Positions 1-64,000 of a DNA stretch of 64,000 nt are shown here, piece after piece. The translations under genes were made by a program, and so were the position numbers. Under the pieces are notes generated by a model. The model had not been told where the DNA came from. It saw only the letters and a program-made list of their open reading frames with translations, and made no database searches. Numbering within the stretch: position 1 is the first letter of the stretch; each line of letters opens with the position of its first letter. Origin of the DNA: a virus (lineage: Duplodnaviria; Caudoviricetes); the IMG/VR virus record IMGVR_UViG_3300027759_000001, one strand, 5' to 3'.

Positions 1-1368
1 ACTATTGAAGACTTTGAAGAAATTATTCCAAGAGCACTTAATACAGATAAAGAAAGACAACTTGGAGTTCCATTCAACATTTCGTGGGGTGGGGGTACTC
101 AAGGACTACATGAGAACTTAACTTTCTCATCAACAACTTATCCTTATAACAATTACATTCAGGATCCTGAATTATTCCCTGAGAATATTCTTAGTGGAAC
201 AACATTTGCGGGAATGAAAACAAATATTTTATTGGAACAAAATTTTGGTGGAACATTTGAGGGTGGTATATCTCAATTTAGAATGTATGTGACACCATTA
301 TCATCGGCTGAGGTTAAACATAATTTTAATATATTGAAAGGTACTTTTGATATGTTTGATTACGATTGTCCTGATTGTGATGTATTAGTTTGTGATGTAA
401 ATGATTTCACATATGAAATTGAAACAACAACTACAACTCATCCATTAATAACAACAACTACAACTCATCCATTAATAACAACAACCACCACGACAAATTT
501 AACAACAACAACTACAACACAAAATATTAATTGTCCTTATGTTTTTTTTATGAAACAAGGGAATAATTTGTGTTCTAATATTTATCAATATGACCCAATA
601 AATAATTTAGAAACTAATGTTACAGTTCCAAATTGTAGTACATACGGAGCCCCAACCGGGATAGCCAACACAAATACAAAATTATGGACAATTGATGGAA
701 ATACAAATAATATTACAGAATGGGATATTATAATGTCACCATTTAGTTCCAATTATGTTAAAACTATTACAACCTCAAACCCATTTGATTTTAGAACTAG
801 ATTTATATCTGCATATAGAGACCCTATAAGTGGTTTAGTTGACCCTAATTTTTTAATATCTTCGTCATCTTCAACTATTGTCCCACAATTAACTGAAATT
901 ATAAAAATTAATATTAGCGGTTTAAGTTGGACTAAAATTACTTTATTTAATTGGCCATCATCAATATATGATAATAGGATTATTAAAAAATTGATGATGA
1001 CAACAACTAATAAAATAATAATTTTAAATTATGATAGTCTTACTAGTGACCAATTTATAACCCAATTAGAGTATGTTGGGGGTATTTGGAGTTTAATGTT
1101 AGATGTTAATATTACAGTCTCAAGTGTAACATATGACACAATTTATCAAAATTCTTCATCTAATTATTTATTATCAGATAATATTCCTGCGGATGTTTAC
1201 AGTATTAACAATTCTTTTTCTAAAACTTTTATAGACCAATTAAATATATCTGGTGTGTATTTTTCATCTCAAGACCCAAATTGCGTTAATAATGAATTTA
1301 TTAATGGACCATTAGTTACACCAACTCCAACTCATCCATTAATAACAACAACTACAACAATAATATGA
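1..1368 (+). CDS. 5'-truncated large probable virion protein: end of a LamG/ConA-like domain, Cys motif, Thr-rich linker, beta-propeller-like domain, Thr-rich tail
   Basis: Frame 1 is open from base 1 ([22 protein letters not shown]...) into the tracked ORF at 214, so the true start lies left of the window. [24 protein letters not shown] resembles a LamG C-terminus. HPLITTTTT occurs three times. Confidence 0.6.
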
Positions 1369-1865
1369 GTAATTCAATAATTATAAAAAGTATAAATTAC
1401 GATGGTGAGGTTGCAAATATAATATTTAAACCTGACAATGATAATGTTGTAATTAATTTAGGTGATGTAACTTTACCTTGTACATTTAACCCTTCGTTGT
1501 TAATACCACCAAGAGAAATATATGGTACTTATACTATATTAGTATTAAACGATCAATGTCTTAATAGTGATTGTCCTTACATATTAAATGTTGTTAGACC
1601 AACTCCTACTCCAACTCCTACACCAACATTAACGTCAACTCCAACTAACACACCAACACCAACACCTACACCAACAGAAACAAAATATGTTTGTGTACCA
1701 ACACCAACAATCACGGTAACACAAACAATGACTTCAACACCAACGGCAACACCTCATCCGACGTGTACAAATCCGTGTGGTTGTCCATCACCAAGTAGAA
1801 CTCCTAAACCAACAAGGACACCAACACAAACTGCGACAAATGGGTATTGTCCAATACTACCGTAG
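1365..1865 (+). CDS. Probable virion decoration protein: adaptor domain A plus Pro/Thr-rich tail with Cys motifs
   Basis: ORF overlaps the previous stop. N-terminus ([19 protein letters not shown]...INLGDVTLP...YGTYTILV) aligns by eye with the N-terminus of 38347..39438; a PTPT repeat follows. Confidence 0.6.
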
Positions 1866-1886
1866 TTTGTTTTTTTATTATCAAAC

Positions 1887-1893
1887 TATTTAT
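1887..1893 (+). promoter_or_regulatory. TATTTAT motif, candidate late promoter
   Basis: 5 nt upstream of ATG 1899; the same heptamer recurs before many structural genes. Confidence 0.4.
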
Positions 1894-1898
1894 GGGAT

Positions 1899-2204
1899 AT
1901 GTTAATATTACAAATTGATGGTATAACAGGGGCTACCGCACCTTACAATTTATATGTCTGTGATGTCTATGGTAATCAATGTGCGGTTTTGGCAACAATA
2001 AATACTCCGATCCCACCATCAATAACATTAAACGTACCATCTCAATTTAATAATGTTCCAGCAATTGGTCTTAAAATCATTGATGTAAATGGTTGTGAAC
2101 AATTTGGAATCATCTATTGTGGAGATGTCAAGGGTAAAATATTCCAATCATCAGAGGTATTCTTATTCCAAGATGCAAATATTTATATTTTTGAGGACCA
2201 ATAA
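1899..2204 (+). CDS. Small Cys-containing probable structural protein (domain B)
   Basis: PYNLYVCD...C...KIIDVNGCE matches the N-terminus of 27337..29502 (PYNIYVCD...C...KIIDSRNCE). Confidence 0.6.
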   Translation: MLILQIDGITGATAPYNLYVCDVYGNQCAVLATINTPIPPSITLNVPSQFNNVPAIGLKIIDVNGCEQFGIIYCGDVKGKIFQSSEVFLFQDANIYIFEDQ

Positions 2205-2216
2205 TAACATTTTTAA

Positions 2217-2223
2217 TATTTAT
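2217..2223 (+). promoter_or_regulatory. TATTTAT motif, candidate late promoter
   Basis: 12 nt upstream of ATG 2236. Confidence 0.45.
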
Positions 2224-2235
2224 AAGTAAAAGGGG

Positions 2236-5200
2236 ATGCCGAATTATCAAAGACTTACGGATAGAGTATTAGCACCAAGTGTGTCTATAAATGATATTTT
2301 ACATATTGTTATTACAGGTGACACATCTCAAAACCCTGCTGGTTCATCTTATAAAGCCACATTAGAACAAGTTGCTTCAGTTATTGGTAGTGTTGGTACA
2401 TCAGGAACAAACGGTACAGATGGTACTTCAGGAACAAGCGGAGTGAATGGAACTTCAGGAACTAACGGATCAAGCGGAGCGAATGGAACTTCAGGAACTA
2501 ACGGTACTTCAGGAACTTCAGGAACTTCAGGGACGAGCGGAACTAACGGAACAAATGGAACGAATGGTACTAACGGAACTAATGGTACTTCAGGAACAAG
2601 CGGAGCAAACGGAACTTCAGGGACTAATGGAACAAGCGGAGCAAACGGAACTTCAGGAACTAATGGTACTAGTGGAACAAACGGAACGTCAGGAACTAAC
2701 GGAACAGATGGGTCTTCAGGTACAAATGGTACAAACGGAACGGATGGTACAAACGGAACTAATGGTACAAACGGAACGGATGGTACAGACGGAACAAGTG
2801 GTACTAATGGGTCTTCAGGGACTAACGGAACAAGTGGTACTAATGGGTCTTCAGGGACTAACGGAACAAGTGGTATATCGGGAGTAAATGGAACATCAGG
2901 TACAAACGGAACTTCAGGAACTAATGGTACAGATGGAACTTCAGGAACAAACGGAACAGACGGAACTTCAGGTACAAATGGAACAGATGGTACTTCAGGA
3001 ACAAACGGGACAGACGGAACTAGCGGAACAAATGGTACGGACGGTACTAACGGAACTAATGGTACGGACGGAACTTCAGGAACTAATGGTACGGACGGAA
3101 CTAACGGAACTAATGGTACGGACGGAACTTCAGGAACAAACGGGACAGATGGTACTTCAGGTACAAATGGTACAGACGGAACTAATGGAACAGATGGTAC
3201 TTCAGGAACTAATGGTACAGACGGAACTTCAGGTACAAATGGAACGGACGGAACTTCAGGTACAAACGGAACTGATGGAAGTAGTGGAACAAACGGAACA
3301 GACGGTACTTCAGGAACAAACGGAACAGACGGTACTTCAGGAACTAACGGAACAGATGGAAGTAGTGGTACAAACGGAACAGACGGTACTTCAGGAACAA
3401 ACGGAACAGACGGTACTTCAGGAACTAACGGAACTGATGGTACTTCGGGAACAAATGGTACTAGTGGAACAAATGGTACGAATGGTACATCAGGTACAAA
3501 TGGTACTTCAGGAACTAATGGTACTAATGGTACTAATGGAACTAACGGAACATCAGGTACCAATGGTACAAGTGGAACTAACGGAACGTCAGGAACAAAT
3601 GGCACAAACGGGACTTCAGGAACTAACGGTACTAATGGTACATCAGGAACAAATGGCACATCGGGAACAAACGGAACATCAGGAACTAACGGAACTGATG
3701 GTACTTCAGGAACTAACGGAACTGATGGGACTTCAGGAACTAACGGAACAGATGGAAGTAGTGGTACAAATGGAACGGATGGAAGTAGTGGTACAAATGG
3801 AACGGATGGGACTTCAGGAACAAATGGTACAGACGGCACTTCAGGAACAAATGGTACTGACGGAACTTCAGGGACAAATGGAACCAACGGTACGGACGGA
3901 ACTAATGGAACAGATGGTACTAGCGGAACAAATGGTACAGATGGAACAAACGGTACGGATGGGACTAGTGGCACAAATGGAACTGATGGTACTTCAGGCA
4001 CAAACGGAACAGACGGCACTTCAGGGACAAATGGTACAAATGGAACTGATGGTACTTCAGGTACAAACGGAACAGACGGCACTTCAGGGACAAATGGTAC
4101 AAATGGAACTGATGGGTCAAGCGGTACAAATGGAACTGATGGATCAAGCGGTACTAATGGAACTGATGGATCAAGTGGTACTAACGGCACTTCAGGAACT
4201 GACGGTACGGATGGGACTAGTGGAACAAATGGTACGGATGGAACTAGTGGAACAAATGGAACTGATGGTTCAAGTGGGACTAATGGAACGGATGGAAGTA
4301 GCGGAACAAATGGTACTGATGGTTCAAGTGGGACTAATGGAACGGATGGAAGTAGCGGAACAAATGGTACTGATGGTACTAGCGGAACAAATGGTACTAA
4401 CGGAACAGATGGAACTAGCGGAACAAATGGTACAGACGGAACTAATGGAACTAATGGTACAGACGGAACTAATGGAACAGATGGAAGTTCTGGAACAAAT
4501 GGAACGGATGGTACTTCAGGCACTAATGGAACGGATGGTACTTCAGGGACAAACGGAACAGATGGTACTTCAGGTACTAATGGAACAGATGGTACTTCAG
4601 GTACTAACGGAACGGATGGTACTTCAGGGACAAACGGAACAGATGGTACTAATGGAACGGATGGTACTAGCGGAACAAACGGAACAGATGGGACTTCAGG
4701 GACTAACGGTACTAATGGAACAAATGGTACTGACGGATCAAGTGGTACTAACGGAACAGATGGTACTTCGGGGACAAATGGAACAGATGGTACTAACGGA
4801 ACGGATGGTACTTCAGGGACAAACGGAACAGATGGTACTTCGGGGACAAATGGAACAGATGGTACTTCAGGGACAAACGGAACAGATGGTACTTCGGGGA
4901 CATCACCCTTAATTTGTACTCCATTCTTATCGGGAGATTATTATTTTCAATCGGTAGGCTCAATATACAACGGACCTTCATATCCAAATATGGCATGGGG
5001 TCCTGGTCAAACATTAAGTGTATACGCACCTGAAGGTGTTATAGAATATATGTTAATTACAGGTTATACCGCATCAACAGGTGCGATATCTGCGGTTATC
5101 ACATATTGTTCAAATGTTAATTACAAAACAACATCGGGTGTTAATCTTTGTCTTGTAGGTGAACAAGGAACATCTGGCACAAATGGTACTTCAGGGACAA

Positions 5201-8200
5201 ACGGAACAGATGGTACTAATGGAACTTCAGGGACTAACGGTACTGATGGTACGAATGGTACAGATGGTACAGATGGTACAGATGGTACTAGTGGTACAAA
5301 CGGTACGGATGGAACTAATGGTACCGATGGTACTAGCGGTACTAATGGAACAGATGGTACTAATGGTACTAGCGGTACTAATGGAACAGACGGAACTTCA
5401 GGTACTAATGGAACGGATGGTAGTTCAGGTACTAATGGTACAGATGGTAGTTCAGGTACTAATGGGACAAACGGTACAGACGGTACTTCAGGAACTAACG
5501 GTACAGATGGAACGTCAGGAACAAATGGTACAGACGGTTCAAACGGAACGGATGGTACTAGCGGAACAAATGGTACAGATGGAACAAGTGGGATATCTGG
5601 AGTAAATGGTACAAGTGGAACAAATGGTACTAACGGAACATCAGGAACTAACGGAACGGATGGTACTTCAGGAACAAACGGTACGGACGGAACCTCAGGA
5701 ACTAATGGTACAGATGGAACTTCGGGGACTAATGGTACAGACGGTACTTCAGGTACTAATGGAACTGACGGATCTTCAGGGACTAATGGAACAGATGGAA
5801 CATCAGGTACAAACGGAACAAATGGTACAAATGGAACAGATGGTTCAAGCGGAACTAATGGTACGGACGGAACTAATGGTACAAATGGAACAGATGGTTC
5901 AAGCGGAACGAATGGTACTGACGGAACAAATGGTACTGACGGAACCTCAGGTACAAACGGTACGGATGGAACTTCGGGTACTAATGGTACAGATGGTACA
6001 AACGGAACAGATGGTTCAAGCGGAACTAATGGTACGGACGGAACTAATGGTACAGATGGTACTAGCGGTACAAATGGTACTGATGGATCAAACGGTACGG
6101 ATGGAACTTCAGGTACTAATGGAACTGACGGAACAAGTGGTACTAATGGAACTTCGGGGACTAATGGAACAAGTGGTATATCGGGGGTAAATGGAACTTC
6201 AGGAACAAATGGTACTTCAGGTACAAATGGTACCAACGGAACAAATGGTACTTCAGGGACAAATGGTACTAACGGGACTTCAGGTACAAATGGTTCTTCA
6301 GGAACTAGCGGTGTTAATGGTATTTCAGGTGGAGCTGTTTATTTCTTTAACGAATCAGTAACACAAACACCATACAAAGAATTTTCACCTATACCGACAT
6401 CAGGGTCACAACAAACAGTTACGGTTACTATTGCGAATGGTGTAACATCAACTATTCAATCATATTTAACACCCTCAACTTATCCGAATGTATCAACCAT
6501 ACCTGCGGGAATTTGGTCTTTCTTCTTACACGCGTATAAAGAAAATAATAACGCATCTTTTGATATTTTTTGTGAAGTTTATTCAAGAACAACAGGTGGA
6601 ACGGAAACTTTATTATTTTCAACAGACCCAGCACCTGTAACAACAAATTCACCAAATCCATCAATGGTATTATCTGATGGATTTCAAGGAGGATTTTCAA
6701 TCAATACAACAGATAGGATATTAGTTAAAGTTCGAGCTACAAATACCTCAAATCAATCACATACAATTACTTTCGTAACCGAAGGTACAACTCATTATTC
6801 ATATGGTCAAACTACGTTAGGTGTAATTAATGGAACTAGCGGTACGAATGGAACCTCAGGTACAAATGGTACGAGCGGAACTAATGGTACTAACGGAACA
6901 TCAGGTACCAACGGAACATCTGGTACTAATGGTACAAACGGAACTAGCGGTACGAATGGTACATCAGGTACGAATGGTACCAACGGAACTAGCGGTACGA
7001 ATGGGACTTCAGGTACGAATGGAACAAATGGTACTTCAGGGACAAATGGTACTAACGGGACTTCAGGAACAAATGGATCAAGTGGAACTAATGGAACTTC
7101 GGGCACTAATGGAACATCGGGAACAAACGGTACGAATGGAACATCAGGTACGAACGGAACAAATGGAACGTCAGGAACAAATGGTACTTCAGGTACAAAT
7201 GGTACCAACGGAACAAACGGTACTTCAGGAACTAATGGTACGGACGGTACTTCAGGAACGAATGGTACTGATGGAACAAATGGTACTAGTGGAACGAATG
7301 GTACTAGTGGAACGAACGGAACCAATGGAACAAACGGTACTAGCGGAACTAACGGTACAAACGGAACTAACGGTACAAACGGAACTAATGGTACAGACGG
7401 AACTAGCGGTACAAATGGAACTAATGGAACTAATGGAACAAACGGAACTTCGGGAACTAATGGAACATCAGGAACTAATGGAACTAATGGAACTAATGGA
7501 ACGTCGGGAACAAATGGTACGAATGGAACTAGCGGTACTAACGGTACATCGGGTACAAATGGAACTAACGGAACATCAGGTACAAATGGTACTAACGGAA
7601 CATCAGGTACTAACGGAACATCAGGTACAAATGGAACCAACGGAACGTCAGGAACAAATGGAACCAACGGTACTAGCGGAACTAACGGGACTAATGGAAC
7701 ATCAGGAACAAACGGAACATCAGGTACAAATGGTACTAGTGGTGTAAGTGGAGCGTCTGGTACTTCAGGAACAAACGGAACAAATGGTACAAACGGAACC
7801 TCAGGAACTAACGGAACAAATGGAACTTCAGGAACAAATGGCACAAACGGAACCTCAGGAACTAACGGAACAAATGGAACTTCAGGAACTAACGGAACTA
7901 ACGGTACAAATGGAACTTCAGGTACAAATGGAACTTCAGGTACGAATGGGACATCAGGAACCAATGGAACCAACGGTACAAACGGAACCTCAGGAACTAA
8001 CGGTACTAATGGATCAAGCGGTACCAACGGGACATCAGGTACGAATGGAACTAATGGGACATCAGGTACGAATGGAACTAATGGGACATCAGGTACGAAT
8101 GGAACTAATGGGACAAACGGAACGTCAGGGACTAATGGTACCAATGGAACTTCAGGTACTAATGGAACAAACGGAACATCAGGAACAAATGGTACCAACG

Positions 8201-9651
8201 GAACATCAGGAACTAACGGGACTAGCGGTACTAATGGAACTAGCGGAACAAATGGTACATCGGGAACAAATGGTACCAACGGTACATCAGGTACGAATGG
8301 TACCAATGGAACTTCAGGAACCAACGGGACAAATGGTACATCGGGGACAAATGGTACATCGGGAACAAATGGTACCAACGGTACATCAGGTACGAATGGA
8401 ACAAACGGTACAAATGGAACTTCAGGTACTAACGGAACCAATGGCACTAATGGTACAAGTGGAACAAATGGAACGAATGGTACTAATGGAACCTCAGGAA
8501 CAAATGGAACTAACGGGACTAATGGAACTTCAGGAACAAATGGAACCAATGGTACGAGCGGAACTAATGGGACGAATGGTACTTCAGGTACAAATGGTAC
8601 GAATGGTACTTCAGGTACAAATGGTACGAATGGAACAAATGGTTCAAGTGGTACTAACGGTACTAACGGTACTAACGGAACTAATGGAACGAACGGAACC
8701 TCAGGTACTAATGGAACATCGGGAACAAATGGAACAAATGGAACAAATGGAACATCAGGGACTAACGGAACGAATGGGACATCAGGAACCAATGGAACTT
8801 CTGGAACTAACGGTACGAATGGTACTAACGGAACCTCAGGTACCAACGGAACAAATGGTACTTCAGGTACGAACGGAACTAACGGAACATCAGGAACAAA
8901 CGGTACAAATGGTACAAATGGTACAAATGGTACAAACGGAACAAATGGTACTTCGGGAACAAACGGTACTTCAGGAACGAATGGTACTAACGGAACTTCA
9001 GGAACAAATGGTACCAACGGAACAAATGGTACCAACGGAACTAATGGAACCTCAGGGACTAATGGAACTAACGGAACAAATGGTACCAATGGAACCTCAG
9101 GTACTAACGGAACTAACGGAACTAACGGAACAAATGGTACGAGCGGAACTAATGGTACAAACGGAACATCAGGAACAAATGGAACATCAGGAACGAACGG
9201 TACAAGCGGATCATCACCTGTAGTACCAGGATTAGATAATGAAGTATTAACGTCAGACGGTTCGGGTAATATAGTTGCGGAAACTGATTTTACATATAAC
9301 GGTACTGATAATATATTAACACTAACAAGAAGTTACGATAAGGTTAATACTAAAACGGCAACAAATATTTCAACAACAACAACCATTGACTCATTTACAA
9401 CTAACTTTGGATGTTCGGCAATATTTGAATATTGTATAACAAGTACTAGTGGTCGTAAACGTATGGGTCAAGTATTTGCAACTTGGGACAATACAAGTGC
9501 GGTATTTACAGATATTTCATCCCCCGATTTAAATGCATCAACTGCTGCAGTAACTTGGAAAGTAAGTGTAGTATCGGGTAATGTTGAGTTAGTTGCTAAC
9601 ATTAGTGGTGCTACTTGGGACATATTAGTTGCAACAAGAATCATATTCTAA
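2236..9651 (+). CDS. Giant Gly-X-Y repeat fibre protein 1 (2471 aa): three G-T-(N/S/D) segments separated by two globular domains, with N- and C-terminal domains
   Basis: Gly at every third residue over 2395-4905, 5167-6327 and 6832-9216. Non-repetitive domains at about 4906-5157, 6328-6831 and 9217-9651. Fibre role inferred from context. Confidence 0.8.
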   Translation: MPNYQRLTDRVLAPSVSINDILHIVITGDTSQNPAGSSYKATLEQVASVIGSVGTSGTNGTDGTSGTSGVNGTSGTNGSSGANGTSGTNGTSGTSGTSGTSGTNGTNGTNGTNGTNGTSGTSGANGTSGTNGTSGANGTSGTNGTSGTNGTSGTNGTDGSSGTNGTNGTDGTNGTNGTNGTDGTDGTSGTNGSSGTNGTSGTNGSSGTNGTSGISGVNGTSGTNGTSGTNGTDGTSGTNGTDGTSGTNGTDGTSGTNGTDGTSGTNGTDGTNGTNGTDGTSGTNGTDGTNGTNGTDGTSGTNGTDGTSGTNGTDGTNGTDGTSGTNGTDGTSGTNGTDGTSGTNGTDGSSGTNGTDGTSGTNGTDGTSGTNGTDGSSGTNGTDGTSGTNGTDGTSGTNGTDGTSGTNGTSGTNGTNGTSGTNGTSGTNGTNGTNGTNGTSGTNGTSGTNGTSGTNGTNGTSGTNGTNGTSGTNGTSGTNGTSGTNGTDGTSGTNGTDGTSGTNGTDGSSGTNGTDGSSGTNGTDGTSGTNGTDGTSGTNGTDGTSGTNGTNGTDGTNGTDGTSGTNGTDGTNGTDGTSGTNGTDGTSGTNGTDGTSGTNGTNGTDGTSGTNGTDGTSGTNGTNGTDGSSGTNGTDGSSGTNGTDGSSGTNGTSGTDGTDGTSGTNGTDGTSGTNGTDGSSGTNGTDGSSGTNGTDGSSGTNGTDGSSGTNGTDGTSGTNGTNGTDGTSGTNGTDGTNGTNGTDGTNGTDGSSGTNGTDGTSGTNGTDGTSGTNGTDGTSGTNGTDGTSGTNGTDGTSGTNGTDGTNGTDGTSGTNGTDGTSGTNGTNGTNGTDGSSGTNGTDGTSGTNGTDGTNGTDGTSGTNGTDGTSGTNGTDGTSGTNGTDGTSGTSPLICTPFLSGDYYFQSVGSIYNGPSYPNMAWGPGQTLSVYAPEGVIEYMLITGYTASTGAISAVITYCSNVNYKTTSGVNLCLVGEQGTSGTNGTSGTNGTDGTNGTSGTNGTDGTNGTDGTDGTDGTSGTNGTDGTNGTDGTSGTNGTDGTNGTSGTNGTDGTSGTNGTDGSSGTNGTDGSSGTNGTNGTDGTSGTNGTDGTSGTNGTDGSNGTDGTSGTNGTDGTSGISGVNGTSGTNGTNGTSGTNGTDGTSGTNGTDGTSGTNGTDGTSGTNGTDGTSGTNGTDGSSGTNGTDGTSGTNGTNGTNGTDGSSGTNGTDGTNGTNGTDGSSGTNGTDGTNGTDGTSGTNGTDGTSGTNGTDGTNGTDGSSGTNGTDGTNGTDGTSGTNGTDGSNGTDGTSGTNGTDGTSGTNGTSGTNGTSGISGVNGTSGTNGTSGTNGTNGTNGTSGTNGTNGTSGTNGSSGTSGVNGISGGAVYFFNESVTQTPYKEFSPIPTSGSQQTVTVTIANGVTSTIQSYLTPSTYPNVSTIPAGIWSFFLHAYKENNNASFDIFCEVYSRTTGGTETLLFSTDPAPVTTNSPNPSMVLSDGFQGGFSINTTDRILVKVRATNTSNQSHTITFVTEGTTHYSYGQTTLGVINGTSGTNGTSGTNGTSGTNGTNGTSGTNGTSGTNGTNGTSGTNGTSGTNGTNGTSGTNGTSGTNGTNGTSGTNGTNGTSGTNGSSGTNGTSGTNGTSGTNGTNGTSGTNGTNGTSGTNGTSGTNGTNGTNGTSGTNGTDGTSGTNGTDGTNGTSGTNGTSGTNGTNGTNGTSGTNGTNGTNGTNGTNGTDGTSGTNGTNGTNGTNGTSGTNGTSGTNGTNGTNGTSGTNGTNGTSGTNGTSGTNGTNGTSGTNGTNGTSGTNGTSGTNGTNGTSGTNGTNGTSGTNGTNGTSGTNGTSGTNGTSGVSGASGTSGTNGTNGTNGTSGTNGTNGTSGTNGTNGTSGTNGTNGTSGTNGTNGTNGTSGTNGTSGTNGTSGTNGTNGTNGTSGTNGTNGSSGTNGTSGTNGTNGTSGTNGTNGTSGTNGTNGTNGTSGTNGTNGTSGTNGTNGTSGTNGTNGTSGTNGTSGTNGTSGTNGTSGTNGTNGTSGTNGTNGTSGTNGTNGTSGTNGTSGTNGTNGTSGTNGTNGTNGTSGTNGTNGTNGTSGTNGTNGTNGTSGTNGTNGTNGTSGTNGTNGTSGTNGTNGTSGTNGTNGTSGTNGTNGTNGSSGTNGTNGTNGTNGTNGTSGTNGTSGTNGTNGTNGTSGTNGTNGTSGTNGTSGTNGTNGTNGTSGTNGTNGTSGTNGTNGTSGTNGTNGTNGTNGTNGTNGTSGTNGTSGTNGTNGTSGTNGTNGTNGTNGTNGTSGTNGTNGTNGTNGTSGTNGTNGTNGTNGTSGTNGTNGTSGTNGTSGTNGTSGSSPVVPGLDNEVLTSDGSGNIVAETDFTYNGTDNILTLTRSYDKVNTKTATNISTTTTIDSFTTNFGCSAIFEYCITSTSGRKRMGQVFATWDNTSAVFTDISSPDLNASTAAVTWKVSVVSGNVELVANISGATWDILVATRIIF
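2395..9216 (+). repeat. 9-nt-period coding repeat (Gly-Thr-Asn/Ser/Asp) in three blocks of 279, 129 and 265 triplets
   Basis: Block lengths of 2511, 1161 and 2385 nt are exact multiples of 9; synonymous codons are scrambled between units. Confidence 0.9.
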
Positions 9652-9704
9652 AATCAATCTTTCATTTAATTTTTCTTTTTAGATAATAAAGTTTACTTAA
9701 CTAA

Positions 9705-9711
9705 TATTTAT
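9705..9711 (+). promoter_or_regulatory. TATTTAT motif, candidate late promoter
   Basis: 56 nt upstream of ATG 9768. Confidence 0.35.
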
Positions 9712-9767
9712 TTAATAACAAATAAATCAAAGGATTTTCTTTTGGATAGGGAAAAAAGAAAAAATAG

Positions 9768-12700
9768 ATGGCAAATGAATTCATAGCCCGTAATGGGGTC
9801 AAATCATTAGGTGGTGTTACATTTCCATATACTGGAGTGAGCACCACATACACAATTAATTCGGATAATTATCTAATTGATTGTACTAGCGGGACATTTA
9901 ATGTCACCCTTCCAACTTCTGCAGGTATTGCAGGACAAATCTTTGTAATTAAAAATAGTGGATCAGGAACAATAACTCTTGCAACAACAGGAGGTCAAAC
10001 TATAGATGGAAGTTCAACAAAAACATTAACACAATATGGATCAATAACCGTACAAAGTGACGGTTCAAATTGGGATATTGCGGGATCTGACGGAACGTCA
10101 GGAACTAACGGCACTAGCGGAACATCAGGAACAAATGGTACCAACGGTACTAATGGAACATCAGGTACAAATGGAACTAACGGTTCAAGTGGAACTAACG
10201 GTACAAATGGGACATCGGGAACCAATGGAACTAACGGTACAAACGGTACTTCAGGAACAAATGGTACAAATGGAACAAACGGAACGTCAGGTACAAACGG
10301 TACTAGCGGAACGAATGGTACTAACGGAACAAATGGTACGAGTGGAACTAACGGAACTAATGGTACATCAGGTACAAATGGTACTTCAGGAACTAATGGG
10401 ACTAACGGAACTTCAGGAACTAATGGTACTTCAGGAACTAACGGTACGAATGGAACTAATGGGACTTCAGGTACGAATGGTACTAATGGAACATCAGGGA
10501 CTAACGGAACAAATGGAACTTCAGGTACTAATGGAACTAATGGTACTAATGGAACTTCAGGTACTAATGGAACTAATGGTACTAATGGAACGTCGGGTAC
10601 TAATGGAACCAACGGAACATCGGGAACCAATGGGACTAACGGTACAAATGGAACATCAGGTACAAATGGAACATCAGGTACAAATGGAACTAACGGATCT
10701 TCAGGAACCAATGGAACTAATGGTACAAACGGAACTAGCGGTACGAATGGAACTTCAGGAACAAATGGAACATCAGGAACTAACGGCACAAATGGTACTA
10801 ATGGATCATCAGGAACTAATGGAACGTCAGGAACAAATGGAACCAACGGTACAAATGGTACTTCAGGAACTAACGGAACAAATGGTACAAATGGAACTTC
10901 AGGGACTAACGGAACTTCAGGAACTAATGGTACCAACGGAACATCGGGTACTAATGGAACTAATGGTACTAACGGAACAAATGGAACATCGGGTACTAAC
11001 GGGACTAATGGTACAAACGGAACTTCAGGAACTAACGGAACAAATGGTACGAGTGGGACCAATGGAACTAACGGTACTTCAGGAACTAACGGAACAAATG
11101 GTACGAGTGGGACCAATGGAACAAATGGTACTTCAGGAACTAATGGTACGAGCGGGACTAATGGAACAAATGGAACATCAGGTACTAACGGTACAAACGG
11201 TACTTCAGGAACGAATGGAACTTCAGGTACTAATGGAACTAATGGTACAAACGGAACATCAGGAACCAACGGTACAAATGGTACCAACGGAACTAGCGGA
11301 ACAAATGGAACTAACGGAACTAACGGAACATCAGGTACTAATGGAACTAATGGAACATCAGGAACAAATGGTACCAACGGAACTAGCGGAACAAATGGGT
11401 CTTCAGGTACGAATGGTACCAACGGAACTAGCGGTACAAATGGAACAAATGGAACTAACGGTACAAATGGCACGAGTGGGACCAATGGAACAAACGGTAC
11501 TTCAGGTACAAATGGAACTAATGGTACAAATGGAACAAATGGTACGAGCGGGACTAATGGAACTTCAGGTACAAACGGAACATCAGGAACGAATGGAACT
11601 AATGGAACTAATGGAACTTCAGGTACAAACGGAACCTCAGGAACGAATGGAACTAATGGAACTTCAGGTACTAACGGAACCTCAGGAACAAATGGTACGA
11701 ATGGATCATCAGGTACAAACGGAACGAATGGAACATCAGGAACAAATGGTACCAACGGAACTAGCGGAACAAACGGTACTTCAGGAACAAACGGTACTTC
11801 AGGAACGAATGGTACCAACGGAACTAGCGGTACTAATGGAACAAGCGGCACAAATGGAACGAATGGTACAAATGGAACCAACGGAACATCAGGTACCAAC
11901 GGAACTAATGGTACAAACGGAACTAGCGGACTTTCTGGTGTTGATGGTACTGATGGAACATCAGGAACAAACGGAACTAGCGGAACTAATGGTACCTCAG
12001 GAACAAGAGGAACTAGCGGAACAAATGGTACAAATGGTACCAACGGAACTAGCGGAACAAATGGTACCAACGGAACAAATGGTACTAATGGAACTTCGGG
12101 AACAAATGGCACAAATGGTACTTCAGGAACAAATGGTACTAACGGAACCTCAGGTACTAATGGGACTTCAGGAACTAATGGAACAAATGGCACATCAGGA
12201 ACAAATGGTACTAACGGAACTTCAGGTACAAATGGAACATCTGGGACAAACGGTACAAATGGTACTAACGGAACATCAGGAACGAATGGTACAAATGGAA
12301 CTTCAGGAACGAATGGTACAAACGGAACTAATGGAACAAATGGAACGAATGGAACCTCAGGTACGAATGGTACTTCAGGAACGAATGGAACTAACGGTAC
12401 TAATGGAACTAGCGGTACAAATGGTACGAACGGAACTAGCGGTACAAATGGTACTTCGGGAACAAATGGAACAAACGGAACTTCAGGTACAAATGGTACT
12501 AACGGAACTTCAGGTACAAATGGAACATCTGGGACAAACGGTACAAATGGTACTAACGGAACATCAGGAACAAATGGTACAAATGGAACTTCAGGAACGA
12601 ATGGTACAAACGGAACTAGCGGGACTAATGGAACTTCAGGAACGAATGGTACAAACGGAACTAATGGAACAAATGGAACGAATGGAACCTCAGGTACTAA

Positions 12701-15700
12701 CGGAACGAACGGAACATCAGGAACTAATGGAACCAATGGTACAAATGGAACAAATGGCTCAAGTGGTACAAACGGAACTTCAGGTACTAACGGAACATCG
12801 GGTACAAACGGAACTAACGGCACTTCAGGTACTAATGGAACTAGCGGTACTAACGGAACAAATGGAACTTCAGGAACAAATGGTACTAACGGAACGAATG
12901 GTACGAGCGGGACCAATGGTACATCAGGGACAAACGGAACGAATGGAACTAATGGCACTAGCGGTACAAATGGAACAAATGGTACTAACGGGACAAATGG
13001 TTCAAGTGGAACTAATGGAACTTCGGGCACTAACGGAACAAACGGTACTAGCGGAACGAATGGTACTAGCGGAACGAATGGAACAAATGGAACGTCAGGA
13101 ACTAATGGTACGAACGGAACAAATGGTACATCAGGTACTAATGGAACTAGCGGAACGAATGGTACAAATGGAACTAGCGGTACCAACGGGACTAATGGTA
13201 CAAACGGAACTTCAGGTACCAACGGAACTAATGGTACTAGCGGAACTAATGGTACTAACGGAACATCGGGAACGAATGGGACAAATGGAACTTCAGGTAC
13301 AAACGGAACATCAGGGACTAATGGAACAAATGGAACTAGCGGTACGAATGGAACCAATGGTACAAATGGTACTTCAGGAACTAATGGTACTAATGGAACG
13401 AACGGAACCAATGGTACGTCAGGGACAAATGGAACTTCAGGCACAAACGGGACTAACGGATCATCAGGGACCAATGGAACGAATGGTACAAGCGGTACTA
13501 ACGGAACTAGTGGGACAAACGGAACAAATGGTTCAAGTGGTACCAACGGTACTAATGGTACTAGCGGTACGAATGGAACTAGCGGTACAAACGGAACATC
13601 GGGAACGAATGGTACTAACGGTACAAATGGTACTTCAGGGACAAACGGAACAAATGGTACTAGTGGAACTAATGGAACCAACGGTACTAGCGGAACAAAC
13701 GGAACTAGCGGAACAAACGGAACCTCAGGAACAAATGGAACAAATGGTACTAGCGGAACTAATGGAACGTCAGGAACTAACGGAACAAATGGTTCAAGTG
13801 GAACCAACGGTACGAATGGTACTTCAGGTACAAATGGAACTAGCGGCACAAATGGAACTAACGGAACTAGCGGTACTAATGGTACTTCAGGAACAAATGG
13901 CACAAACGGAACTAATGGAACAAATGGTTCAAGTGGTACCAACGGTACAAATGGAACATCCGGAACTAATGGTACTTCAGGGACAAACGGAACAAACGGT
14001 ACGAATGGTACTAACGGAACAAGTGGAACTAACGGAACAAGTGGGACGAATGGTACTAATGGAACATCAGGAACCAACGGAACTTCTGGAACTAATGGAA
14101 CAAATGGTACTAGTGGAACTAACGGTACTAATGGTTCAAGTGGAACGAATGGTACTAATGGAACTTCAGGTACTAACGGTACTAATGGAACATCAGGAAC
14201 AAACGGAACTTCGGGAACCAATGGAACAAACGGTACATCAGGTACTAACGGAACAAGTGGGACGAATGGTACTAATGGAACTAGCGGAACGAATGGAACA
14301 TCAGGTACGAATGGTACAAACGGAACTTCGGGTACAAACGGAACATCGGGTACGAATGGAACGTCAGGAACGAACGGAACCAATGGCACATCGGGAACTA
14401 ATGGTACTAATGGTACATCAGGGACGAATGGAACAAATGGTACTAACGGAACTAGCGGAACAAACGGAACTAGCGGAACGAATGGTACGAACGGATCTTC
14501 AGGCACTAATGGTACATCGGGGACAAATGGAACCAACGGTACAAATGGAACTAATGGAACCAACGGGACTTCAGGCACAAATGGGACTAGCGGAACGAAT
14601 GGAACTAACGGAACGTCAGGTACAAATGGAACAAACGGAACTAATGGTACTAACGGTACAAGTGGTACAAATGGAACCTCAGGTACAAATGGAACAAACG
14701 GAACTAATGGTACTAACGGTACAAGTGGTACAAATGGGACTTCAGGTACAAACGGTACGAATGGTACTAACGGAACATCAGGTACAAACGGTACTAATGG
14801 TACTAGCGGTACGAATGGAACTAACGGCACATCAGGGACTAACGGAACTTCAGGTACGAATGGAACAAATGGTACGAGCGGGACCAATGGAACTAACGGA
14901 ACTTCAGGTACGAATGGAACATCAGGAACTAACGGAACTAGCGGAACGAATGGTACAAATGGAACTAGCGGAACAAATGGAACATCAGGTACAAATGGTA
15001 CCTCAGGAACAAGAGGAACTAGCGGAACAAATGGTACAAACGGAACCAATGGTACGAGCGGAACAAATGGAACTAATGGAACATCAGGAACTAACGGAAC
15101 ATCCGGTACGAATGGAACAAATGGTTCAAGCGGAACTAACGGAACTAACGGATCATCAGGTACAAACGGAACTTCGGGAACCAATGGTACAAACGGTACA
15201 TCAGGAACTAATGGAACTTCAGGTACAAATGGAACTAACGGTACTAATGGTACGTCAGGTACAAATGGAACCAATGGTACATCAGGTACTAACGGAACTT
15301 CAGGTACTAATGGAACTAATGGTACTAATGGAACAAACGGTACTTCAGGAACAAATGGAACGAATGGTACTAACGGAACTAGTGGAACAAATGGTACTAA
15401 CGGAACAAACGGTACGAATGGGACTTCAGGAACTAACGGCACAAGCGGGACAAATGGTACTAACGGTACAAGCGGGACAAATGGAACGTCAGGAACTAAT
15501 GGTACGAACGGAACAAATGGTACATCAGGTACTAATGGAACTAGCGGAACGAATGGTACAAATGGATCTTCAGGAACAAATGGAACAAATGGATCTTCAG
15601 GAACAAATGGAACAAATGGAACAAATGGATCTTCAGGAACAAATGGAACAAATGGATCTTCAGGTACGAACGGCACATCAGGAACTAATGGTACAAATGG

Positions 15701-16700
15701 TACTTCAGGAACAAATGGTACTTCAGGAACAAATGGTACGAGCGGGACCAATGGAACAAATGGAACCAATGGAACCAATGGAACATCAGGTACTAATGGC
15801 ACTTCAGGTACCAACGGTACAAATGGTACCAACGGAACTAGCGGCACAAATGGTACTAATGGATCATCAGGTACTAACGGAACTTCAGGGACAAATGGCA
15901 CTAACGGAACATCAGGAACCAACGGTACAAATGGAACTTCAGGTACAAATGGCACTAATGGTACTAGCGGAACAAACGGTACAAATGGATCATCAGGTAC
16001 GAATGGAACTTCAGGTGTTAGTGGAGCGTCAGGTACTTCAGGTACTAATGGTACAAATGGATCATCAGGAACTAACGGAACATCGGGTACTAATGGAACA
16101 GGATTTAATTCAATATCACCAACAACAGATAATAATGTGTTAACTGCTAATGGAACCGCAAATTCAGCGAACTCAGAACCAAACTTAACATTCAATGCTT
16201 CAACAAACTTATTAACAGTAACGGGTAATGAAACTGTTAGTGGTATTTTAACTAGTCAATCTTCGGGATCATTAGTTGCAAATGGTAAATGGTCTTTAAT
16301 GGGTAACCCTACAACTTTGTTAACCTCAAATAGTTATTATGGTGAAGTCGTAACATTTGGGGGGGCAGGTGCAACCACCCAATTTTATATGTATTATTGG
16401 TCTAGTGGAAGTACGTGGGAACTTACTGACGCCAACGCGGCGGCAACATCAAGGGGGTTAATATCAATGGCAATAGATACTAGTTTCAGTGGAGGGATGA
16501 TGTTAAGAGGATATGTATATAATTCAACATGGAACTGGACACCAGGAGCAACATTATATTTAAGTGCCTCTGGCGCTGCCGGGGTTATAACATCAACACA
16601 ACCTTCAGGTAGTGCGGATATTGTAAGAGTTGTTGGATATGCCATTAGTGCCGATTTAATTTACTTTAATCCTTCGCAAGATTGGATTGAGTTAGCATAA
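9768..16700 (+). CDS. Giant Gly-X-Y repeat fibre protein 2 (2310 aa): tail-fibre-type N-terminal domain, one uninterrupted G-T-(N/S) segment, DUF2190/cement-like C-terminal domain
   Basis: N-terminus [10 protein letters not shown]...TLP...IKNSG...IDG...SDGSNW is typical of phage fibre proteins. Repeat spans 10083-16094. C-terminus ...GATLYLS...[27 protein letters not shown]. Confidence 0.8.
10083..16094 (+). repeat. 9-nt-period coding repeat, 668 Gly-X-Y triplets (mostly GTN, GTS, GSS)
   Basis: 6012 nt equals 668 x 9; no globular interruption in the translation. Confidence 0.9.
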
Positions 16701-16711
16701 TACTTATAGTA

Positions 16712-17551
16712 ATGGCAATAATAACTAAATTAAATGACGTTTTATGTGTTAACATTTCAAAAATTGATAATGTTTTAAAAAGTAATGCGAAATTTTTTGA
16801 TGATAATACTTTTTGCCCAACACCAACACCTACACCAACAACTCCAGTTGGGACACCAACACCAACACCTACAAGAACATTAACTCCAACACCAACATTA
16901 ACAAGAACATTAACTCCAACACCAACAAATACACCTACATTAACTCAGACATTAACTCCAACACCAACAAATACACCTACATTAACTCAGACATTAACTC
17001 CAACTCCAACAAATACACCAACATTAACTCAGACATTAACTCCAACTCCAACAAATACACCAACATTAACAAGAACATTAACTCCAACTCCAACAAATAC
17101 ACCTACATTAACAAGAACATTAACACCAACGCCAACAAATACTCCTACATTAACAAGAACATTAACTCCAACACCAACAAATACTCCTACATTATCACAA
17201 ACATTAACTCCAACTCCAACAAATACGCCAACACCAACACAAAGATTAAGTTCAACGCCAACACCAACACCAACTCCAACTCTAACACCAACTACACCAT
17301 GTGGTAAAGATTGTTGTTATATAGAACTTTGTTATAGTACAATTGACTGTACGGACGCTTGTCAATGTAATCAAACTGTTAATGTATACCTATCTATTTG
17401 TAAATATACCGCATGTAGATTATCAAACGCATTTGGAATATTTGTAGATGACTCATGTACAACACCTGCGGCAGATGGTTACTATTCTAATACTGTTGAT
17501 TGTTATTATTGGGATGGGTCTTCCTCTTTAACATATCAAGGTCCTTGTTAA
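16712..17551 (+). CDS. Mucin-like protein: short N-terminal domain, Thr/Pro repeat, 12-Cys C-terminal domain
   Basis: Translation shows about 8 copies of TPTLT(R/Q)TLTPTPTN followed by a Cys-rich end. Confidence 0.75.
16817..17299 (+). repeat. 42-nt tandem repeat encoding a 14-aa Thr/Pro unit (about 8 copies plus degenerate flanks)
   Basis: Unit close to acacctacattaactcagacattaactccaacaccaacaaat. Confidence 0.85.
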
Positions 17552-17556
17552 TAAAA

Positions 17557-17581
17557 AACCCCCACTTTAAAGGTGAGGGTT
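17557..17581 (-). terminator. Intrinsic terminator between convergent genes
   Basis: Imperfect stem aacccccactt/aggtgagggtt; the A-run at 17553-17558 gives a U-tract on the minus strand. Confidence 0.55.
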
Positions 17582-17586
17582 AAGAT

Positions 17587-20500
17587 TTATTTTCTGTTAT
17601 CTATATAGAGGATTACTTCACTGTAGTACTCAATAAAATGGTCATTCCACAGATCCCATTTAATATTAACTCCATCCACAGAGAAAACTTGTATGTTATC
17701 AAACTGAGTTAAGATATTATCTCTAAAGTTTCTAAATTCTACTTTATGTTCTGGTGTTCTTAAATGCCATTCACCAACAATTTTTTTAACATTTTTTTTA
17801 ATGAAATCTAAATTTTCGGGTTTAAACATTTCGTATTCACCACCCTCACAATCTGTTTTAACAAAATCAATTCTATTTAATCCGTAAAGTTTAATAAACT
17901 TATCAAATGTAATAGACTCCATATGTGTTTCACCTCCAAATAATTGGTCGTGTTCAATCACACCATTAAAATTTGAAAGTCCTTTATTAATGTGAGTTAC
18001 AGGATGACCCAATGTATTTCTAATTAATGTTGTGAATTCACTTTCACTTGGTTCAATACAAAATACGTGTTTTGGTTTTTTATGTAGGATTGAATATGTA
18101 AAAGGACCAACACTTGATCCAATATCTAAAACGATATCCCCTTCTTCTACTTCAAAGAATTGTTCGTATAATCTCTGTTCAAATATTTCATTATACATTG
18201 CGTGTTTGTGATAATTACCATTATCGTCACCATTATTCATCCATCCCCAATCAAACTTAGGTAATGGATTACTATTGAGTAATTTATTGATTTCACCAAT
18301 AACGACTTCCGAAGTAATTTCTTTTGTACATTCAAACATCCGATCCGTATTCTTATGTAGTGGACACCAATTCCAATCACCGGCATCTAATCTATCTGAG
18401 TTAAAACATCCGTGACAAACACTTTCATTAATAACTCTATATGTATCTAATGTTGTTTCCGCCCATTTTTCACTAAATCCTGAAATCAAAACGACAGGTA
18501 ATTTACAAGCCCAAGCCAACCAAGATAATCCTGATCCGAGACCAATAAAGAACTCACATTCGGATAGGTCGTCAATTACTTCTTGTAAGTTACCTCCTTT
18601 AAAAATGGTTACACCTTTAGGGTAATGGTTATTCATGTATCCGTCACCTTCTTTAGAGTAGATCATACATTCATAACCTAAAGTATTAAGGTGGTCAACA
18701 ACTGCTTGCCATCCGTCAGGGTTGTTCCAATATTTTGATTGTGCGGTTGAGTGAAACCCAATACCAACTTTTTTCTTTTTAGGTGTGTTAGGTAATTTTA
18801 ATAGTGGTCTAACTTCTTCATAATCTAAACCTAAGATATCCGTTGCCGTTTTTTGTAATGGCATTTTCTTAAAATCAAATGGGTGTTTGTTATTATCGTA
18901 AACCCCTTCACTTGTATAATGCCAACCTAACCTATATTGTGCGTGTATATTAGTTACCAATTCACCAGGTTCAACAAACTCAATATCAGGGTATTGATCT
19001 TTAAATAAACTATTAAGGAAGGTTGATACTATAAGTTGGCAACCATGTTTTTTTCTAAATACCTCACAATAAGGAACCCAAGCCATTGTGTCACCTAATG
19101 ATTTTGATCCAAAAGAAATATATACTCTCTTATCTTTTAGATCTAATGTCTCATCATAAATTACTTCACCATTTTCTTCTACGGTTGTTCTCCATTTAAT
19201 AAAGTATTCTTTATTTAATTTAACCCAACTATTGATTGGTAATTCATTTTGATATGATATTTCATTTTTATCATCATAATATTTAATATTCAATTTGTTT
19301 TCTGTTGTCCCTTGTACTTCAAAATAAGGTTGGGTAACATAATGTCTAACAAAAGTATAATCTTTGGTTAATGGTTTGTTTTGGGTAATGTTAAGATTTG
19401 TAACTGCGTTATAAAAATTCAATAAATCTTCACCAAATGTATTATCGGGTAATATTTTATAAACATCTTTATTTTCAATAAGTTCAACCAATTGTTTTGA
19501 TATGGTTTTAACATCACCTTCTATTGGTGTTATATATCCATTAAACATACCCATGTATTGTGGTAAATCTCTTGTAAGGATTTTCATTCCATAATTGATA
19601 GATTCTCTAACAACCAACGGATTACATTCCCAAGTTGAGTTAAACATTAATACATCACAAGCCATCATGAATTTTTCAACGTCATTACGCTCACCCCATA
19701 CTTTTACGTTTGATGGTAAATTATTCATTATTGGACCCCAATAGTCTTCAAAGTTTGGAGCTTGGTTCCCAATAAAATGAAATTGGATGTCAGGGTTTGA
19801 TTCAATTAATTCTCTTGCAACCTCAACCCCTTCACCTTGATTTTTACCACTTGTCCATAACCCAACATTAAGTACGTGAGTTTTAAACATATCCAAACCA
19901 AGTTCTTCTCTTACTACAGTTTTTTTAATTAATGGGACTTGATTAAAATCACCATATATTTCATACTCCTCTAAAATTTTAGTTACCTTATTCTCAATTG
20001 GGTATAACGATAAAAACTTCATTGGTGTTTCATTTAAAAACGTTTCCTTTAAATGATAAGGGGTGACAAAACAATATGATTCAGGATTGAACTTTTTATG
20101 TGTTTGCGGGTTAAACCAAACATTATGACAAGTCTCAACCATTTTCCAAGTCCTATCATTTGAATAAAGTTGATTTAACAATGGTAGTGGGATTTTATTA
20201 AAACTTTCAAATCCTTCTAACATTTCTTCCGAATGAACAATATCAATATTATTGTTTTTAATAATATCAATTAACTCATATTTTCTTTTTGTGTCAGTTG
20301 TATCACCTAAACTAAAAAAATGACCTTCACCCAATAGATCAATTATTTTATCTCTTTGAACAACATATGTATTACTAAACTGAGAAAACTCAACCAAAAA
20401 TATTTCAATTTGGTCTTTGAATTTTTGAAGTTCTTGAATTCTTTTTAATACGAATTGAGGCATTCCACCTGTTGATAGGTGCGGTGTAAGGTACAATAAT

Positions 20501-21246
20501 TTAATTTTTTTATTCATTTCTTTGTTGTGATTTTTTTTTATTATTTCTTTAGATTTTAATAAATTATATTTTCTTTTTTCATCATCTTCACCCGAAAATA
20601 TTCCTTTATTATGTATTCGGTATATACCTCCAGGAAAATTTAAATACTTTATTTTTCCATAACAAGATATACGGTAGTTAATCCCCCAATCAAGATATGG
20701 TAATTCATACATCCACGGTTCAAATAAATTTTCTATTTTTTTAAAAACTTTACCAAAACCAACATAATTTTTTTCTAAAAGATTATCAGTAGTGACACAA
20801 TCTTTAATATCTAATGAAATTCCCCTCCACTCATCTATTTTAGGTGGTTCTATATGATTTTTATGTTTTAACCATTTTTCTCTATGTCCACAAAACACCA
20901 TGGTAGTATCAATATTATTATCTAAATAATCAACACTTTTTTGTAGAAGATCCATATTATCCCAATAGTCATCACCATCCAATATCGCAATATATTCACC
21001 CTTAGCTTTTGAGTATAAAAATTCAAAATTTTTGGTGGGACCTAAATTTTTATCAGGTTCAAAAAATTTAATCTTTTTATTTAGTTCGGCAATTCTCCTT
21101 ATATGTTGCATGCTTTTATCTGAGGAAAAATCATCTCTAACTAAAATCTCATAATCAAAATTTGTTTTTTGACCTAACGCAGAGATTAAAGCCTGTTCTA
21201 TATATTCCTCAAACATATATGAAACTATAATAACACTAACTTTCAT
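17587..21246 (-). CDS. Four-domain glycosylation enzyme: GT2 + GT4-like + Aah/TibC-like protein O-heptosyltransferase + FkbM-like methyltransferase
   Basis: GT2: VSVIIVSY...DD.S.D...YIAILDGDDYW. GT4: GG...VGLWTSGKNQ...GERNDV...CDVLMFNSTWECNPLVVRES. Aah/TibC: SKSLGDTMAW...FIGLGSGLSWLAWA...CHGC...WCP...FECTKEI. FkbM: VLDIGSSVG...IEP...KTDCEGGE. Confidence 0.8.
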   Translation of the reverse strand: MKVSVIIVSYMFEEYIEQALISALGQKTNFDYEILVRDDFSSDKSMQHIRRIAELNKKIKFFEPDKNLGPTKNFEFLYSKAKGEYIAILDGDDYWDNMDLLQKSVDYLDNNIDTTMVFCGHREKWLKHKNHIEPPKIDEWRGISLDIKDCVTTDNLLEKNYVGFGKVFKKIENLFEPWMYELPYLDWGINYRISCYGKIKYLNFPGGIYRIHNKGIFSGEDDEKRKYNLLKSKEIIKKNHNKEMNKKIKLLYLTPHLSTGGMPQFVLKRIQELQKFKDQIEIFLVEFSQFSNTYVVQRDKIIDLLGEGHFFSLGDTTDTKRKYELIDIIKNNNIDIVHSEEMLEGFESFNKIPLPLLNQLYSNDRTWKMVETCHNVWFNPQTHKKFNPESYCFVTPYHLKETFLNETPMKFLSLYPIENKVTKILEEYEIYGDFNQVPLIKKTVVREELGLDMFKTHVLNVGLWTSGKNQGEGVEVARELIESNPDIQFHFIGNQAPNFEDYWGPIMNNLPSNVKVWGERNDVEKFMMACDVLMFNSTWECNPLVVRESINYGMKILTRDLPQYMGMFNGYITPIEGDVKTISKQLVELIENKDVYKILPDNTFGEDLLNFYNAVTNLNITQNKPLTKDYTFVRHYVTQPYFEVQGTTENKLNIKYYDDKNEISYQNELPINSWVKLNKEYFIKWRTTVEENGEVIYDETLDLKDKRVYISFGSKSLGDTMAWVPYCEVFRKKHGCQLIVSTFLNSLFKDQYPDIEFVEPGELVTNIHAQYRLGWHYTSEGVYDNNKHPFDFKKMPLQKTATDILGLDYEEVRPLLKLPNTPKKKKVGIGFHSTAQSKYWNNPDGWQAVVDHLNTLGYECMIYSKEGDGYMNNHYPKGVTIFKGGNLQEVIDDLSECEFFIGLGSGLSWLAWACKLPVVLISGFSEKWAETTLDTYRVINESVCHGCFNSDRLDAGDWNWCPLHKNTDRMFECTKEITSEVVIGEINKLLNSNPLPKFDWGWMNNGDDNGNYHKHAMYNEIFEQRLYEQFFEVEEGDIVLDIGSSVGPFTYSILHKKPKHVFCIEPSESEFTTLIRNTLGHPVTHINKGLSNFNGVIEHDQLFGGETHMESITFDKFIKLYGLNRIDFVKTDCEGGEYEMFKPENLDFIKKNVKKIVGEWHLRTPEHKVEFRNFRDNILTQFDNIQVFSVDGVNIKWDLWNDHFIEYYSEVILYIDNRK

Positions 21247-22192
21247 TTAATAATTTTATTTCTATAACATTGTGTATGATATTTTTTATTTTTTCTGTTA
21301 TATCCGATGATATTCCATCATAAGATATTACCACATTTTTTATATTGTATGGTTTAAACCCTAAATTAACAATATCCCTATTGGATATATCATAAGAGGT
21401 CTCAACACCATCTACGTTAATTAAAACATTTATTTTTTCTTTGTTATTGTAAAAATATAAACAAACCTCATCATTGTGTACGACATCTTTAACTATAAAA
21501 AAAACTAAACCATTAATGTCGGAGTAGTCAAATAAATTATCGTCTTTATGGAATAATATTAAATCCTCAATTTTTTCTAATTCAATTTTATAATCCATAT
21601 TACTCGTAATTAAAGTATCGTAAAGCCAGTTCTCAACTATACAATTAAATTTAAGGTAACTATCAAAAGTGATCAGATTTGAAAATTTCAATAGGTTTTC
21701 TCTATCTAACGCAATTAAATGTAAACTAACTTTGTGTTCGTGAAATGGATAAAAGTTACATTTTTTATCTGATAAAAAAGTAGAAACCACCGTATTATCA
21801 ATTTCCGTATCATATATAATATGATAATATCTGTCATAGTCATAAGTTAAAGCATATTCAGATAATTTTTTGGTTTGGTAAAGTGCCGCCCACCCATAAT
21901 CAATTAAGGCTCTTTTAATTACAATTTCTTTACCTTTATCCGTATTTTTTACCCATGACATAACAGATTTTTGGGGCCAATAAAGTAATGGATTTTCTTT
22001 TGTTTGTACATAAAAATCACACATATTTATCACATCGGAAGGTAAAGGTAAAGGACTATTTACCATTACATCTAAATTGTGACTTTTAATGGTTTTGATG
22101 GTATTTATCAGAATGTCAATTTTTTCTTTGGTATCACAATAAGAACTTATTAAAACTATCCTCTTATCTTGTAAATTATTTATATTTTCCAT
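21236..22192 (-). CDS. Hypothetical protein, possibly glycosyltransferase-like
   Basis: 318-aa ORF overlapping the start of the GT polyprotein by 11 nt; no family recognised with confidence. Confidence 0.5.
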   Translation of the reverse strand: MENINNLQDKRIVLISSYCDTKEKIDILINTIKTIKSHNLDVMVNSPLPLPSDVINMCDFYVQTKENPLLYWPQKSVMSWVKNTDKGKEIVIKRALIDYGWAALYQTKKLSEYALTYDYDRYYHIIYDTEIDNTVVSTFLSDKKCNFYPFHEHKVSLHLIALDRENLLKFSNLITFDSYLKFNCIVENWLYDTLITSNMDYKIELEKIEDLILFHKDDNLFDYSDINGLVFFIVKDVVHNDEVCLYFYNNKEKINVLINVDGVETSYDISNRDIVNLGFKPYNIKNVVISYDGISSDITEKIKNIIHNVIEIKLLNES

Positions 22193-22229
22193 ACCATTAA
22201 AAATAGGGGTTTAATTATTAAAATTAAAG

Positions 22230-22236
22230 TATTTAT
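22230..22236 (+). promoter_or_regulatory. TATTTAT motif, candidate late promoter
   Basis: 14 nt upstream of ATG 22251. Confidence 0.45.
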
Positions 22237-22250
22237 AACATAAAGAATAG

Positions 22251-23222
22251 ATGCCAATACCAAATGTTATAAAATACTCTACAACTCCTGACTCAAAATC
22301 TTTAAAGGTTGGTAATTTTTCTTTGGGTGTGTCTGATAGTGCTTACGGGGATACTAATTCAACAGGATATTGGAATGGATATGACATTCAATCCAATAAA
22401 CTAGTTATTTATCAAAATAAAGCATTAAATGGTCCATCAATTAGAGTTTTTGATATAGCATCTTTTGATTTCCTTGATTGGGTAAATAATACATTCAATC
22501 AAAATTTCACAATTGGTGAAATTGAATTAACATATGTTTATATCAATAGTTTAGGATCCACAATACTTGTTGATAAAAGTTATCCTGTAATATCTACAAG
22601 TGGTTTGACATTACATTTAGATGCTGGATTTATGCCATCATATCCACAATCAGGATCAACATGGACCGATTTAAGTTTTAGTGGTAATAATTCTACTTTG
22701 TTTAATAGTCCAGTTTGGGCTTCAACTTTTGGTGGTGGTTTTATTTTTGATGGAACTAATGATTATGGTACTGCCGGTTCAGGTTTAGCCATTACCGGTA
22801 ACCTTACGGTAGCCGCTTGGGTTAGACCAACTACATCATTTGCAAATCAAGGTAATATTATGGCTAAAAGTGGTAATCAAGGATATAGAATGAGATTCCA
22901 AACTGATGGTACTTTTTGGATGTCTGCCAATGGAAATACAATCACATCACCATCTGCATATACAGTAAATAATTGGTTTTATACTGTGGGGGTATTTTCT
23001 TCTTCAGGTTTACGAATGTATATAAATGGTAGTTTAGTACAATCAAATGGTACCGCATTTTCACCGTCCTACGATGCAGGTAATTTTTTTATTGCGGGAC
23101 TTACGTCAACTCAAGAACTTTTTCGTGGTAGAATCGCGACTCTGAGTGTATACAATAGGTCTTTAGATGCGACTGAAATATTGAATAACTATAATAATCA
23201 AAAATCAAGATTCGGATTATAA
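22251..23222 (+). CDS. Adaptor domain C (divergent) plus LamG/ConA-like lectin domain
   Basis: GLTLHLDAG...SYP.SG.TW.DLS, FDGTNDY, TVAAWVRP, MYINGSL, GRIATLSVYNRSL..TEI..NYN..KSRFGL. Confidence 0.75.
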   Translation: MPIPNVIKYSTTPDSKSLKVGNFSLGVSDSAYGDTNSTGYWNGYDIQSNKLVIYQNKALNGPSIRVFDIASFDFLDWVNNTFNQNFTIGEIELTYVYINSLGSTILVDKSYPVISTSGLTLHLDAGFMPSYPQSGSTWTDLSFSGNNSTLFNSPVWASTFGGGFIFDGTNDYGTAGSGLAITGNLTVAAWVRPTTSFANQGNIMAKSGNQGYRMRFQTDGTFWMSANGNTITSPSAYTVNNWFYTVGVFSSSGLRMYINGSLVQSNGTAFSPSYDAGNFFIAGLTSTQELFRGRIATLSVYNRSLDATEILNNYNNQKSRFGL

Positions 23223-23234
23223 CTATTTATATAT

Positions 23235-23501
23235 ATGGAAACACAATTACAAGAATACAAAAACAGAAAATTTATAATCTTTAATGTCTCAGAATTGAAT
23301 CAGATTGATTTCACTCAGGTATTAGAAACATCAATTGATACTGTTAGAAAATCTGTTGATCAAACAAAAACATTTGTTAAATGGGATGGGGTAACTCCAG
23401 AGTGTGTAAATAATTTAACAACAAAAGAAGGACCTTACACTTATGATGAGATTATTCCAATTTTATTGACAACAGAATGGACGGATCAAAGTGAAATATA
23501 A
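23235..23501 (+). CDS. Conserved small phage protein often found next to LamG genes
   Basis: IDFTQVLETS.DTVRKS.D.TKTFVKW.G...YTYDEI..IL...EWT pattern, recognised from memory only. Confidence 0.55.
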   Translation: METQLQEYKNRKFIIFNVSELNQIDFTQVLETSIDTVRKSVDQTKTFVKWDGVTPECVNNLTTKEGPYTYDEIIPILLTTEWTDQSEI

Positions 23502-23541
23502 TTTATCTTTATTTTAATATTTCATATTTTATATTTAACAT

Positions 23542-24468
23542 ATGAAAAAAGTATGTTTAGATGTATTAGGATGTAGAGCGTTAGGTGATACTTTAGCAGT
23601 AACACCAACTTTAAGAAAACTTTATAATTCTTACGGTAAAAAAATATCTGTTGCGACTCATCACCCTTATCTATTTTTAGATAACCCATATGTTGATAAC
23701 ATCTATACCGATGTAACCGATGAAATAAAAGAAACTCACGAAGTATTCGTATCGTTTAATATTGGTTATCATCCAAATGGTATTTGTTATAAACATAACG
23801 CAATGGACATTAGACAATTCCATGCGATTAATCTTGGTTTTATGTTATCCAAAGATGAGATGGAAATGGATTACATTCCAAAACCAATTGACACAATAGA
23901 AGGTTTACCTGAAAAATATGTTTTAATTCATCCCGTGCAAAATTGGGACTCAAGAACTTGGGATGCAAAGAAATGGCAAATGTTAACCAAACTATTAAAC
24001 GAAAGAGGTATTGCCGTTGTGTCTATTGGTAAAGATTCGTCTGAACTTGGTGGATCTAATGTGGATAAACCTGTATTCAATTTCAAAATTGATTTAGGAT
24101 TAAACTTAATGAATAATACAGATATGGATCAGGCTTGGTACCTCATCCAAAATAGTATGTGTTTTATTACAATGGATTCAGGACTATTACATTTGGCGGG
24201 AACAACCGACGCAGAGATAATTCAATTAGGTAGTTCAATTAATCCTGAGTTTAGATCACCATATAGAAAAGGTTCACAAGAATATAAATATCATTACGTG
24301 GTTGGTGGTTGTGGTTTGAATTGCGCTTCCGACATGAGGTATGGTGTTAGAGAATGGCAATCAATACAAGGTATACCATCACTAGTTAATTGTTTGGAAA
24401 GAAAAGAAACCTTTGAGTGTCACCCAACAATTTTTGCGGTTTATAATAAAGTGTTAGAAATAGTTTAG
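23542..24468 (+). CDS. GT9-like (ADP-heptose transferase fold) glycosyltransferase
   Basis: LGDTLAVTP, YVLIHP...SRTW...W, FITMDSGLLHLAG, C-terminal Cys cluster. Confidence 0.75.
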   Translation: MKKVCLDVLGCRALGDTLAVTPTLRKLYNSYGKKISVATHHPYLFLDNPYVDNIYTDVTDEIKETHEVFVSFNIGYHPNGICYKHNAMDIRQFHAINLGFMLSKDEMEMDYIPKPIDTIEGLPEKYVLIHPVQNWDSRTWDAKKWQMLTKLLNERGIAVVSIGKDSSELGGSNVDKPVFNFKIDLGLNLMNNTDMDQAWYLIQNSMCFITMDSGLLHLAGTTDAEIIQLGSSINPEFRSPYRKGSQEYKYHYVVGGCGLNCASDMRYGVREWQSIQGIPSLVNCLERKETFECHPTIFAVYNKVLEIV

Positions 24469-24497
24469 TTAATGATATTTATTGTTAAACAACAATA

Positions 24498-26066
24498 ATG
24501 GCAACAACAAGACCTTTTTCGTATAATACAGGATCACCAATCTCAGGAACAATTCAGGTTGGTAATTTAGCCGTTGGTTACCCAACAACAGGATTTACAG
24601 GGATGGAATGGTGGAACGGACCTGATGAGGATTTAGGTTATGTGATTGCACAACCCGTTTCAGGAGATACCCAACCAACACCTATAACAATAAATGAAAT
24701 TTTTTTAAGTTCAACTTACAGGGGTACTGATATTATCCTAAGTAATAATAATCAAACCGCATATCAACAATTTGGGTATCAACAATCTGTTTTGGGAACC
24801 AACCCAATTGGTTCTACGGATAAAGTAATGTTTAGTATTTTATGTACCTTGGCAACACCACCAGCATTACCAAACAGTCACTTTGTTGGTATTGGATATA
24901 CTTCAATGAATTATCAAGGAAATCCTTATGGTGGTTACCCCGGTAATGATGGTAATAGTATGGGATATGGTAGCGATGGAAATATTTGGTATAACGGAAG
25001 CATATATTTAGGTGGTCTTCAAACTTGGGGTGATGGTGACATAATTGATATTATTATCAATAATAATGTTAATACATTGTGGGTTAGAGTTAATGGTGGT
25101 AATTGGAATAATAGTCTTTCGGATAACCCTGAAACAAATGCGGGAGGACTTGAAATTATAGGAGACCCATTTTATCCTGTGTTATGTCCAGGATATGAAG
25201 GTACAATGATAGTACAAAATTCACCAACATATAATGTTCCAAATGGATATACATTTTTAGGGTTAACATCTGCATCTGTTGGTTTTTTTAGAACAAATGG
25301 TTTTGATGATAATGAATTTATTAATATTACAAATACCCTTTTAAATTCAAATTATACTGCAACAACCGATGCTTCAACAGGGTTAACAATAAATGGATAT
25401 TGGAATTCATATACTGTAAATGGTGGGAATGGTTTAACCCCCGAAACTGCAGGAGATAACGCTCTTCAAATAAAAACGGATTATTCCGGATCAACTGATG
25501 GTTTATATTGGATTAAAAATAATAATATAAGTGGTGGAACACCATTCCAAATATATGCTGATATGACAACAGATGGTGGTGGTTGGACATTATTGGTTAC
25601 AAACCAAAACACCGATGGATGGACATATGAAAACTCTATATTATTAAATGAATTTAACCCTGTTTCAGGTGGTTCAAACTATTCAATAGTTGCTTACGCT
25701 GATTATTTAAAAAGTTCAGGTGCGACATTCCAATATATGATAGACGCTTACCAAAGAAATCAATTTGGTGGTATATGGTCAGCCCCACAATTTTATTCAT
25801 TTGTTTATACTGCTAATACACAAACATTTGTGACTATTAACACTAAATTTGGTACTTGGAATTATAATGATGGTAGTATTGAACAATATATGCCTTGGCG
25901 TAGTACTAGTAGTGGTTTATTAACCACATCATCCAATCCTGGTGGTGAATGGTGGGGAACTTTAATCACTAATGGTGGTTGGAACCCCGCACCTTGGATT
26001 AGTGGTGATTGTGGTTTAGATGGATGTATGCCTAATCCAGGAATTATATGGTATTGGGTAAGATAA
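24498..26066 (+). CDS. Adaptor domain C interrupted by a SPRY/B30.2-like domain, followed by a fibrinogen-related C-terminal domain
   Basis: N-terminus WWNGPDEDLGYVI. SPRY-like FVGIG...G.DGNS.GY.SDG...GD.IDI...LW.R.NGG.W. Fibrinogen-like IYADMTTDGGGWTLL. Confidence 0.7.
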   Translation: MATTRPFSYNTGSPISGTIQVGNLAVGYPTTGFTGMEWWNGPDEDLGYVIAQPVSGDTQPTPITINEIFLSSTYRGTDIILSNNNQTAYQQFGYQQSVLGTNPIGSTDKVMFSILCTLATPPALPNSHFVGIGYTSMNYQGNPYGGYPGNDGNSMGYGSDGNIWYNGSIYLGGLQTWGDGDIIDIIINNNVNTLWVRVNGGNWNNSLSDNPETNAGGLEIIGDPFYPVLCPGYEGTMIVQNSPTYNVPNGYTFLGLTSASVGFFRTNGFDDNEFINITNTLLNSNYTATTDASTGLTINGYWNSYTVNGGNGLTPETAGDNALQIKTDYSGSTDGLYWIKNNNISGGTPFQIYADMTTDGGGWTLLVTNQNTDGWTYENSILLNEFNPVSGGSNYSIVAYADYLKSSGATFQYMIDAYQRNQFGGIWSAPQFYSFVYTANTQTFVTINTKFGTWNYNDGSIEQYMPWRSTSSGLLTTSSNPGGEWWGTLITNGGWNPAPWISGDCGLDGCMPNPGIIWYWVR

Positions 26067-26083
26067 AATATAATTAAATTAGT

Positions 26084-27181
26084 ATGGCAACTGCAAGACC
26101 TTTCGCATATAACACAGGTTCAACCATAACAGGAACAATACAAATTGGTTCATTGGCCGTTGGTACGCCAACATCGGGATTTACTGGAAACCCTAGATGG
26201 TGGAATGGACCTGATGAAGATTTAGGGTATGTTATTTGTAGACCAAATACTAATGGAAATCAACCAAATCCTGATAATGTACCGGCTTATATCAGATTCT
26301 CAAGGTCAAAATTAAAAACAGACCAATCATTTATTAACTTAGTTAATTCTGTATTTAAACAAACATTTACAACGACCAGTGAGTGTACATCGTATTTAAC
26401 GACAAATGGGTATTGGACTTCTTATGTTTCTCCCCCAACACCAACACCAACATTAACTAATACGCCGACATTAACACCAACTCAAACACCAACATTAACT
26501 CAGACATTAACACCAACTAATACGCCAACATTAACAAGAACATTAACACCAACTCCAACTAATACACCAACACCTACAAACATTAATTCACAAGGATTTA
26601 GTTATTCTAACTTTGCGTCAACTGGAGGCACTGTTTCTGTTGGTAACGTATCACTTTCATCAAACATTCTTTTTTTAACAACTGCGGCTAATGGTCAGGT
26701 TGGTAATGTTTATAGAACAACCGCAATTCAATTTAATAGAAATTTCTCGGCTCAATGGTCAACATTTATCGGAGGAGGTACAGGTGCCGATGGATACTGT
26801 ATTCAATGGACACCAACTAATAACACTAACGGGACTGCAGGTGGTGGTGTAGGATACGTTAGTTCCGCAATAAACGCAATTACATTCTTAACATATTCAA
26901 ATAACAATTATACTTGGTATAAAAATAATGTTTCACAAGGTTCAACGAGTGTTACCCCAGGACTTTGGAGACAAACATTATATTTCTGGGGTGACTATAA
27001 TCATTCGGCACAAACATTTGCACTTTATTGGAGCACAACAAATAGTAAACCTGGTTCGGCAAATAAAACATTTACTAGTTTCTCATTTGACACAAGTTCT
27101 TATTACATGGGATTTGGTGCGGCAACGGGAGGAGCAAATGATAACCATCAATTACTTTCTTGGGTTTTAACATTCACATAA
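26084..27181 (+). CDS. Adaptor domain C + Pro/Thr linker + L-type (legume-like) lectin domain
   Basis: N-terminus near-identical to 24498. LTTAANGQVG, GADG, YMGFGAATGG..DNHQLLSW. Confidence 0.75.
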   Translation: MATARPFAYNTGSTITGTIQIGSLAVGTPTSGFTGNPRWWNGPDEDLGYVICRPNTNGNQPNPDNVPAYIRFSRSKLKTDQSFINLVNSVFKQTFTTTSECTSYLTTNGYWTSYVSPPTPTPTLTNTPTLTPTQTPTLTQTLTPTNTPTLTRTLTPTPTNTPTPTNINSQGFSYSNFASTGGTVSVGNVSLSSNILFLTTAANGQVGNVYRTTAIQFNRNFSAQWSTFIGGGTGADGYCIQWTPTNNTNGTAGGGVGYVSSAINAITFLTYSNNNYTWYKNNVSQGSTSVTPGLWRQTLYFWGDYNHSAQTFALYWSTTNSKPGSANKTFTSFSFDTSSYYMGFGAATGGANDNHQLLSWVLTFT

Positions 27182-27200
27182 TTTAATTAATAGTATTAAT

Positions 27201-27263
27201 TTGATATATGGATCTAATGTATTATCAAATTACAACGCAACTAAATCAAAATTTGGTTTATAA
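27201..27263 (+). pseudogene. Start-less relic of a LamG-protein C-terminus
   Basis: Reads LIYGSNVLSNYNATKSKFGL*, compared with ILNNYNNQKSRFGL* at the end of 22251..23222. No ATG in frame. Confidence 0.55.
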
Positions 27264-27315
27264 TCATATATTTACAGTTATCTAACCTTACCTATTAATT
27301 AAATATAAAAATCTA

Positions 27316-27322
27316 TATTTAT
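27316..27322 (+). promoter_or_regulatory. TATTTAT motif, candidate late promoter
   Basis: 14 nt upstream of ATG 27337. Confidence 0.45.
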
Positions 27323-27336
27323 ATTAAAAGAATTTA

Positions 27337-29502
27337 ATGCCAAATCAAATAACATTAACGGTATCAACTGGAACACCACCATATAATATTTATGTGTGTG
27401 ATATAACAAATACGTATTGTTATTTTGCAACAACTTTTGTTGGTGGAACAATAACCTTTGATTCTCCGGCACCATTAGAATATACAACACCAATTTTAAT
27501 AAAAATAATTGATTCACGTAATTGTGAATCATTCCAATATTACCAATGTGTCCCTACTCCAACACCAACATTGACACCAACATTAACACCAACCCCAACT
27601 GGTCCTTGTACTTGTTGTTGTCTTGCGGTTAGTTGTAATAATGGTAGTGGAGGATCTTTCACTTATACCGATTGTTTTGGAAACGTTATAGGTAATGTTT
27701 TGGTTGCTGGTAATTCTATTGTGTATTATTGTGGTAGTAATGTTACTAATTTAAATAACGTTGCGGTTAATTATGGATCACCTTGTGTTAGTGGAACTTG
27801 TATATTACCTGTTCCAACTGCAACTCTTACACCAACTCAAACACCAACTCCCACTAACACTCAGACTTTAACGCCAACACCTACATTAACACAAACTGTA
27901 ACACAAACATTAACGCCAACTCAAACACCAACACCTACTAACACTCAGACTTTAACTCCAACACCTACATTAACACAAACGTTAACTCAAACTAATACTC
28001 AAACATTAACTCCAACACCAACTAATACTCAGACGTTAACACAAACATTAACACCAACTAATACTCAGCCTTTAACTCAAACACCTACATTAACACCTAC
28101 ATTAACACAAACAGTTACAAGAACTTTAACCCCAACACCTACATTAACAAAAACATTAACACAAACTGTAACACAAACTTTAACACCAACCCCAACTAAT
28201 ACTCAGACGTTAACGCAAACTTTAACTCCAACACCTACATTAACACCTACATTAACTCAAACTAACACTCAAACATTAACGCCAACTTTAACTCCAACAC
28301 CTACTAACACTCAGACTTTAACTCCAACTCCAACTAATACTCAAACTGTAACTCCAACTAACACACAAACTTTAACTCCAACTCCAACTAATACTCAGAC
28401 GTTAACGCAAACTTTAACTCCAACACCTACATTAACACCTACATTAACACAAACTAATACACAAACTTTAACGCCAACTCCAACTAACACACAAACATTA
28501 ACACAAACAGTTACGAAAACTTTAACTCCAACACCTACATTAACACAAACTAATACTCAAACTTTAACTCCAACTCCAACTAATACTCAGACGTTAACGC
28601 AAACTTTAACTCCAACACCTACATTAACACAAACAGTTACGGGAACTTTAACTCCAACACCTACTAACACTCAAACTTTAACGCAAACTGTAACACCAAC
28701 TTTAACTCCAACACCTACATTAACACAAACAGTTACAAGAACTTTAACCCCAACACCTACATTAACTCAAACTTTAACGCAAACTGTAACACCTACATTA
28801 ACACAAACGTTAACTCAAACTAATACTCAAACATTAACTCCAACTCCAACTAACACACAAACATTAACTCAAACTGTAACACAAACTTTAACTCCAACTC
28901 CAACTAATACTCAAACTCCAACTCCAACTAATACTCAAACTGTAACCCCAACTCAAACATTAACGCAAACAGTTACGGGAACTTTAACACCAACTCCAAC
29001 TAATACTCAGACATTAACTCAAACATTAACACAAACAGTTACGAAAACTTTAACTCCAACACCGACATTAACACAAACTGTAACACAAACTTTAACTCCA
29101 ACTCCAACTAATACTCAGACGTTAACACAAACGGTTACGAGAACTGTAACTCCAACACAGACGTTAACACAAACAGTTACAAAAACTTTAACTCCAACTC
29201 CTACACCAACTCAAACTTTAACACAAACATTAACACAAACAGTTACAAAAACTTTAACTCCAACACCTACATTAACTCAAACTTTAACACAAACATTAAC
29301 ACAAACAGTTACGAAAACTTTAACTCCAACACCTACATTAACTCAAACATTAACACAAACAGTTACGAAAACTTTAACTCCAACACCTACATTAACTCAA
29401 ACTGTAACACCAACTCTAACTAGAACCGTAACACCAACTTTAACTACAACACCAACTAAAACTCCAACACCTACATTAACAAAAACTAAACCTCTTCCAT
29501 AA
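27337..29502 (+). CDS. Cys-rich domain B and a second Cys-rich domain, followed by an approximately 555-aa (Thr-X)n mucin-like tail
   Basis: Thr at almost every second residue from 27817 to about 29487; ends KPLP* with no C-terminal domain. Confidence 0.75.
27817..29487 (+). repeat. 6-nt-period (ACN-NNN) Thr-X repeat built from reshuffled [14 protein letters not shown] blocks
   Basis: Visible directly in DNA and translation. Confidence 0.85.
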
Positions 29503-29564
29503 TATATTTTAATTAAACTATTGTTTTTATTTTATTTAATTATATTTTTTATTAAAAAAGAAAT

Positions 29565-30812
29565 ATGAGAATATTTGTACAAATTGCATCTTACAGAGAT
29601 CCCCAATTAATCCCAACAATTAAAGATATGTTGGAAAAATCAAAAAAACCAAAAAACATTAGACTTGGTATCGCAAGACAATTTCACCCTGAAGACGGTT
29701 TTGACGATCTTTCAGAATATGAAAATGACAACAGATTTAGAATTTTAAATATACCTTACACCGATTCAACAGGAGTTTGTTGGGCAAGAAACTTGACACA
29801 ACAATTATATGAAGGTGAAGAATATACATTACAATTAGATTCTCACATGAGATTTGAACAGGATTGGGATGACACCTTAATCAAAATGATTAAACAATTA
29901 CAAAAGAAAGGATATAAGAAACCTTTGTTGACGGGATATGTTTCTTCATTTGATCCTGATAATGATCCACAAGGGAGAGTTAAAGAGCCATGGAGAATGG
30001 CATTTGACAGATTCACACCTGAAGGTTGTGTTTTCTTTTTACCTGAAACAATACCAGGTTGGGACAAATTAAAGTCTCCAATCCCCTCAAGATTTTATTC
30101 GGCACATTTCTGTTTTACTTTAGGTCAATTTTCAACTGAAGTACAACATGATCCTGAGTTTTATTTTCACGGAGAAGAAATTTCAATTGCGGTAAGAGCA
30201 TATACTCACGGATATGATTTATTCCACCCACATAAAACGGTTATTTGGCATGAGTATACTCGTAAGGGTAGAACAAAACAATGGGATGATGATAAAGAAT
30301 GGGGTAAACGAAATGAAAGATGTCATCAAAAGAATAGACAATTATTAGGTGTTGATGGTGAAGTTCCCGATAGTGATTTTGGGATCTATGGTTTAGGAAC
30401 TGAAAGAACAATACAAGATTATGAAAAATATTCTGGTCTATTATTTTCAAAAAGAGCGGTACAACAACACACATTAGATAAACAATACCCACCAAACCCT
30501 TACACATATAGTTCTGAAGAAGAATGGAAAGAATCTTTCTCTTCAATATTTAAACATTGTATTGATGTTAATTATGGTAGCGTACCTGAAACAGATTATG
30601 ATTTTTGGGTGGTAGCATTCCATAATGCAAAAGATGAAACGTTATATAGATTAGATGCTGGAATCGATGAGATTAATAGAATGAAAAATGATCCTGATGG
30701 TTATTGTAAAGTATGGAGAGAATTTAATGCTACGGATAAACCAACCTATTGGGTTGTATGGCCTCACTCTGTATCAAAAGGGTGGTGTGATAGATTAACA
30801 GGTAATTTATAA
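29565..30812 (+). CDS. GT60-like polypeptide alpha-GlcNAc transferase (GlcNAc/PF11397-like)
   Basis: IFVQIASYRD...TI, G.CWAR...Q.LY.GE.Y.LQLDSHMRF...WD, F.SAHF.F, FHGEE, ..RAYTHGYD...P...V.WH.Y.R. Confidence 0.75.
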   Translation: MRIFVQIASYRDPQLIPTIKDMLEKSKKPKNIRLGIARQFHPEDGFDDLSEYENDNRFRILNIPYTDSTGVCWARNLTQQLYEGEEYTLQLDSHMRFEQDWDDTLIKMIKQLQKKGYKKPLLTGYVSSFDPDNDPQGRVKEPWRMAFDRFTPEGCVFFLPETIPGWDKLKSPIPSRFYSAHFCFTLGQFSTEVQHDPEFYFHGEEISIAVRAYTHGYDLFHPHKTVIWHEYTRKGRTKQWDDDKEWGKRNERCHQKNRQLLGVDGEVPDSDFGIYGLGTERTIQDYEKYSGLLFSKRAVQQHTLDKQYPPNPYTYSSEEEWKESFSSIFKHCIDVNYGSVPETDYDFWVVAFHNAKDETLYRLDAGIDEINRMKNDPDGYCKVWREFNATDKPTYWVVWPHSVSKGWCDRLTGNL

Positions 30813-30815
30813 AAT

Positions 30816-31529
30816 ATGACTTTAGCAGTAATAACTCAAATTAGGAATGAATCAAAAAGATTAAAAGAGTGGGTAGAATTTCATTCTTCTTTTCATAAAA
30901 TAGACCATTTTTTATTTTATTTAGATAATCCTGAAGATAATTCTGAAGAAATGTTAAATGAATTAAAAAAAACATATAGCATTGATTATAAATTTACAAA
31001 TCCTATTGGTGAATATAATGGCAATAATTGTACAATAGCAACAGAAAGACAAAAAGAATCGTTTAAAGATGGTTTTATATTTTTAAGAGATAAATTTGAT
31101 TGGGTTGCAATTTTTGACGTTGATGAATGGATTGTACCTAATAACATAGATGATTATGATTTAAAAAAAACGTTATCTGAAGTTAGTGAAAACATTCTTT
31201 ATCTTCCTATGTATAATTTTATCCCACCTTTTGATTACGATAAATCAATTACTGAACAAAATTTTTATAGATGGTCGTGTCAAGAACGAATAGATAATGA
31301 ACATTTAAGTTGTGGTAAATCAATTATTAGAGGTAAAATTTATTTAGATAGAATATTTGATGTAGATGTTCATATAGGTCCAGCTCTTGATGGATATAGA
31401 AATAATGTAGATTTTAATTCAACAAACCACACATTTAGGTTACATCAATTTCAAGGACATATGGGACATTCTAATAAAAAATATGAAATTTTTGATGACT
31501 CAATAAAAAAAATAATAAATAAAAAATAA
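30816..31529 (+). CDS. GT-A fold glycosyltransferase (GT2_4/GT92-like)
   Basis: IRNE...LKEW..FH......F..Y.DN..D, W.AIFDVDEW, KSI.R. Confidence 0.7.
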   Translation: MTLAVITQIRNESKRLKEWVEFHSSFHKIDHFLFYLDNPEDNSEEMLNELKKTYSIDYKFTNPIGEYNGNNCTIATERQKESFKDGFIFLRDKFDWVAIFDVDEWIVPNNIDDYDLKKTLSEVSENILYLPMYNFIPPFDYDKSITEQNFYRWSCQERIDNEHLSCGKSIIRGKIYLDRIFDVDVHIGPALDGYRNNVDFNSTNHTFRLHQFQGHMGHSNKKYEIFDDSIKKIINKK

Positions 31530-31535
31530 AAAAAT

Positions 31536-32078
31536 ATGAAGAAAATTTTTATAGATGGTGGAGCAAGAATTGCCGAATCATTTGACATAATTAATCGTGA
31601 TATGCCTCAATACTCTAATTTTGAATTTATATTGTACGAACCTCACCCAAATCATACTGATTTTTTAGAAAATCTTTCTAAAGAAAAAAATTTTAAATTT
31701 GTTAATGGTGCTATTTGGGATAAAACAGGATTATCCGATTTTTATCTTGCTATTGATTTTTATGGTGATCAAGGAAGTACATTATGTGATGACAAAAAAG
31801 AAAAATTAGATTTAGAAAATCCTATTAAAGTTAACACATATGATATTGTTGATATATTAAATGAGTTTAGTGATGATGATTATATTGTATTAAAATTAGA
31901 TGTTGAGGGTGGAGAGTATGATATTATACAGAGATTAATAGATACTAATAATTTACATAGAGTTAATGAGTATATTATAGAATGGCATGACCAATTTTAT
32001 GAGGGTAAACGAAAACCAAGATGGTATTTTATTGATGAAATAAATAAATTTAGCACACATAGAGATTGGGTGTATTAA
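31536..32078 (+). CDS. FkbM-family methyltransferase
   Basis: FIDGGAR, YEP.P, GAIW...G, LKLDVEGGEYDI. Confidence 0.75.
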   Translation: MKKIFIDGGARIAESFDIINRDMPQYSNFEFILYEPHPNHTDFLENLSKEKNFKFVNGAIWDKTGLSDFYLAIDFYGDQGSTLCDDKKEKLDLENPIKVNTYDIVDILNEFSDDDYIVLKLDVEGGEYDIIQRLIDTNNLHRVNEYIIEWHDQFYEGKRKPRWYFIDEINKFSTHRDWVY

Positions 32079-32088
32079 AAATAAAATT

Positions 32089-32871
32089 ATGAAAAAAAAA
32101 ATAGCAGTTATATCAGGTTGGTATAACTTTGGGGAAAATAACGGAATTAGTGATGACAATAGGTTTATGACTAATTGTTTTTATGAAAGTGCAAAAAAAC
32201 ACTTTTTACCTCATCACGATGTTGAATTTATTTTTATGAACAATAGTGATATCACAATAGATGGGGTAACAAATATAAATTTTGATTATCAAATTGAGGG
32301 GTTTTGGGAAATGTGTTTAATGAAAATTTTAAGTTTAAAATTTTTAAAAAACGAATATGACTATATATTTGTTCATGATAATGATCAAGTTTACATTAAA
32401 GACGTAAATAACAAAATATTAGAATCTGATTTTACATTTGTGGACCATTTTTATCCATCACCCGTTAAGGATATTTACGAACAAGTAACAGATATAGTAG
32501 AACTAAACTTCAACACATCTGAAGAAAAATGGACTATGGGTAATTTTTTTGGTGGAAAACAAAAAAATATGATGGAGTTATTATCAATAACTGAAGAACA
32601 AAATAAAAAATATTTTGGTTATAATTTTAATCAAAATTATTTTTATTCAAGGTATCCTGAAGAACTTTTTATTGTTAAATATGTTTATGAAAATAATATT
32701 AACCATAAAAGGCTTAATACGTGTGTACATCCATTACAATCTGAGGGGGAATATTTTTTAAGCGATTGGGGTGATGATGATTCGGTTCCTTTTGAGGTTA
32801 CAAACGTAAATTTATTACACAACACTAAAAAAAATTTAAATAAATTAAGAAAATTATATAAACAAAATTAA
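32089..32871 (+). CDS. Divergent GT6-like (ABO/alpha-1,3-Gal(NAc) transferase-like) glycosyltransferase
   Basis: FYESAKKHFL.HHDVEFIF, YDYIFVHDND (DxD), GNFFGG, YPEELF..KY in place of WHDESHLNKY. Confidence 0.55.
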   Translation: MKKKIAVISGWYNFGENNGISDDNRFMTNCFYESAKKHFLPHHDVEFIFMNNSDITIDGVTNINFDYQIEGFWEMCLMKILSLKFLKNEYDYIFVHDNDQVYIKDVNNKILESDFTFVDHFYPSPVKDIYEQVTDIVELNFNTSEEKWTMGNFFGGKQKNMMELLSITEEQNKKYFGYNFNQNYFYSRYPEELFIVKYVYENNINHKRLNTCVHPLQSEGEYFLSDWGDDDSVPFEVTNVNLLHNTKKNLNKLRKLYKQN

Positions 32872-32880
32872 AAAAATTAT

Positions 32881-34218
32881 ATGGAAGAAAATAAAAAAAT
32901 AGTTATAGCACAATTTTTTACCACTAACCTTAGTTATGGTAAATTTACAAAAGAAATAAATAAAAAGTATTGTGATGAAAAAGGATACATATATCATTTA
33001 GAGTCCGACAATAATAAAATAAAAACTGCATTAGAAGGTAGATCCCCAACATGGTATAAACCAAAATTTATTAATGAGGTTTTTGAGTTATATAATCCTG
33101 ATTACATTCTTTTTTTAGATGCAGATGCGATAGTATGTGATTTTAGTTATAAAGTGGAAGATTTTATTGATTCAGATTATAATATTATATGTACCGAAGA
33201 TTATGGACCTAGTAAATTAAATGCTGGTGTTTTCATAATGAAAAATTCAGATTGGACAAAACGAGTAATGAATAAATGGTGGGAGACAGGTAATAATTTA
33301 GTTGGAGGACCAAATAATGAAATGGGGTTCTATAAAACGGGATTATGGCACGATCAAACTTGTTTCGGACATTTAATGGATATTATGCCCGATTCTAAAA
33401 CAAACATTAAATTAATAACTAATAAAGTATTAAACGGTAGAGAGTATAAAAATAACGTAGATAAAAATTTTATATTTCACGCCTTCTCTTATGGTATGTT
33501 ACCAAATAGAACCATTGATAAATGTTATTACGACATCTTCAATATAGATATCCCTGATGGTGAAAAATTATCTGATATTGTAGAATATTACGATACGGAT
33601 AAACATTATGAACATAATTATTTAAGATTAATTTACGATGATTTATTTCTTCCCATACGAGAAGAAGTTAAAACTTTTGTTGAGATAGGTGTGAATCATG
33701 GAGGATCTATTTTAATGTGGAGAGATTATTTTAAAAACTCAAAAGTTTTAGGGTTAGATAATAATTTACCTTTCTGTGAAGAAAAATTAAGAGATAAAAA
33801 TTTAGATCGTATTGAATTAATTAATCTTGACCAATCAATTCCTGAAATGTTAGAAACATTTGCAAACCAATATAGTGACATTGATGTTATATTAGAAGAT
33901 GGTTCACATAGAATGCACGATCAACAAATCACATTAGCAAAATTATTTAAAACATTAAAGTCAGGGGGGATATATGTACTTGAGGACTTACATACTAGTT
34001 TAGAGGCTCCGATGCCTGAAAAGGCTTGGTGTGGGTGGGGAGACTCAACAAAAACATTAACCTTAGATATGTTAAACAATTTCATATCAACGGGCAAAAT
34101 ACAATCCGATTATTTAACGGAAGATGAGATTAATTATTTAAATGATAATATTTTATCTGTAGAGATATATCAAAATAGACCCGATTGGAGTATAACAAGT
34201 GTAATAATAAAAAAATAA
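32881..34218 (+). CDS. GT34/GMA12-MNN10-like glycosyltransferase fused to a class I SAM sugar O-methyltransferase (MycE/TylE-like)
   Basis: W.KP..I...YILFLDADA...LNAGVFI.KN..W...WHDQ, then DK...H.Y...EIGV..GGS..MWRDYF....LGLD...EDGSH...GG.YVLED. Confidence 0.7.
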   Translation: MEENKKIVIAQFFTTNLSYGKFTKEINKKYCDEKGYIYHLESDNNKIKTALEGRSPTWYKPKFINEVFELYNPDYILFLDADAIVCDFSYKVEDFIDSDYNIICTEDYGPSKLNAGVFIMKNSDWTKRVMNKWWETGNNLVGGPNNEMGFYKTGLWHDQTCFGHLMDIMPDSKTNIKLITNKVLNGREYKNNVDKNFIFHAFSYGMLPNRTIDKCYYDIFNIDIPDGEKLSDIVEYYDTDKHYEHNYLRLIYDDLFLPIREEVKTFVEIGVNHGGSILMWRDYFKNSKVLGLDNNLPFCEEKLRDKNLDRIELINLDQSIPEMLETFANQYSDIDVILEDGSHRMHDQQITLAKLFKTLKSGGIYVLEDLHTSLEAPMPEKAWCGWGDSTKTLTLDMLNNFISTGKIQSDYLTEDEINYLNDNILSVEIYQNRPDWSITSVIIKK

Positions 34219-35180
34219 TGATAGGTATAGTTCACCACACATTTCTTACAGGTAACTGGCAAGAAATATTAAATTCCCAAATAGAAAGACTTATATCTTC
34301 TGGGTTATATGACAACGCAGATATTATATGGTTTACTTGTAATTTAAATGGAAATGATGAAAATGTATTCACCGACTTTCTTAAAGATTACAATAAAATA
34401 CAAACCGAATGTCATGTTAATAATGGAGCTGAATACCCTGGTATTCATAAAGTAAAAGAATTAGGTGATAACAATGAGGACATGAAGATCCTTTATTTTC
34501 ATGGTAAAGGAGTTAGTAATACATATACAAATAACGAAACTAAAGAAGTTAATGAAGATAAAGTAAAAAATATACAATCATGGAGAGAGTGTTTGGAATA
34601 TTTTGTCATTGATAAATGGAAAGATTGTGTTGATAAATTAGACGAATATGATAATGTTGGTGTTACTTGTAATGGTGGTTGGTATTGGGGTAACTTTTGG
34701 TGGTCACAATCTAAACACATAAAAAAATGTAGACCCGTTGATTATTGGGGTAGGTGGGATTATGAAGCTTGGTTAAATTCGTATGTGGAAAATCAAACTA
34801 ATTATGAATTTTTTAAATTTACGTATAACCCATATGTTACTATTATACATGAGGATTGGTATAAAAAAATAAGAACTGAAAATGACCCAATTAAAATAAC
34901 GGTATTAAATGCATTTTATGGTACCCCTCCATTTGAAATTGATGAGGGTTATTCAAATATTCCATTAAATGTTACGGAAGATGTTAAGAGTGTAATAGAA
35001 GAAAAATTGAAGGAACAGAATAATGAAAAATTTTATTTTCCCGTTAATAACGAATCTATGGGTTGTGACCCATCACCTGGAAATAGAAAGTTTTTATTTA
35101 TTGAATTTTATTTAAGTAACAGTAATAACATTTATAAATTAGGACTTCATGAAGGGATGTTCTTTGACCAAAAATTTTAA
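34218..35180 (+). CDS. Putative glycosyltransferase (YFHGKG...GNFWW family) with a C-terminal SUEL-like lectin domain
   Basis: Start moved to ATG 34218 (TAATG overlap with the previous stop). ILYFHGKG, GNFWWS; C-terminus LNAFYG...DV...MGCDPSPG.RKFLFIEF. Confidence 0.5.
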   Translation: MIGIVHHTFLTGNWQEILNSQIERLISSGLYDNADIIWFTCNLNGNDENVFTDFLKDYNKIQTECHVNNGAEYPGIHKVKELGDNNEDMKILYFHGKGVSNTYTNNETKEVNEDKVKNIQSWRECLEYFVIDKWKDCVDKLDEYDNVGVTCNGGWYWGNFWWSQSKHIKKCRPVDYWGRWDYEAWLNSYVENQTNYEFFKFTYNPYVTIIHEDWYKKIRTENDPIKITVLNAFYGTPPFEIDEGYSNIPLNVTEDVKSVIEEKLKEQNNEKFYFPVNNESMGCDPSPGNRKFLFIEFYLSNSNNIYKLGLHEGMFFDQKF

Positions 35181-35189
35181 AAAATAATT

Positions 35190-37550
35190 ATGGAAGATTT
35201 TTTTGACAAGGTTTTACACTACTATGGTAGAAAAGGTGAAAAACTATTTATGATTAACATTGGTGCAATGGACGGTGTTTTATTTGATAGTATGAGTGGT
35301 TATGCGGATATGTATAATTCAGATGTGTTATATGTGGAACCAATGAAACCTCACTTTGACAGATTGGTTAAACATAAAGGAGGTAACCCAGCTAATAAGT
35401 TTGAGAACTCCGCAATTAGTAACTACAACGGAACTATAAACATGAAAACAATTCCAATTGAGATTGTTGATCAAGGATTAGTTCATCAAGCATTTTATGG
35501 TATGAGCGTTATTGACCCAACAAAGAATGGTATGGGTAGTGAAGGAGATAGAGAAGTTGTTGAGAAGTATGCCGTAGATGTTGAGGTTAATTGCATTACT
35601 TGGGATACGTTAGTTAAAAAACACGATATAGATTATTTTGATGTATTATCTGTAGATACGGAGGGACATGACTATACAATATTCAAACAAATTGATTTAG
35701 AAAAATTTAGACCTATTTTAATACGTTTAGAATGGTGTAATATGACAGACGAAGAAAAAACTAACATCCTTAATAAATTTACCTCATCAGGATATGTTTA
35801 TGAAATTTTGGATAATATGGATATTGATGCGGTTAGAGAAGATGTGTATGAAGAAATAAAGTCAAAATTAGAACCAAAACAAATAATTGAAACCTCAAAC
35901 TCAAAACTTACATTAGTGACAGGTCTTTGGGATATTGGAAGAGGTGACCTTCAAGAAGGGTGGTCTAGATCATTTCAACATTATTTAGATAAATTTCAAC
36001 AACTATTACAGGTTGATGTGAATATGATAATATTTGGAGATAAAGAATTAGAAGAATTTGTATTAAACAATAGAAGTAGTGAAAACACACAATTTGTAAT
36101 CAGGGATTTATCTTGGTTTAAAAATAATGATTTTTATGATAAAATACAAAAGATAAGAACTAACCCTGATTGGTATAATCAAATTGGTTGGTTAACAAAT
36201 TCTACACAAGCTAAATTAGAAATGTATAATCCTTTGGTAATGTCCAAAGTTTATCTTTTACACGATGCAAAGATTTTAGATAAGTTTGATTCAGAATATA
36301 TGTTTTGGATTGATGCTGGTTTAACAAATACAATTCATCCAGGATACTTCACTCAAGATAAAGTTTTAAATAAATTACCTCAATTGGTTAAGAATTTTCA
36401 CTTTGTTTGTTTCCCTTATGAAACAAATAGTGAAATACATGGATTTAAATATCAAGAGTTGTGTGATTTAGCGGGTAAACCTGTTAATATGGTTGCTAGA
36501 GCTGGTTTCTTTGGTGGAAAAAAAGATGTTATTTCTGAAATCAATAGTATATACTATGGATTAATGAACGATACTTTATCACAAGGGTTAATGGGAACTG
36601 AAGAGTCGTTATTTACAATTATGACCTACAAATATCCTAATTTAATAACGTATTCCGAAATAGAAAATAATGGTTTGATGGGTAAATTTTTTGAGGATTT
36701 AAAAAATATGACGGTTGAAACTAAAATTAATGATATTGGTAGTGAGATAGGATTATATGTTATTACGTTTAATTCACCAAAACAATTTGAGACTCTAATT
36801 GAGTCAATGTTAGACTACGATCCATCATTCGTAACTAAAACTAAAAAATATTTACTTAATAACTCAACAGATTTAACGACAACCGAAAGATATATTCAAC
36901 TATGTAACCAATATGGGTTTGAACATATTAAAAAAGATAATATTGGTATAACAGGTGGAAGACAATTTATTGCTGAACATTTTAATGAACAAAATAATTT
37001 AAGTCATTATTATTTTTTTGAGGATGATATGTTTTTTTATAATGGGGGAGATATAACTTGTAAAAATGGATTTGTTAGAAAAATAAAAAACATATTTGAC
37101 AACACATTAAAAATAATAAAAGAAGAAAATTTTGATTTTTTAAAGTTAAACTTTAGTGAATTTTATGGTAGTCACAATAAACAATGGGCTTGGTATAATG
37201 TTCCACAATCTTTCAGAGAATCCCATTGGGTAAACAATCCAAGATTACCCGAACATGGTTTGGATGCTAACTCACCTAATTTAGAATTTAAACACATAAA
37301 ATCTTATAATGGAATACCATATGCTACAGGTGAAATTTATTTGTGTAACTGGCCAATAGTCATGTCAAAAGAAGGTAATTACAAATGTTATCTTAAAACA
37401 AAATATGGTATGCCTTATGAACAAACTCTTATGTCCCATTGTTATCAAGAAATGGTAAAGGGTAATATAACGGGTTCTGTATTACTTTCAACACCAACTG
37501 ATCACAATAGATTTGATTTTTATGATGGTAATTTGAGAAAAGAATGTTAA
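35190..37550 (+). CDS. Three-domain enzyme: FkbM-like methyltransferase + HtrL/YibB-like glycosyltransferase + GT2-like domain
   Basis: IGAMDG...VEP...VDTEGHD; TLVTGLWDIGR...WIDAG...FFGG...GTEE; VITFNSP...FFEDDM. Confidence 0.65.
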   Translation: MEDFFDKVLHYYGRKGEKLFMINIGAMDGVLFDSMSGYADMYNSDVLYVEPMKPHFDRLVKHKGGNPANKFENSAISNYNGTINMKTIPIEIVDQGLVHQAFYGMSVIDPTKNGMGSEGDREVVEKYAVDVEVNCITWDTLVKKHDIDYFDVLSVDTEGHDYTIFKQIDLEKFRPILIRLEWCNMTDEEKTNILNKFTSSGYVYEILDNMDIDAVREDVYEEIKSKLEPKQIIETSNSKLTLVTGLWDIGRGDLQEGWSRSFQHYLDKFQQLLQVDVNMIIFGDKELEEFVLNNRSSENTQFVIRDLSWFKNNDFYDKIQKIRTNPDWYNQIGWLTNSTQAKLEMYNPLVMSKVYLLHDAKILDKFDSEYMFWIDAGLTNTIHPGYFTQDKVLNKLPQLVKNFHFVCFPYETNSEIHGFKYQELCDLAGKPVNMVARAGFFGGKKDVISEINSIYYGLMNDTLSQGLMGTEESLFTIMTYKYPNLITYSEIENNGLMGKFFEDLKNMTVETKINDIGSEIGLYVITFNSPKQFETLIESMLDYDPSFVTKTKKYLLNNSTDLTTTERYIQLCNQYGFEHIKKDNIGITGGRQFIAEHFNEQNNLSHYYFFEDDMFFYNGGDITCKNGFVRKIKNIFDNTLKIIKEENFDFLKLNFSEFYGSHNKQWAWYNVPQSFRESHWVNNPRLPEHGLDANSPNLEFKHIKSYNGIPYATGEIYLCNWPIVMSKEGNYKCYLKTKYGMPYEQTLMSHCYQEMVKGNITGSVLLSTPTDHNRFDFYDGNLRKEC

Positions 37551-37556
37551 TTGCAA

Positions 37557-37563
37557 TATTTAT
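37557..37563 (+). promoter_or_regulatory. TATTTAT motif, candidate late promoter
   Basis: 14 nt upstream of ATG 37578, directly after the GT operon. Confidence 0.45.
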
Positions 37564-37577
37564 TGTAAAATCAAATA

Positions 37578-38300
37578 ATGGAATTTTACATTAAGAAAAA
37601 TGCTACGTTACCCGTTTTAAAGATGCAAGTCGTTAAAGACGGTAGAAGTGATTATAATAAGATGATGGAAATGATTGAGGAATCTTCTATCTTCTTTTCA
37701 ATGGTAGATACTGAGACTGGAATTCCAAGAATTGTTACAAGACCCGCAGGATTTGTTGAGAAAACATTATTGGACCCAAATGCTGAGTATGAGTATTATG
37801 TTTATTATCAGTTCACATCAAATGATACAAGAAAAGTTGGTAGATATGAAGGTCAGTTCTTATTAAGAAATTCAGATGGCACATTAATTTTACCAATCAG
37901 AGAAAAACTTTATATAAACGTACAAGAAAGTTTCATTGCGGATGATCTTCCGTATGAATCTTGTTATGTTGTTGGTTTCCCTTGTTGTGCTAGTATACCT
38001 ACAACAACTACAACCACAACAACACCTTGTCCTAGTTGTAGGGCTTGTTGCCCACCAACTCCAACACCATTACCGACAACAACAACTACTACATATATAC
38101 CAATCACAACAACAACAACAATCCACAATGATTTTGTTGTTTTAGACATACCAGAAAATGATGTAAACTTTGGTTTAGTAATAACTAATTTAGTTCCTAT
38201 AGAAATACCTGAAGATGATGTAAACTTTGATTTGGTTATTACAAATTTAGTCCCTATAGAAATACCTGAAGATGATGTAAACTTTGATTTAATAATTTAA
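37578..38300 (+). CDS. BppU-like Ig-fold structural protein with Cys/Thr linker and acidic 19-aa repeats
   Basis: YIKKNATLP.L...Y.F...DT...GRYEGQF...LPI.E.LYINV; then PTTTTTTTTPC; then repeats. Confidence 0.55.
   Translation: MEFYIKKNATLPVLKMQVVKDGRSDYNKMMEMIEESSIFFSMVDTETGIPRIVTRPAGFVEKTLLDPNAEYEYYVYYQFTSNDTRKVGRYEGQFLLRNSDGTLILPIREKLYINVQESFIADDLPYESCYVVGFPCCASIPTTTTTTTTPCPSCRACCPPTPTPLPTTTTTTYIPITTTTTIHNDFVVLDIPENDVNFGLVITNLVPIEIPEDDVNFDLVITNLVPIEIPEDDVNFDLII
38148..38297 (+). repeat. 57-nt tandem repeat (about 2.6 copies) encoding IPE(D/N)DVNF(D/G)LVITNLVPIE
   Basis: Copies start at 38148, 38205 and 38262. Confidence 0.85.
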
Positions 38301-38346
38301 AATTATAAGATATTTATAAATAAAAATAAAAAGAAAAATAAAAAAA

Positions 38347-39438
38347 ATGATACAAGGAATAAGAATTACAAGTCAAAATTTATCGGGGGATACCGCTAAT
38401 GTTACTTTTAACCCACAAACGGGTGGTACAATTAATTTAGGTACACAAACAATACCTTTTAATAATATCACAAATTATCCTTATGGTACTTATGAATTAT
38501 TTGTACCTGAATTTAATTACACATATGATGTAATTGTCCCAGCCCCGCAAAATGGTCAGGATGCATATACGACAACAGTTAGAGACGTTACAATAGATGG
38601 TGGATTAAAACCATTCTCAGGAGCGGTATTATCTGAAGTATGGGGGACATATACAACTGATTATATTACAAATCAAGGAATACCATCAACATCTATTGTT
38701 TTAGCTGAAGGTATTTGTTCTGATGATGTTGACGCATCAAAAGTACCATCAAATATTGGTCAATGGCCAAATAGTATTAATTCGTTTTTAGGTCCATTTA
38801 TGTCAGGTGGATTAGCGGGATATCCATTTGTGGGTAGTGTTGGTTTTGGGGCATTTGCAAGTCACGTAGCAACAAGTGGTGCTACCGAAACAAATGCCAC
38901 TTTATTTGTTACGAGTATGCCACATATTGGTGTGACTGAAGATGGTCGTTCAGGAAGAATGTTACGTAGAGGTAAAGCTGATAGTATAACAGATAATACT
39001 TGTGGTGCAGTTTGGGGAGCAATTAACCAAGTTGTAAATGTTTTATCAGCACCTCCAAGTCAAAGTAATCCACCATTTGATAATGGTAATTATTCTTTTT
39101 GGAAGTTAACAGATATTTTATGGCCATTTAAAAACGTATTATCAGGATTTACAGGAACTAGTGAGGAAATATATAATAAACAAATGATTTTTGCGACAGA
39201 AACAATTAGAGATGCCGCATATGATTATATTATTGATGTTTTACCAAGTCAAGTGACGGGTAACACACAAAACGATGTATATTTTTTAAGTGGTATTTTT
39301 ATCAATACTGATGTTATTCCTGACAGTACATTACAATTTGAATCTTATGTTGTTGTTGATAAAGTTATGAAATATGAATTTGGTATTGGTTGGAGTGATA
39401 TTACCATTAGTTATAACACTGGATTACCAATTGACTAA
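38347..39438 (+). CDS. Adaptor domain A fused to an LCIB/LCIC-type beta-carbonic anhydrase domain
   Basis: ICSDD, F.SGGLAGYPF.G..GFGAF.SHV, PHIGV...G..G...RRG, TCGA. The Cys/His/Cys zinc ligands are all present. Confidence 0.7.
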   Translation: MIQGIRITSQNLSGDTANVTFNPQTGGTINLGTQTIPFNNITNYPYGTYELFVPEFNYTYDVIVPAPQNGQDAYTTTVRDVTIDGGLKPFSGAVLSEVWGTYTTDYITNQGIPSTSIVLAEGICSDDVDASKVPSNIGQWPNSINSFLGPFMSGGLAGYPFVGSVGFGAFASHVATSGATETNATLFVTSMPHIGVTEDGRSGRMLRRGKADSITDNTCGAVWGAINQVVNVLSAPPSQSNPPFDNGNYSFWKLTDILWPFKNVLSGFTGTSEEIYNKQMIFATETIRDAAYDYIIDVLPSQVTGNTQNDVYFLSGIFINTDVIPDSTLQFESYVVVDKVMKYEFGIGWSDITISYNTGLPID

Positions 39439-39459
39439 TTAAAAAAATTAACAAATCAG

Positions 39460-39488
39460 TTGATAAGAGTAATTTTTACTCCTATATT
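39460..39488 (+). promoter_or_regulatory. Sigma70-like promoter candidate for the DNA polymerase gene
   Basis: TTGATA-17 nt-TATATT; the -10 box overlaps a TATTTAT motif at 39485-39491. Confidence 0.4.
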
Positions 39489-39505
39489 TATTTTACGAAG
39501 GTAAA

Positions 39506-39523
39506 TGCCGACCTAATTCGGCA
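39506..39523 (+). promoter_or_regulatory. 5' UTR hairpin upstream of the DNA polymerase gene
   Basis: Perfect 6-bp stem TGCCGA/TCGGCA, loop CCTAAT, no U-tract, 28 nt before the GTG start. Confidence 0.4.
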
Positions 39524-39551
39524 GCTAATAAACCAACTAAAATAATTTATA

Positions 39552-42335
39552 GTGATATCACAAGAAGAAATAAAAAGTTTCCTAGAAGGGAACGATCCTG
39601 AGGAACATATTGTTTCCGTAGAGTTTGATTACGTATCAGACCACATTTTCAAAATTAAAGAAGTACCTGGTAAAGGTAAAATTATACAACAAGATTCGTT
39701 AATCGCGTTTGCTTGGGTTGGTGATCTACGTGGTCTTAACTTTTACGAAGGTTCCAAAGCATTGCAAAAACAGGCGATGGGTAAATATGGTATCCTCATA
39801 GAAAAACTCCGAACAGATGGTAATGAACGATTAGAAGAAGGATTAACCTTTATGGTTAAATCCATTAAAGGATATCGTTCTTTAACCCAATTCTTCCGTG
39901 ATGGTGGAATTGATCCGTGGGGTGAAAAGGCAAAAGATAAAATCCTAATGGTTTCTCCTGTGGAACAATACCTCATCTCAAAAGAGAAAAGATTGTTCAA
40001 AGGGTTTGAGGAATACAATGATATAACGAGGTTTGTATTTGACCTTGAGACGACCGCATTAGAACCAAAGGATGGTCGTATCTTTATGATTGGAATGAAA
40101 ACAAATAAAGGATTCCAAAAAGTTATTGAATGTTCAAACGAAGATGAGGAACGAGCAGGTCTTGTGGAGTTCTTCAAAACAATAGACCAACTTAAACCAT
40201 CAATCATTGCGGGGTATAACTCAGCAAACTTTGACTGGTTTTGGATATTTGAAAGATGTAAATCACTTCATTTAGATATTAAGAAGATTGCAATCTCAAT
40301 GAATGCTAAAAAGACAATATCACAAAAAGAATCAATGTTAAAGTTGGCAAATGAGGTTGAAAGATTTAATCAAGTTCAAATGTGGGGTTATAATGTAATT
40401 GATATTATTCACTCAGTTCGTAGATCACAAGCGATCAACTCAAACATTAAAGAGGCAGGTTTGAAGTATATTACCAAGTTTATTGATGCCGAAGCAAAAG
40501 ATCGTATCTATATTGACCACACAAGTATTGGTCCAATGTATGCAGAAAAGGACGAATATTGGTTAAACGTAGAAAATGGTAATTACAAAAAAGTTGGATC
40601 CGATCCAAAGGTAGATGAGATATGTGTAAGACGAGGGGATGTATATCTTAAAACAACGGGGGACGACATAGTTGAGCGTTATCTTGACGATGACCTTGAG
40701 GAAACGTTGATTGTGGATGACGAGTTCAACCAAGCAACGTTTCTATTAGCATCCTTGGTACCAACAACATATGAAAGAGCATCCACAATGGGAACGGCAA
40801 CATTATGGAAAATGGTAATGTTGGCTTGGTCATATAAATATGGTTTGGCAATACCACAGAAAAAAGAACGAAGAAGTTTTGTTGGTGGTTTATCACGTTT
40901 ACTTAAAGTAGGTTATTCTAAGGACGTTCTTAAGCTTGACTACTCGTCACTATACCCATCCATTCAGTTAGTTCACGACGTGTTCCCTGAGTGTGATATA
41001 ACGGGAGCAATGAAGGGGTTATTAACCTACTTCCGTAACTCTCGTATTATGTATAAGAACTTGGCGGCAGAATATAAAACCATAGATAAGAAGAAATCAA
41101 CATCTTTTGACCGTAAACAATTACCTATTAAGATCTTTATTAATGCGTTCTTCGGATCGTTATCAGCACCACAGGTATTTCCGTGGGGTGATATTGACAT
41201 GGGGGAACAGATTACTTGTACAGGTAGACAATACCTACGACAAATGTTAAAGTTCTTTAGTAAACGAGGATATAGTCCTTTGGTATGTGATACCGATGGT
41301 ATGAACTTCTCATTACCTGATGGTGGTGTTGATGACAGAGTTTATATAGGTAAAGGAAAAAATTGGTTGGTTAAAGAGGGTAAAGAATATCGTGGTTATG
41401 ATGCCGATGTTGCAGAGTTTAATGATATCTTTATGAAAGGTGAAATGGGACTTGATTGTGATGGTACTTGGGATTCTTGTATTAACTTGGCTCGTAAGAA
41501 CTACGCAACAATGGAACAAAATGGTAAGGTTAAATTAACGGGTAATAGTATTAAGTCTAAGAAGATGCCAAAATACATTGAGAAGTTTTTGGATAAGGGA
41601 GTTAAACAATTACTTAGAGGTGAGGGTAAAGAATTTATTGAGTGGTATTATGAGTATATCCAAAAGATATTTGACCAAAGAGTTCCGTTGGCTGAGATTG
41701 CATCTAAATCAAGAGTTAAATTAAGTGTTGAGGATTACATCAAACGTAGTAAACAAACTACTAAAGCGGGTAATCTTAATTCACGAATGGCTCATATGGA
41801 ACTTCTTATTAGAGATGGGATACAATCAAATCTTGGAGATACAATCCTTTATGTTAACAACGGAACAAAGGCATCTCATGGTGATGTTCAGAAAGTTAAT
41901 GAAAAAATGACTAAGAAGGAAAAAGATGAATACTTTGAGAAACACGGTAAAATGCCAGTACTTGGTTCACACGTAGAATTAAATTGTTATCGTATTGAAC
42001 CATCGGATTTAGAAAATAACCCCGAAATGTTAGGGGAATATAATATCCAAAGAGCAATTGCAACTTTTAACAAACGAGTTGAACCTTTGATGATTGTATT
42101 TGATGATGAGGTTAGAGATACTTTATTAGTTAAGGATCCTGAAGATAGAAGTTTCTATACATCAGACCAATGTAAATTGATTAATGGTAAACCATTTAGT
42201 CCTGGTGACCAAGATGATGTTTACGAAAACTTAATTAAAATGGAACAAGGTGAAGTAGAGTTTTGGGAATCTGTCGGTATTGATCCAAACTATATGTATG
42301 GATTGGCCGAAGAAGGTTGGGAAGAATTCGTGTGA
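39552..42335 (+). CDS. polB: Family B DNA polymerase with 3'-5' exonuclease
   Basis: ExoI FDLETT, ExoII YNSANFD, ExoIII Y..DD; Pol DYSSLYPSI, KIFINAFFG, CDTDG. GTG start. Confidence 0.95.
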   Translation: MISQEEIKSFLEGNDPEEHIVSVEFDYVSDHIFKIKEVPGKGKIIQQDSLIAFAWVGDLRGLNFYEGSKALQKQAMGKYGILIEKLRTDGNERLEEGLTFMVKSIKGYRSLTQFFRDGGIDPWGEKAKDKILMVSPVEQYLISKEKRLFKGFEEYNDITRFVFDLETTALEPKDGRIFMIGMKTNKGFQKVIECSNEDEERAGLVEFFKTIDQLKPSIIAGYNSANFDWFWIFERCKSLHLDIKKIAISMNAKKTISQKESMLKLANEVERFNQVQMWGYNVIDIIHSVRRSQAINSNIKEAGLKYITKFIDAEAKDRIYIDHTSIGPMYAEKDEYWLNVENGNYKKVGSDPKVDEICVRRGDVYLKTTGDDIVERYLDDDLEETLIVDDEFNQATFLLASLVPTTYERASTMGTATLWKMVMLAWSYKYGLAIPQKKERRSFVGGLSRLLKVGYSKDVLKLDYSSLYPSIQLVHDVFPECDITGAMKGLLTYFRNSRIMYKNLAAEYKTIDKKKSTSFDRKQLPIKIFINAFFGSLSAPQVFPWGDIDMGEQITCTGRQYLRQMLKFFSKRGYSPLVCDTDGMNFSLPDGGVDDRVYIGKGKNWLVKEGKEYRGYDADVAEFNDIFMKGEMGLDCDGTWDSCINLARKNYATMEQNGKVKLTGNSIKSKKMPKYIEKFLDKGVKQLLRGEGKEFIEWYYEYIQKIFDQRVPLAEIASKSRVKLSVEDYIKRSKQTTKAGNLNSRMAHMELLIRDGIQSNLGDTILYVNNGTKASHGDVQKVNEKMTKKEKDEYFEKHGKMPVLGSHVELNCYRIEPSDLENNPEMLGEYNIQRAIATFNKRVEPLMIVFDDEVRDTLLVKDPEDRSFYTSDQCKLINGKPFSPGDQDDVYENLIKMEQGEVEFWESVGIDPNYMYGLAEEGWEEFV

Positions 42336-42343
42336 TGAGGTGT

Positions 42344-42694
42344 TTATGACATCTTCAACCCGTCTGAAGATAGGATATACCAGTTACCCTGAACAAATTG
42401 AAATTGGACACAAGCCCCCTTTTCTAACAATAGTTCATCCCACTCCTCATCAATTTTTCCTGTGTTAGGTTTAACTAAAACACTAACCAATGATTTTATA
42501 ATAATACGATTGGTGGTTTCAGAGTTTAATAAAATTTCTGACCCACCGATTGTTTTAACAATAATTAAATCCTCACCATTGGTGGTGTGATTCTTTTCTA
42601 ACAAAATTAAATTATTATATTCAGTTTTGTGTTCTATTACAATATTTTGTTTCATTACTGTTTTTCTTATTGGTATTTCTTTAATTATTGGCAT
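42344..42694 (-). CDS. Small beta-rich probable structural protein resembling the N-terminal domain of fibre 2
   Basis: IIIKS...V......KIDE.....L......V......GNWYI compared with FVIKNS...I......TIDG....L......TV..DGSNWDI. Confidence 0.5.
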   Translation of the reverse strand: MPIIKEIPIRKTVMKQNIVIEHKTEYNNLILLEKNHTTNGEDLIIVKTIGGSEILLNSETTNRIIIKSLVSVLVKPNTGKIDEEWDELLLEKGACVQFQFVQGNWYILSSDGLKMS

Positions 42695-42695
42695 A

Positions 42696-43820
42696 TTAAA
42701 TAACGTAAATTTGTCTTGGAAACGCTCTAAATTTCATTGCCTTATTTAAGTTTTCGGCAATTAACGCTTCACGTTCCATTACCTTTTCAGGTTTTAATCT
42801 TGTTAGACGACCTTCGGCACCAATTAATTCATCAATTAATTTTGTTTTTTCATCTTTTGCCTCAGTTGCTAATGCCGCATAATCCATAGTTAAATCACCA
42901 TCAGGGGATTTAAGGTTACCACTGAATTTACCTCTTACTCTTGCCAATGTTTCTTTACAATAAGCAATAAACCATCTTCTAACCCAAACTTGAGCTGGAT
43001 TATTAAGATCCAACCAACTAATTTTATCGTATGGTACATCAGAAGGTAATTTAATAATATCAGGATTGTTTTTTAAACATTCGTCCCTATCTTCAGGACC
43101 AACATCATAATACCAATACCAAACTCTACCTTTCATCATTGTGGAATTACCAAAGTCAAATTTACCACCAGGAGTGTTCATTAAGTGAACTGCTTTCTTA
43201 CCTCCCGGTAATGCGGTTACCCTATAAGTTAAATCTCCCGAAATAATTCTTTTCTGAATGTTGATCTCTTGCATTCTTAATAACATATCAAATGCTGGCA
43301 TCATAAAATAACTTCCTGCCATGTTACCCATTTGTGCAAATCCACCTGCTCCACCAATACCACCACCAAATTCTCCGAATCCAAATCCTGCCCCAAACAT
43401 TGAATTATTTAAAGTTGCCGGTGTAAACCATAACAATTCATTAAGTTCTCTGTTTTCAGGAATTTCGTATATTTGTTGGTTATGAACTAATTGTATAAAA
43501 TCTTTTTTCAATACTGAATCACCACCCGCTTGTAGACCTACAATTTTAGAATAAGCATAAGTGTATCGTGTTTCGTAATCTAAACTTCTTGTTGTAAACG
43601 CTTTTGATAATGATTGAGTGTCCATGTTTAAGTTATACAAATTAGTCCACTGAGATTCAGTTAACCAATCTTGGACGTATTGTGAATATTCGTCAATAGA
43701 AAATTCAAGAAGAGTGTCCATTTGTTCCTCTTCCAATTCTACACTTCTAAGTGGAGCGCCTAAAACGTGTTTTACTTTTTTGTATAGGTCACTTCTTTCT
43801 GGTTCGTTAATTATTGACAT
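42696..43820 (-). CDS. Neck/adaptor protein (T4 gp13-like)
   Basis: LGAP...VEL...Q.D..LE.S..EY.Q and WVRRW..A..KE.L..VRGKF.G....PDG....D...L..EA..E...L..EL. Confidence 0.75.
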   Translation of the reverse strand: MSIINEPERSDLYKKVKHVLGAPLRSVELEEEQMDTLLEFSIDEYSQYVQDWLTESQWTNLYNLNMDTQSLSKAFTTRSLDYETRYTYAYSKIVGLQAGGDSVLKKDFIQLVHNQQIYEIPENRELNELLWFTPATLNNSMFGAGFGFGEFGGGIGGAGGFAQMGNMAGSYFMMPAFDMLLRMQEINIQKRIISGDLTYRVTALPGGKKAVHLMNTPGGKFDFGNSTMMKGRVWYWYYDVGPEDRDECLKNNPDIIKLPSDVPYDKISWLDLNNPAQVWVRRWFIAYCKETLARVRGKFSGNLKSPDGDLTMDYAALATEAKDEKTKLIDELIGAEGRLTRLKPEKVMEREALIAENLNKAMKFRAFPRQIYVI

Positions 43821-43845
43821 ATGAGTTTTATTTATAAATATCTTA

Positions 43846-44934
43846 TTATTTTGTTCTTAACAAATATAATTCGTTAACAAATTCCCAATTAACGTGATTC
43901 CAAAAATTATTTATATATTCGTCACGTTTATTACGATATTTTAGATAGTATGCGTGTTCCCACACATCAAGTCCTAATAGTGGATACCCACCATCTTTGA
44001 CTACATTCATTAATGGATTATCTTGATTAGATGTGGAAATAATTTTTAATCTATTATTTTTAGTTAAAATTAACCAAGCCCACCCTGATCCAAATCTATC
44101 TTTAGCAACCTGATTAAATTCATCTTTTAATTTTTTAATATTTCCGTATTGTTTTGTAATTTTTTCAAATACTTCACCACTTGGTTTTTGTTTGGTTGGA
44201 CTTAACATTTTCCAAAATAAAGCGTGATTAAAGGCACCACCAGCATTATTTCTAACTTTAGTATCATACTTACTAATATTTTTGATTATGTCTTCTAATT
44301 CAACATCACCTTTTTTATTTGATAACGCATCATTTAATTTCTTAACATAACCTTTATAATGTTTGTTGTAATGGATATCCATAGTTTCAGGATCTACAAA
44401 TTGTTTCATTGATGAATATGAATATGGTAATTTTTCAATACCAATTTTTTTCATTTCCATTATAAAATCTTTTTTGATATTTTGTTTTTCTGAAATTAAA
44501 ATTTGTTCATTAATAAGATTAATTTTATTGTTAATCCCTTTAAACCCTTCAAAAACATATTCATTAAATTGTGGGTATTCTTCTTCAAACATTTTAATTA
44601 GTCGGCCACCATATGCATTTGCTTCATCTTCATTCTGACCACCAATGTTTGGACCTTGTTCTCTTTTAAGAACATTTATTTGGTAAGCATGAACCCACTC
44701 ATGAGCTAATGTTCTCATTATATCACGATTTAATCTACCATCAGTTAATACTTTAATTCCATTTTTTGGGTGTTGACTACCTGTAGACATTCCACCTATT
44801 TTTTTACCCACAAATTGAATAGTGATATCCTCCTTTAATTGATAATTCTTTTGTAAGAATTTAATAAAGGTGTGAATTAACTCGTTATACTTTGAATCAA
44901 GTCCTGAATTTATACGTTTGATGCTTACTTTCAT
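43846..44934 (-). CDS. sodA: HExxH metallopeptidase-like domain fused to Mn/Fe superoxide dismutase (Mn-type signature)
   Basis: LPY.Y....., H..KH..Y, NAGG..NH, FGSGWAWL, NQDNP, DVWEHAYY; N-terminal LAHEWVH...EDEANA. Confidence 0.85.
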   Translation of the reverse strand: MKVSIKRINSGLDSKYNELIHTFIKFLQKNYQLKEDITIQFVGKKIGGMSTGSQHPKNGIKVLTDGRLNRDIMRTLAHEWVHAYQINVLKREQGPNIGGQNEDEANAYGGRLIKMFEEEYPQFNEYVFEGFKGINNKINLINEQILISEKQNIKKDFIMEMKKIGIEKLPYSYSSMKQFVDPETMDIHYNKHYKGYVKKLNDALSNKKGDVELEDIIKNISKYDTKVRNNAGGAFNHALFWKMLSPTKQKPSGEVFEKITKQYGNIKKLKDEFNQVAKDRFGSGWAWLILTKNNRLKIISTSNQDNPLMNVVKDGGYPLLGLDVWEHAYYLKYRNKRDEYINNFWNHVNWEFVNELYLLRTK

Positions 44935-44965
44935 TAATGATAAATATTATCAATAACAAAAAGAT

Positions 44966-46735
44966 TTATCTTCTCTTGTTAATTAAACCAAGGATTTCCT
45001 CAACAACATCACCAACGTTTTCAGGTTGTTGATCACCCATAACGGTTCTAATGATTTCTTTTTTACGATTTAGTATGTCATATACCGCACCTTCTATTGT
45101 ATTTTCATACAATGGGTAATAAACAAGTACGTTTGATTTTTGACCATAACGATACGCTCTATCTTCAGCCTGAGCGTGTTCAGCGGGAACAAATGATAGG
45201 TCATTCATAATAACAACCTCAGCGGCAGTTAAAGTTAAACCAACACCAGCAGCTTTTAAATTCCCCACAAATACTTTAATCTTATCGTTCTCTTGAAACT
45301 CATCAACTGCGTTTTGACGATGAGGTTTGGAACAACTACCGTCTAAATAAACTGCTTGTTTACCAAAGTGTTGGTAAATTGTTTGTAAGGTATCTGTAAA
45401 ATTAGTAAAGATTATAACTTTCTTACCTTGTTCAATGATGTTTTCAGCAAATTCAATTGTCTGTTTTGTTTTTTCATTTGCAATAACCTTCCTTACTTTC
45501 ATCAATTTTGAGAACTGAACGGTAAGGGAAGAGGATTCGTCTTTTTTATTATCAAACCAATCATAGTATTCACCCATCAGTTCTTCATACTCTTTTGATT
45601 TCAAACGAAGATATACAGGAGAAATAATTTTATCGGGAAGATCTAACACATCTTCTTTTAACCTACGAAGAATTTGTTTTGAAGTTCTATCTCTTAACTC
45701 TTCCAAATTAGATGCCCCCGTTACGTTCCAAACTTTTCTTCTACCCGCCATAAATTGGTAACCCTGACAATAACGAATAGCGTAAGCCATCCAATTTTGT
45801 GCAACAGGTGATTCAATAATATTCAGTAAGTTATAGTAGTTCATTGGACGAGAAGTCATTGGAGTTCCCGTTAATAACCAAACTCTTTTAATATCCTTAA
45901 CAAAATGATTTATGATTTTTGTTCGTTGAGCTTGGGGATTTGAAATCATATGTGCCTCATCTAAAATAACAAGATCAAAGTTTGATTGATTTAATATTGA
46001 TCCATTTTTCTTTTTTGGATCAGTATCGTGGAAATTTTTTAGGATATCATAATTAACGATAACAAAATCAGATTCAGTTGAAAATTTCTTTCCTTCTGCA
46101 ATATAAACAGGTCTATCTGAATAATTTTCAATTTCACGTTGCCAGTTAATCTTTAATGATGCAGGACAAATAATCAATATTTTCTTTGATCCTGTCTCTA
46201 AAGCGGCAATAATTGTTGCGGTTGTTTTACCAAGACCCATATCATCAGCAAGAATGAATCGTCTTGATCCTGCCAACTTTTCTACCGCTTCTTTTTGATG
46301 TTCCAATGGAGGTCGGTGATCATATTTAGAATAATCTACCTCAACTTTTTCAACATTGTGAGTTTTTATTAATGAAGATTTAGGAACCCAAAATTCTGTT
46401 AAAGGATCCTTTTCAAAGAACTTACCCCAAATATGATATGATTTTTCTTTCTCAACTAATAATTTCTCAATGTAAATTTTTTCAGGAGTTTCCATCAAAT
46501 ATCTTTCTTCGGCAAACTTCTTTGCAAAATATGTATCAAGATCAACCCACTTACGAGCAACCTTAGGAACCGTATCAAAATAATTTATAATGTAATCTGA
46601 TTGAGTTCTTGTTGGGTAAAACTTTTTACTAGTTTCTTTTTTTGTTTTTAGATACAATATATGATTGTTGGCACCCGAATACGAGTCCAATAAGGACAAA
46701 GCTTTATGCTCTATTAGTGATGGGGCAACTTCCAA
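44966..46735 (-). CDS. SNF2-family (SF2) helicase/ATPase
   Basis: ILADDMGLGKT, DEAH, LTGTP, AAGVGLTL, QAEDRAYRYGQ. Start moved to TTG 46735 to avoid overlap with the divergent gene. Confidence 0.9.
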   Translation of the reverse strand: MEVAPSLIEHKALSLLDSYSGANNHILYLKTKKETSKKFYPTRTQSDYIINYFDTVPKVARKWVDLDTYFAKKFAEERYLMETPEKIYIEKLLVEKEKSYHIWGKFFEKDPLTEFWVPKSSLIKTHNVEKVEVDYSKYDHRPPLEHQKEAVEKLAGSRRFILADDMGLGKTTATIIAALETGSKKILIICPASLKINWQREIENYSDRPVYIAEGKKFSTESDFVIVNYDILKNFHDTDPKKKNGSILNQSNFDLVILDEAHMISNPQAQRTKIINHFVKDIKRVWLLTGTPMTSRPMNYYNLLNIIESPVAQNWMAYAIRYCQGYQFMAGRRKVWNVTGASNLEELRDRTSKQILRRLKEDVLDLPDKIISPVYLRLKSKEYEELMGEYYDWFDNKKDESSSLTVQFSKLMKVRKVIANEKTKQTIEFAENIIEQGKKVIIFTNFTDTLQTIYQHFGKQAVYLDGSCSKPHRQNAVDEFQENDKIKVFVGNLKAAGVGLTLTAAEVVIMNDLSFVPAEHAQAEDRAYRYGQKSNVLVYYPLYENTIEGAVYDILNRKKEIIRTVMGDQQPENVGDVVEEILGLINKRR

Positions 46736-46793
46736 AATTTTGTTTTTTATAAAAATAACAATAAAAAAGATATTTATCAATAAATACGACAAA

Positions 46794-47306
46794 ATGGCGA
46801 ATAGAGTTCCTATAACAAGACTAGGTAAATTTTTTGGTGATAACGATTTTAACCTTGAGGTTGAGATGGGTCAAGAGTGGTTGGTTGGTGATATGAATTT
46901 CACTTGTGTACTTTATAGAGTTGATAAAGTAAAAACCAAAATTGATGATGTGTATGGTGAAACGGTTAAGGACGGTGTTAAATTTTTACCCCCTGTTGAG
47001 TTCAACGCATATATTGCAATTGCTGCACCTGAAAATAAATTCTTGGGTTCCACAAAAATGGATCAACTTGAGCCTGGTAATATTACAATGTCGGTTTATT
47101 TAAAAACTTTAGAAGATTTAGAAATTGATATTCAGTTTGGTGATTATGTTGGTTATTACGATACGGAAAGTTTTGTGAGATACTATACCGTGGTTAATGA
47201 TGGTCGTGTCACTTCAGATATAAAACATACTTATAAAGGATATAAACCTTTTTATAGGACAATAATTGGATCACCTGTCGGACCAAACGAATTTAGAGGA
47301 TTATGA
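46794..47306 (+). CDS. Head-closure/neck protein (T4 gp14-like)
   Basis: Start at ATG 46794 (MANRVP), 16 nt after a TATTTAT motif. DDVYGE....KF..PVE pattern; lies upstream of the gp15-like gene. Confidence 0.65.
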   Translation: MANRVPITRLGKFFGDNDFNLEVEMGQEWLVGDMNFTCVLYRVDKVKTKIDDVYGETVKDGVKFLPPVEFNAYIAIAAPENKFLGSTKMDQLEPGNITMSVYLKTLEDLEIDIQFGDYVGYYDTESFVRYYTVVNDGRVTSDIKHTYKGYKPFYRTIIGSPVGPNEFRGL

Positions 47307-47728
47307 AAATAATAGCTGATGAAAAAGAAGGGTTGTTAAAAAATAAAATTAACAATTTAATTGGTAAAAAAGTAATGTGTTATTATGACTTACATAGACA
47401 CACATTTTCGGTAACCCATAAAGGACTTCTTATGTTAAAGGCTGACTATTTAAAATTAAATGATGTTGAGTTTAGAGTAAGACAAGGTGGAAAACAAAAA
47501 GTAAGAGACGAAAAAAGAAAAAATGTTCACGCATTTGTTATTGGTAATTTAGATGATTATTGTGAATTTCCTTGTAGGAATATTCCAGTACCTGAATCAA
47601 ATGATGTGGTTACATACAATCCTTACAAATATGATTCTTTTGTTAATAAAACAACGGAAGAACCAATTTATAAGTCAAATGAAATTGAAATGATTAACAT
47701 TAAAGATAAAATATTTTTAATAAACTAA
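47303..47728 (+). CDS. Conserved phage hypothetical protein
   Basis: YYDLH...FSV...L.DV.F.V.Q.G..KV..EKRKNVHAFV.G motif. Confidence 0.6.
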   Translation: MKIIADEKEGLLKNKINNLIGKKVMCYYDLHRHTFSVTHKGLLMLKADYLKLNDVEFRVRQGGKQKVRDEKRKNVHAFVIGNLDDYCEFPCRNIPVPESNDVVTYNPYKYDSFVNKTTEEPIYKSNEIEMINIKDKIFLIN

Positions 47729-47729
47729 T

Positions 47730-48767
47730 ATGGGGTTACCTAAAAAAATAAAAAAAGACATATCATTAATACCTAAGAAGACACTTCTTCCTAGACGACA
47801 TGAGATTGCCGATATGATTTCGGAAGATGGTACTTATTTACCTAAAAGTTTATTACATGCTGATTTAGATAGGGGGTTTTTAGATTTTGTTAAAGACGGA
47901 CTTAAAACTGTAGTTGAAGGAAAAACGGTACCAATGGTGGATGTTTTAATAACAACACAAAATTGGGCTCAATTTGTTGAGACGTGGAACTTTGAAAATA
48001 TTGATAAGAATGTTGAACCACCATTTATTACGGTAATCAGAACACCTGAAGTTAAGTATGGTAGTAACCCAGCGGTTATGTATAATATCCCAAACAGAAG
48101 ATTATATTACTACGCCAAAGTACCAACTTGGGATGGTCAACGTCATGGAATGGATATTTACAAGATTCCACAACCTGTTCCTGTTGATATAAAATACACC
48201 GTTGCAATTGTTTGTAATAGAATGAGAGAGTTAAATAAATTCAATCAAATTGTATTAGAAAAATTTGCGTCAAGACAATCATATCAAACTATTAAAGGTC
48301 ACTATATTCCAATTGTTAATGATGATATTTCTGATGAGTCAATAATGGATTTGGAAAAGAGAAAAGTATACATTCAAAAATATACTTTCACAATGATGGG
48401 ATTCTTAATTGATGAAGATGAGTTTGAGGTACAACCTGCGGTTACAAGAATATTCCAAATATACGAAACTGAAAGTAAAATTAAAAAAAGAAAACCTAAA
48501 AAAGAAGTTCCTAATTCACCACAAACTGCAACCTTTACATATTCAGATATTAACACAGAAAAGGAGGAAACATTTCATTATACCGTAAATATGCGTTTTA
48601 TGGGTAGTGAAAACGTGGATTCATATTCTGTTTTTATTAATGGTGATTACTATGGTGATGATGTAGTTGTGGTATTAGTTAATAATGGGGATGTAATTAA
48701 AATAACAATTATTAAAGATAATCCTTCTGAACAATCTTCAATAGTATTTAGTGAAGAGTTACTTTAA
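47730..48767 (+). CDS. Tail terminator/sheath stabiliser (T4 gp15-like)
   Basis: P.ITVIR, PVPVDIKY.V.I....M..LN, and position between neck and sheath genes. Confidence 0.65.
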   Translation: MGLPKKIKKDISLIPKKTLLPRRHEIADMISEDGTYLPKSLLHADLDRGFLDFVKDGLKTVVEGKTVPMVDVLITTQNWAQFVETWNFENIDKNVEPPFITVIRTPEVKYGSNPAVMYNIPNRRLYYYAKVPTWDGQRHGMDIYKIPQPVPVDIKYTVAIVCNRMRELNKFNQIVLEKFASRQSYQTIKGHYIPIVNDDISDESIMDLEKRKVYIQKYTFTMMGFLIDEDEFEVQPAVTRIFQIYETESKIKKRKPKKEVPNSPQTATFTYSDINTEKEETFHYTVNMRFMGSENVDSYSVFINGDYYGDDVVVVLVNNGDVIKITIIKDNPSEQSSIVFSEELL

Positions 48768-48928
48768 TCCTCCCCGTAGATATCTTTTTTTTCCTTACAT
48801 TTTTCAAAAATAAGGTTCTCCAAAAACCTATACATTTTAATACCACGTTTATCGCAATACTTCTTTAGGGTCTCGTGTGATTCAACCGAAATCTTCAGGT
48901 TTTTTATCTTCTTAGTATCTTTATCCAT
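48764..48928 (-). CDS. Ribbon-helix-helix-like small DNA-binding protein (54 aa), absent from the ORF track
   Basis: MDKDTKKIKNLKISVESHETLKKYCDKRGIKMYRFLENLIFEKCKEKKDIYGED; strand-helix-G-helix pattern; TATTTATA on the minus strand 36 nt upstream. Confidence 0.6.
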   Translation of the reverse strand: MDKDTKKIKNLKISVESHETLKKYCDKRGIKMYRFLENLIFEKCKEKKDIYGED

Positions 48929-49008
48929 AGGGCAGAAAAAAGGCAGAATAAAATCTTACCAAAATATAAATACTTTCTAATAAGTAAAGTTTTTCCTCAA
49001 ATTATCAA

Positions 49009-49015
49009 TATTTAT
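49009..49015 (+). promoter_or_regulatory. TATTTAT motif, candidate late promoter of the sheath gene
   Basis: 37 nt upstream of ATG 49053, followed by an A-rich leader without a Shine-Dalgarno sequence. Confidence 0.45.
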
Positions 49016-49052
49016 ATAATAAATAAAATTAAAACCAAAAATAAACTAAATT

Positions 49053-52000
49053 ATGGCAACTAACGGTAAAGTATTCGTATCACCTGGTGTTTATACTTCT
49101 GAAGTGGATTTAAGTTTTGTGGCACAAAGTGTGGGAGTTACCACATTGGGTATTGCAGGTGAAACTTTAAAAGGTCCAGCTTTTGAACCGATATTCATCA
49201 AAAACTATGAGGAATTTCAAACTTACTTCGGAGGAACATCCGCAGAAAAATTCATAAACACACAGATCCCTAAGTATGAGGCCGCTTACATAGCAAAATC
49301 ATATTTACAACAATCTAATCAATTATTTGTAACAAGAGTTTTAGGACTTTCTGGTTATGATGCAGGACCATCTTGGTCTATTGTAACTAAAGCAAATGTT
49401 GATCCAACTACCATTGACTTTTATTGTGATACACCACAAATAGTTGATTGTTTACCTTATTGTGATCCTGCAGATTATAAGATTATACCTTATGTTGTAG
49501 AATTTACGGGGTGTTCAAACTCACAAACAACTATTAGTTATACAACTAATTTCCCTGCTGAGATTGAAACTATATTAACTACTCAGTTTGAACAATTTAA
49601 TGGAGATGTATCAACATTAGAAACTCAAATCAATACTATGATTTTTGATGTACTTACTGATGCTAACCCATTTACTGCACAAACTAACACAATAGATTAT
49701 TTCGGAACAATTTATGGTCCTGATTATGATGCGTTATCAACAGTTTTCGTAAATGAAACTAATGTTTATGGTGTACCTTCAGTATCAAGTACTGAAACTA
49801 ATTATGAATCACCATATAATGACCCTTGGTATTATTCATTATTTACAAATAATGGTAATAATAGTTATTCAGGATTCTCATTCTTTGCATATGTTGATGA
49901 TTTGACTTTAATACCGGTAACTACAACAACAACAATTCCATTTACACCGACACCAACACCGTCGGCAGTTAATCCATGTGCTACGGCAACGCCAGCATTA
50001 TCACCTACACCTACACCAACCGCAGTTAATACTAATTGTTATACAGGTACAATTAATGGATCGGTTTATTATTATACAGGTACATCATATACTAACTTTG
50101 ATGATTTAGTTGTTGGTACATTAAGATCAAGAGGTATTGCAACATACGCAGATTCAACAAACCCATTGTTTGAAGTGACAAATATTAATAATGTAAATTT
50201 AAATATGTCAGGACAATATGTGGGAGTTCTTAAAAATCCATATTTACCATTCGTTGTTAATGTAACAAATGATGATGGAACTGCATTCTCTTTTGAGACA
50301 TCATTTGCAACTTCAGATTCTCAGTACATTTCTAAAGTATTTGGATCAACTAACTTCCAAAAACCAAGAAAGAATGTTCCTTTATTCTTAGAGGAAAAAT
50401 TCCAAGCTTTATTAAACTATGGATGGAACAAAGGTTTCATTAGAGGTTTGAGTTCAAACTTAATTGAATTAGATTCCGCACAAAGTGGACAACAAGATAG
50501 TATTGGATGGTACTTAGATAGATACCAATCACCAAGTACCCCTTGGATTGTATCTGAATTAAGAGGTACTAAAGTATTTAACTTGTTCAAGTTCTACTCA
50601 ATTTCTGATGGTAACTCAGCAAACTCTGAAATTAAAGTTTCAATTATCAATATGTCATTCTCCAATGGAACATTTGATGTAATTGTAAGAGATTTCTACG
50701 ATTCAGATGCCAACCCTACAGTTTTAGAGAAATTTACAAATTGTAGTATGGATTTAAATCAAAATAATTTCATCGGTAAAAAAATAGGTTCATTAGACGG
50801 AGAATATGCGTTGAACTCTAAATTTGTAATGGTTGAAATGAATGAGGACGCACCTATTGATTCATTACCTTGTGGTTTTGATGGATATACATTTAGAGAA
50901 TATGCTGATGTAACACCTCCATTCCCTGTTTATAAAACTAAATATGATTACCCTGGTGAAATTATTTATAATCCACCTTTCGGTTTTACAAGTGGTAACG
51001 ATGATTCAATCAGATCAAATGGTGATAACGTTAGAAGAACTTATTTAGGTTTCTCTAATAACATCGGATTTGACACAGACTTCTTCCAATACAAAGGAAA
51101 AAGAGCTCCAATTGATTTATGTAATGTTGATGGAGTTGAGTGGTCATACCAAACAAGAGGATTCCACATGGATAAAGATGCTAGTGTTATTGTAATAGGA
51201 CCAGCATTTGCAACAAGTGGAACACCTAAATACTATGTTGGTGATGCTACATTCCAACAAGAACCTACAAGTGAAACAAGTCCATATTACAGAATTTACT
51301 CAAGAAAATTCACAACAATGTTCTATGGTGGTTTTGACGGATGGGATATCTATAGAGAATACAGAACAAATTCAGACAGATTTGTACTTGGTAGAAATGG
51401 ATTCTTGAACGGAGCTTGTCCTTCACCAAGATATCCATTAGCAACAGGATGGGGAGCATTTAAACAAATCTCTATCGGTGATGGAACACAAAGTTTCGCA
51501 AATACTGACTACTACGCTTACTTATTAGGAATCCAAACATTCTCTAATCCTGAGGCGGTTAACATCAATGTATTTGTATCCCCAGGTATTGACTACGTAA
51601 ACAATAGTGACTTAGTTGAAGCTACAATTGATATGATTGAAAACGACAGAGCTGACTCATTGTATATTGCAACAACACCTGACTACAATATGTTCTTACC
51701 TACTACTACAGGTGGTGATGGATTGATCTACCCACAACAAGCGGTTGACGACTTAGAACAAACAGGAATTGACTCTAACTACACGGCAACTTATTACCCT
51801 TGGGTATTAACTCGTGATAGTGTGAACAATACTCAAATCTACATCCCAGCAACGGCTGAGGTAACAAGAAACTTGGCATTGACCGACAACATTGCATTCC
51901 CTTGGTTCGCAGCGGCAGGTTACACAAGAGGTATTGTAAACTCAATCAAAGCACGTAAGAAGTTGACTCAAGAAGATAGAGATACTCTTTACCAAGGAAG

Positions 52001-52394
52001 AATCAACCCAATTGCAACCTTCTCTGATGTTGGTACAGTAATTTGGGGTAACAAGACTCTTCAAGTTAGAGAATCTGCTCTTGATAGAATTAACGTGAGA
52101 AGATTATTATTACAAGCTCGTAAATTGATATCTGCAGTTTCTGTGAGATTGTTATTTGACCAAAACGACGAACAAGTAAGACAAGACTTCTTAAATGCGG
52201 TTAATCCAATCTTAGATGCAATCAGAAGAGACAGAGGTTTATACGACTTTAGAGTTACGGTTTCAAGTGACACTGAAGACTTAGACAGAAATCAAATGGT
52301 AGGTAAAATCTATATCAAACCAACTCGTTCTTTAGAGTTCATAGATATAACATTCTACATCACTCCAACAGGAGCATCGTTTGACAATATCTAA
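49053..52394 (+). CDS. Contractile tail sheath protein (1113 aa) with a large insertion
   Basis: SPGVYTSE.D, G..LKGP.F.P, WFA.AG..RG, RD.LY..RINPI, WG.KTL, LDRINVRRLL, IKPTRSLEFI. Confidence 0.95.
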   Translation: MATNGKVFVSPGVYTSEVDLSFVAQSVGVTTLGIAGETLKGPAFEPIFIKNYEEFQTYFGGTSAEKFINTQIPKYEAAYIAKSYLQQSNQLFVTRVLGLSGYDAGPSWSIVTKANVDPTTIDFYCDTPQIVDCLPYCDPADYKIIPYVVEFTGCSNSQTTISYTTNFPAEIETILTTQFEQFNGDVSTLETQINTMIFDVLTDANPFTAQTNTIDYFGTIYGPDYDALSTVFVNETNVYGVPSVSSTETNYESPYNDPWYYSLFTNNGNNSYSGFSFFAYVDDLTLIPVTTTTTIPFTPTPTPSAVNPCATATPALSPTPTPTAVNTNCYTGTINGSVYYYTGTSYTNFDDLVVGTLRSRGIATYADSTNPLFEVTNINNVNLNMSGQYVGVLKNPYLPFVVNVTNDDGTAFSFETSFATSDSQYISKVFGSTNFQKPRKNVPLFLEEKFQALLNYGWNKGFIRGLSSNLIELDSAQSGQQDSIGWYLDRYQSPSTPWIVSELRGTKVFNLFKFYSISDGNSANSEIKVSIINMSFSNGTFDVIVRDFYDSDANPTVLEKFTNCSMDLNQNNFIGKKIGSLDGEYALNSKFVMVEMNEDAPIDSLPCGFDGYTFREYADVTPPFPVYKTKYDYPGEIIYNPPFGFTSGNDDSIRSNGDNVRRTYLGFSNNIGFDTDFFQYKGKRAPIDLCNVDGVEWSYQTRGFHMDKDASVIVIGPAFATSGTPKYYVGDATFQQEPTSETSPYYRIYSRKFTTMFYGGFDGWDIYREYRTNSDRFVLGRNGFLNGACPSPRYPLATGWGAFKQISIGDGTQSFANTDYYAYLLGIQTFSNPEAVNINVFVSPGIDYVNNSDLVEATIDMIENDRADSLYIATTPDYNMFLPTTTGGDGLIYPQQAVDDLEQTGIDSNYTATYYPWVLTRDSVNNTQIYIPATAEVTRNLALTDNIAFPWFAAAGYTRGIVNSIKARKKLTQEDRDTLYQGRINPIATFSDVGTVIWGNKTLQVRESALDRINVRRLLLQARKLISAVSVRLLFDQNDEQVRQDFLNAVNPILDAIRRDRGLYDFRVTVSSDTEDLDRNQMVGKIYIKPTRSLEFIDITFYITPTGASFDNI

Positions 52395-52414
52395 TCAGAC
52401 AAATAAATTAAAGG

Positions 52415-52445
52415 AAAAGGGGAATTCGTTCCCCTTTTTTTATTT
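52415..52445 (+). terminator. Intrinsic terminator after the sheath gene
   Basis: AAAAGGGGAA-TTCG-TTCCCCTTTT followed by TTTATTT. Confidence 0.85.
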
Positions 52446-52464
52446 TCCTAATATTTATTAGTGT

Positions 52465-53304
52465 ATGAAAGATTACCATAAAGTTATTGTTAAAGAAATT
52501 ATCAACGAAATTATTCAGGAAAAACAAACACCGGTAATGAAATATTACGCTTTTGATTGGGATGATAATCTTATGTTTATGCCAACAAAAATATATCTTA
52601 AAGATGATAAAGGTAAAAGTGTTGGAATGTCAACTGAAGATTTTGCGGAATACAGAACTGATATTGGTGAAGAACCTTTTGAATATAAGGGACACACCAT
52701 AGTATCTTTTGATAAAGAACCTTTCAGAGATTTCAGGGTGTCAGGAGACAAACAATTTATAACGGATGCAATGTCTGCACCAACAGGACCGGCATGGGAT
52801 GATTTTGTGGAGGCAGTTAACAATGGTTCAATATTCGCTATTGTTACTGCGAGAGGACACACACCTTCCACGTTAAAAGAGGGGGTTTATAGATTAATTA
52901 AACAGAATAAATATGGTTTGGATTCAAATCAGTTAGCGAAAAATCTTTTAAAGTATAGGGATTTAGCGGATGAAGATAAATTATCTAAAGATCAACTAAT
53001 ACGATCTTACTTAGATATGTGTCGTTTTCACCCTGTGTCTTTCGGAGATGGTTCTGCAACTAACCCCGAACAAGGAAAAATAGATGCAATGGAAGAATTT
53101 GTGGGTTATGTAAAAAACTTATCACATTCATTACAACAAAAGGCATTTATGAAGAACAAGATTAGTAACTACTTTACACCATTTATTGGTTTTTCAGATG
53201 ACGATGTAAGAAATGTAGAAACTATGAAGAAACATTTTGATAAAAAAGAAGATAATATATTAAAGACTTATTTAACTGCAGGAGGACAAAAGAAATTATA
53301 TTAA
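52465..53304 (+). CDS. HAD-superfamily phosphatase-like protein
   Basis: AFDWDDN (DxD), IVTARG, K, FSDDD motifs. Confidence 0.7.
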   Translation: MKDYHKVIVKEIINEIIQEKQTPVMKYYAFDWDDNLMFMPTKIYLKDDKGKSVGMSTEDFAEYRTDIGEEPFEYKGHTIVSFDKEPFRDFRVSGDKQFITDAMSAPTGPAWDDFVEAVNNGSIFAIVTARGHTPSTLKEGVYRLIKQNKYGLDSNQLAKNLLKYRDLADEDKLSKDQLIRSYLDMCRFHPVSFGDGSATNPEQGKIDAMEEFVGYVKNLSHSLQQKAFMKNKISNYFTPFIGFSDDDVRNVETMKKHFDKKEDNILKTYLTAGGQKKLY

Positions 53305-53425
53305 CTAGTTTGTCTGGTCTAGTATAAGAATATGTTCAAAAAAAATGTAAGTAAATAGAAAAAATTCATTATCGTGATATTTATAATAAAAAACTAAAAT
53401 AAACTAAAAAATAAAATAAAAAATT

Positions 53426-53914
53426 ATGGCTGATTTGTTAATGAAAATGCCGATTCCTTACGAACCAAAAAGAGACAATCGTTGGATTTTAAGGTTCCCT
53501 TCATCACTTGGAATTAATGAGTGGTATGTGGAAAGTACTGCGAGACCTAAATTAAAAATCGCTTCAGTTGAGATTCCCTTCTTAAACACTTCAACCTACG
53601 TTGCAGGTAGATTTAACTGGGAAGAAATTTCAGTTAAATTCAGAGATCCAATTGGACCTTCAGCGTCTCAAGCGGTTATGGAATGGATTCGTCTATGTGC
53701 GGAGTCTGTAACAGGTCGTATGGGTTATGCTGCGGGATACAAGAAAAATGTGGATTTGGAAATGTTAGACCCAACAGGAGTTGTTGTTGAGAAATGGATT
53801 TTAGAAGGGGCTTGGTTAACAGGATATGATGGTGGATCGTTAGATTATTCAAGTGATAAGATTGTGGGAATCACTTCAAGTATTCGTATGGATCGTTGTA
53901 TATTAGTATACTAA
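53426..53914 (+). CDS. Tail tube protein (T4 gp19-like)
   Basis: EPKR.NRW, RP......EIPFLN...YVAGR..W..I...F.DP, YKK...L..LDP.G..VE.W.L.GAW. Confidence 0.9.
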   Translation: MADLLMKMPIPYEPKRDNRWILRFPSSLGINEWYVESTARPKLKIASVEIPFLNTSTYVAGRFNWEEISVKFRDPIGPSASQAVMEWIRLCAESVTGRMGYAAGYKKNVDLEMLDPTGVVVEKWILEGAWLTGYDGGSLDYSSDKIVGITSSIRMDRCILVY

Positions 53915-53934
53915 AAAAATTTACTTTTAATATT

Positions 53935-53967
53935 AACCGTGTACATTTATGATGTATACGGTTTTTT
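53935..53967 (+). terminator. Intrinsic terminator after the tube gene
   Basis: 12-bp stem AACCGTGTACAT/ATGTATACGGTT (one G-U pair), 5-nt loop, T-tract. Confidence 0.7.
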
Positions 53968-53999
53968 GTGCAAAAATAAATTAAAAAAATATAAAAAAA

Positions 54000-54764
54000 A
54001 TGGATCAAGACACGGCCTCTCATGGGCAAATGGATTTTAACTTACCACATGACGTGGTAACACTACCTTCAGGTGGTTTATTCTACAAATCAAAAAAGAA
54101 AAGTGTTAAGGTTGGTTACTTAACCGCAAGTGATGAAAATATTTTAGTTAATATTGAATCAAGAAAATCTATTAATGAGGGTGTTGTTTTACCCTTATTA
54201 AGAAATAAACTTTATGAAAAGGACTTAAGACCTGAAGAATTAATGGAAAGTGATATTGAAGCAATCCTTTTATTTTTACGTAATACATCATTTGGTCCTG
54301 AATATAGAATCACAACTATAGACCCTAGTAATGGGCAATCATTTGAAACATCGGTTATGTTGGATGAGTTAAATTTGACAAGACCAAAAGTACAACCTGA
54401 TGAAGATGGAACATTTACGGTTAAATTACCAAAATCAAACGCGGACGTTAAACTTAAAATGTTAAGTTTATATGACACCATTGAAATTGCTAAAATAATT
54501 GACTCATACCCTGTAGGGTATACCGCACCTACAATAACGACAAGATTAAATAAAACTATTTTGGAATTAAATGGTAGTCCAGATAGAAATGAAATAAGTG
54601 TATTTTGTCAAAATATGCCAATTGGTGATTCTAAGTTCATAAGAAATTTCCTTAAAGAAAACGAACCGAGATTGGATCTAAGGAAAACAGTTTACGCCCC
54701 ATCAGGAGAAAAAGTTGATGTCATCATCAACTTTGGGGTGGAGTTTTTTCGGCCTTTCTTCTAA
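54000..54764 (+). CDS. Tail assembly chaperone/baseplate hub assembly protein (T4 gp26-like)
   Basis: V.LPSGG.FY, LTA.DE.IL, D..AILLFLR..SFG.EY; lies between tube and tape measure genes. Confidence 0.7.
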   Translation: MDQDTASHGQMDFNLPHDVVTLPSGGLFYKSKKKSVKVGYLTASDENILVNIESRKSINEGVVLPLLRNKLYEKDLRPEELMESDIEAILLFLRNTSFGPEYRITTIDPSNGQSFETSVMLDELNLTRPKVQPDEDGTFTVKLPKSNADVKLKMLSLYDTIEIAKIIDSYPVGYTAPTITTRLNKTILELNGSPDRNEISVFCQNMPIGDSKFIRNFLKENEPRLDLRKTVYAPSGEKVDVIINFGVEFFRPFF

Positions 54765-54906
54765 CCACTCAAAATTTTTATTAGACGAATTTTATTATTT
54801 AGCAAAATTCTTGAGGATATCGTATAACGATTTCTTAAAACTTCCAACCTACATCAGAAGATATCTCTTAGATAAGATAGTTGAGGAAAATACTCCTAAA
54901 ACCTAA
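54715..54906 (+). CDS. Small gp51/gpT-like chaperone segment, possibly expressed by frameshift from the upstream gene
   Basis: E.YYL.K....SY.D..K.P...R.Y....I.E. Lies in the +1 frame and overlaps GAG TTT TTT CGG. Confidence 0.55.
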   Translation: MMSSSTLGWSFFGLSSNHSKFLLDEFYYLAKFLRISYNDFLKLPTYIRRYLLDKIVEENTPKT

Positions 54907-54935
54907 TGATTAAATATTTATTGTAAAAACTATCA

Positions 54936-56888
54936 ATGGGACCAAAATTTGATTTTAAAACCGCAACCAACGAACAGATAACGGAGTATATTAAAACACT
55001 TGTTGATGCCGGTTATCAAGAAGGTAAATCTGATGGGGAAGAAATTCAAACCGAAAGATCTTATACGTCGAAGAAAGGTGATGCGGGAGATACAAACACA
55101 GCATATATAACTGATGTTACCAACCTTACCGAAGTGGGAAAGGGGTTAGAATCCGTTATCAAAGATTTTACTGCTGCTGCTAATCCAGAAAATTTTAAAG
55201 GAGCCGATTATTTACGAGACGCATCTCAAGAAATGGCAAATTCGTTAGGTCTTGGTCAGGCTAGAATGTCTGAAATGAAAACAACAATTGCCGATGCGTT
55301 ACCTGAAATGCTCAGACTTGGAATTGAAGAAAACGATGCGTTAGACGCTATGGTAAATATACCAAAAGAGTTGGGTATTAACACTTCTTTAGGTAAAGAG
55401 GCTCTTGTTGAGATGGCGGTAGCCGCTAATGTAACGGGTGTAAATGTAGGTAAATTAGCGACAGAATTTAAGGGTGTTGGTATTTCATTATATGATGTTG
55501 GTGATAAAATGGCCGAAGTTGCAAATTATGCTAAAAGTGTTGGAGTAAACGTAAAGGCGGTTTCAAGTGAGGTTGTTACTAATTTAAAACAATTAAATTT
55601 ATTCAATTTTGATAGTGGTGTTAAAGGGTTGGCTAAAATGGCGGCACAAGCGTCTATGTTAGGTATTGATATGGCCACCACATTTGAATTGGCAGAAGAT
55701 CTTATGTCACCTGAAAAGGCAATTGAGATGTCGGCAGCACTACAACGTTTAGGTGTTTCAAGTAGTGCGTTATTAGATCCATTGAAAGCGATGGATTTGG
55801 CTCAAAATGATCCTGAAGCATTACAAAAAGAAATGATTAATGTTTCTAAAGAATTTACCAAATTAAAAGCGGATGGTTCAGGTTTTGAAATTTTACCTGG
55901 TGCAAAACGTAGGTTAAGAGAAGTTGCGGAAGCGATGGGTATGAGCGCCACTGAATTGGCAAATATGTCAATTAAAAGTGCTGATTTGGACATGAAGATG
56001 AGTAAAATTAAATTCCCAAGTTTGGCGTCATCTGAAGAGGATAAATTGTTAATTGCTAATATGGCCCAAATGAAAGGTGGCGAGGCGGTACTTCAGATTA
56101 GAAATGACAAAACAGGTGAAATGGATGACATTAATGTTAAAGATTTAACGGCAGATCAAATTACAAAATTAAAAGAACAACAATCAAATGAAAATAAAAC
56201 AATTGAAGAAATTGCTTTAGATCAATTAACTGCTTTAGAAAAAATTAACACCTCGTTAAATGCGGGTAAACAGGCGGTAAATCTTGGTAAGGCATCAACA
56301 CCAACAATGGATAGGTTTTATAATGTTATTAATAACGCCGGAGCAATAAGTGCAACAAATTTAACTAAAGGTATTACAACAGAAAATGTTAGGGGAGCGG
56401 CAACTGAAGTCCTTACTCCTTTAGAAGAACAAGTAGTTAAATTCTTTCAAGGTGATGCTACTTGGGCATCAGTTACGGAAACTTTAGTTGGGGTTAAAGA
56501 CAGTCTTTTGGGTATTGCTGGCGATCTTACTAAAGGCGGGTCAAATGTTTTACTTAAAACAAGTACGGATGTAATTAATATGTTTACTAAAGAATATTCT
56601 TCAGCTGGTGTAAACCCAACTCAAATGACATTTGATCCAAATAATCCATTTTTAACACAGATGACGGATTGGGTTGACCAATTAACAAAAGGTGGAGTTA
56701 AGGAAACAAAATCTACCTCTGACGTTAATCTTAATATTAAAGTAGATGGATCAAGTACGTTACCAAACGGACTAAGTGCGGAAGTATTTAAACCTGCCTT
56801 TGAAAGATATTTAAGTGAACCAGCAAATACATCTAAAGTAAAAGAAATATTAGGATCTAATAATTCAGGACTTCTTACAAATCAATAA
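54936..56888 (+). CDS. Tape measure-like protein (650 aa)
   Basis: Ala/Gly/Met-rich helical composition and canonical position after the chaperones. Confidence 0.7.
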   Translation: MGPKFDFKTATNEQITEYIKTLVDAGYQEGKSDGEEIQTERSYTSKKGDAGDTNTAYITDVTNLTEVGKGLESVIKDFTAAANPENFKGADYLRDASQEMANSLGLGQARMSEMKTTIADALPEMLRLGIEENDALDAMVNIPKELGINTSLGKEALVEMAVAANVTGVNVGKLATEFKGVGISLYDVGDKMAEVANYAKSVGVNVKAVSSEVVTNLKQLNLFNFDSGVKGLAKMAAQASMLGIDMATTFELAEDLMSPEKAIEMSAALQRLGVSSSALLDPLKAMDLAQNDPEALQKEMINVSKEFTKLKADGSGFEILPGAKRRLREVAEAMGMSATELANMSIKSADLDMKMSKIKFPSLASSEEDKLLIANMAQMKGGEAVLQIRNDKTGEMDDINVKDLTADQITKLKEQQSNENKTIEEIALDQLTALEKINTSLNAGKQAVNLGKASTPTMDRFYNVINNAGAISATNLTKGITTENVRGAATEVLTPLEEQVVKFFQGDATWASVTETLVGVKDSLLGIAGDLTKGGSNVLLKTSTDVINMFTKEYSSAGVNPTQMTFDPNNPFLTQMTDWVDQLTKGGVKETKSTSDVNLNIKVDGSSTLPNGLSAEVFKPAFERYLSEPANTSKVKEILGSNNSGLLTNQ

Positions 56889-56952
56889 TAGAAAATTATC
56901 AAAATTATGTTTTCTATAAAAAAGATCTCAAGGTATTTATTAATAAAAAAGT

Positions 56953-59900
56953 ATGTCGGATAGTACATTATCGTTTGCGTCCTCGTCAAATTTTAGGGAT
57001 ATATTATTAGCCCGTAATTTACAACCATATTCGGTACCAGGGTCTTATTCTCCTAGTAGTAATAGTGTTAATTACGAGACTAATCTTTCTGTAGCAAATG
57101 TTATTGACTCACCAAACGGATTAATTTCAACAAACCAACTTGCTAATAGTTTATATTCACTCAATGAATACGGACCCGAAGGTGGTTATGACGGGAAATA
57201 TTCTGTACCTGGAGCACCACTACCCGTGGAATCAAATTCAGGGCCATACGCACCAACAGATACAGTATTAGATTTAGTTAATGAGTTTTATATTGATGCG
57301 GCATACGTACAAAACATTTACGGACCTGAAGGTGGTTTTAAAGATTTAGTTATTATAACCGATGTGGTTGGTAATCCTAAAATGTATACACCATATTGGG
57401 ATCCCTCAACATTTGTAACCTCATCCTATTCTCCATACGAGATAGTTTTTAGTAATAATCCAAATGGAAGTAATGGTCCTCTATCTCAAGATACTTATTT
57501 AGCAAAAATTGGTGCGGCACAACTTAAAAGTTTATTTGAAGAAAGAATTGCAAGTGAAATACTACAAGCAAGTGTTGGTAGTGTTAATTTAGATTCATTA
57601 CAAGATCCGTTTAGTGCAAGTATGATTGCCACAGGTCAACAACCATTCTTTACAAAAAATTGGAGAATTACCGTACCTGAAAACCCAATAAGTGCTTCTG
57701 TAACATTGGCAAATAGATTAACAGGAACATATTTCCCTGTATCATTTATTCCTGGTGATTATTTTGATGAATCGTTTATAGATAATCCACAAACTGAAGC
57801 TGCTTTAAATGTTGCAAATAATTTAACAGGTGGATTTTTGGGACCAATCTTAAATAAATTTAAGAATCCCTCTGAAATATTTGTTGCAAACACAGGATTT
57901 GGACAAAGGTCAGTATTATTCTCAAGTTTAGATTATAATAAATATAGACCGGCTTATAGTAGAGGTATCATACAAGGTGCAACAACTGCAATAGATAGAT
58001 TATTCAATCAAGATAAATCACAAAGTGGTGGTTATTATGTTGGTAGTCCGAATTCTGAACCTTCTCAGATTGATTCACCGGCAAATCAAGTCCCAATTGG
58101 GAAAAATGGTAGACAAGTACAAACTATTGTTTATGGACCACAAGAACTTGGTATTCTATATGAAGGTAATGAAGCTCAATTACAATTTGGTTTAAAAGGA
58201 AAATCATATACCGATGGTGGTGGTATTGATGGGCAATTTATTTGGACATCACCAAAATATAAAGACAATGCAGGATTTAAAGTGGGTCCTGGTGGAGTTG
58301 TCACAAGATTAGATAATGAATTTGAAACAATTAAAAGTGATTATGGTAGATACCAATCAACAGATATTGATTTCAAAGGTGATTCAATCTTAGATAAAAC
58401 ACAAAGACTTATTGAATCTGCGGATCAAGTACAAGGTCAAGCAAGATTAAAACACGTTGGTAATGCAATTAACCAAGTGTCTAAGGTATTCAACGATGGG
58501 TACAAAGAGATGACAAAGGGTTCTATGGTATTATCTTATACTGATCAAGCTGATGGGTCTCAAGCGGGTATTGAGTATTGTAGAGTGTTCCAAAAAGACA
58601 CACCTTACTTTACATATGCTGACTTACAAAAGAGTGATGGTATTACAACTGAAGGTAGAAAATTCTCGTATTCAGTTTTGGATAAGACATATAATCTTAA
58701 CATTGCTCCACTTAAAAATCCTGGATCAACAAATATTGTAGATAACAAAGTTAAAAAATATATGTTCTCTATTGAAAATTTAGCGTGGAGAACTTCAGAT
58801 AGACCTGGATTTACTTACGATGATTTACCTGTTTGTGAAAAAGGACCAAATGGAGGTAGAGTCATGTGGTTTCCACCATATGATATTTCATTTAGTGATG
58901 ATAGTACTCCTGATTTCTCATCAACTAATTTCTTGGGTAGACCCGAACCAATATACACTTATAAGAACACTTCAAGAAAGGGTAGTATAAGTTGGAAGAT
59001 TGTTGTGGATCATCCGGCAATTATGAATACTATTATTCAGAAACAATTGGCGGGAGTTGCAAAACAAAGAGTAGATTCAATTGTTGATTCATTCTTTGCG
59101 GGGTGTACAAAATATGATATGTATGAATTAGGTATTAAATTTAACACAATACCGACAAGAGATTTATTTACATACCAACAAATATTAAATAACCCAAGAT
59201 TAACCAATGAAGAGTTGGGTCAGGTTGCGTTTGAAATACCTGTTGATCCTCAAGTTATTGTTGAAAAAACTGCGGAAGGTGGTGATAGTGGAAAAGATGG
59301 CACGGGTAGTAATAGTACCATAACAAATGCAACATCAACATTACAAAATTCGGATGAGTTAAAAGAATTTTTAAATTATGCATTTTATTTTGAAAATGAT
59401 TGTCCTGAATGTTACGGTTCATATGCAACAACCTCATCAAAACCATTTGATAGTTGGTATGATTCATATATTCCTAAACAAAGTACAACATATGTAACAA
59501 AAGCTCCGGCAACAGTTTATGTTGGATCAGAACCGTTTACCAAAGAAGGTGTACAAACATTTTTTAATAATGTAATTAAAAATAATTTTGATAAATTAAA
59601 AACTGATTTCTTAAAAAAATTAAAAGAAATAATAATAGATAAAAATGGTACGGTTGTATTAACATTAAGAGGTTCGGCATCGGCACCTGCAAAAGTAGGG
59701 TATAACAAAAAATTATCACAAAGAAGGGTAGATAGTGTACAAAAATGGTTTAAAAATCAAAAACTTGGGGATAAACTTATAAGTGAATTACCTGAAGATA
59801 AATTTAAAATTATAATTGAAACACAGGGTGAGGAGGAAGTCGTAACTGTTGGTAATTCTAGTTCTAATACCGCATCTGCAAGTGGATCCACTAGTCCTGT

Positions 59901-61995
59901 AAATGGTATATCTGTTAATTGTAGTACAAATATAACTACAACTCCGTCTGTGAATACAACTGGTGGTGATATTGTGGGAGCTTCTTCTAATAGTGCAGCG
60001 CAATGGTGGTCAGTACCTGCAATGGCTTGTAGACGAGTTGCTTTAACTAAAATTGAGGCTAAGGTCCCACCCGACCCAATCCCTGTTGAAAAACCAAAAG
60101 ACCCAAAAGAAAATGAGACAGGAGATGGTGACGGAACTAACACATTTAAACCTGGTGATCCATCTAAAACAATCAAACCATCACCTAATTTAAGGATTGA
60201 ACAAAAAATTAAAGAAGGTATATCTAAAAAAATATTAAGATTTTTATTCTCAGAATGTGATTACTTTGAGGTTATTAAGGAAAGTGATCCTATGATATAT
60301 GATAGTATCAAACAAAAGATTAAGTACTTTAATCCTGCGTTCCACTCAACAACACCTGAGGGATTAAATGCTAGACTAACGTTTTTGAATCAATGTATGA
60401 GACCTGGTCAAACAATTCCTGTAATTGGACCTGATGGTAGACCAAAATATAATGATGCGTTAAATACGTCATTTGGAGCACCTCCAATCTTAATTTTAAG
60501 AATGGGTGACTTTTATAATAGTAAGATTGTCCCAACATCATTATCTATTGCTTATGATCCAATAACATTTGATTTAAATCCTGAAGGTATTGGTGTACAA
60601 CCAATGATTGCTAAAGTGACAATGGCGTTTAACTTTATTGGTGGTCATGGACTTAAAGAACCTGTTGAAGAATTACAAAACGCATTATCGTTTAACTATT
60701 ATGCGAACACCGAAATTTATGACGAAAGAGCAACGGCAACTGAAAGTACTGAGGCAAGAGATAAATACATGGTTGAGAAGATATTGGCTAACCAACCAAA
60801 AGTAACAACTGCCAGTGTTGTAAATCAACAACCAAAAAGAGGTGGGGAAGCAATTGGAACAATATCGGGGGATACTGATATTGATTACACTAAATTCGTA
60901 AATGACTATTGGAATAGTACTAAAGAATATTTTGATGCTTATATTAATACAAATGCGACAATTGGTAAAAACTATAACATAGGTATTTTAGATTTATTAT
61001 TTACAGAAAGAGATTACTCTACAGGTACTGCAGAATTTACACCTGTAATTGAAGTTCCAATTTATGGTAAACCAAGTAATGTTGAAGACAAATTGGATAA
61101 ATTATTTAATAAAGTTAATGGGGATATTTCACAAAGGAACGATCCTTTTATGCAAGTGGTTACCATAAATGATCAATCTATAACTAATGGTGACAAAAGA
61201 GAAATTGAAAATAAATTAAAAGAGTATGTAACAGGAATTAAAACAGATTTTATTACAAATGTTAGTAATAGTGTAAACGATTTAGTTTTATTACAACAGG
61301 ACTATATTCAATATATAAGAAAGGCAAATTTGGTATTATCAAAAACTGACGGAATAATGAATTCAAATAATGAACCTGATGTCTATGATATTTCAGGAGT
61401 TACAGATTCATTTACTCAGTTACAAACTTATTTGAAAAAAATAACAGATAAACATATTGAATTTTATCTTGTAAATGAAGGAATAGTTGAAGCACAGGAA
61501 TGTTTATATTTAAAAGAAGATTATTATAAAAAATTATCTTCAACTTTTACAGATGATAGAGGTGGTCCCCCTAGTGATTATAAAACCTCTAGGGAAAATT
61601 TAATGAATAGTGATCCTTCTAATAGATTTTATCAAGTGATGGCAAACATATTTAATGATGAAAATAGTAAAAATGAGTTAAAAACGTTCATACTTAATGG
61701 CCAATATAGTAACATAACTTTTGTTACGGATGTTGTTGATAAAGCAATTTTAAGTTGTTCAAATAACTTTAACCCATACACTAAAGTTAATAAAGATAGT
61801 TATGACAAAATAAAGACCAATCAATTATATTTAAATTTAATGATAAGTCCAATAGAGGATGATGTTAAATTTGGATTAACATATAAAAAAGTTAGTGGTA
61901 CCTCATCACAAAAAAAGGCGGTAAAAGAATTATATTCAAATGTGAATGTGGATAATAAAGAAAAAACCTTTGATGGTAAAATTAAATTTAATTAA
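56953..61995 (+). CDS. Large baseplate/tube-initiator protein with an inserted OmpA-like peptidoglycan-binding domain
   Basis: FPPYD..FSD...DF....FLGRPEPIYTY.NT.R motif; YFEND...LRGSASA......N..LS.RR..SV...GE...RRV. Confidence 0.6.
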   Translation: MSDSTLSFASSSNFRDILLARNLQPYSVPGSYSPSSNSVNYETNLSVANVIDSPNGLISTNQLANSLYSLNEYGPEGGYDGKYSVPGAPLPVESNSGPYAPTDTVLDLVNEFYIDAAYVQNIYGPEGGFKDLVIITDVVGNPKMYTPYWDPSTFVTSSYSPYEIVFSNNPNGSNGPLSQDTYLAKIGAAQLKSLFEERIASEILQASVGSVNLDSLQDPFSASMIATGQQPFFTKNWRITVPENPISASVTLANRLTGTYFPVSFIPGDYFDESFIDNPQTEAALNVANNLTGGFLGPILNKFKNPSEIFVANTGFGQRSVLFSSLDYNKYRPAYSRGIIQGATTAIDRLFNQDKSQSGGYYVGSPNSEPSQIDSPANQVPIGKNGRQVQTIVYGPQELGILYEGNEAQLQFGLKGKSYTDGGGIDGQFIWTSPKYKDNAGFKVGPGGVVTRLDNEFETIKSDYGRYQSTDIDFKGDSILDKTQRLIESADQVQGQARLKHVGNAINQVSKVFNDGYKEMTKGSMVLSYTDQADGSQAGIEYCRVFQKDTPYFTYADLQKSDGITTEGRKFSYSVLDKTYNLNIAPLKNPGSTNIVDNKVKKYMFSIENLAWRTSDRPGFTYDDLPVCEKGPNGGRVMWFPPYDISFSDDSTPDFSSTNFLGRPEPIYTYKNTSRKGSISWKIVVDHPAIMNTIIQKQLAGVAKQRVDSIVDSFFAGCTKYDMYELGIKFNTIPTRDLFTYQQILNNPRLTNEELGQVAFEIPVDPQVIVEKTAEGGDSGKDGTGSNSTITNATSTLQNSDELKEFLNYAFYFENDCPECYGSYATTSSKPFDSWYDSYIPKQSTTYVTKAPATVYVGSEPFTKEGVQTFFNNVIKNNFDKLKTDFLKKLKEIIIDKNGTVVLTLRGSASAPAKVGYNKKLSQRRVDSVQKWFKNQKLGDKLISELPEDKFKIIIETQGEEEVVTVGNSSSNTASASGSTSPVNGISVNCSTNITTTPSVNTTGGDIVGASSNSAAQWWSVPAMACRRVALTKIEAKVPPDPIPVEKPKDPKENETGDGDGTNTFKPGDPSKTIKPSPNLRIEQKIKEGISKKILRFLFSECDYFEVIKESDPMIYDSIKQKIKYFNPAFHSTTPEGLNARLTFLNQCMRPGQTIPVIGPDGRPKYNDALNTSFGAPPILILRMGDFYNSKIVPTSLSIAYDPITFDLNPEGIGVQPMIAKVTMAFNFIGGHGLKEPVEELQNALSFNYYANTEIYDERATATESTEARDKYMVEKILANQPKVTTASVVNQQPKRGGEAIGTISGDTDIDYTKFVNDYWNSTKEYFDAYINTNATIGKNYNIGILDLLFTERDYSTGTAEFTPVIEVPIYGKPSNVEDKLDKLFNKVNGDISQRNDPFMQVVTINDQSITNGDKREIENKLKEYVTGIKTDFITNVSNSVNDLVLLQQDYIQYIRKANLVLSKTDGIMNSNNEPDVYDISGVTDSFTQLQTYLKKITDKHIEFYLVNEGIVEAQECLYLKEDYYKKLSSTFTDDRGGPPSDYKTSRENLMNSDPSNRFYQVMANIFNDENSKNELKTFILNGQYSNITFVTDVVDKAILSCSNNFNPYTKVNKDSYDKIKTNQLYLNLMISPIEDDVKFGLTYKKVSGTSSQKKAVKELYSNVNVDNKEKTFDGKIKFN

Positions 61996-61997
61996 AA

Positions 61998-62321
61998 ATG
62001 AATTTACAATATTATAACAGATATAATGAGTTTTTAATAAATGGACAACAAACAGTTGTTCCGTACATAAATTTACCTGCAAAAACAACTGATAAAAATT
62101 TCATATACAAAGTTGGACAATCAAGGTTAGATAAGGTATCATTCCAATTTTATAATACACCATATTTTGGTTGGTTAGTACAAATGGCAAACCCCCAATA
62201 TAGTGGTATGGAATCAAACATACCCGATGGAGCAATTTTAACAATACCATTCCCCCTTGTTAAGTCATTACAGGATTATAAAAACGAATTAGAAAATTAT
62301 TACTTCTATTATGGTAGATAA
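61998..62321 (+). CDS. LysM-like baseplate wedge protein (gp53/P2 gpX-like)
   Basis: RLDKVS.QFY..P..GWL...ANP......IP.G..L.IP. Confidence 0.7.
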   Translation: MNLQYYNRYNEFLINGQQTVVPYINLPAKTTDKNFIYKVGQSRLDKVSFQFYNTPYFGWLVQMANPQYSGMESNIPDGAILTIPFPLVKSLQDYKNELENYYFYYGR

Positions 62322-64000
62322 AGGTGAAAATATATTAGTGGAATTTGATTATGATAACATTACCTTAATAGACCCAAATAAAATTGTAGATAGTGAAGGT
62401 AAAGTTAGTGATAGATTAGTTAAACATGAGAACCTTGTGTTTTATGCAAATTTAGAATGTAATGTATTACCAAGAACTAAATTAGCCTTAGGTTCGGCAT
62501 TGAATGATTCCGTTAGAACTGTTTCCGTTGGTAAGATTAATTTCTTAAATCCTGGTAACAAAACGTTCATGGATAACAGATATACCGATGAAATCACCGG
62601 TAAAGGATCTTTACAGGGTCAAGGGGTAAATCAACCAAAATTAAACGCAGTTCAAAACCCAAACAAATCCGATGATTTTTACCTTACACAGAGTACGTAT
62701 TCAAATGGTACACCTGGTGCGGTTGACAATGGTTTATTAGGTATAACTGAGATACAGGTTGCAATTGATACAAGTTTCTTACCTACCGTAACGGTTAACT
62801 TAACAGATGTTAAAGGAAGAGCATTATTTGAAGGTGGGAACAACTCACCTTACTCTGCGTTTTTCCAATTACCATATCCTATGTTTTATTTAACATTAAA
62901 GGGATATTACGGTAAGGCAGTTAGATTACCATTAATGTTACAATCGTTTACATCAAACTTTGATAATACAACAGGTAACTTTAAGATTGTATTAAAGTTT
63001 TTTGGGTATAAGTATACGGTGATGTCTTATGTGAATTGGGGGGCTATGATGGCGGTACCACATATGTATAATAATTTTGTGTCAACTGCACAAGCAAGTA
63101 CAAACACACCTGCGGGATCTAACCTTGATAAAATGTCAGCAAAACAAGTTAGTAGGGGGTATCAAAAAATGAAAGAATTATATTCTGAATATAAATCAAA
63201 AGGTTTAATTGACGATGATTTTCCTGAGATAACAATTACACAATTAAAGGCTCGTTTAGATAGATTTATTAATAATATATTAGAAAAATTTACCAAAGAA
63301 AATTTGGGATCAATAACAGAATTAGATAATTTTCAAACTCAGTTAACGGAATTTCAGAAAAAAGTATTTTTTTATGGTGATTCATGGTTTGAAACATACA
63401 TGGATAAAACAACTTCATATAATTTAAAAGACACTAAGGAAGTTGTTTATACGTATAAGAAAGACTATTCGGATCCTAACAAACAAGCTGAGGCTGAAAC
63501 TAAATTGGCGGGTATTTTTACTGAATATCAAAAATTATTACAAAGTAATAGTGTTGCGGGAAAAAATGGTAGTTATACGGTTGGTGGTAAAATCACAAAA
63601 AGTGAAGTACCTATTGATGCAACTGTAGAAAAATGTTACGCAAAAATTAATCCACTTACGGATATTGATTTTGCAAAAACGTATGAAGAAAGAAACGGTA
63701 AACCTGCAAAGACACAAACTGAATTAGATACGTTCATTGCGACTAACTCAATTGTACCTGGAACTAAGTTCTTTGTGTTTGAGGGTACTGATCACTTTAT
63801 TGATATAACAGAAAAGGCGGCCAAAGAATCGTCAAAACTTAGAAGAGAAATTGAAGAAAAAATTACCGATAATCTTAATGAACAATTAAGTAATAAAGAC
63901 ACTGGTGTTGGGTTTAAACCATCTATTAGAAACGTATTAGCAGTTTTCTTTGCACAAGGTGAAGCGTTTATTCGTTTAATGGATGATGTCCATTCTAAAG
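62311..64000 (+). CDS. 3'-truncated large probable baseplate hub protein, absent from the ORF track
   Basis: ATG 62311 (MVDKGENILVEFDYDNITLIDP...), reading open towards the window end. Contains LGI..I.......F.P.V...L.DV.GR.LF...FF.LPYP.F.L..KGYYG. Confidence 0.65.
   Translation, partial: MVDKGENILVEFDYDNITLIDPNKIVDSEGKVSDRLVKHENLVFYANLECNVLPRTKLALGSALNDSVRTVSVGKINFLNPGNKTFMDNRYTDEITGKGSLQGQGVNQPKLNAVQNPNKSDDFYLTQSTYSNGTPGAVDNGLLGITEIQVAIDTSFLPTVTVNLTDVKGRALFEGGNNSPYSAFFQLPYPMFYLTLKGYYGKAVRLPLMLQSFTSNFDNTTGNFKIVLKFFGYKYTVMSYVNWGAMMAVPHMYNNFVSTAQASTNTPAGSNLDKMSAKQVSRGYQKMKELYSEYKSKGLIDDDFPEITITQLKARLDRFINNILEKFTKENLGSITELDNFQTQLTEFQKKVFFYGDSWFETYMDKTTSYNLKDTKEVVYTYKKDYSDPNKQAEAETKLAGIFTEYQKLLQSNSVAGKNGSYTVGGKITKSEVPIDATVEKCYAKINPLTDIDFAKTYEERNGKPAKTQTELDTFIATNSIVPGTKFFVFEGTDHFIDITEKAAKESSKLRREIEEKITDNLNEQLSNKDTGVGFKPSIRNVLAVFFAQGEAFIRLMDDVHSK

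What the first reader, a model, noticed from the sequence alone, without database searches (positions are those of the whole stretch)
38347..39438. LCIB-type carbonic anhydrase mounted on a virion-type adaptor domain
Seen: the first 65 aa align with the N-terminus of the Pro/Thr protein at 1365 (I.S.N..G..AN..F.P......INLG..T.P.....YGTY...V). The rest carries LCIB-family motifs with intact C, H and C ligands, and a TATTTAT motif precedes the gene. Known: LCIB/LCIC proteins are zinc beta-carbonic anhydrases of algal CO2-concentrating systems, with some bacterial homologues. Inference: a phage-displayed carbonic anhydrase (local pH or carbonate control) or an enzyme fold reused structurally. I do not know a described precedent.
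Basis: partly seen in the sequence, partly recalled or inferred. Interest (0 to 1): 0.75.

Follow-up and report, generated by a model that had tools for sequence, protein, structure and literature searches.

The report
Phage carbonic anhydrase on docking module
An uncultured freshwater jumbo phage encodes an apparently functional algal-type (LCIB/theta) zinc carbonic anhydrase joined to a small N-terminal module that the same phage group puts on many fibre-like proteins, so the enzyme is probably carried on the virus particle, although this has not been shown.

Summary
ORF 38347-39438 (363 aa) matches Pfam LCIB_C_CA (E 1.7e-27). Its high-confidence model has the PtLCIB4 fold, and the zinc ligands (C124, H193, C219) and catalytic residues (D126, H173, R207) are intact and near-invariant in relatives. 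It is predicted to form the usual active-site-sharing dimer.

Residues 1-68 form a small beta-sandwich. They are homologous to the N-terminus of ORF 1365-1865. The module always sits at the N-terminus of dozens of other protein clusters, usually followed by a Pro/Thr linker and a binding-type cargo. It also occurs as stand-alone 70-90 aa proteins.

An oriented ATATTTAT motif precedes this gene, the tail sheath, the tail tube and the head-tail adaptor, but not the polymerase or the sugar-transferase genes. This points to late expression.

The enzyme belongs to a strongly supported LCIB branch. The members I could place lie on phage or phage-like contigs, and N-terminal modules are exchanged within the branch.

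Not shown: enzyme activity, presence in virions, and what the module docks to. A soluble intracellular enzyme remains a serious rival.

I found no paper describing phage LCIB-type enzymes. This scan has already reported the same protein family on three other phage genomes.

The parts
38310..38317 (+). ATATTTAT upstream motif, a candidate late promoter element, 36 nt before the ATG
   Evidence: The same oriented motif lies upstream of the tail sheath (49053), tail tube (53426), head-tail adaptor (42696, minus strand), the collagen-like giant (2236) and others. It is absent before PolB and the glycosyltransferase genes.
38347..38550 (+). N-terminal module 'adaptor A' (aa 1-68): a six-strand Ig-like beta-sandwich with the near-invariant motif N-L-S-G-x-T
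   Evidence: Homology to ORF 1365. N-terminal-only matches to dozens of 50%-identity clusters at E 1e-11 to 1e-21. Alignment A3. Model pLDDT 87. No match in PDB, Pfam or PHROGs.
38551..38601 (+). Short, ordered connector (aa 69-85). It has no Pro/Thr linker, unlike the other adaptor-A proteins.
   Evidence: comparison of N-termini. (10-residue block pLDDT 82-95 across the junction, pTM 0.84).
38602..39435 (+). LCIB/theta-type beta-carbonic-anhydrase domain (aa 86-363)
   Evidence: Pfam PF18599 E 1.7e-27. Foldseek to 5b5y, 5b5z and 6kfs at E 3e-15 to 7e-15, TM by target 0.79-0.81. Predicted homodimer through aa 115-328.
38716..38724 (+). C124-S125-D126: first zinc ligand, a Ser at the PtLCIB4 S47 position, and the catalytic Asp
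   Evidence: Alignment to PtLCIB4 and to its S47R mutant. C conserved in 49/51, D in 49/51 and S in 35/51 aligned domains.
38863..38865 (+). H173, the equivalent of PtLCIB4 His88
   Evidence: Conserved in 48/51. Lies in the predicted dimer interface.
38923..38925 (+). H193, second zinc ligand (PHIG motif)
   Evidence: 48/51.
38965..38967 (+). R207 of the conserved R-R-G motif
   Evidence: 48/51; interface residues 207-211.
39001..39003 (+). C219, third zinc ligand (CGA motif)
   Evidence: 48/51.
1365..1865 (+). Second adaptor-A gene of the window: adaptor A, then a Pro/Thr linker, then a Cys-containing tail (166 aa)
37578..38300 (+). Conserved upstream neighbour: a 240-aa protein with a Thr run and tandem repeats, preceded by its own ATATTTAT motif
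   Evidence: The order w29565 - w35190 - w37578 - LCIB - PolB is kept in both clades of relatives. Motif at -21.

Best explanation
The gene encodes a late-expressed, two-domain protein of an uncultured freshwater jumbo myovirus.

The C-terminal 280 residues are an LCIB/theta-type beta-carbonic anhydrase. It binds zinc through C124, H193 and C219, forms a homodimer with the two active sites at the interface, and interconverts CO2 and bicarbonate.

The N-terminal 68 residues are a small beta-sandwich docking module. This phage group places the module at the N-terminus of many interchangeable cargos, mostly long Pro/Thr-linked binding domains. The module tethers the enzyme dimer to whatever structure all these proteins attach to, most likely the outside of the virion.

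Shown: fold, active-site residues, modularity, purifying selection and the upstream motif.

Inferred: catalysis, late timing and virion attachment. What the enzyme does for the phage is open.
For: Enzyme:
- Pfam LCIB_C_CA at E 1.7e-27.
- AF2 model with pLDDT 93.5 and pTM 0.84.
- Best structural matches are PtLCIB4, 6kfs, LCIB and LCIC, followed by canonical beta-CAs.
- Zinc and catalytic residues map onto PtLCIB4 and are conserved in 48-49 of 51 aligned domains.
- The position after the first Cys is Ser, as in wild-type PtLCIB4.
- dN/dS of the CA domain is 0.17-0.28.
- Dimer prediction: score 0.86 against a best control of 0.00. That mark was reached by 20 of 30 proteins solved as pairs and 1 of 23 solved as single chains. 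The three runs agree in at least 87% of contacts and partner pLDDT is at least 86. The interface uses aa 115-328, including residues 125-131, 173 and 207-211, and none of the N-module. LCIB dimers are solved, so this pass may reflect likeness to them.

Module:
- N-terminal-only matches at positions 3-70 in dozens of 50%-identity clusters of 83-829 aa.
- In related loci the module precedes Pro/Thr linkers and varied cargos: DUF285/BspA-type repeats, a beta-propeller and a ConA-like lectin.
- It also occurs as stand-alone 70-88 aa ORFs.
- A 91%-complete relative has six copies. Four of them lie between the large terminase and the portal gene.
- dN/dS of the module is 0.04-0.27.

Timing:
- Oriented ATATTTAT lies upstream of the sheath, tube and head-tail adaptor genes and of this gene. 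It is absent before PolB and the sugar-transferase genes.

Design:
- The window has two further pairs of proteins that share an N-terminal module but differ in their C-termini.
- In another phage-type LCIB protein, the different N-module also recurs as a stand-alone ORF just upstream.
Against: - No virion proteomics exists, and no cultured phage carries a homologue.
- The module has only a generic Ig-like fold, with no specific match to a known capsid- or tail-binding domain.
- In this window and in most relatives, the gene sits between a sugar-transferase block and the DNA polymerase, not inside a fibre cluster.
- Related LCIB proteins on other phage-like contigs have only a short or low-complexity N-terminus. 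The enzyme therefore does not need a docking module.
- Chlamydomonas LCIB and LCIC have the same intact site but showed no activity in vitro (review PMC5876011). An intact site does not prove catalysis.
- The role of the ATATTTAT motif as a late promoter is inferred. Only 7 of 19 distinct relatives keep the exact motif before this gene; most of the rest carry ATATTAT at the same place.
Confidence: 0.5

Rival explanations
1. It is a soluble auxiliary metabolic enzyme. The carbonic anhydrase works inside the infected cell, for example supplying bicarbonate to carboxylation steps of nucleotide, lipid or anaplerotic metabolism, or buffering pH. The N-module either has no docking role or targets an intracellular assembly.
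For: - LCIB relatives in the same strongly supported clade lack a structured N-module (P0126 and P0138 clusters on L042 and L043).
- The gene lies next to PolB and a sugar-metabolism block in most relatives.
- Alpha, beta and gamma CAs on viral contigs have been read as auxiliary genes (preprint 10.64898/2026.01.21.700432).
Against: - The gene carries the motif shared with the sheath, tube and head-tail adaptor genes. That motif is absent from the replication and sugar-transferase genes.
- The N-module is under purifying selection.
- The module is otherwise found on Pro/Thr-linked binding-type cargos, which are typical of exposed proteins.
Confidence: 0.3
2. The enzyme acts on or with the phage's glycan coat. 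It either uses a substrate other than CO2 or provides bicarbonate or pH control that the glycosylated mucin- and collagen-like virion proteins need during assembly or after release.
For: An LCIB gene lies directly downstream of sugar-nucleotide, glycosyltransferase and methyltransferase blocks in three settings:
- this window;
- its 54%-identity clade;
- two unrelated-looking phage-like contigs, L042 and L043.

A cellular homologue overlaps an epimerase/dehydratase gene. P0001 carries three hydrophobic-S/T-G-x-T motifs against 0.21 expected.
Against: - Adjacency may only reflect a shared accessory region.
- No carbamoyl- or carboxyl-transferase was found in the block.
- The active site is that of a standard CO2-hydrating beta-CA.
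Confidence: 0.12
3. The fold has been taken over for a non-catalytic role. The LCIB fold serves only as a structural or receptor-binding head on the adaptor.
For: - It occupies the position that binding domains occupy in other adaptor-A proteins.
- Chlamydomonas LCIB and LCIC have been proposed to act non-catalytically.
Against: - Zinc ligands, Asp, His and Arg are kept in 48-49 of 51 sequences down to about 25% identity.
- The Ser that the S47R mutant replaces in PtLCIB4 is retained.
Confidence: 0.06

Closest known systems
PtLCIB4 / PtLCIB3 of Phaeodactylum tricornutum (LCIB family, theta-CA, structurally a beta-CA subgroup; PDB 5b5y) and the LCIB_C_CA protein of PDB 6kfs
   Same: - Same Pfam family and same fold (TM by target 0.79-0.81).
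- Cys-His-Cys zinc site, C-S-D motif with Ser, the His88 equivalent and the R-R-G motif.
- Predicted dimer through the active-site face.
   Different: - Only about 20% identity.
- Encoded by a tailed phage.
- Carries a 68-aa N-terminal beta-sandwich module instead of an organelle-targeting sequence.
- No link to photosynthesis: no psbA was found in five related contigs.
Chlamydomonas LCIB/LCIC (PDB 5k5w, 5b5x)
   Same: Same family and fold (Foldseek E 3e-9 to 9e-9).
   Different: - More distant.
- The algal proteins act around the pyrenoid and lacked CA activity in vitro.
- From memory, not checked here: the algal proteins have Arg where this protein and PtLCIB4 have Ser.
Phage decoration and fibre proteins with a conserved virion-binding end and a variable exposed end (for example T5 pb10, T4 Hoc or Soc, and tail fibres with conserved N-terminal anchors); named from general knowledge
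   Same: - A small conserved terminal module.
- A flexible linker in most members.
- Interchangeable exposed cargo.
- Stand-alone copies of the module.
- Several such module families in one genome.
   Different: - No sequence or specific structural similarity to any of them.
- Attachment to the virion has not been shown.
- The cargo is an enzyme of central inorganic-carbon chemistry.
Carbonic anhydrases on viral contigs read as auxiliary genes (preprint 10.64898/2026.01.21.700432)
   Same: A virus-encoded CA with conserved active-site residues.
   Different: - Those are alpha, beta and gamma classes resembling bacterial enzymes.
- This one is LCIB/theta type, belongs to a distinct clade, and is fused to a modular N-terminal domain.

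Membership tests
LCIB / theta-type beta-carbonic anhydrase (Pfam PF18599) | Sequence match to the family profile above the curated threshold | tested here: met
   96.6 bits against a cut-off of 25, E 1.7e-27, profile positions 12-216 of 223.
LCIB / theta-type beta-carbonic anhydrase (Pfam PF18599) | LCIB fold (beta-CA core with the LCIB-specific elements) | tested here: met
   AF2 pLDDT 93.5. Foldseek to 5b5y, 5b5z and 6kfs at E 3e-15 to 7e-15, TM by target 0.79-0.81. Canonical beta-CAs follow at E about 1e-3.
LCIB / theta-type beta-carbonic anhydrase (Pfam PF18599) | Cys-His-Cys zinc ligands | tested here: met
   C124, H193 and C219 align with the PtLCIB4 ligands. Conserved in 48-49 of 51 domains.
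LCIB / theta-type beta-carbonic anhydrase (Pfam PF18599) | Catalytic Asp after the first Cys, the His88 equivalent, a conserved Arg, and Ser rather than Arg at the PtLCIB4 S47 position | tested here: met
   D126, H173, R207 and S125.
LCIB / theta-type beta-carbonic anhydrase (Pfam PF18599) | Homodimer with active sites at the interface | tested here: met
   Prediction only. Score 0.86 against a best control of 0.00 (mark reached by 20 of 30 solved pairs and 1 of 23 single chains). Runs agree in at least 87% of contacts and pLDDT is at least 86. May reflect memory of solved LCIB dimers.
LCIB / theta-type beta-carbonic anhydrase (Pfam PF18599) | Bound zinc and measurable CO2 hydration | not testable with these tools
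   Needs purified protein.
Virion-attached modular fibre or decoration proteins | A conserved terminal module shared by proteins with unrelated cargos | tested here: met
Virion-attached modular fibre or decoration proteins | Genes lie in the structural module and are expressed late | tested here: inconclusive
   Four of six copies in a relative lie between the terminase and portal genes. This gene lies between a Thr-rich repeat gene and PolB. The ATATTTAT motif is shared with the sheath, tube and head-tail adaptor genes, but its function is inferred.
Virion-attached modular fibre or decoration proteins | Module resembles a known capsid- or tail-binding domain | tested here: inconclusive
   Generic Ig-like or FN3 matches only: best Z 6.2 and Foldseek E of at least 0.04. 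No profile hit in PDB, Pfam or PHROGs.
Virion-attached modular fibre or decoration proteins | Protein physically present in particles | not testable with these tools
   No cultured relative.

The most novel reading that the evidence does not exclude
A widespread group of freshwater jumbo phages practises natural 'phage display'. A 65-residue docking module mounts interchangeable cargos on the particle, and one cargo is an active carbonic anhydrase dimer. The virion would then carry its own CO2/bicarbonate-converting activity. That activity could set local pH or bicarbonate around its glycosylated mucin- and collagen-like coat or at the host surface.
Probability: 0.3. Interest if true: 0.8.

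Novelty: new variant of a known kind. Interest (0 to 1): 0.6.

Why it matters
- Carbonic anhydrases are not known as components of phage particles, and I found no report of LCIB-type enzymes in any virus.
- The protein is very well conserved: the best 120 of 392 hits are 75-98% identical to it, on contigs of up to 320 kb. The six DNA runs that hold most of this stretch are labelled freshwater. Whatever the protein does, it matters to an abundant phage group.
- If the enzyme rides on the virion, a virus particle would carry catalytic control of inorganic-carbon chemistry. The adaptor family would also be a natural display scaffold.
- If the enzyme is intracellular, it would be a new class of auxiliary gene for bicarbonate supply.
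- Either way it offers compact, easily expressed LCIB-family enzymes for testing what decides activity in this family.

Tried and rejected
- **Cultured phages.** tblastn of the protein against 50,697 phage records gave no match. PolB has only distant hits, about 23% identity, to Salinibacter and Nostoc/Anabaena phages.
- **Cyanophage idea** (a CA that collapses the host CO2-concentrating mechanism). No Photo_RC/psbA was found in five related contigs, one of them 91% complete. The others are fragments, so this is weak.
- **Fold of the N-module.** Foldseek against PDB and BFVD gave nothing below E 0.04. VIA-align's best Z was 6.2. Type-9-secretion C-terminal domains recur among the matches (Z 5.4-6.0; atlas TM 0.59), but this is within the noise for a small beta-sandwich. 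Profile searches of PDB and PHROGs gave nothing.
- **Contexts of P0134 and P0125.** The contigs are under 2 kb.
- **PHROG annotation around the L043 LCIB gene.** Only an HNH endonuclease was found.
- **Cargo of the common 690-aa adaptor-A proteins.** No Pfam, PHROG or atlas lead.
- **N-termini of other phage-type LCIB proteins against the window.** No match, apart from each protein's own locus and the stand-alone copy of the P0134 module reported above.
- **RNA libraries.** Contigs of four lake metatranscriptome runs touch the gene only at low depth (bins of 2.4 and 2.7) and partly at about 92% identity. Contigs cannot show transcription, start sites or timing, and DNA carry-over is possible.
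- **Promoter scan.** Sigma-70-type promoter and terminator hits around the gene were at chance level. The T4-type TATAAATA motif alone is not enriched: 17 found against 12 expected.

Full report
**What is there**

The window is part of an uncultured tailed phage with a low G+C content of about 30%. It encodes:
- a tail sheath (49053-52394), a tail tube, a baseplate hub and a head-tail adaptor;
- a family-B DNA polymerase (39552-42335);
- two collagen-like proteins of more than 2,300 aa;
- a block of glycosyltransferases and methyltransferases (29565-37550).

The window's own assembly is not held. The nearest virus record is a 44.5-kb fragment rated 15% complete. Close relatives of the gene lie on contigs of up to 320 kb. 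The six DNA runs that hold most of this stretch are labelled freshwater metagenomes.

ORF 38347-39438 is intact and encodes 363 aa.

**The enzyme domain**

- Residues 104-337 match Pfam LCIB_C_CA at E 1.7e-27, 96.6 bits against a cut-off of 25.
- By sequence, the nearest solved structures are 6kfs, 9vzj and PtLCIB4.
- An AlphaFold2 model built on a 67-row alignment has mean pLDDT 93.5 and pTM 0.84.
- Its best structural matches are PtLCIB4 (5b5y, 5b5z), 6kfs, Chlamydomonas LCIB and LCIC. Canonical beta-carbonic anhydrases follow at much weaker scores.
- Alignment to PtLCIB4 and to its S47R mutant fixes these equivalences: C124=C46, S125=S47, D126, H173=H88, H193=H102, C219=C126, and the R-R-G motif.
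- In 51 aligned LCIB domains, down to about 25% identity, C124, D126, H173, H193, R207 and C219 are each kept in 48-49.
- Between close relatives, dN/dS of this domain is 0.17-0.28.

A two-copy complex prediction scored 0.86 against a best control of 0.00. That mark was reached by 20 of 30 proteins solved as pairs and by 1 of 23 solved as single chains. The three runs agreed in at least 87% of contacts, and pLDDT was at least 86. The interface runs through residues 115-328, includes 125-131, 173 and 207-211, and involves none of the N-module. Because LCIB dimers are solved, this shows likeness rather than proof.

Everything that sequence and modelling can test therefore says this is a complete LCIB/theta-type carbonic anhydrase. 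There is one caveat: Chlamydomonas LCIB and LCIC have the same site but no activity in vitro (PMC5876011).

**The N-terminal module**

Residues 1-53 align with the start of ORF 1365-1865 at 40% identity:
- pairwise E is 4e-5;
- E is 2.6e-4 against all six-frame segments of the window, and this is the only hit below the inclusion threshold apart from the query's own gene.

A profile iterated over ORFs of 38 related loci finds the module at the N-terminus of many other proteins, and brings ORF 1365 in at E 4.7e-20.

An exhaustive search of 1.84 billion cluster representatives returned dozens of clusters of 83-829 aa that match only residues about 3-70, always at their own positions 3-70, with E 1e-11 to 1e-21.

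In these proteins the module is followed by a Pro/Thr linker and then the cargo. The few cargos I could identify are binding-type domains:
- DUF285/BspA-like repeats;
- a beta-propeller and a ConA-like lectin.

Stand-alone copies of 70-88 aa also exist. A 91%-complete relative has six copies, four of them between the large terminase and the portal gene.

The module models as a six-strand beta-sandwich with pLDDT 87. It has no specific match in PDB, BFVD, Pfam or PHROGs. The only close structural matches are hypothetical proteins of tailed phages. Its dN/dS is 0.04-0.27.

In the carbonic anhydrase protein the module joins the enzyme through a short, confidently modelled connector instead of a Pro/Thr linker.

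**Expression signal**

TATTTAT lies 36 nt before the ATG. Within 60 nt upstream of a start codon it occurs at 15 of 37 genes. Shuffles of the same regions give 2.1 +/- 1.4. The 8-mer ATATTTAT occurs at 12 genes and its reverse complement at none.

Genes that carry the motif include the sheath, tube, head-tail adaptor, a collagen-like giant and the large tail protein at 56953. PolB and the sugar-transferase genes lack it.

Before the LCIB gene of relatives, the exact motif is kept in 7 of 19 distinct upstream regions. Most of the others carry ATATTAT at the same place. I read it as a late-type promoter element, but this is inference.

**Relatives and context**

The best 120 of the 392 hits are all 75-98% identical to this protein and 340-363 aa long. 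A second clade, at 54% identity, keeps the same architecture.

The order sugar-transferase block - w37578 - LCIB - PolB - head-tail adaptor is conserved in both clades. In a minority of relatives the gene instead sits among other adaptor-A genes.

A maximum-likelihood tree of 40 LCIB domains gives a 21-member clade with 100/99 support that contains this protein. I did not check the context of every member. Those I could place lie on phage or phage-like contigs. One sequence outside the clade (P0178) lies on a cellular-looking 507-kb contig.

Inside the clade, adaptor-A forms are interleaved with forms that carry other N-termini or only a short low-complexity one. One of those other N-modules also recurs as a stand-alone ORF just upstream of its LCIB gene. 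N-terminal modules are therefore exchanged on a conserved enzyme.

On two further phage-like contigs, the LCIB gene again follows a sugar-nucleotide, glycosyltransferase and methyltransferase block. This recurrence is unexplained.

**How it most likely works**

- Shown: a conserved, intact carbonic-anhydrase domain, predicted to dimerise; a modular N-terminal domain family; purifying selection on both; an upstream motif shared with structural genes.
- Inferred: the enzyme is active, is made late, and is tethered through the module to the structure that all adaptor-A proteins bind. The cargo types, linkers and gene positions suggest that this structure is the virion surface.
- Odds: I put about 0.5 on this overall picture and about 0.3 on a soluble intracellular enzyme. 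The remainder is split between a role tied to the glycan coat and a non-catalytic head.
- Unknown: what a particle-borne carbonic anhydrase would achieve. Local control of pH or bicarbonate around the glycoprotein coat or at the host surface is speculation.

**Comparison with what is known**

The protein meets every testable criterion of the LCIB family. It differs from the known members in its host (a phage), its N-terminal module and its lack of any link to photosynthesis.

Viral alpha, beta and gamma carbonic anhydrases have been reported as auxiliary genes. I found no paper on LCIB-type enzymes in phages.

This scan has already reported the same family on three other phage genomes, with similar conclusions. 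My results agree with those reports. They add:
- the dimer prediction, with free N-modules;
- the residue-level mapping, including Ser125;
- the dN/dS values;
- the conserved synteny;
- the repeated adjacency to sugar-modification blocks.

**Verdict**

This is a real feature and a new variant of a known enzyme kind. It is moderately to highly interesting, and the key claim, virion display, is still open.

Noticed in passing
window 1899-2204 and 27337-29502: A second shared N-terminal module. The 101-aa ORF and the 721-aa ORF align over their first 70 residues or so (33% identity, E 1e-8), with conserved Cys positions (PYN-YVCD...C). This is the same 'stand-alone copy plus cargo-bearing copy' pattern as adaptor A.
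   Followed up: partly
window 24498-26066 and 26084-27181: A third shared N-terminal module. Two adjacent genes are 54% identical over their first 93 residues (E 7e-25) and unrelated afterwards. ORF 22251-23222 carries a ConA-like lectin domain (Laminin_G_3, E 1.3e-23).
   Followed up: partly
L042:1-9969 and L043:1-9972 (other phage-like contigs), and window 29565-37550: An LCIB gene lies directly downstream of a sugar-nucleotide, glycosyltransferase and methyltransferase block in three different genomic settings. In L042 and L043 two conserved unknown genes (254 aa and 212 aa) lie between the block and the LCIB gene.
   Followed up: partly
window 38347-39438 (aa 12, 265, 303); also 24498-26066 and 56953-61995: The motif hydrophobic-Ser/Thr-Gly-x-Thr occurs three times in the carbonic anhydrase protein against 0.21 expected from its composition. 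In this window it is otherwise found only in a few fibre- or tail-type proteins and in none of the replication or sugar-transferase proteins. The copy in adaptor A (L-S-G-x-T) is the module's most conserved motif.
   Followed up: partly
proteins P0127 (1722 aa) and P0128 (3009 aa): Two very long proteins match residues about 194-243 of the enzyme (the PHIG...CGA segment) 30 and 49 times. It looks as if a fragment of the LCIB domain has been amplified as a tandem repeat. I did not examine this.
   Followed up: no
L044:4137-7886 (507-kb cellular contig): A 265-aa cellular LCIB homologue sits between a PHO4-family transporter gene and an overlapping NAD-dependent epimerase/dehydratase gene. The contig also carries Bacteroidota-type TonB-dependent receptor and CHU_C genes.
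   Followed up: no
window 37578-38300: The conserved upstream neighbour has a globular N-terminal half, then a run of Thr and Pro/Cys, then three tandem copies of a repeat of about 20 aa (…LVPIEIPEDDVNFDL…). It has no Pfam match.
   Followed up: no
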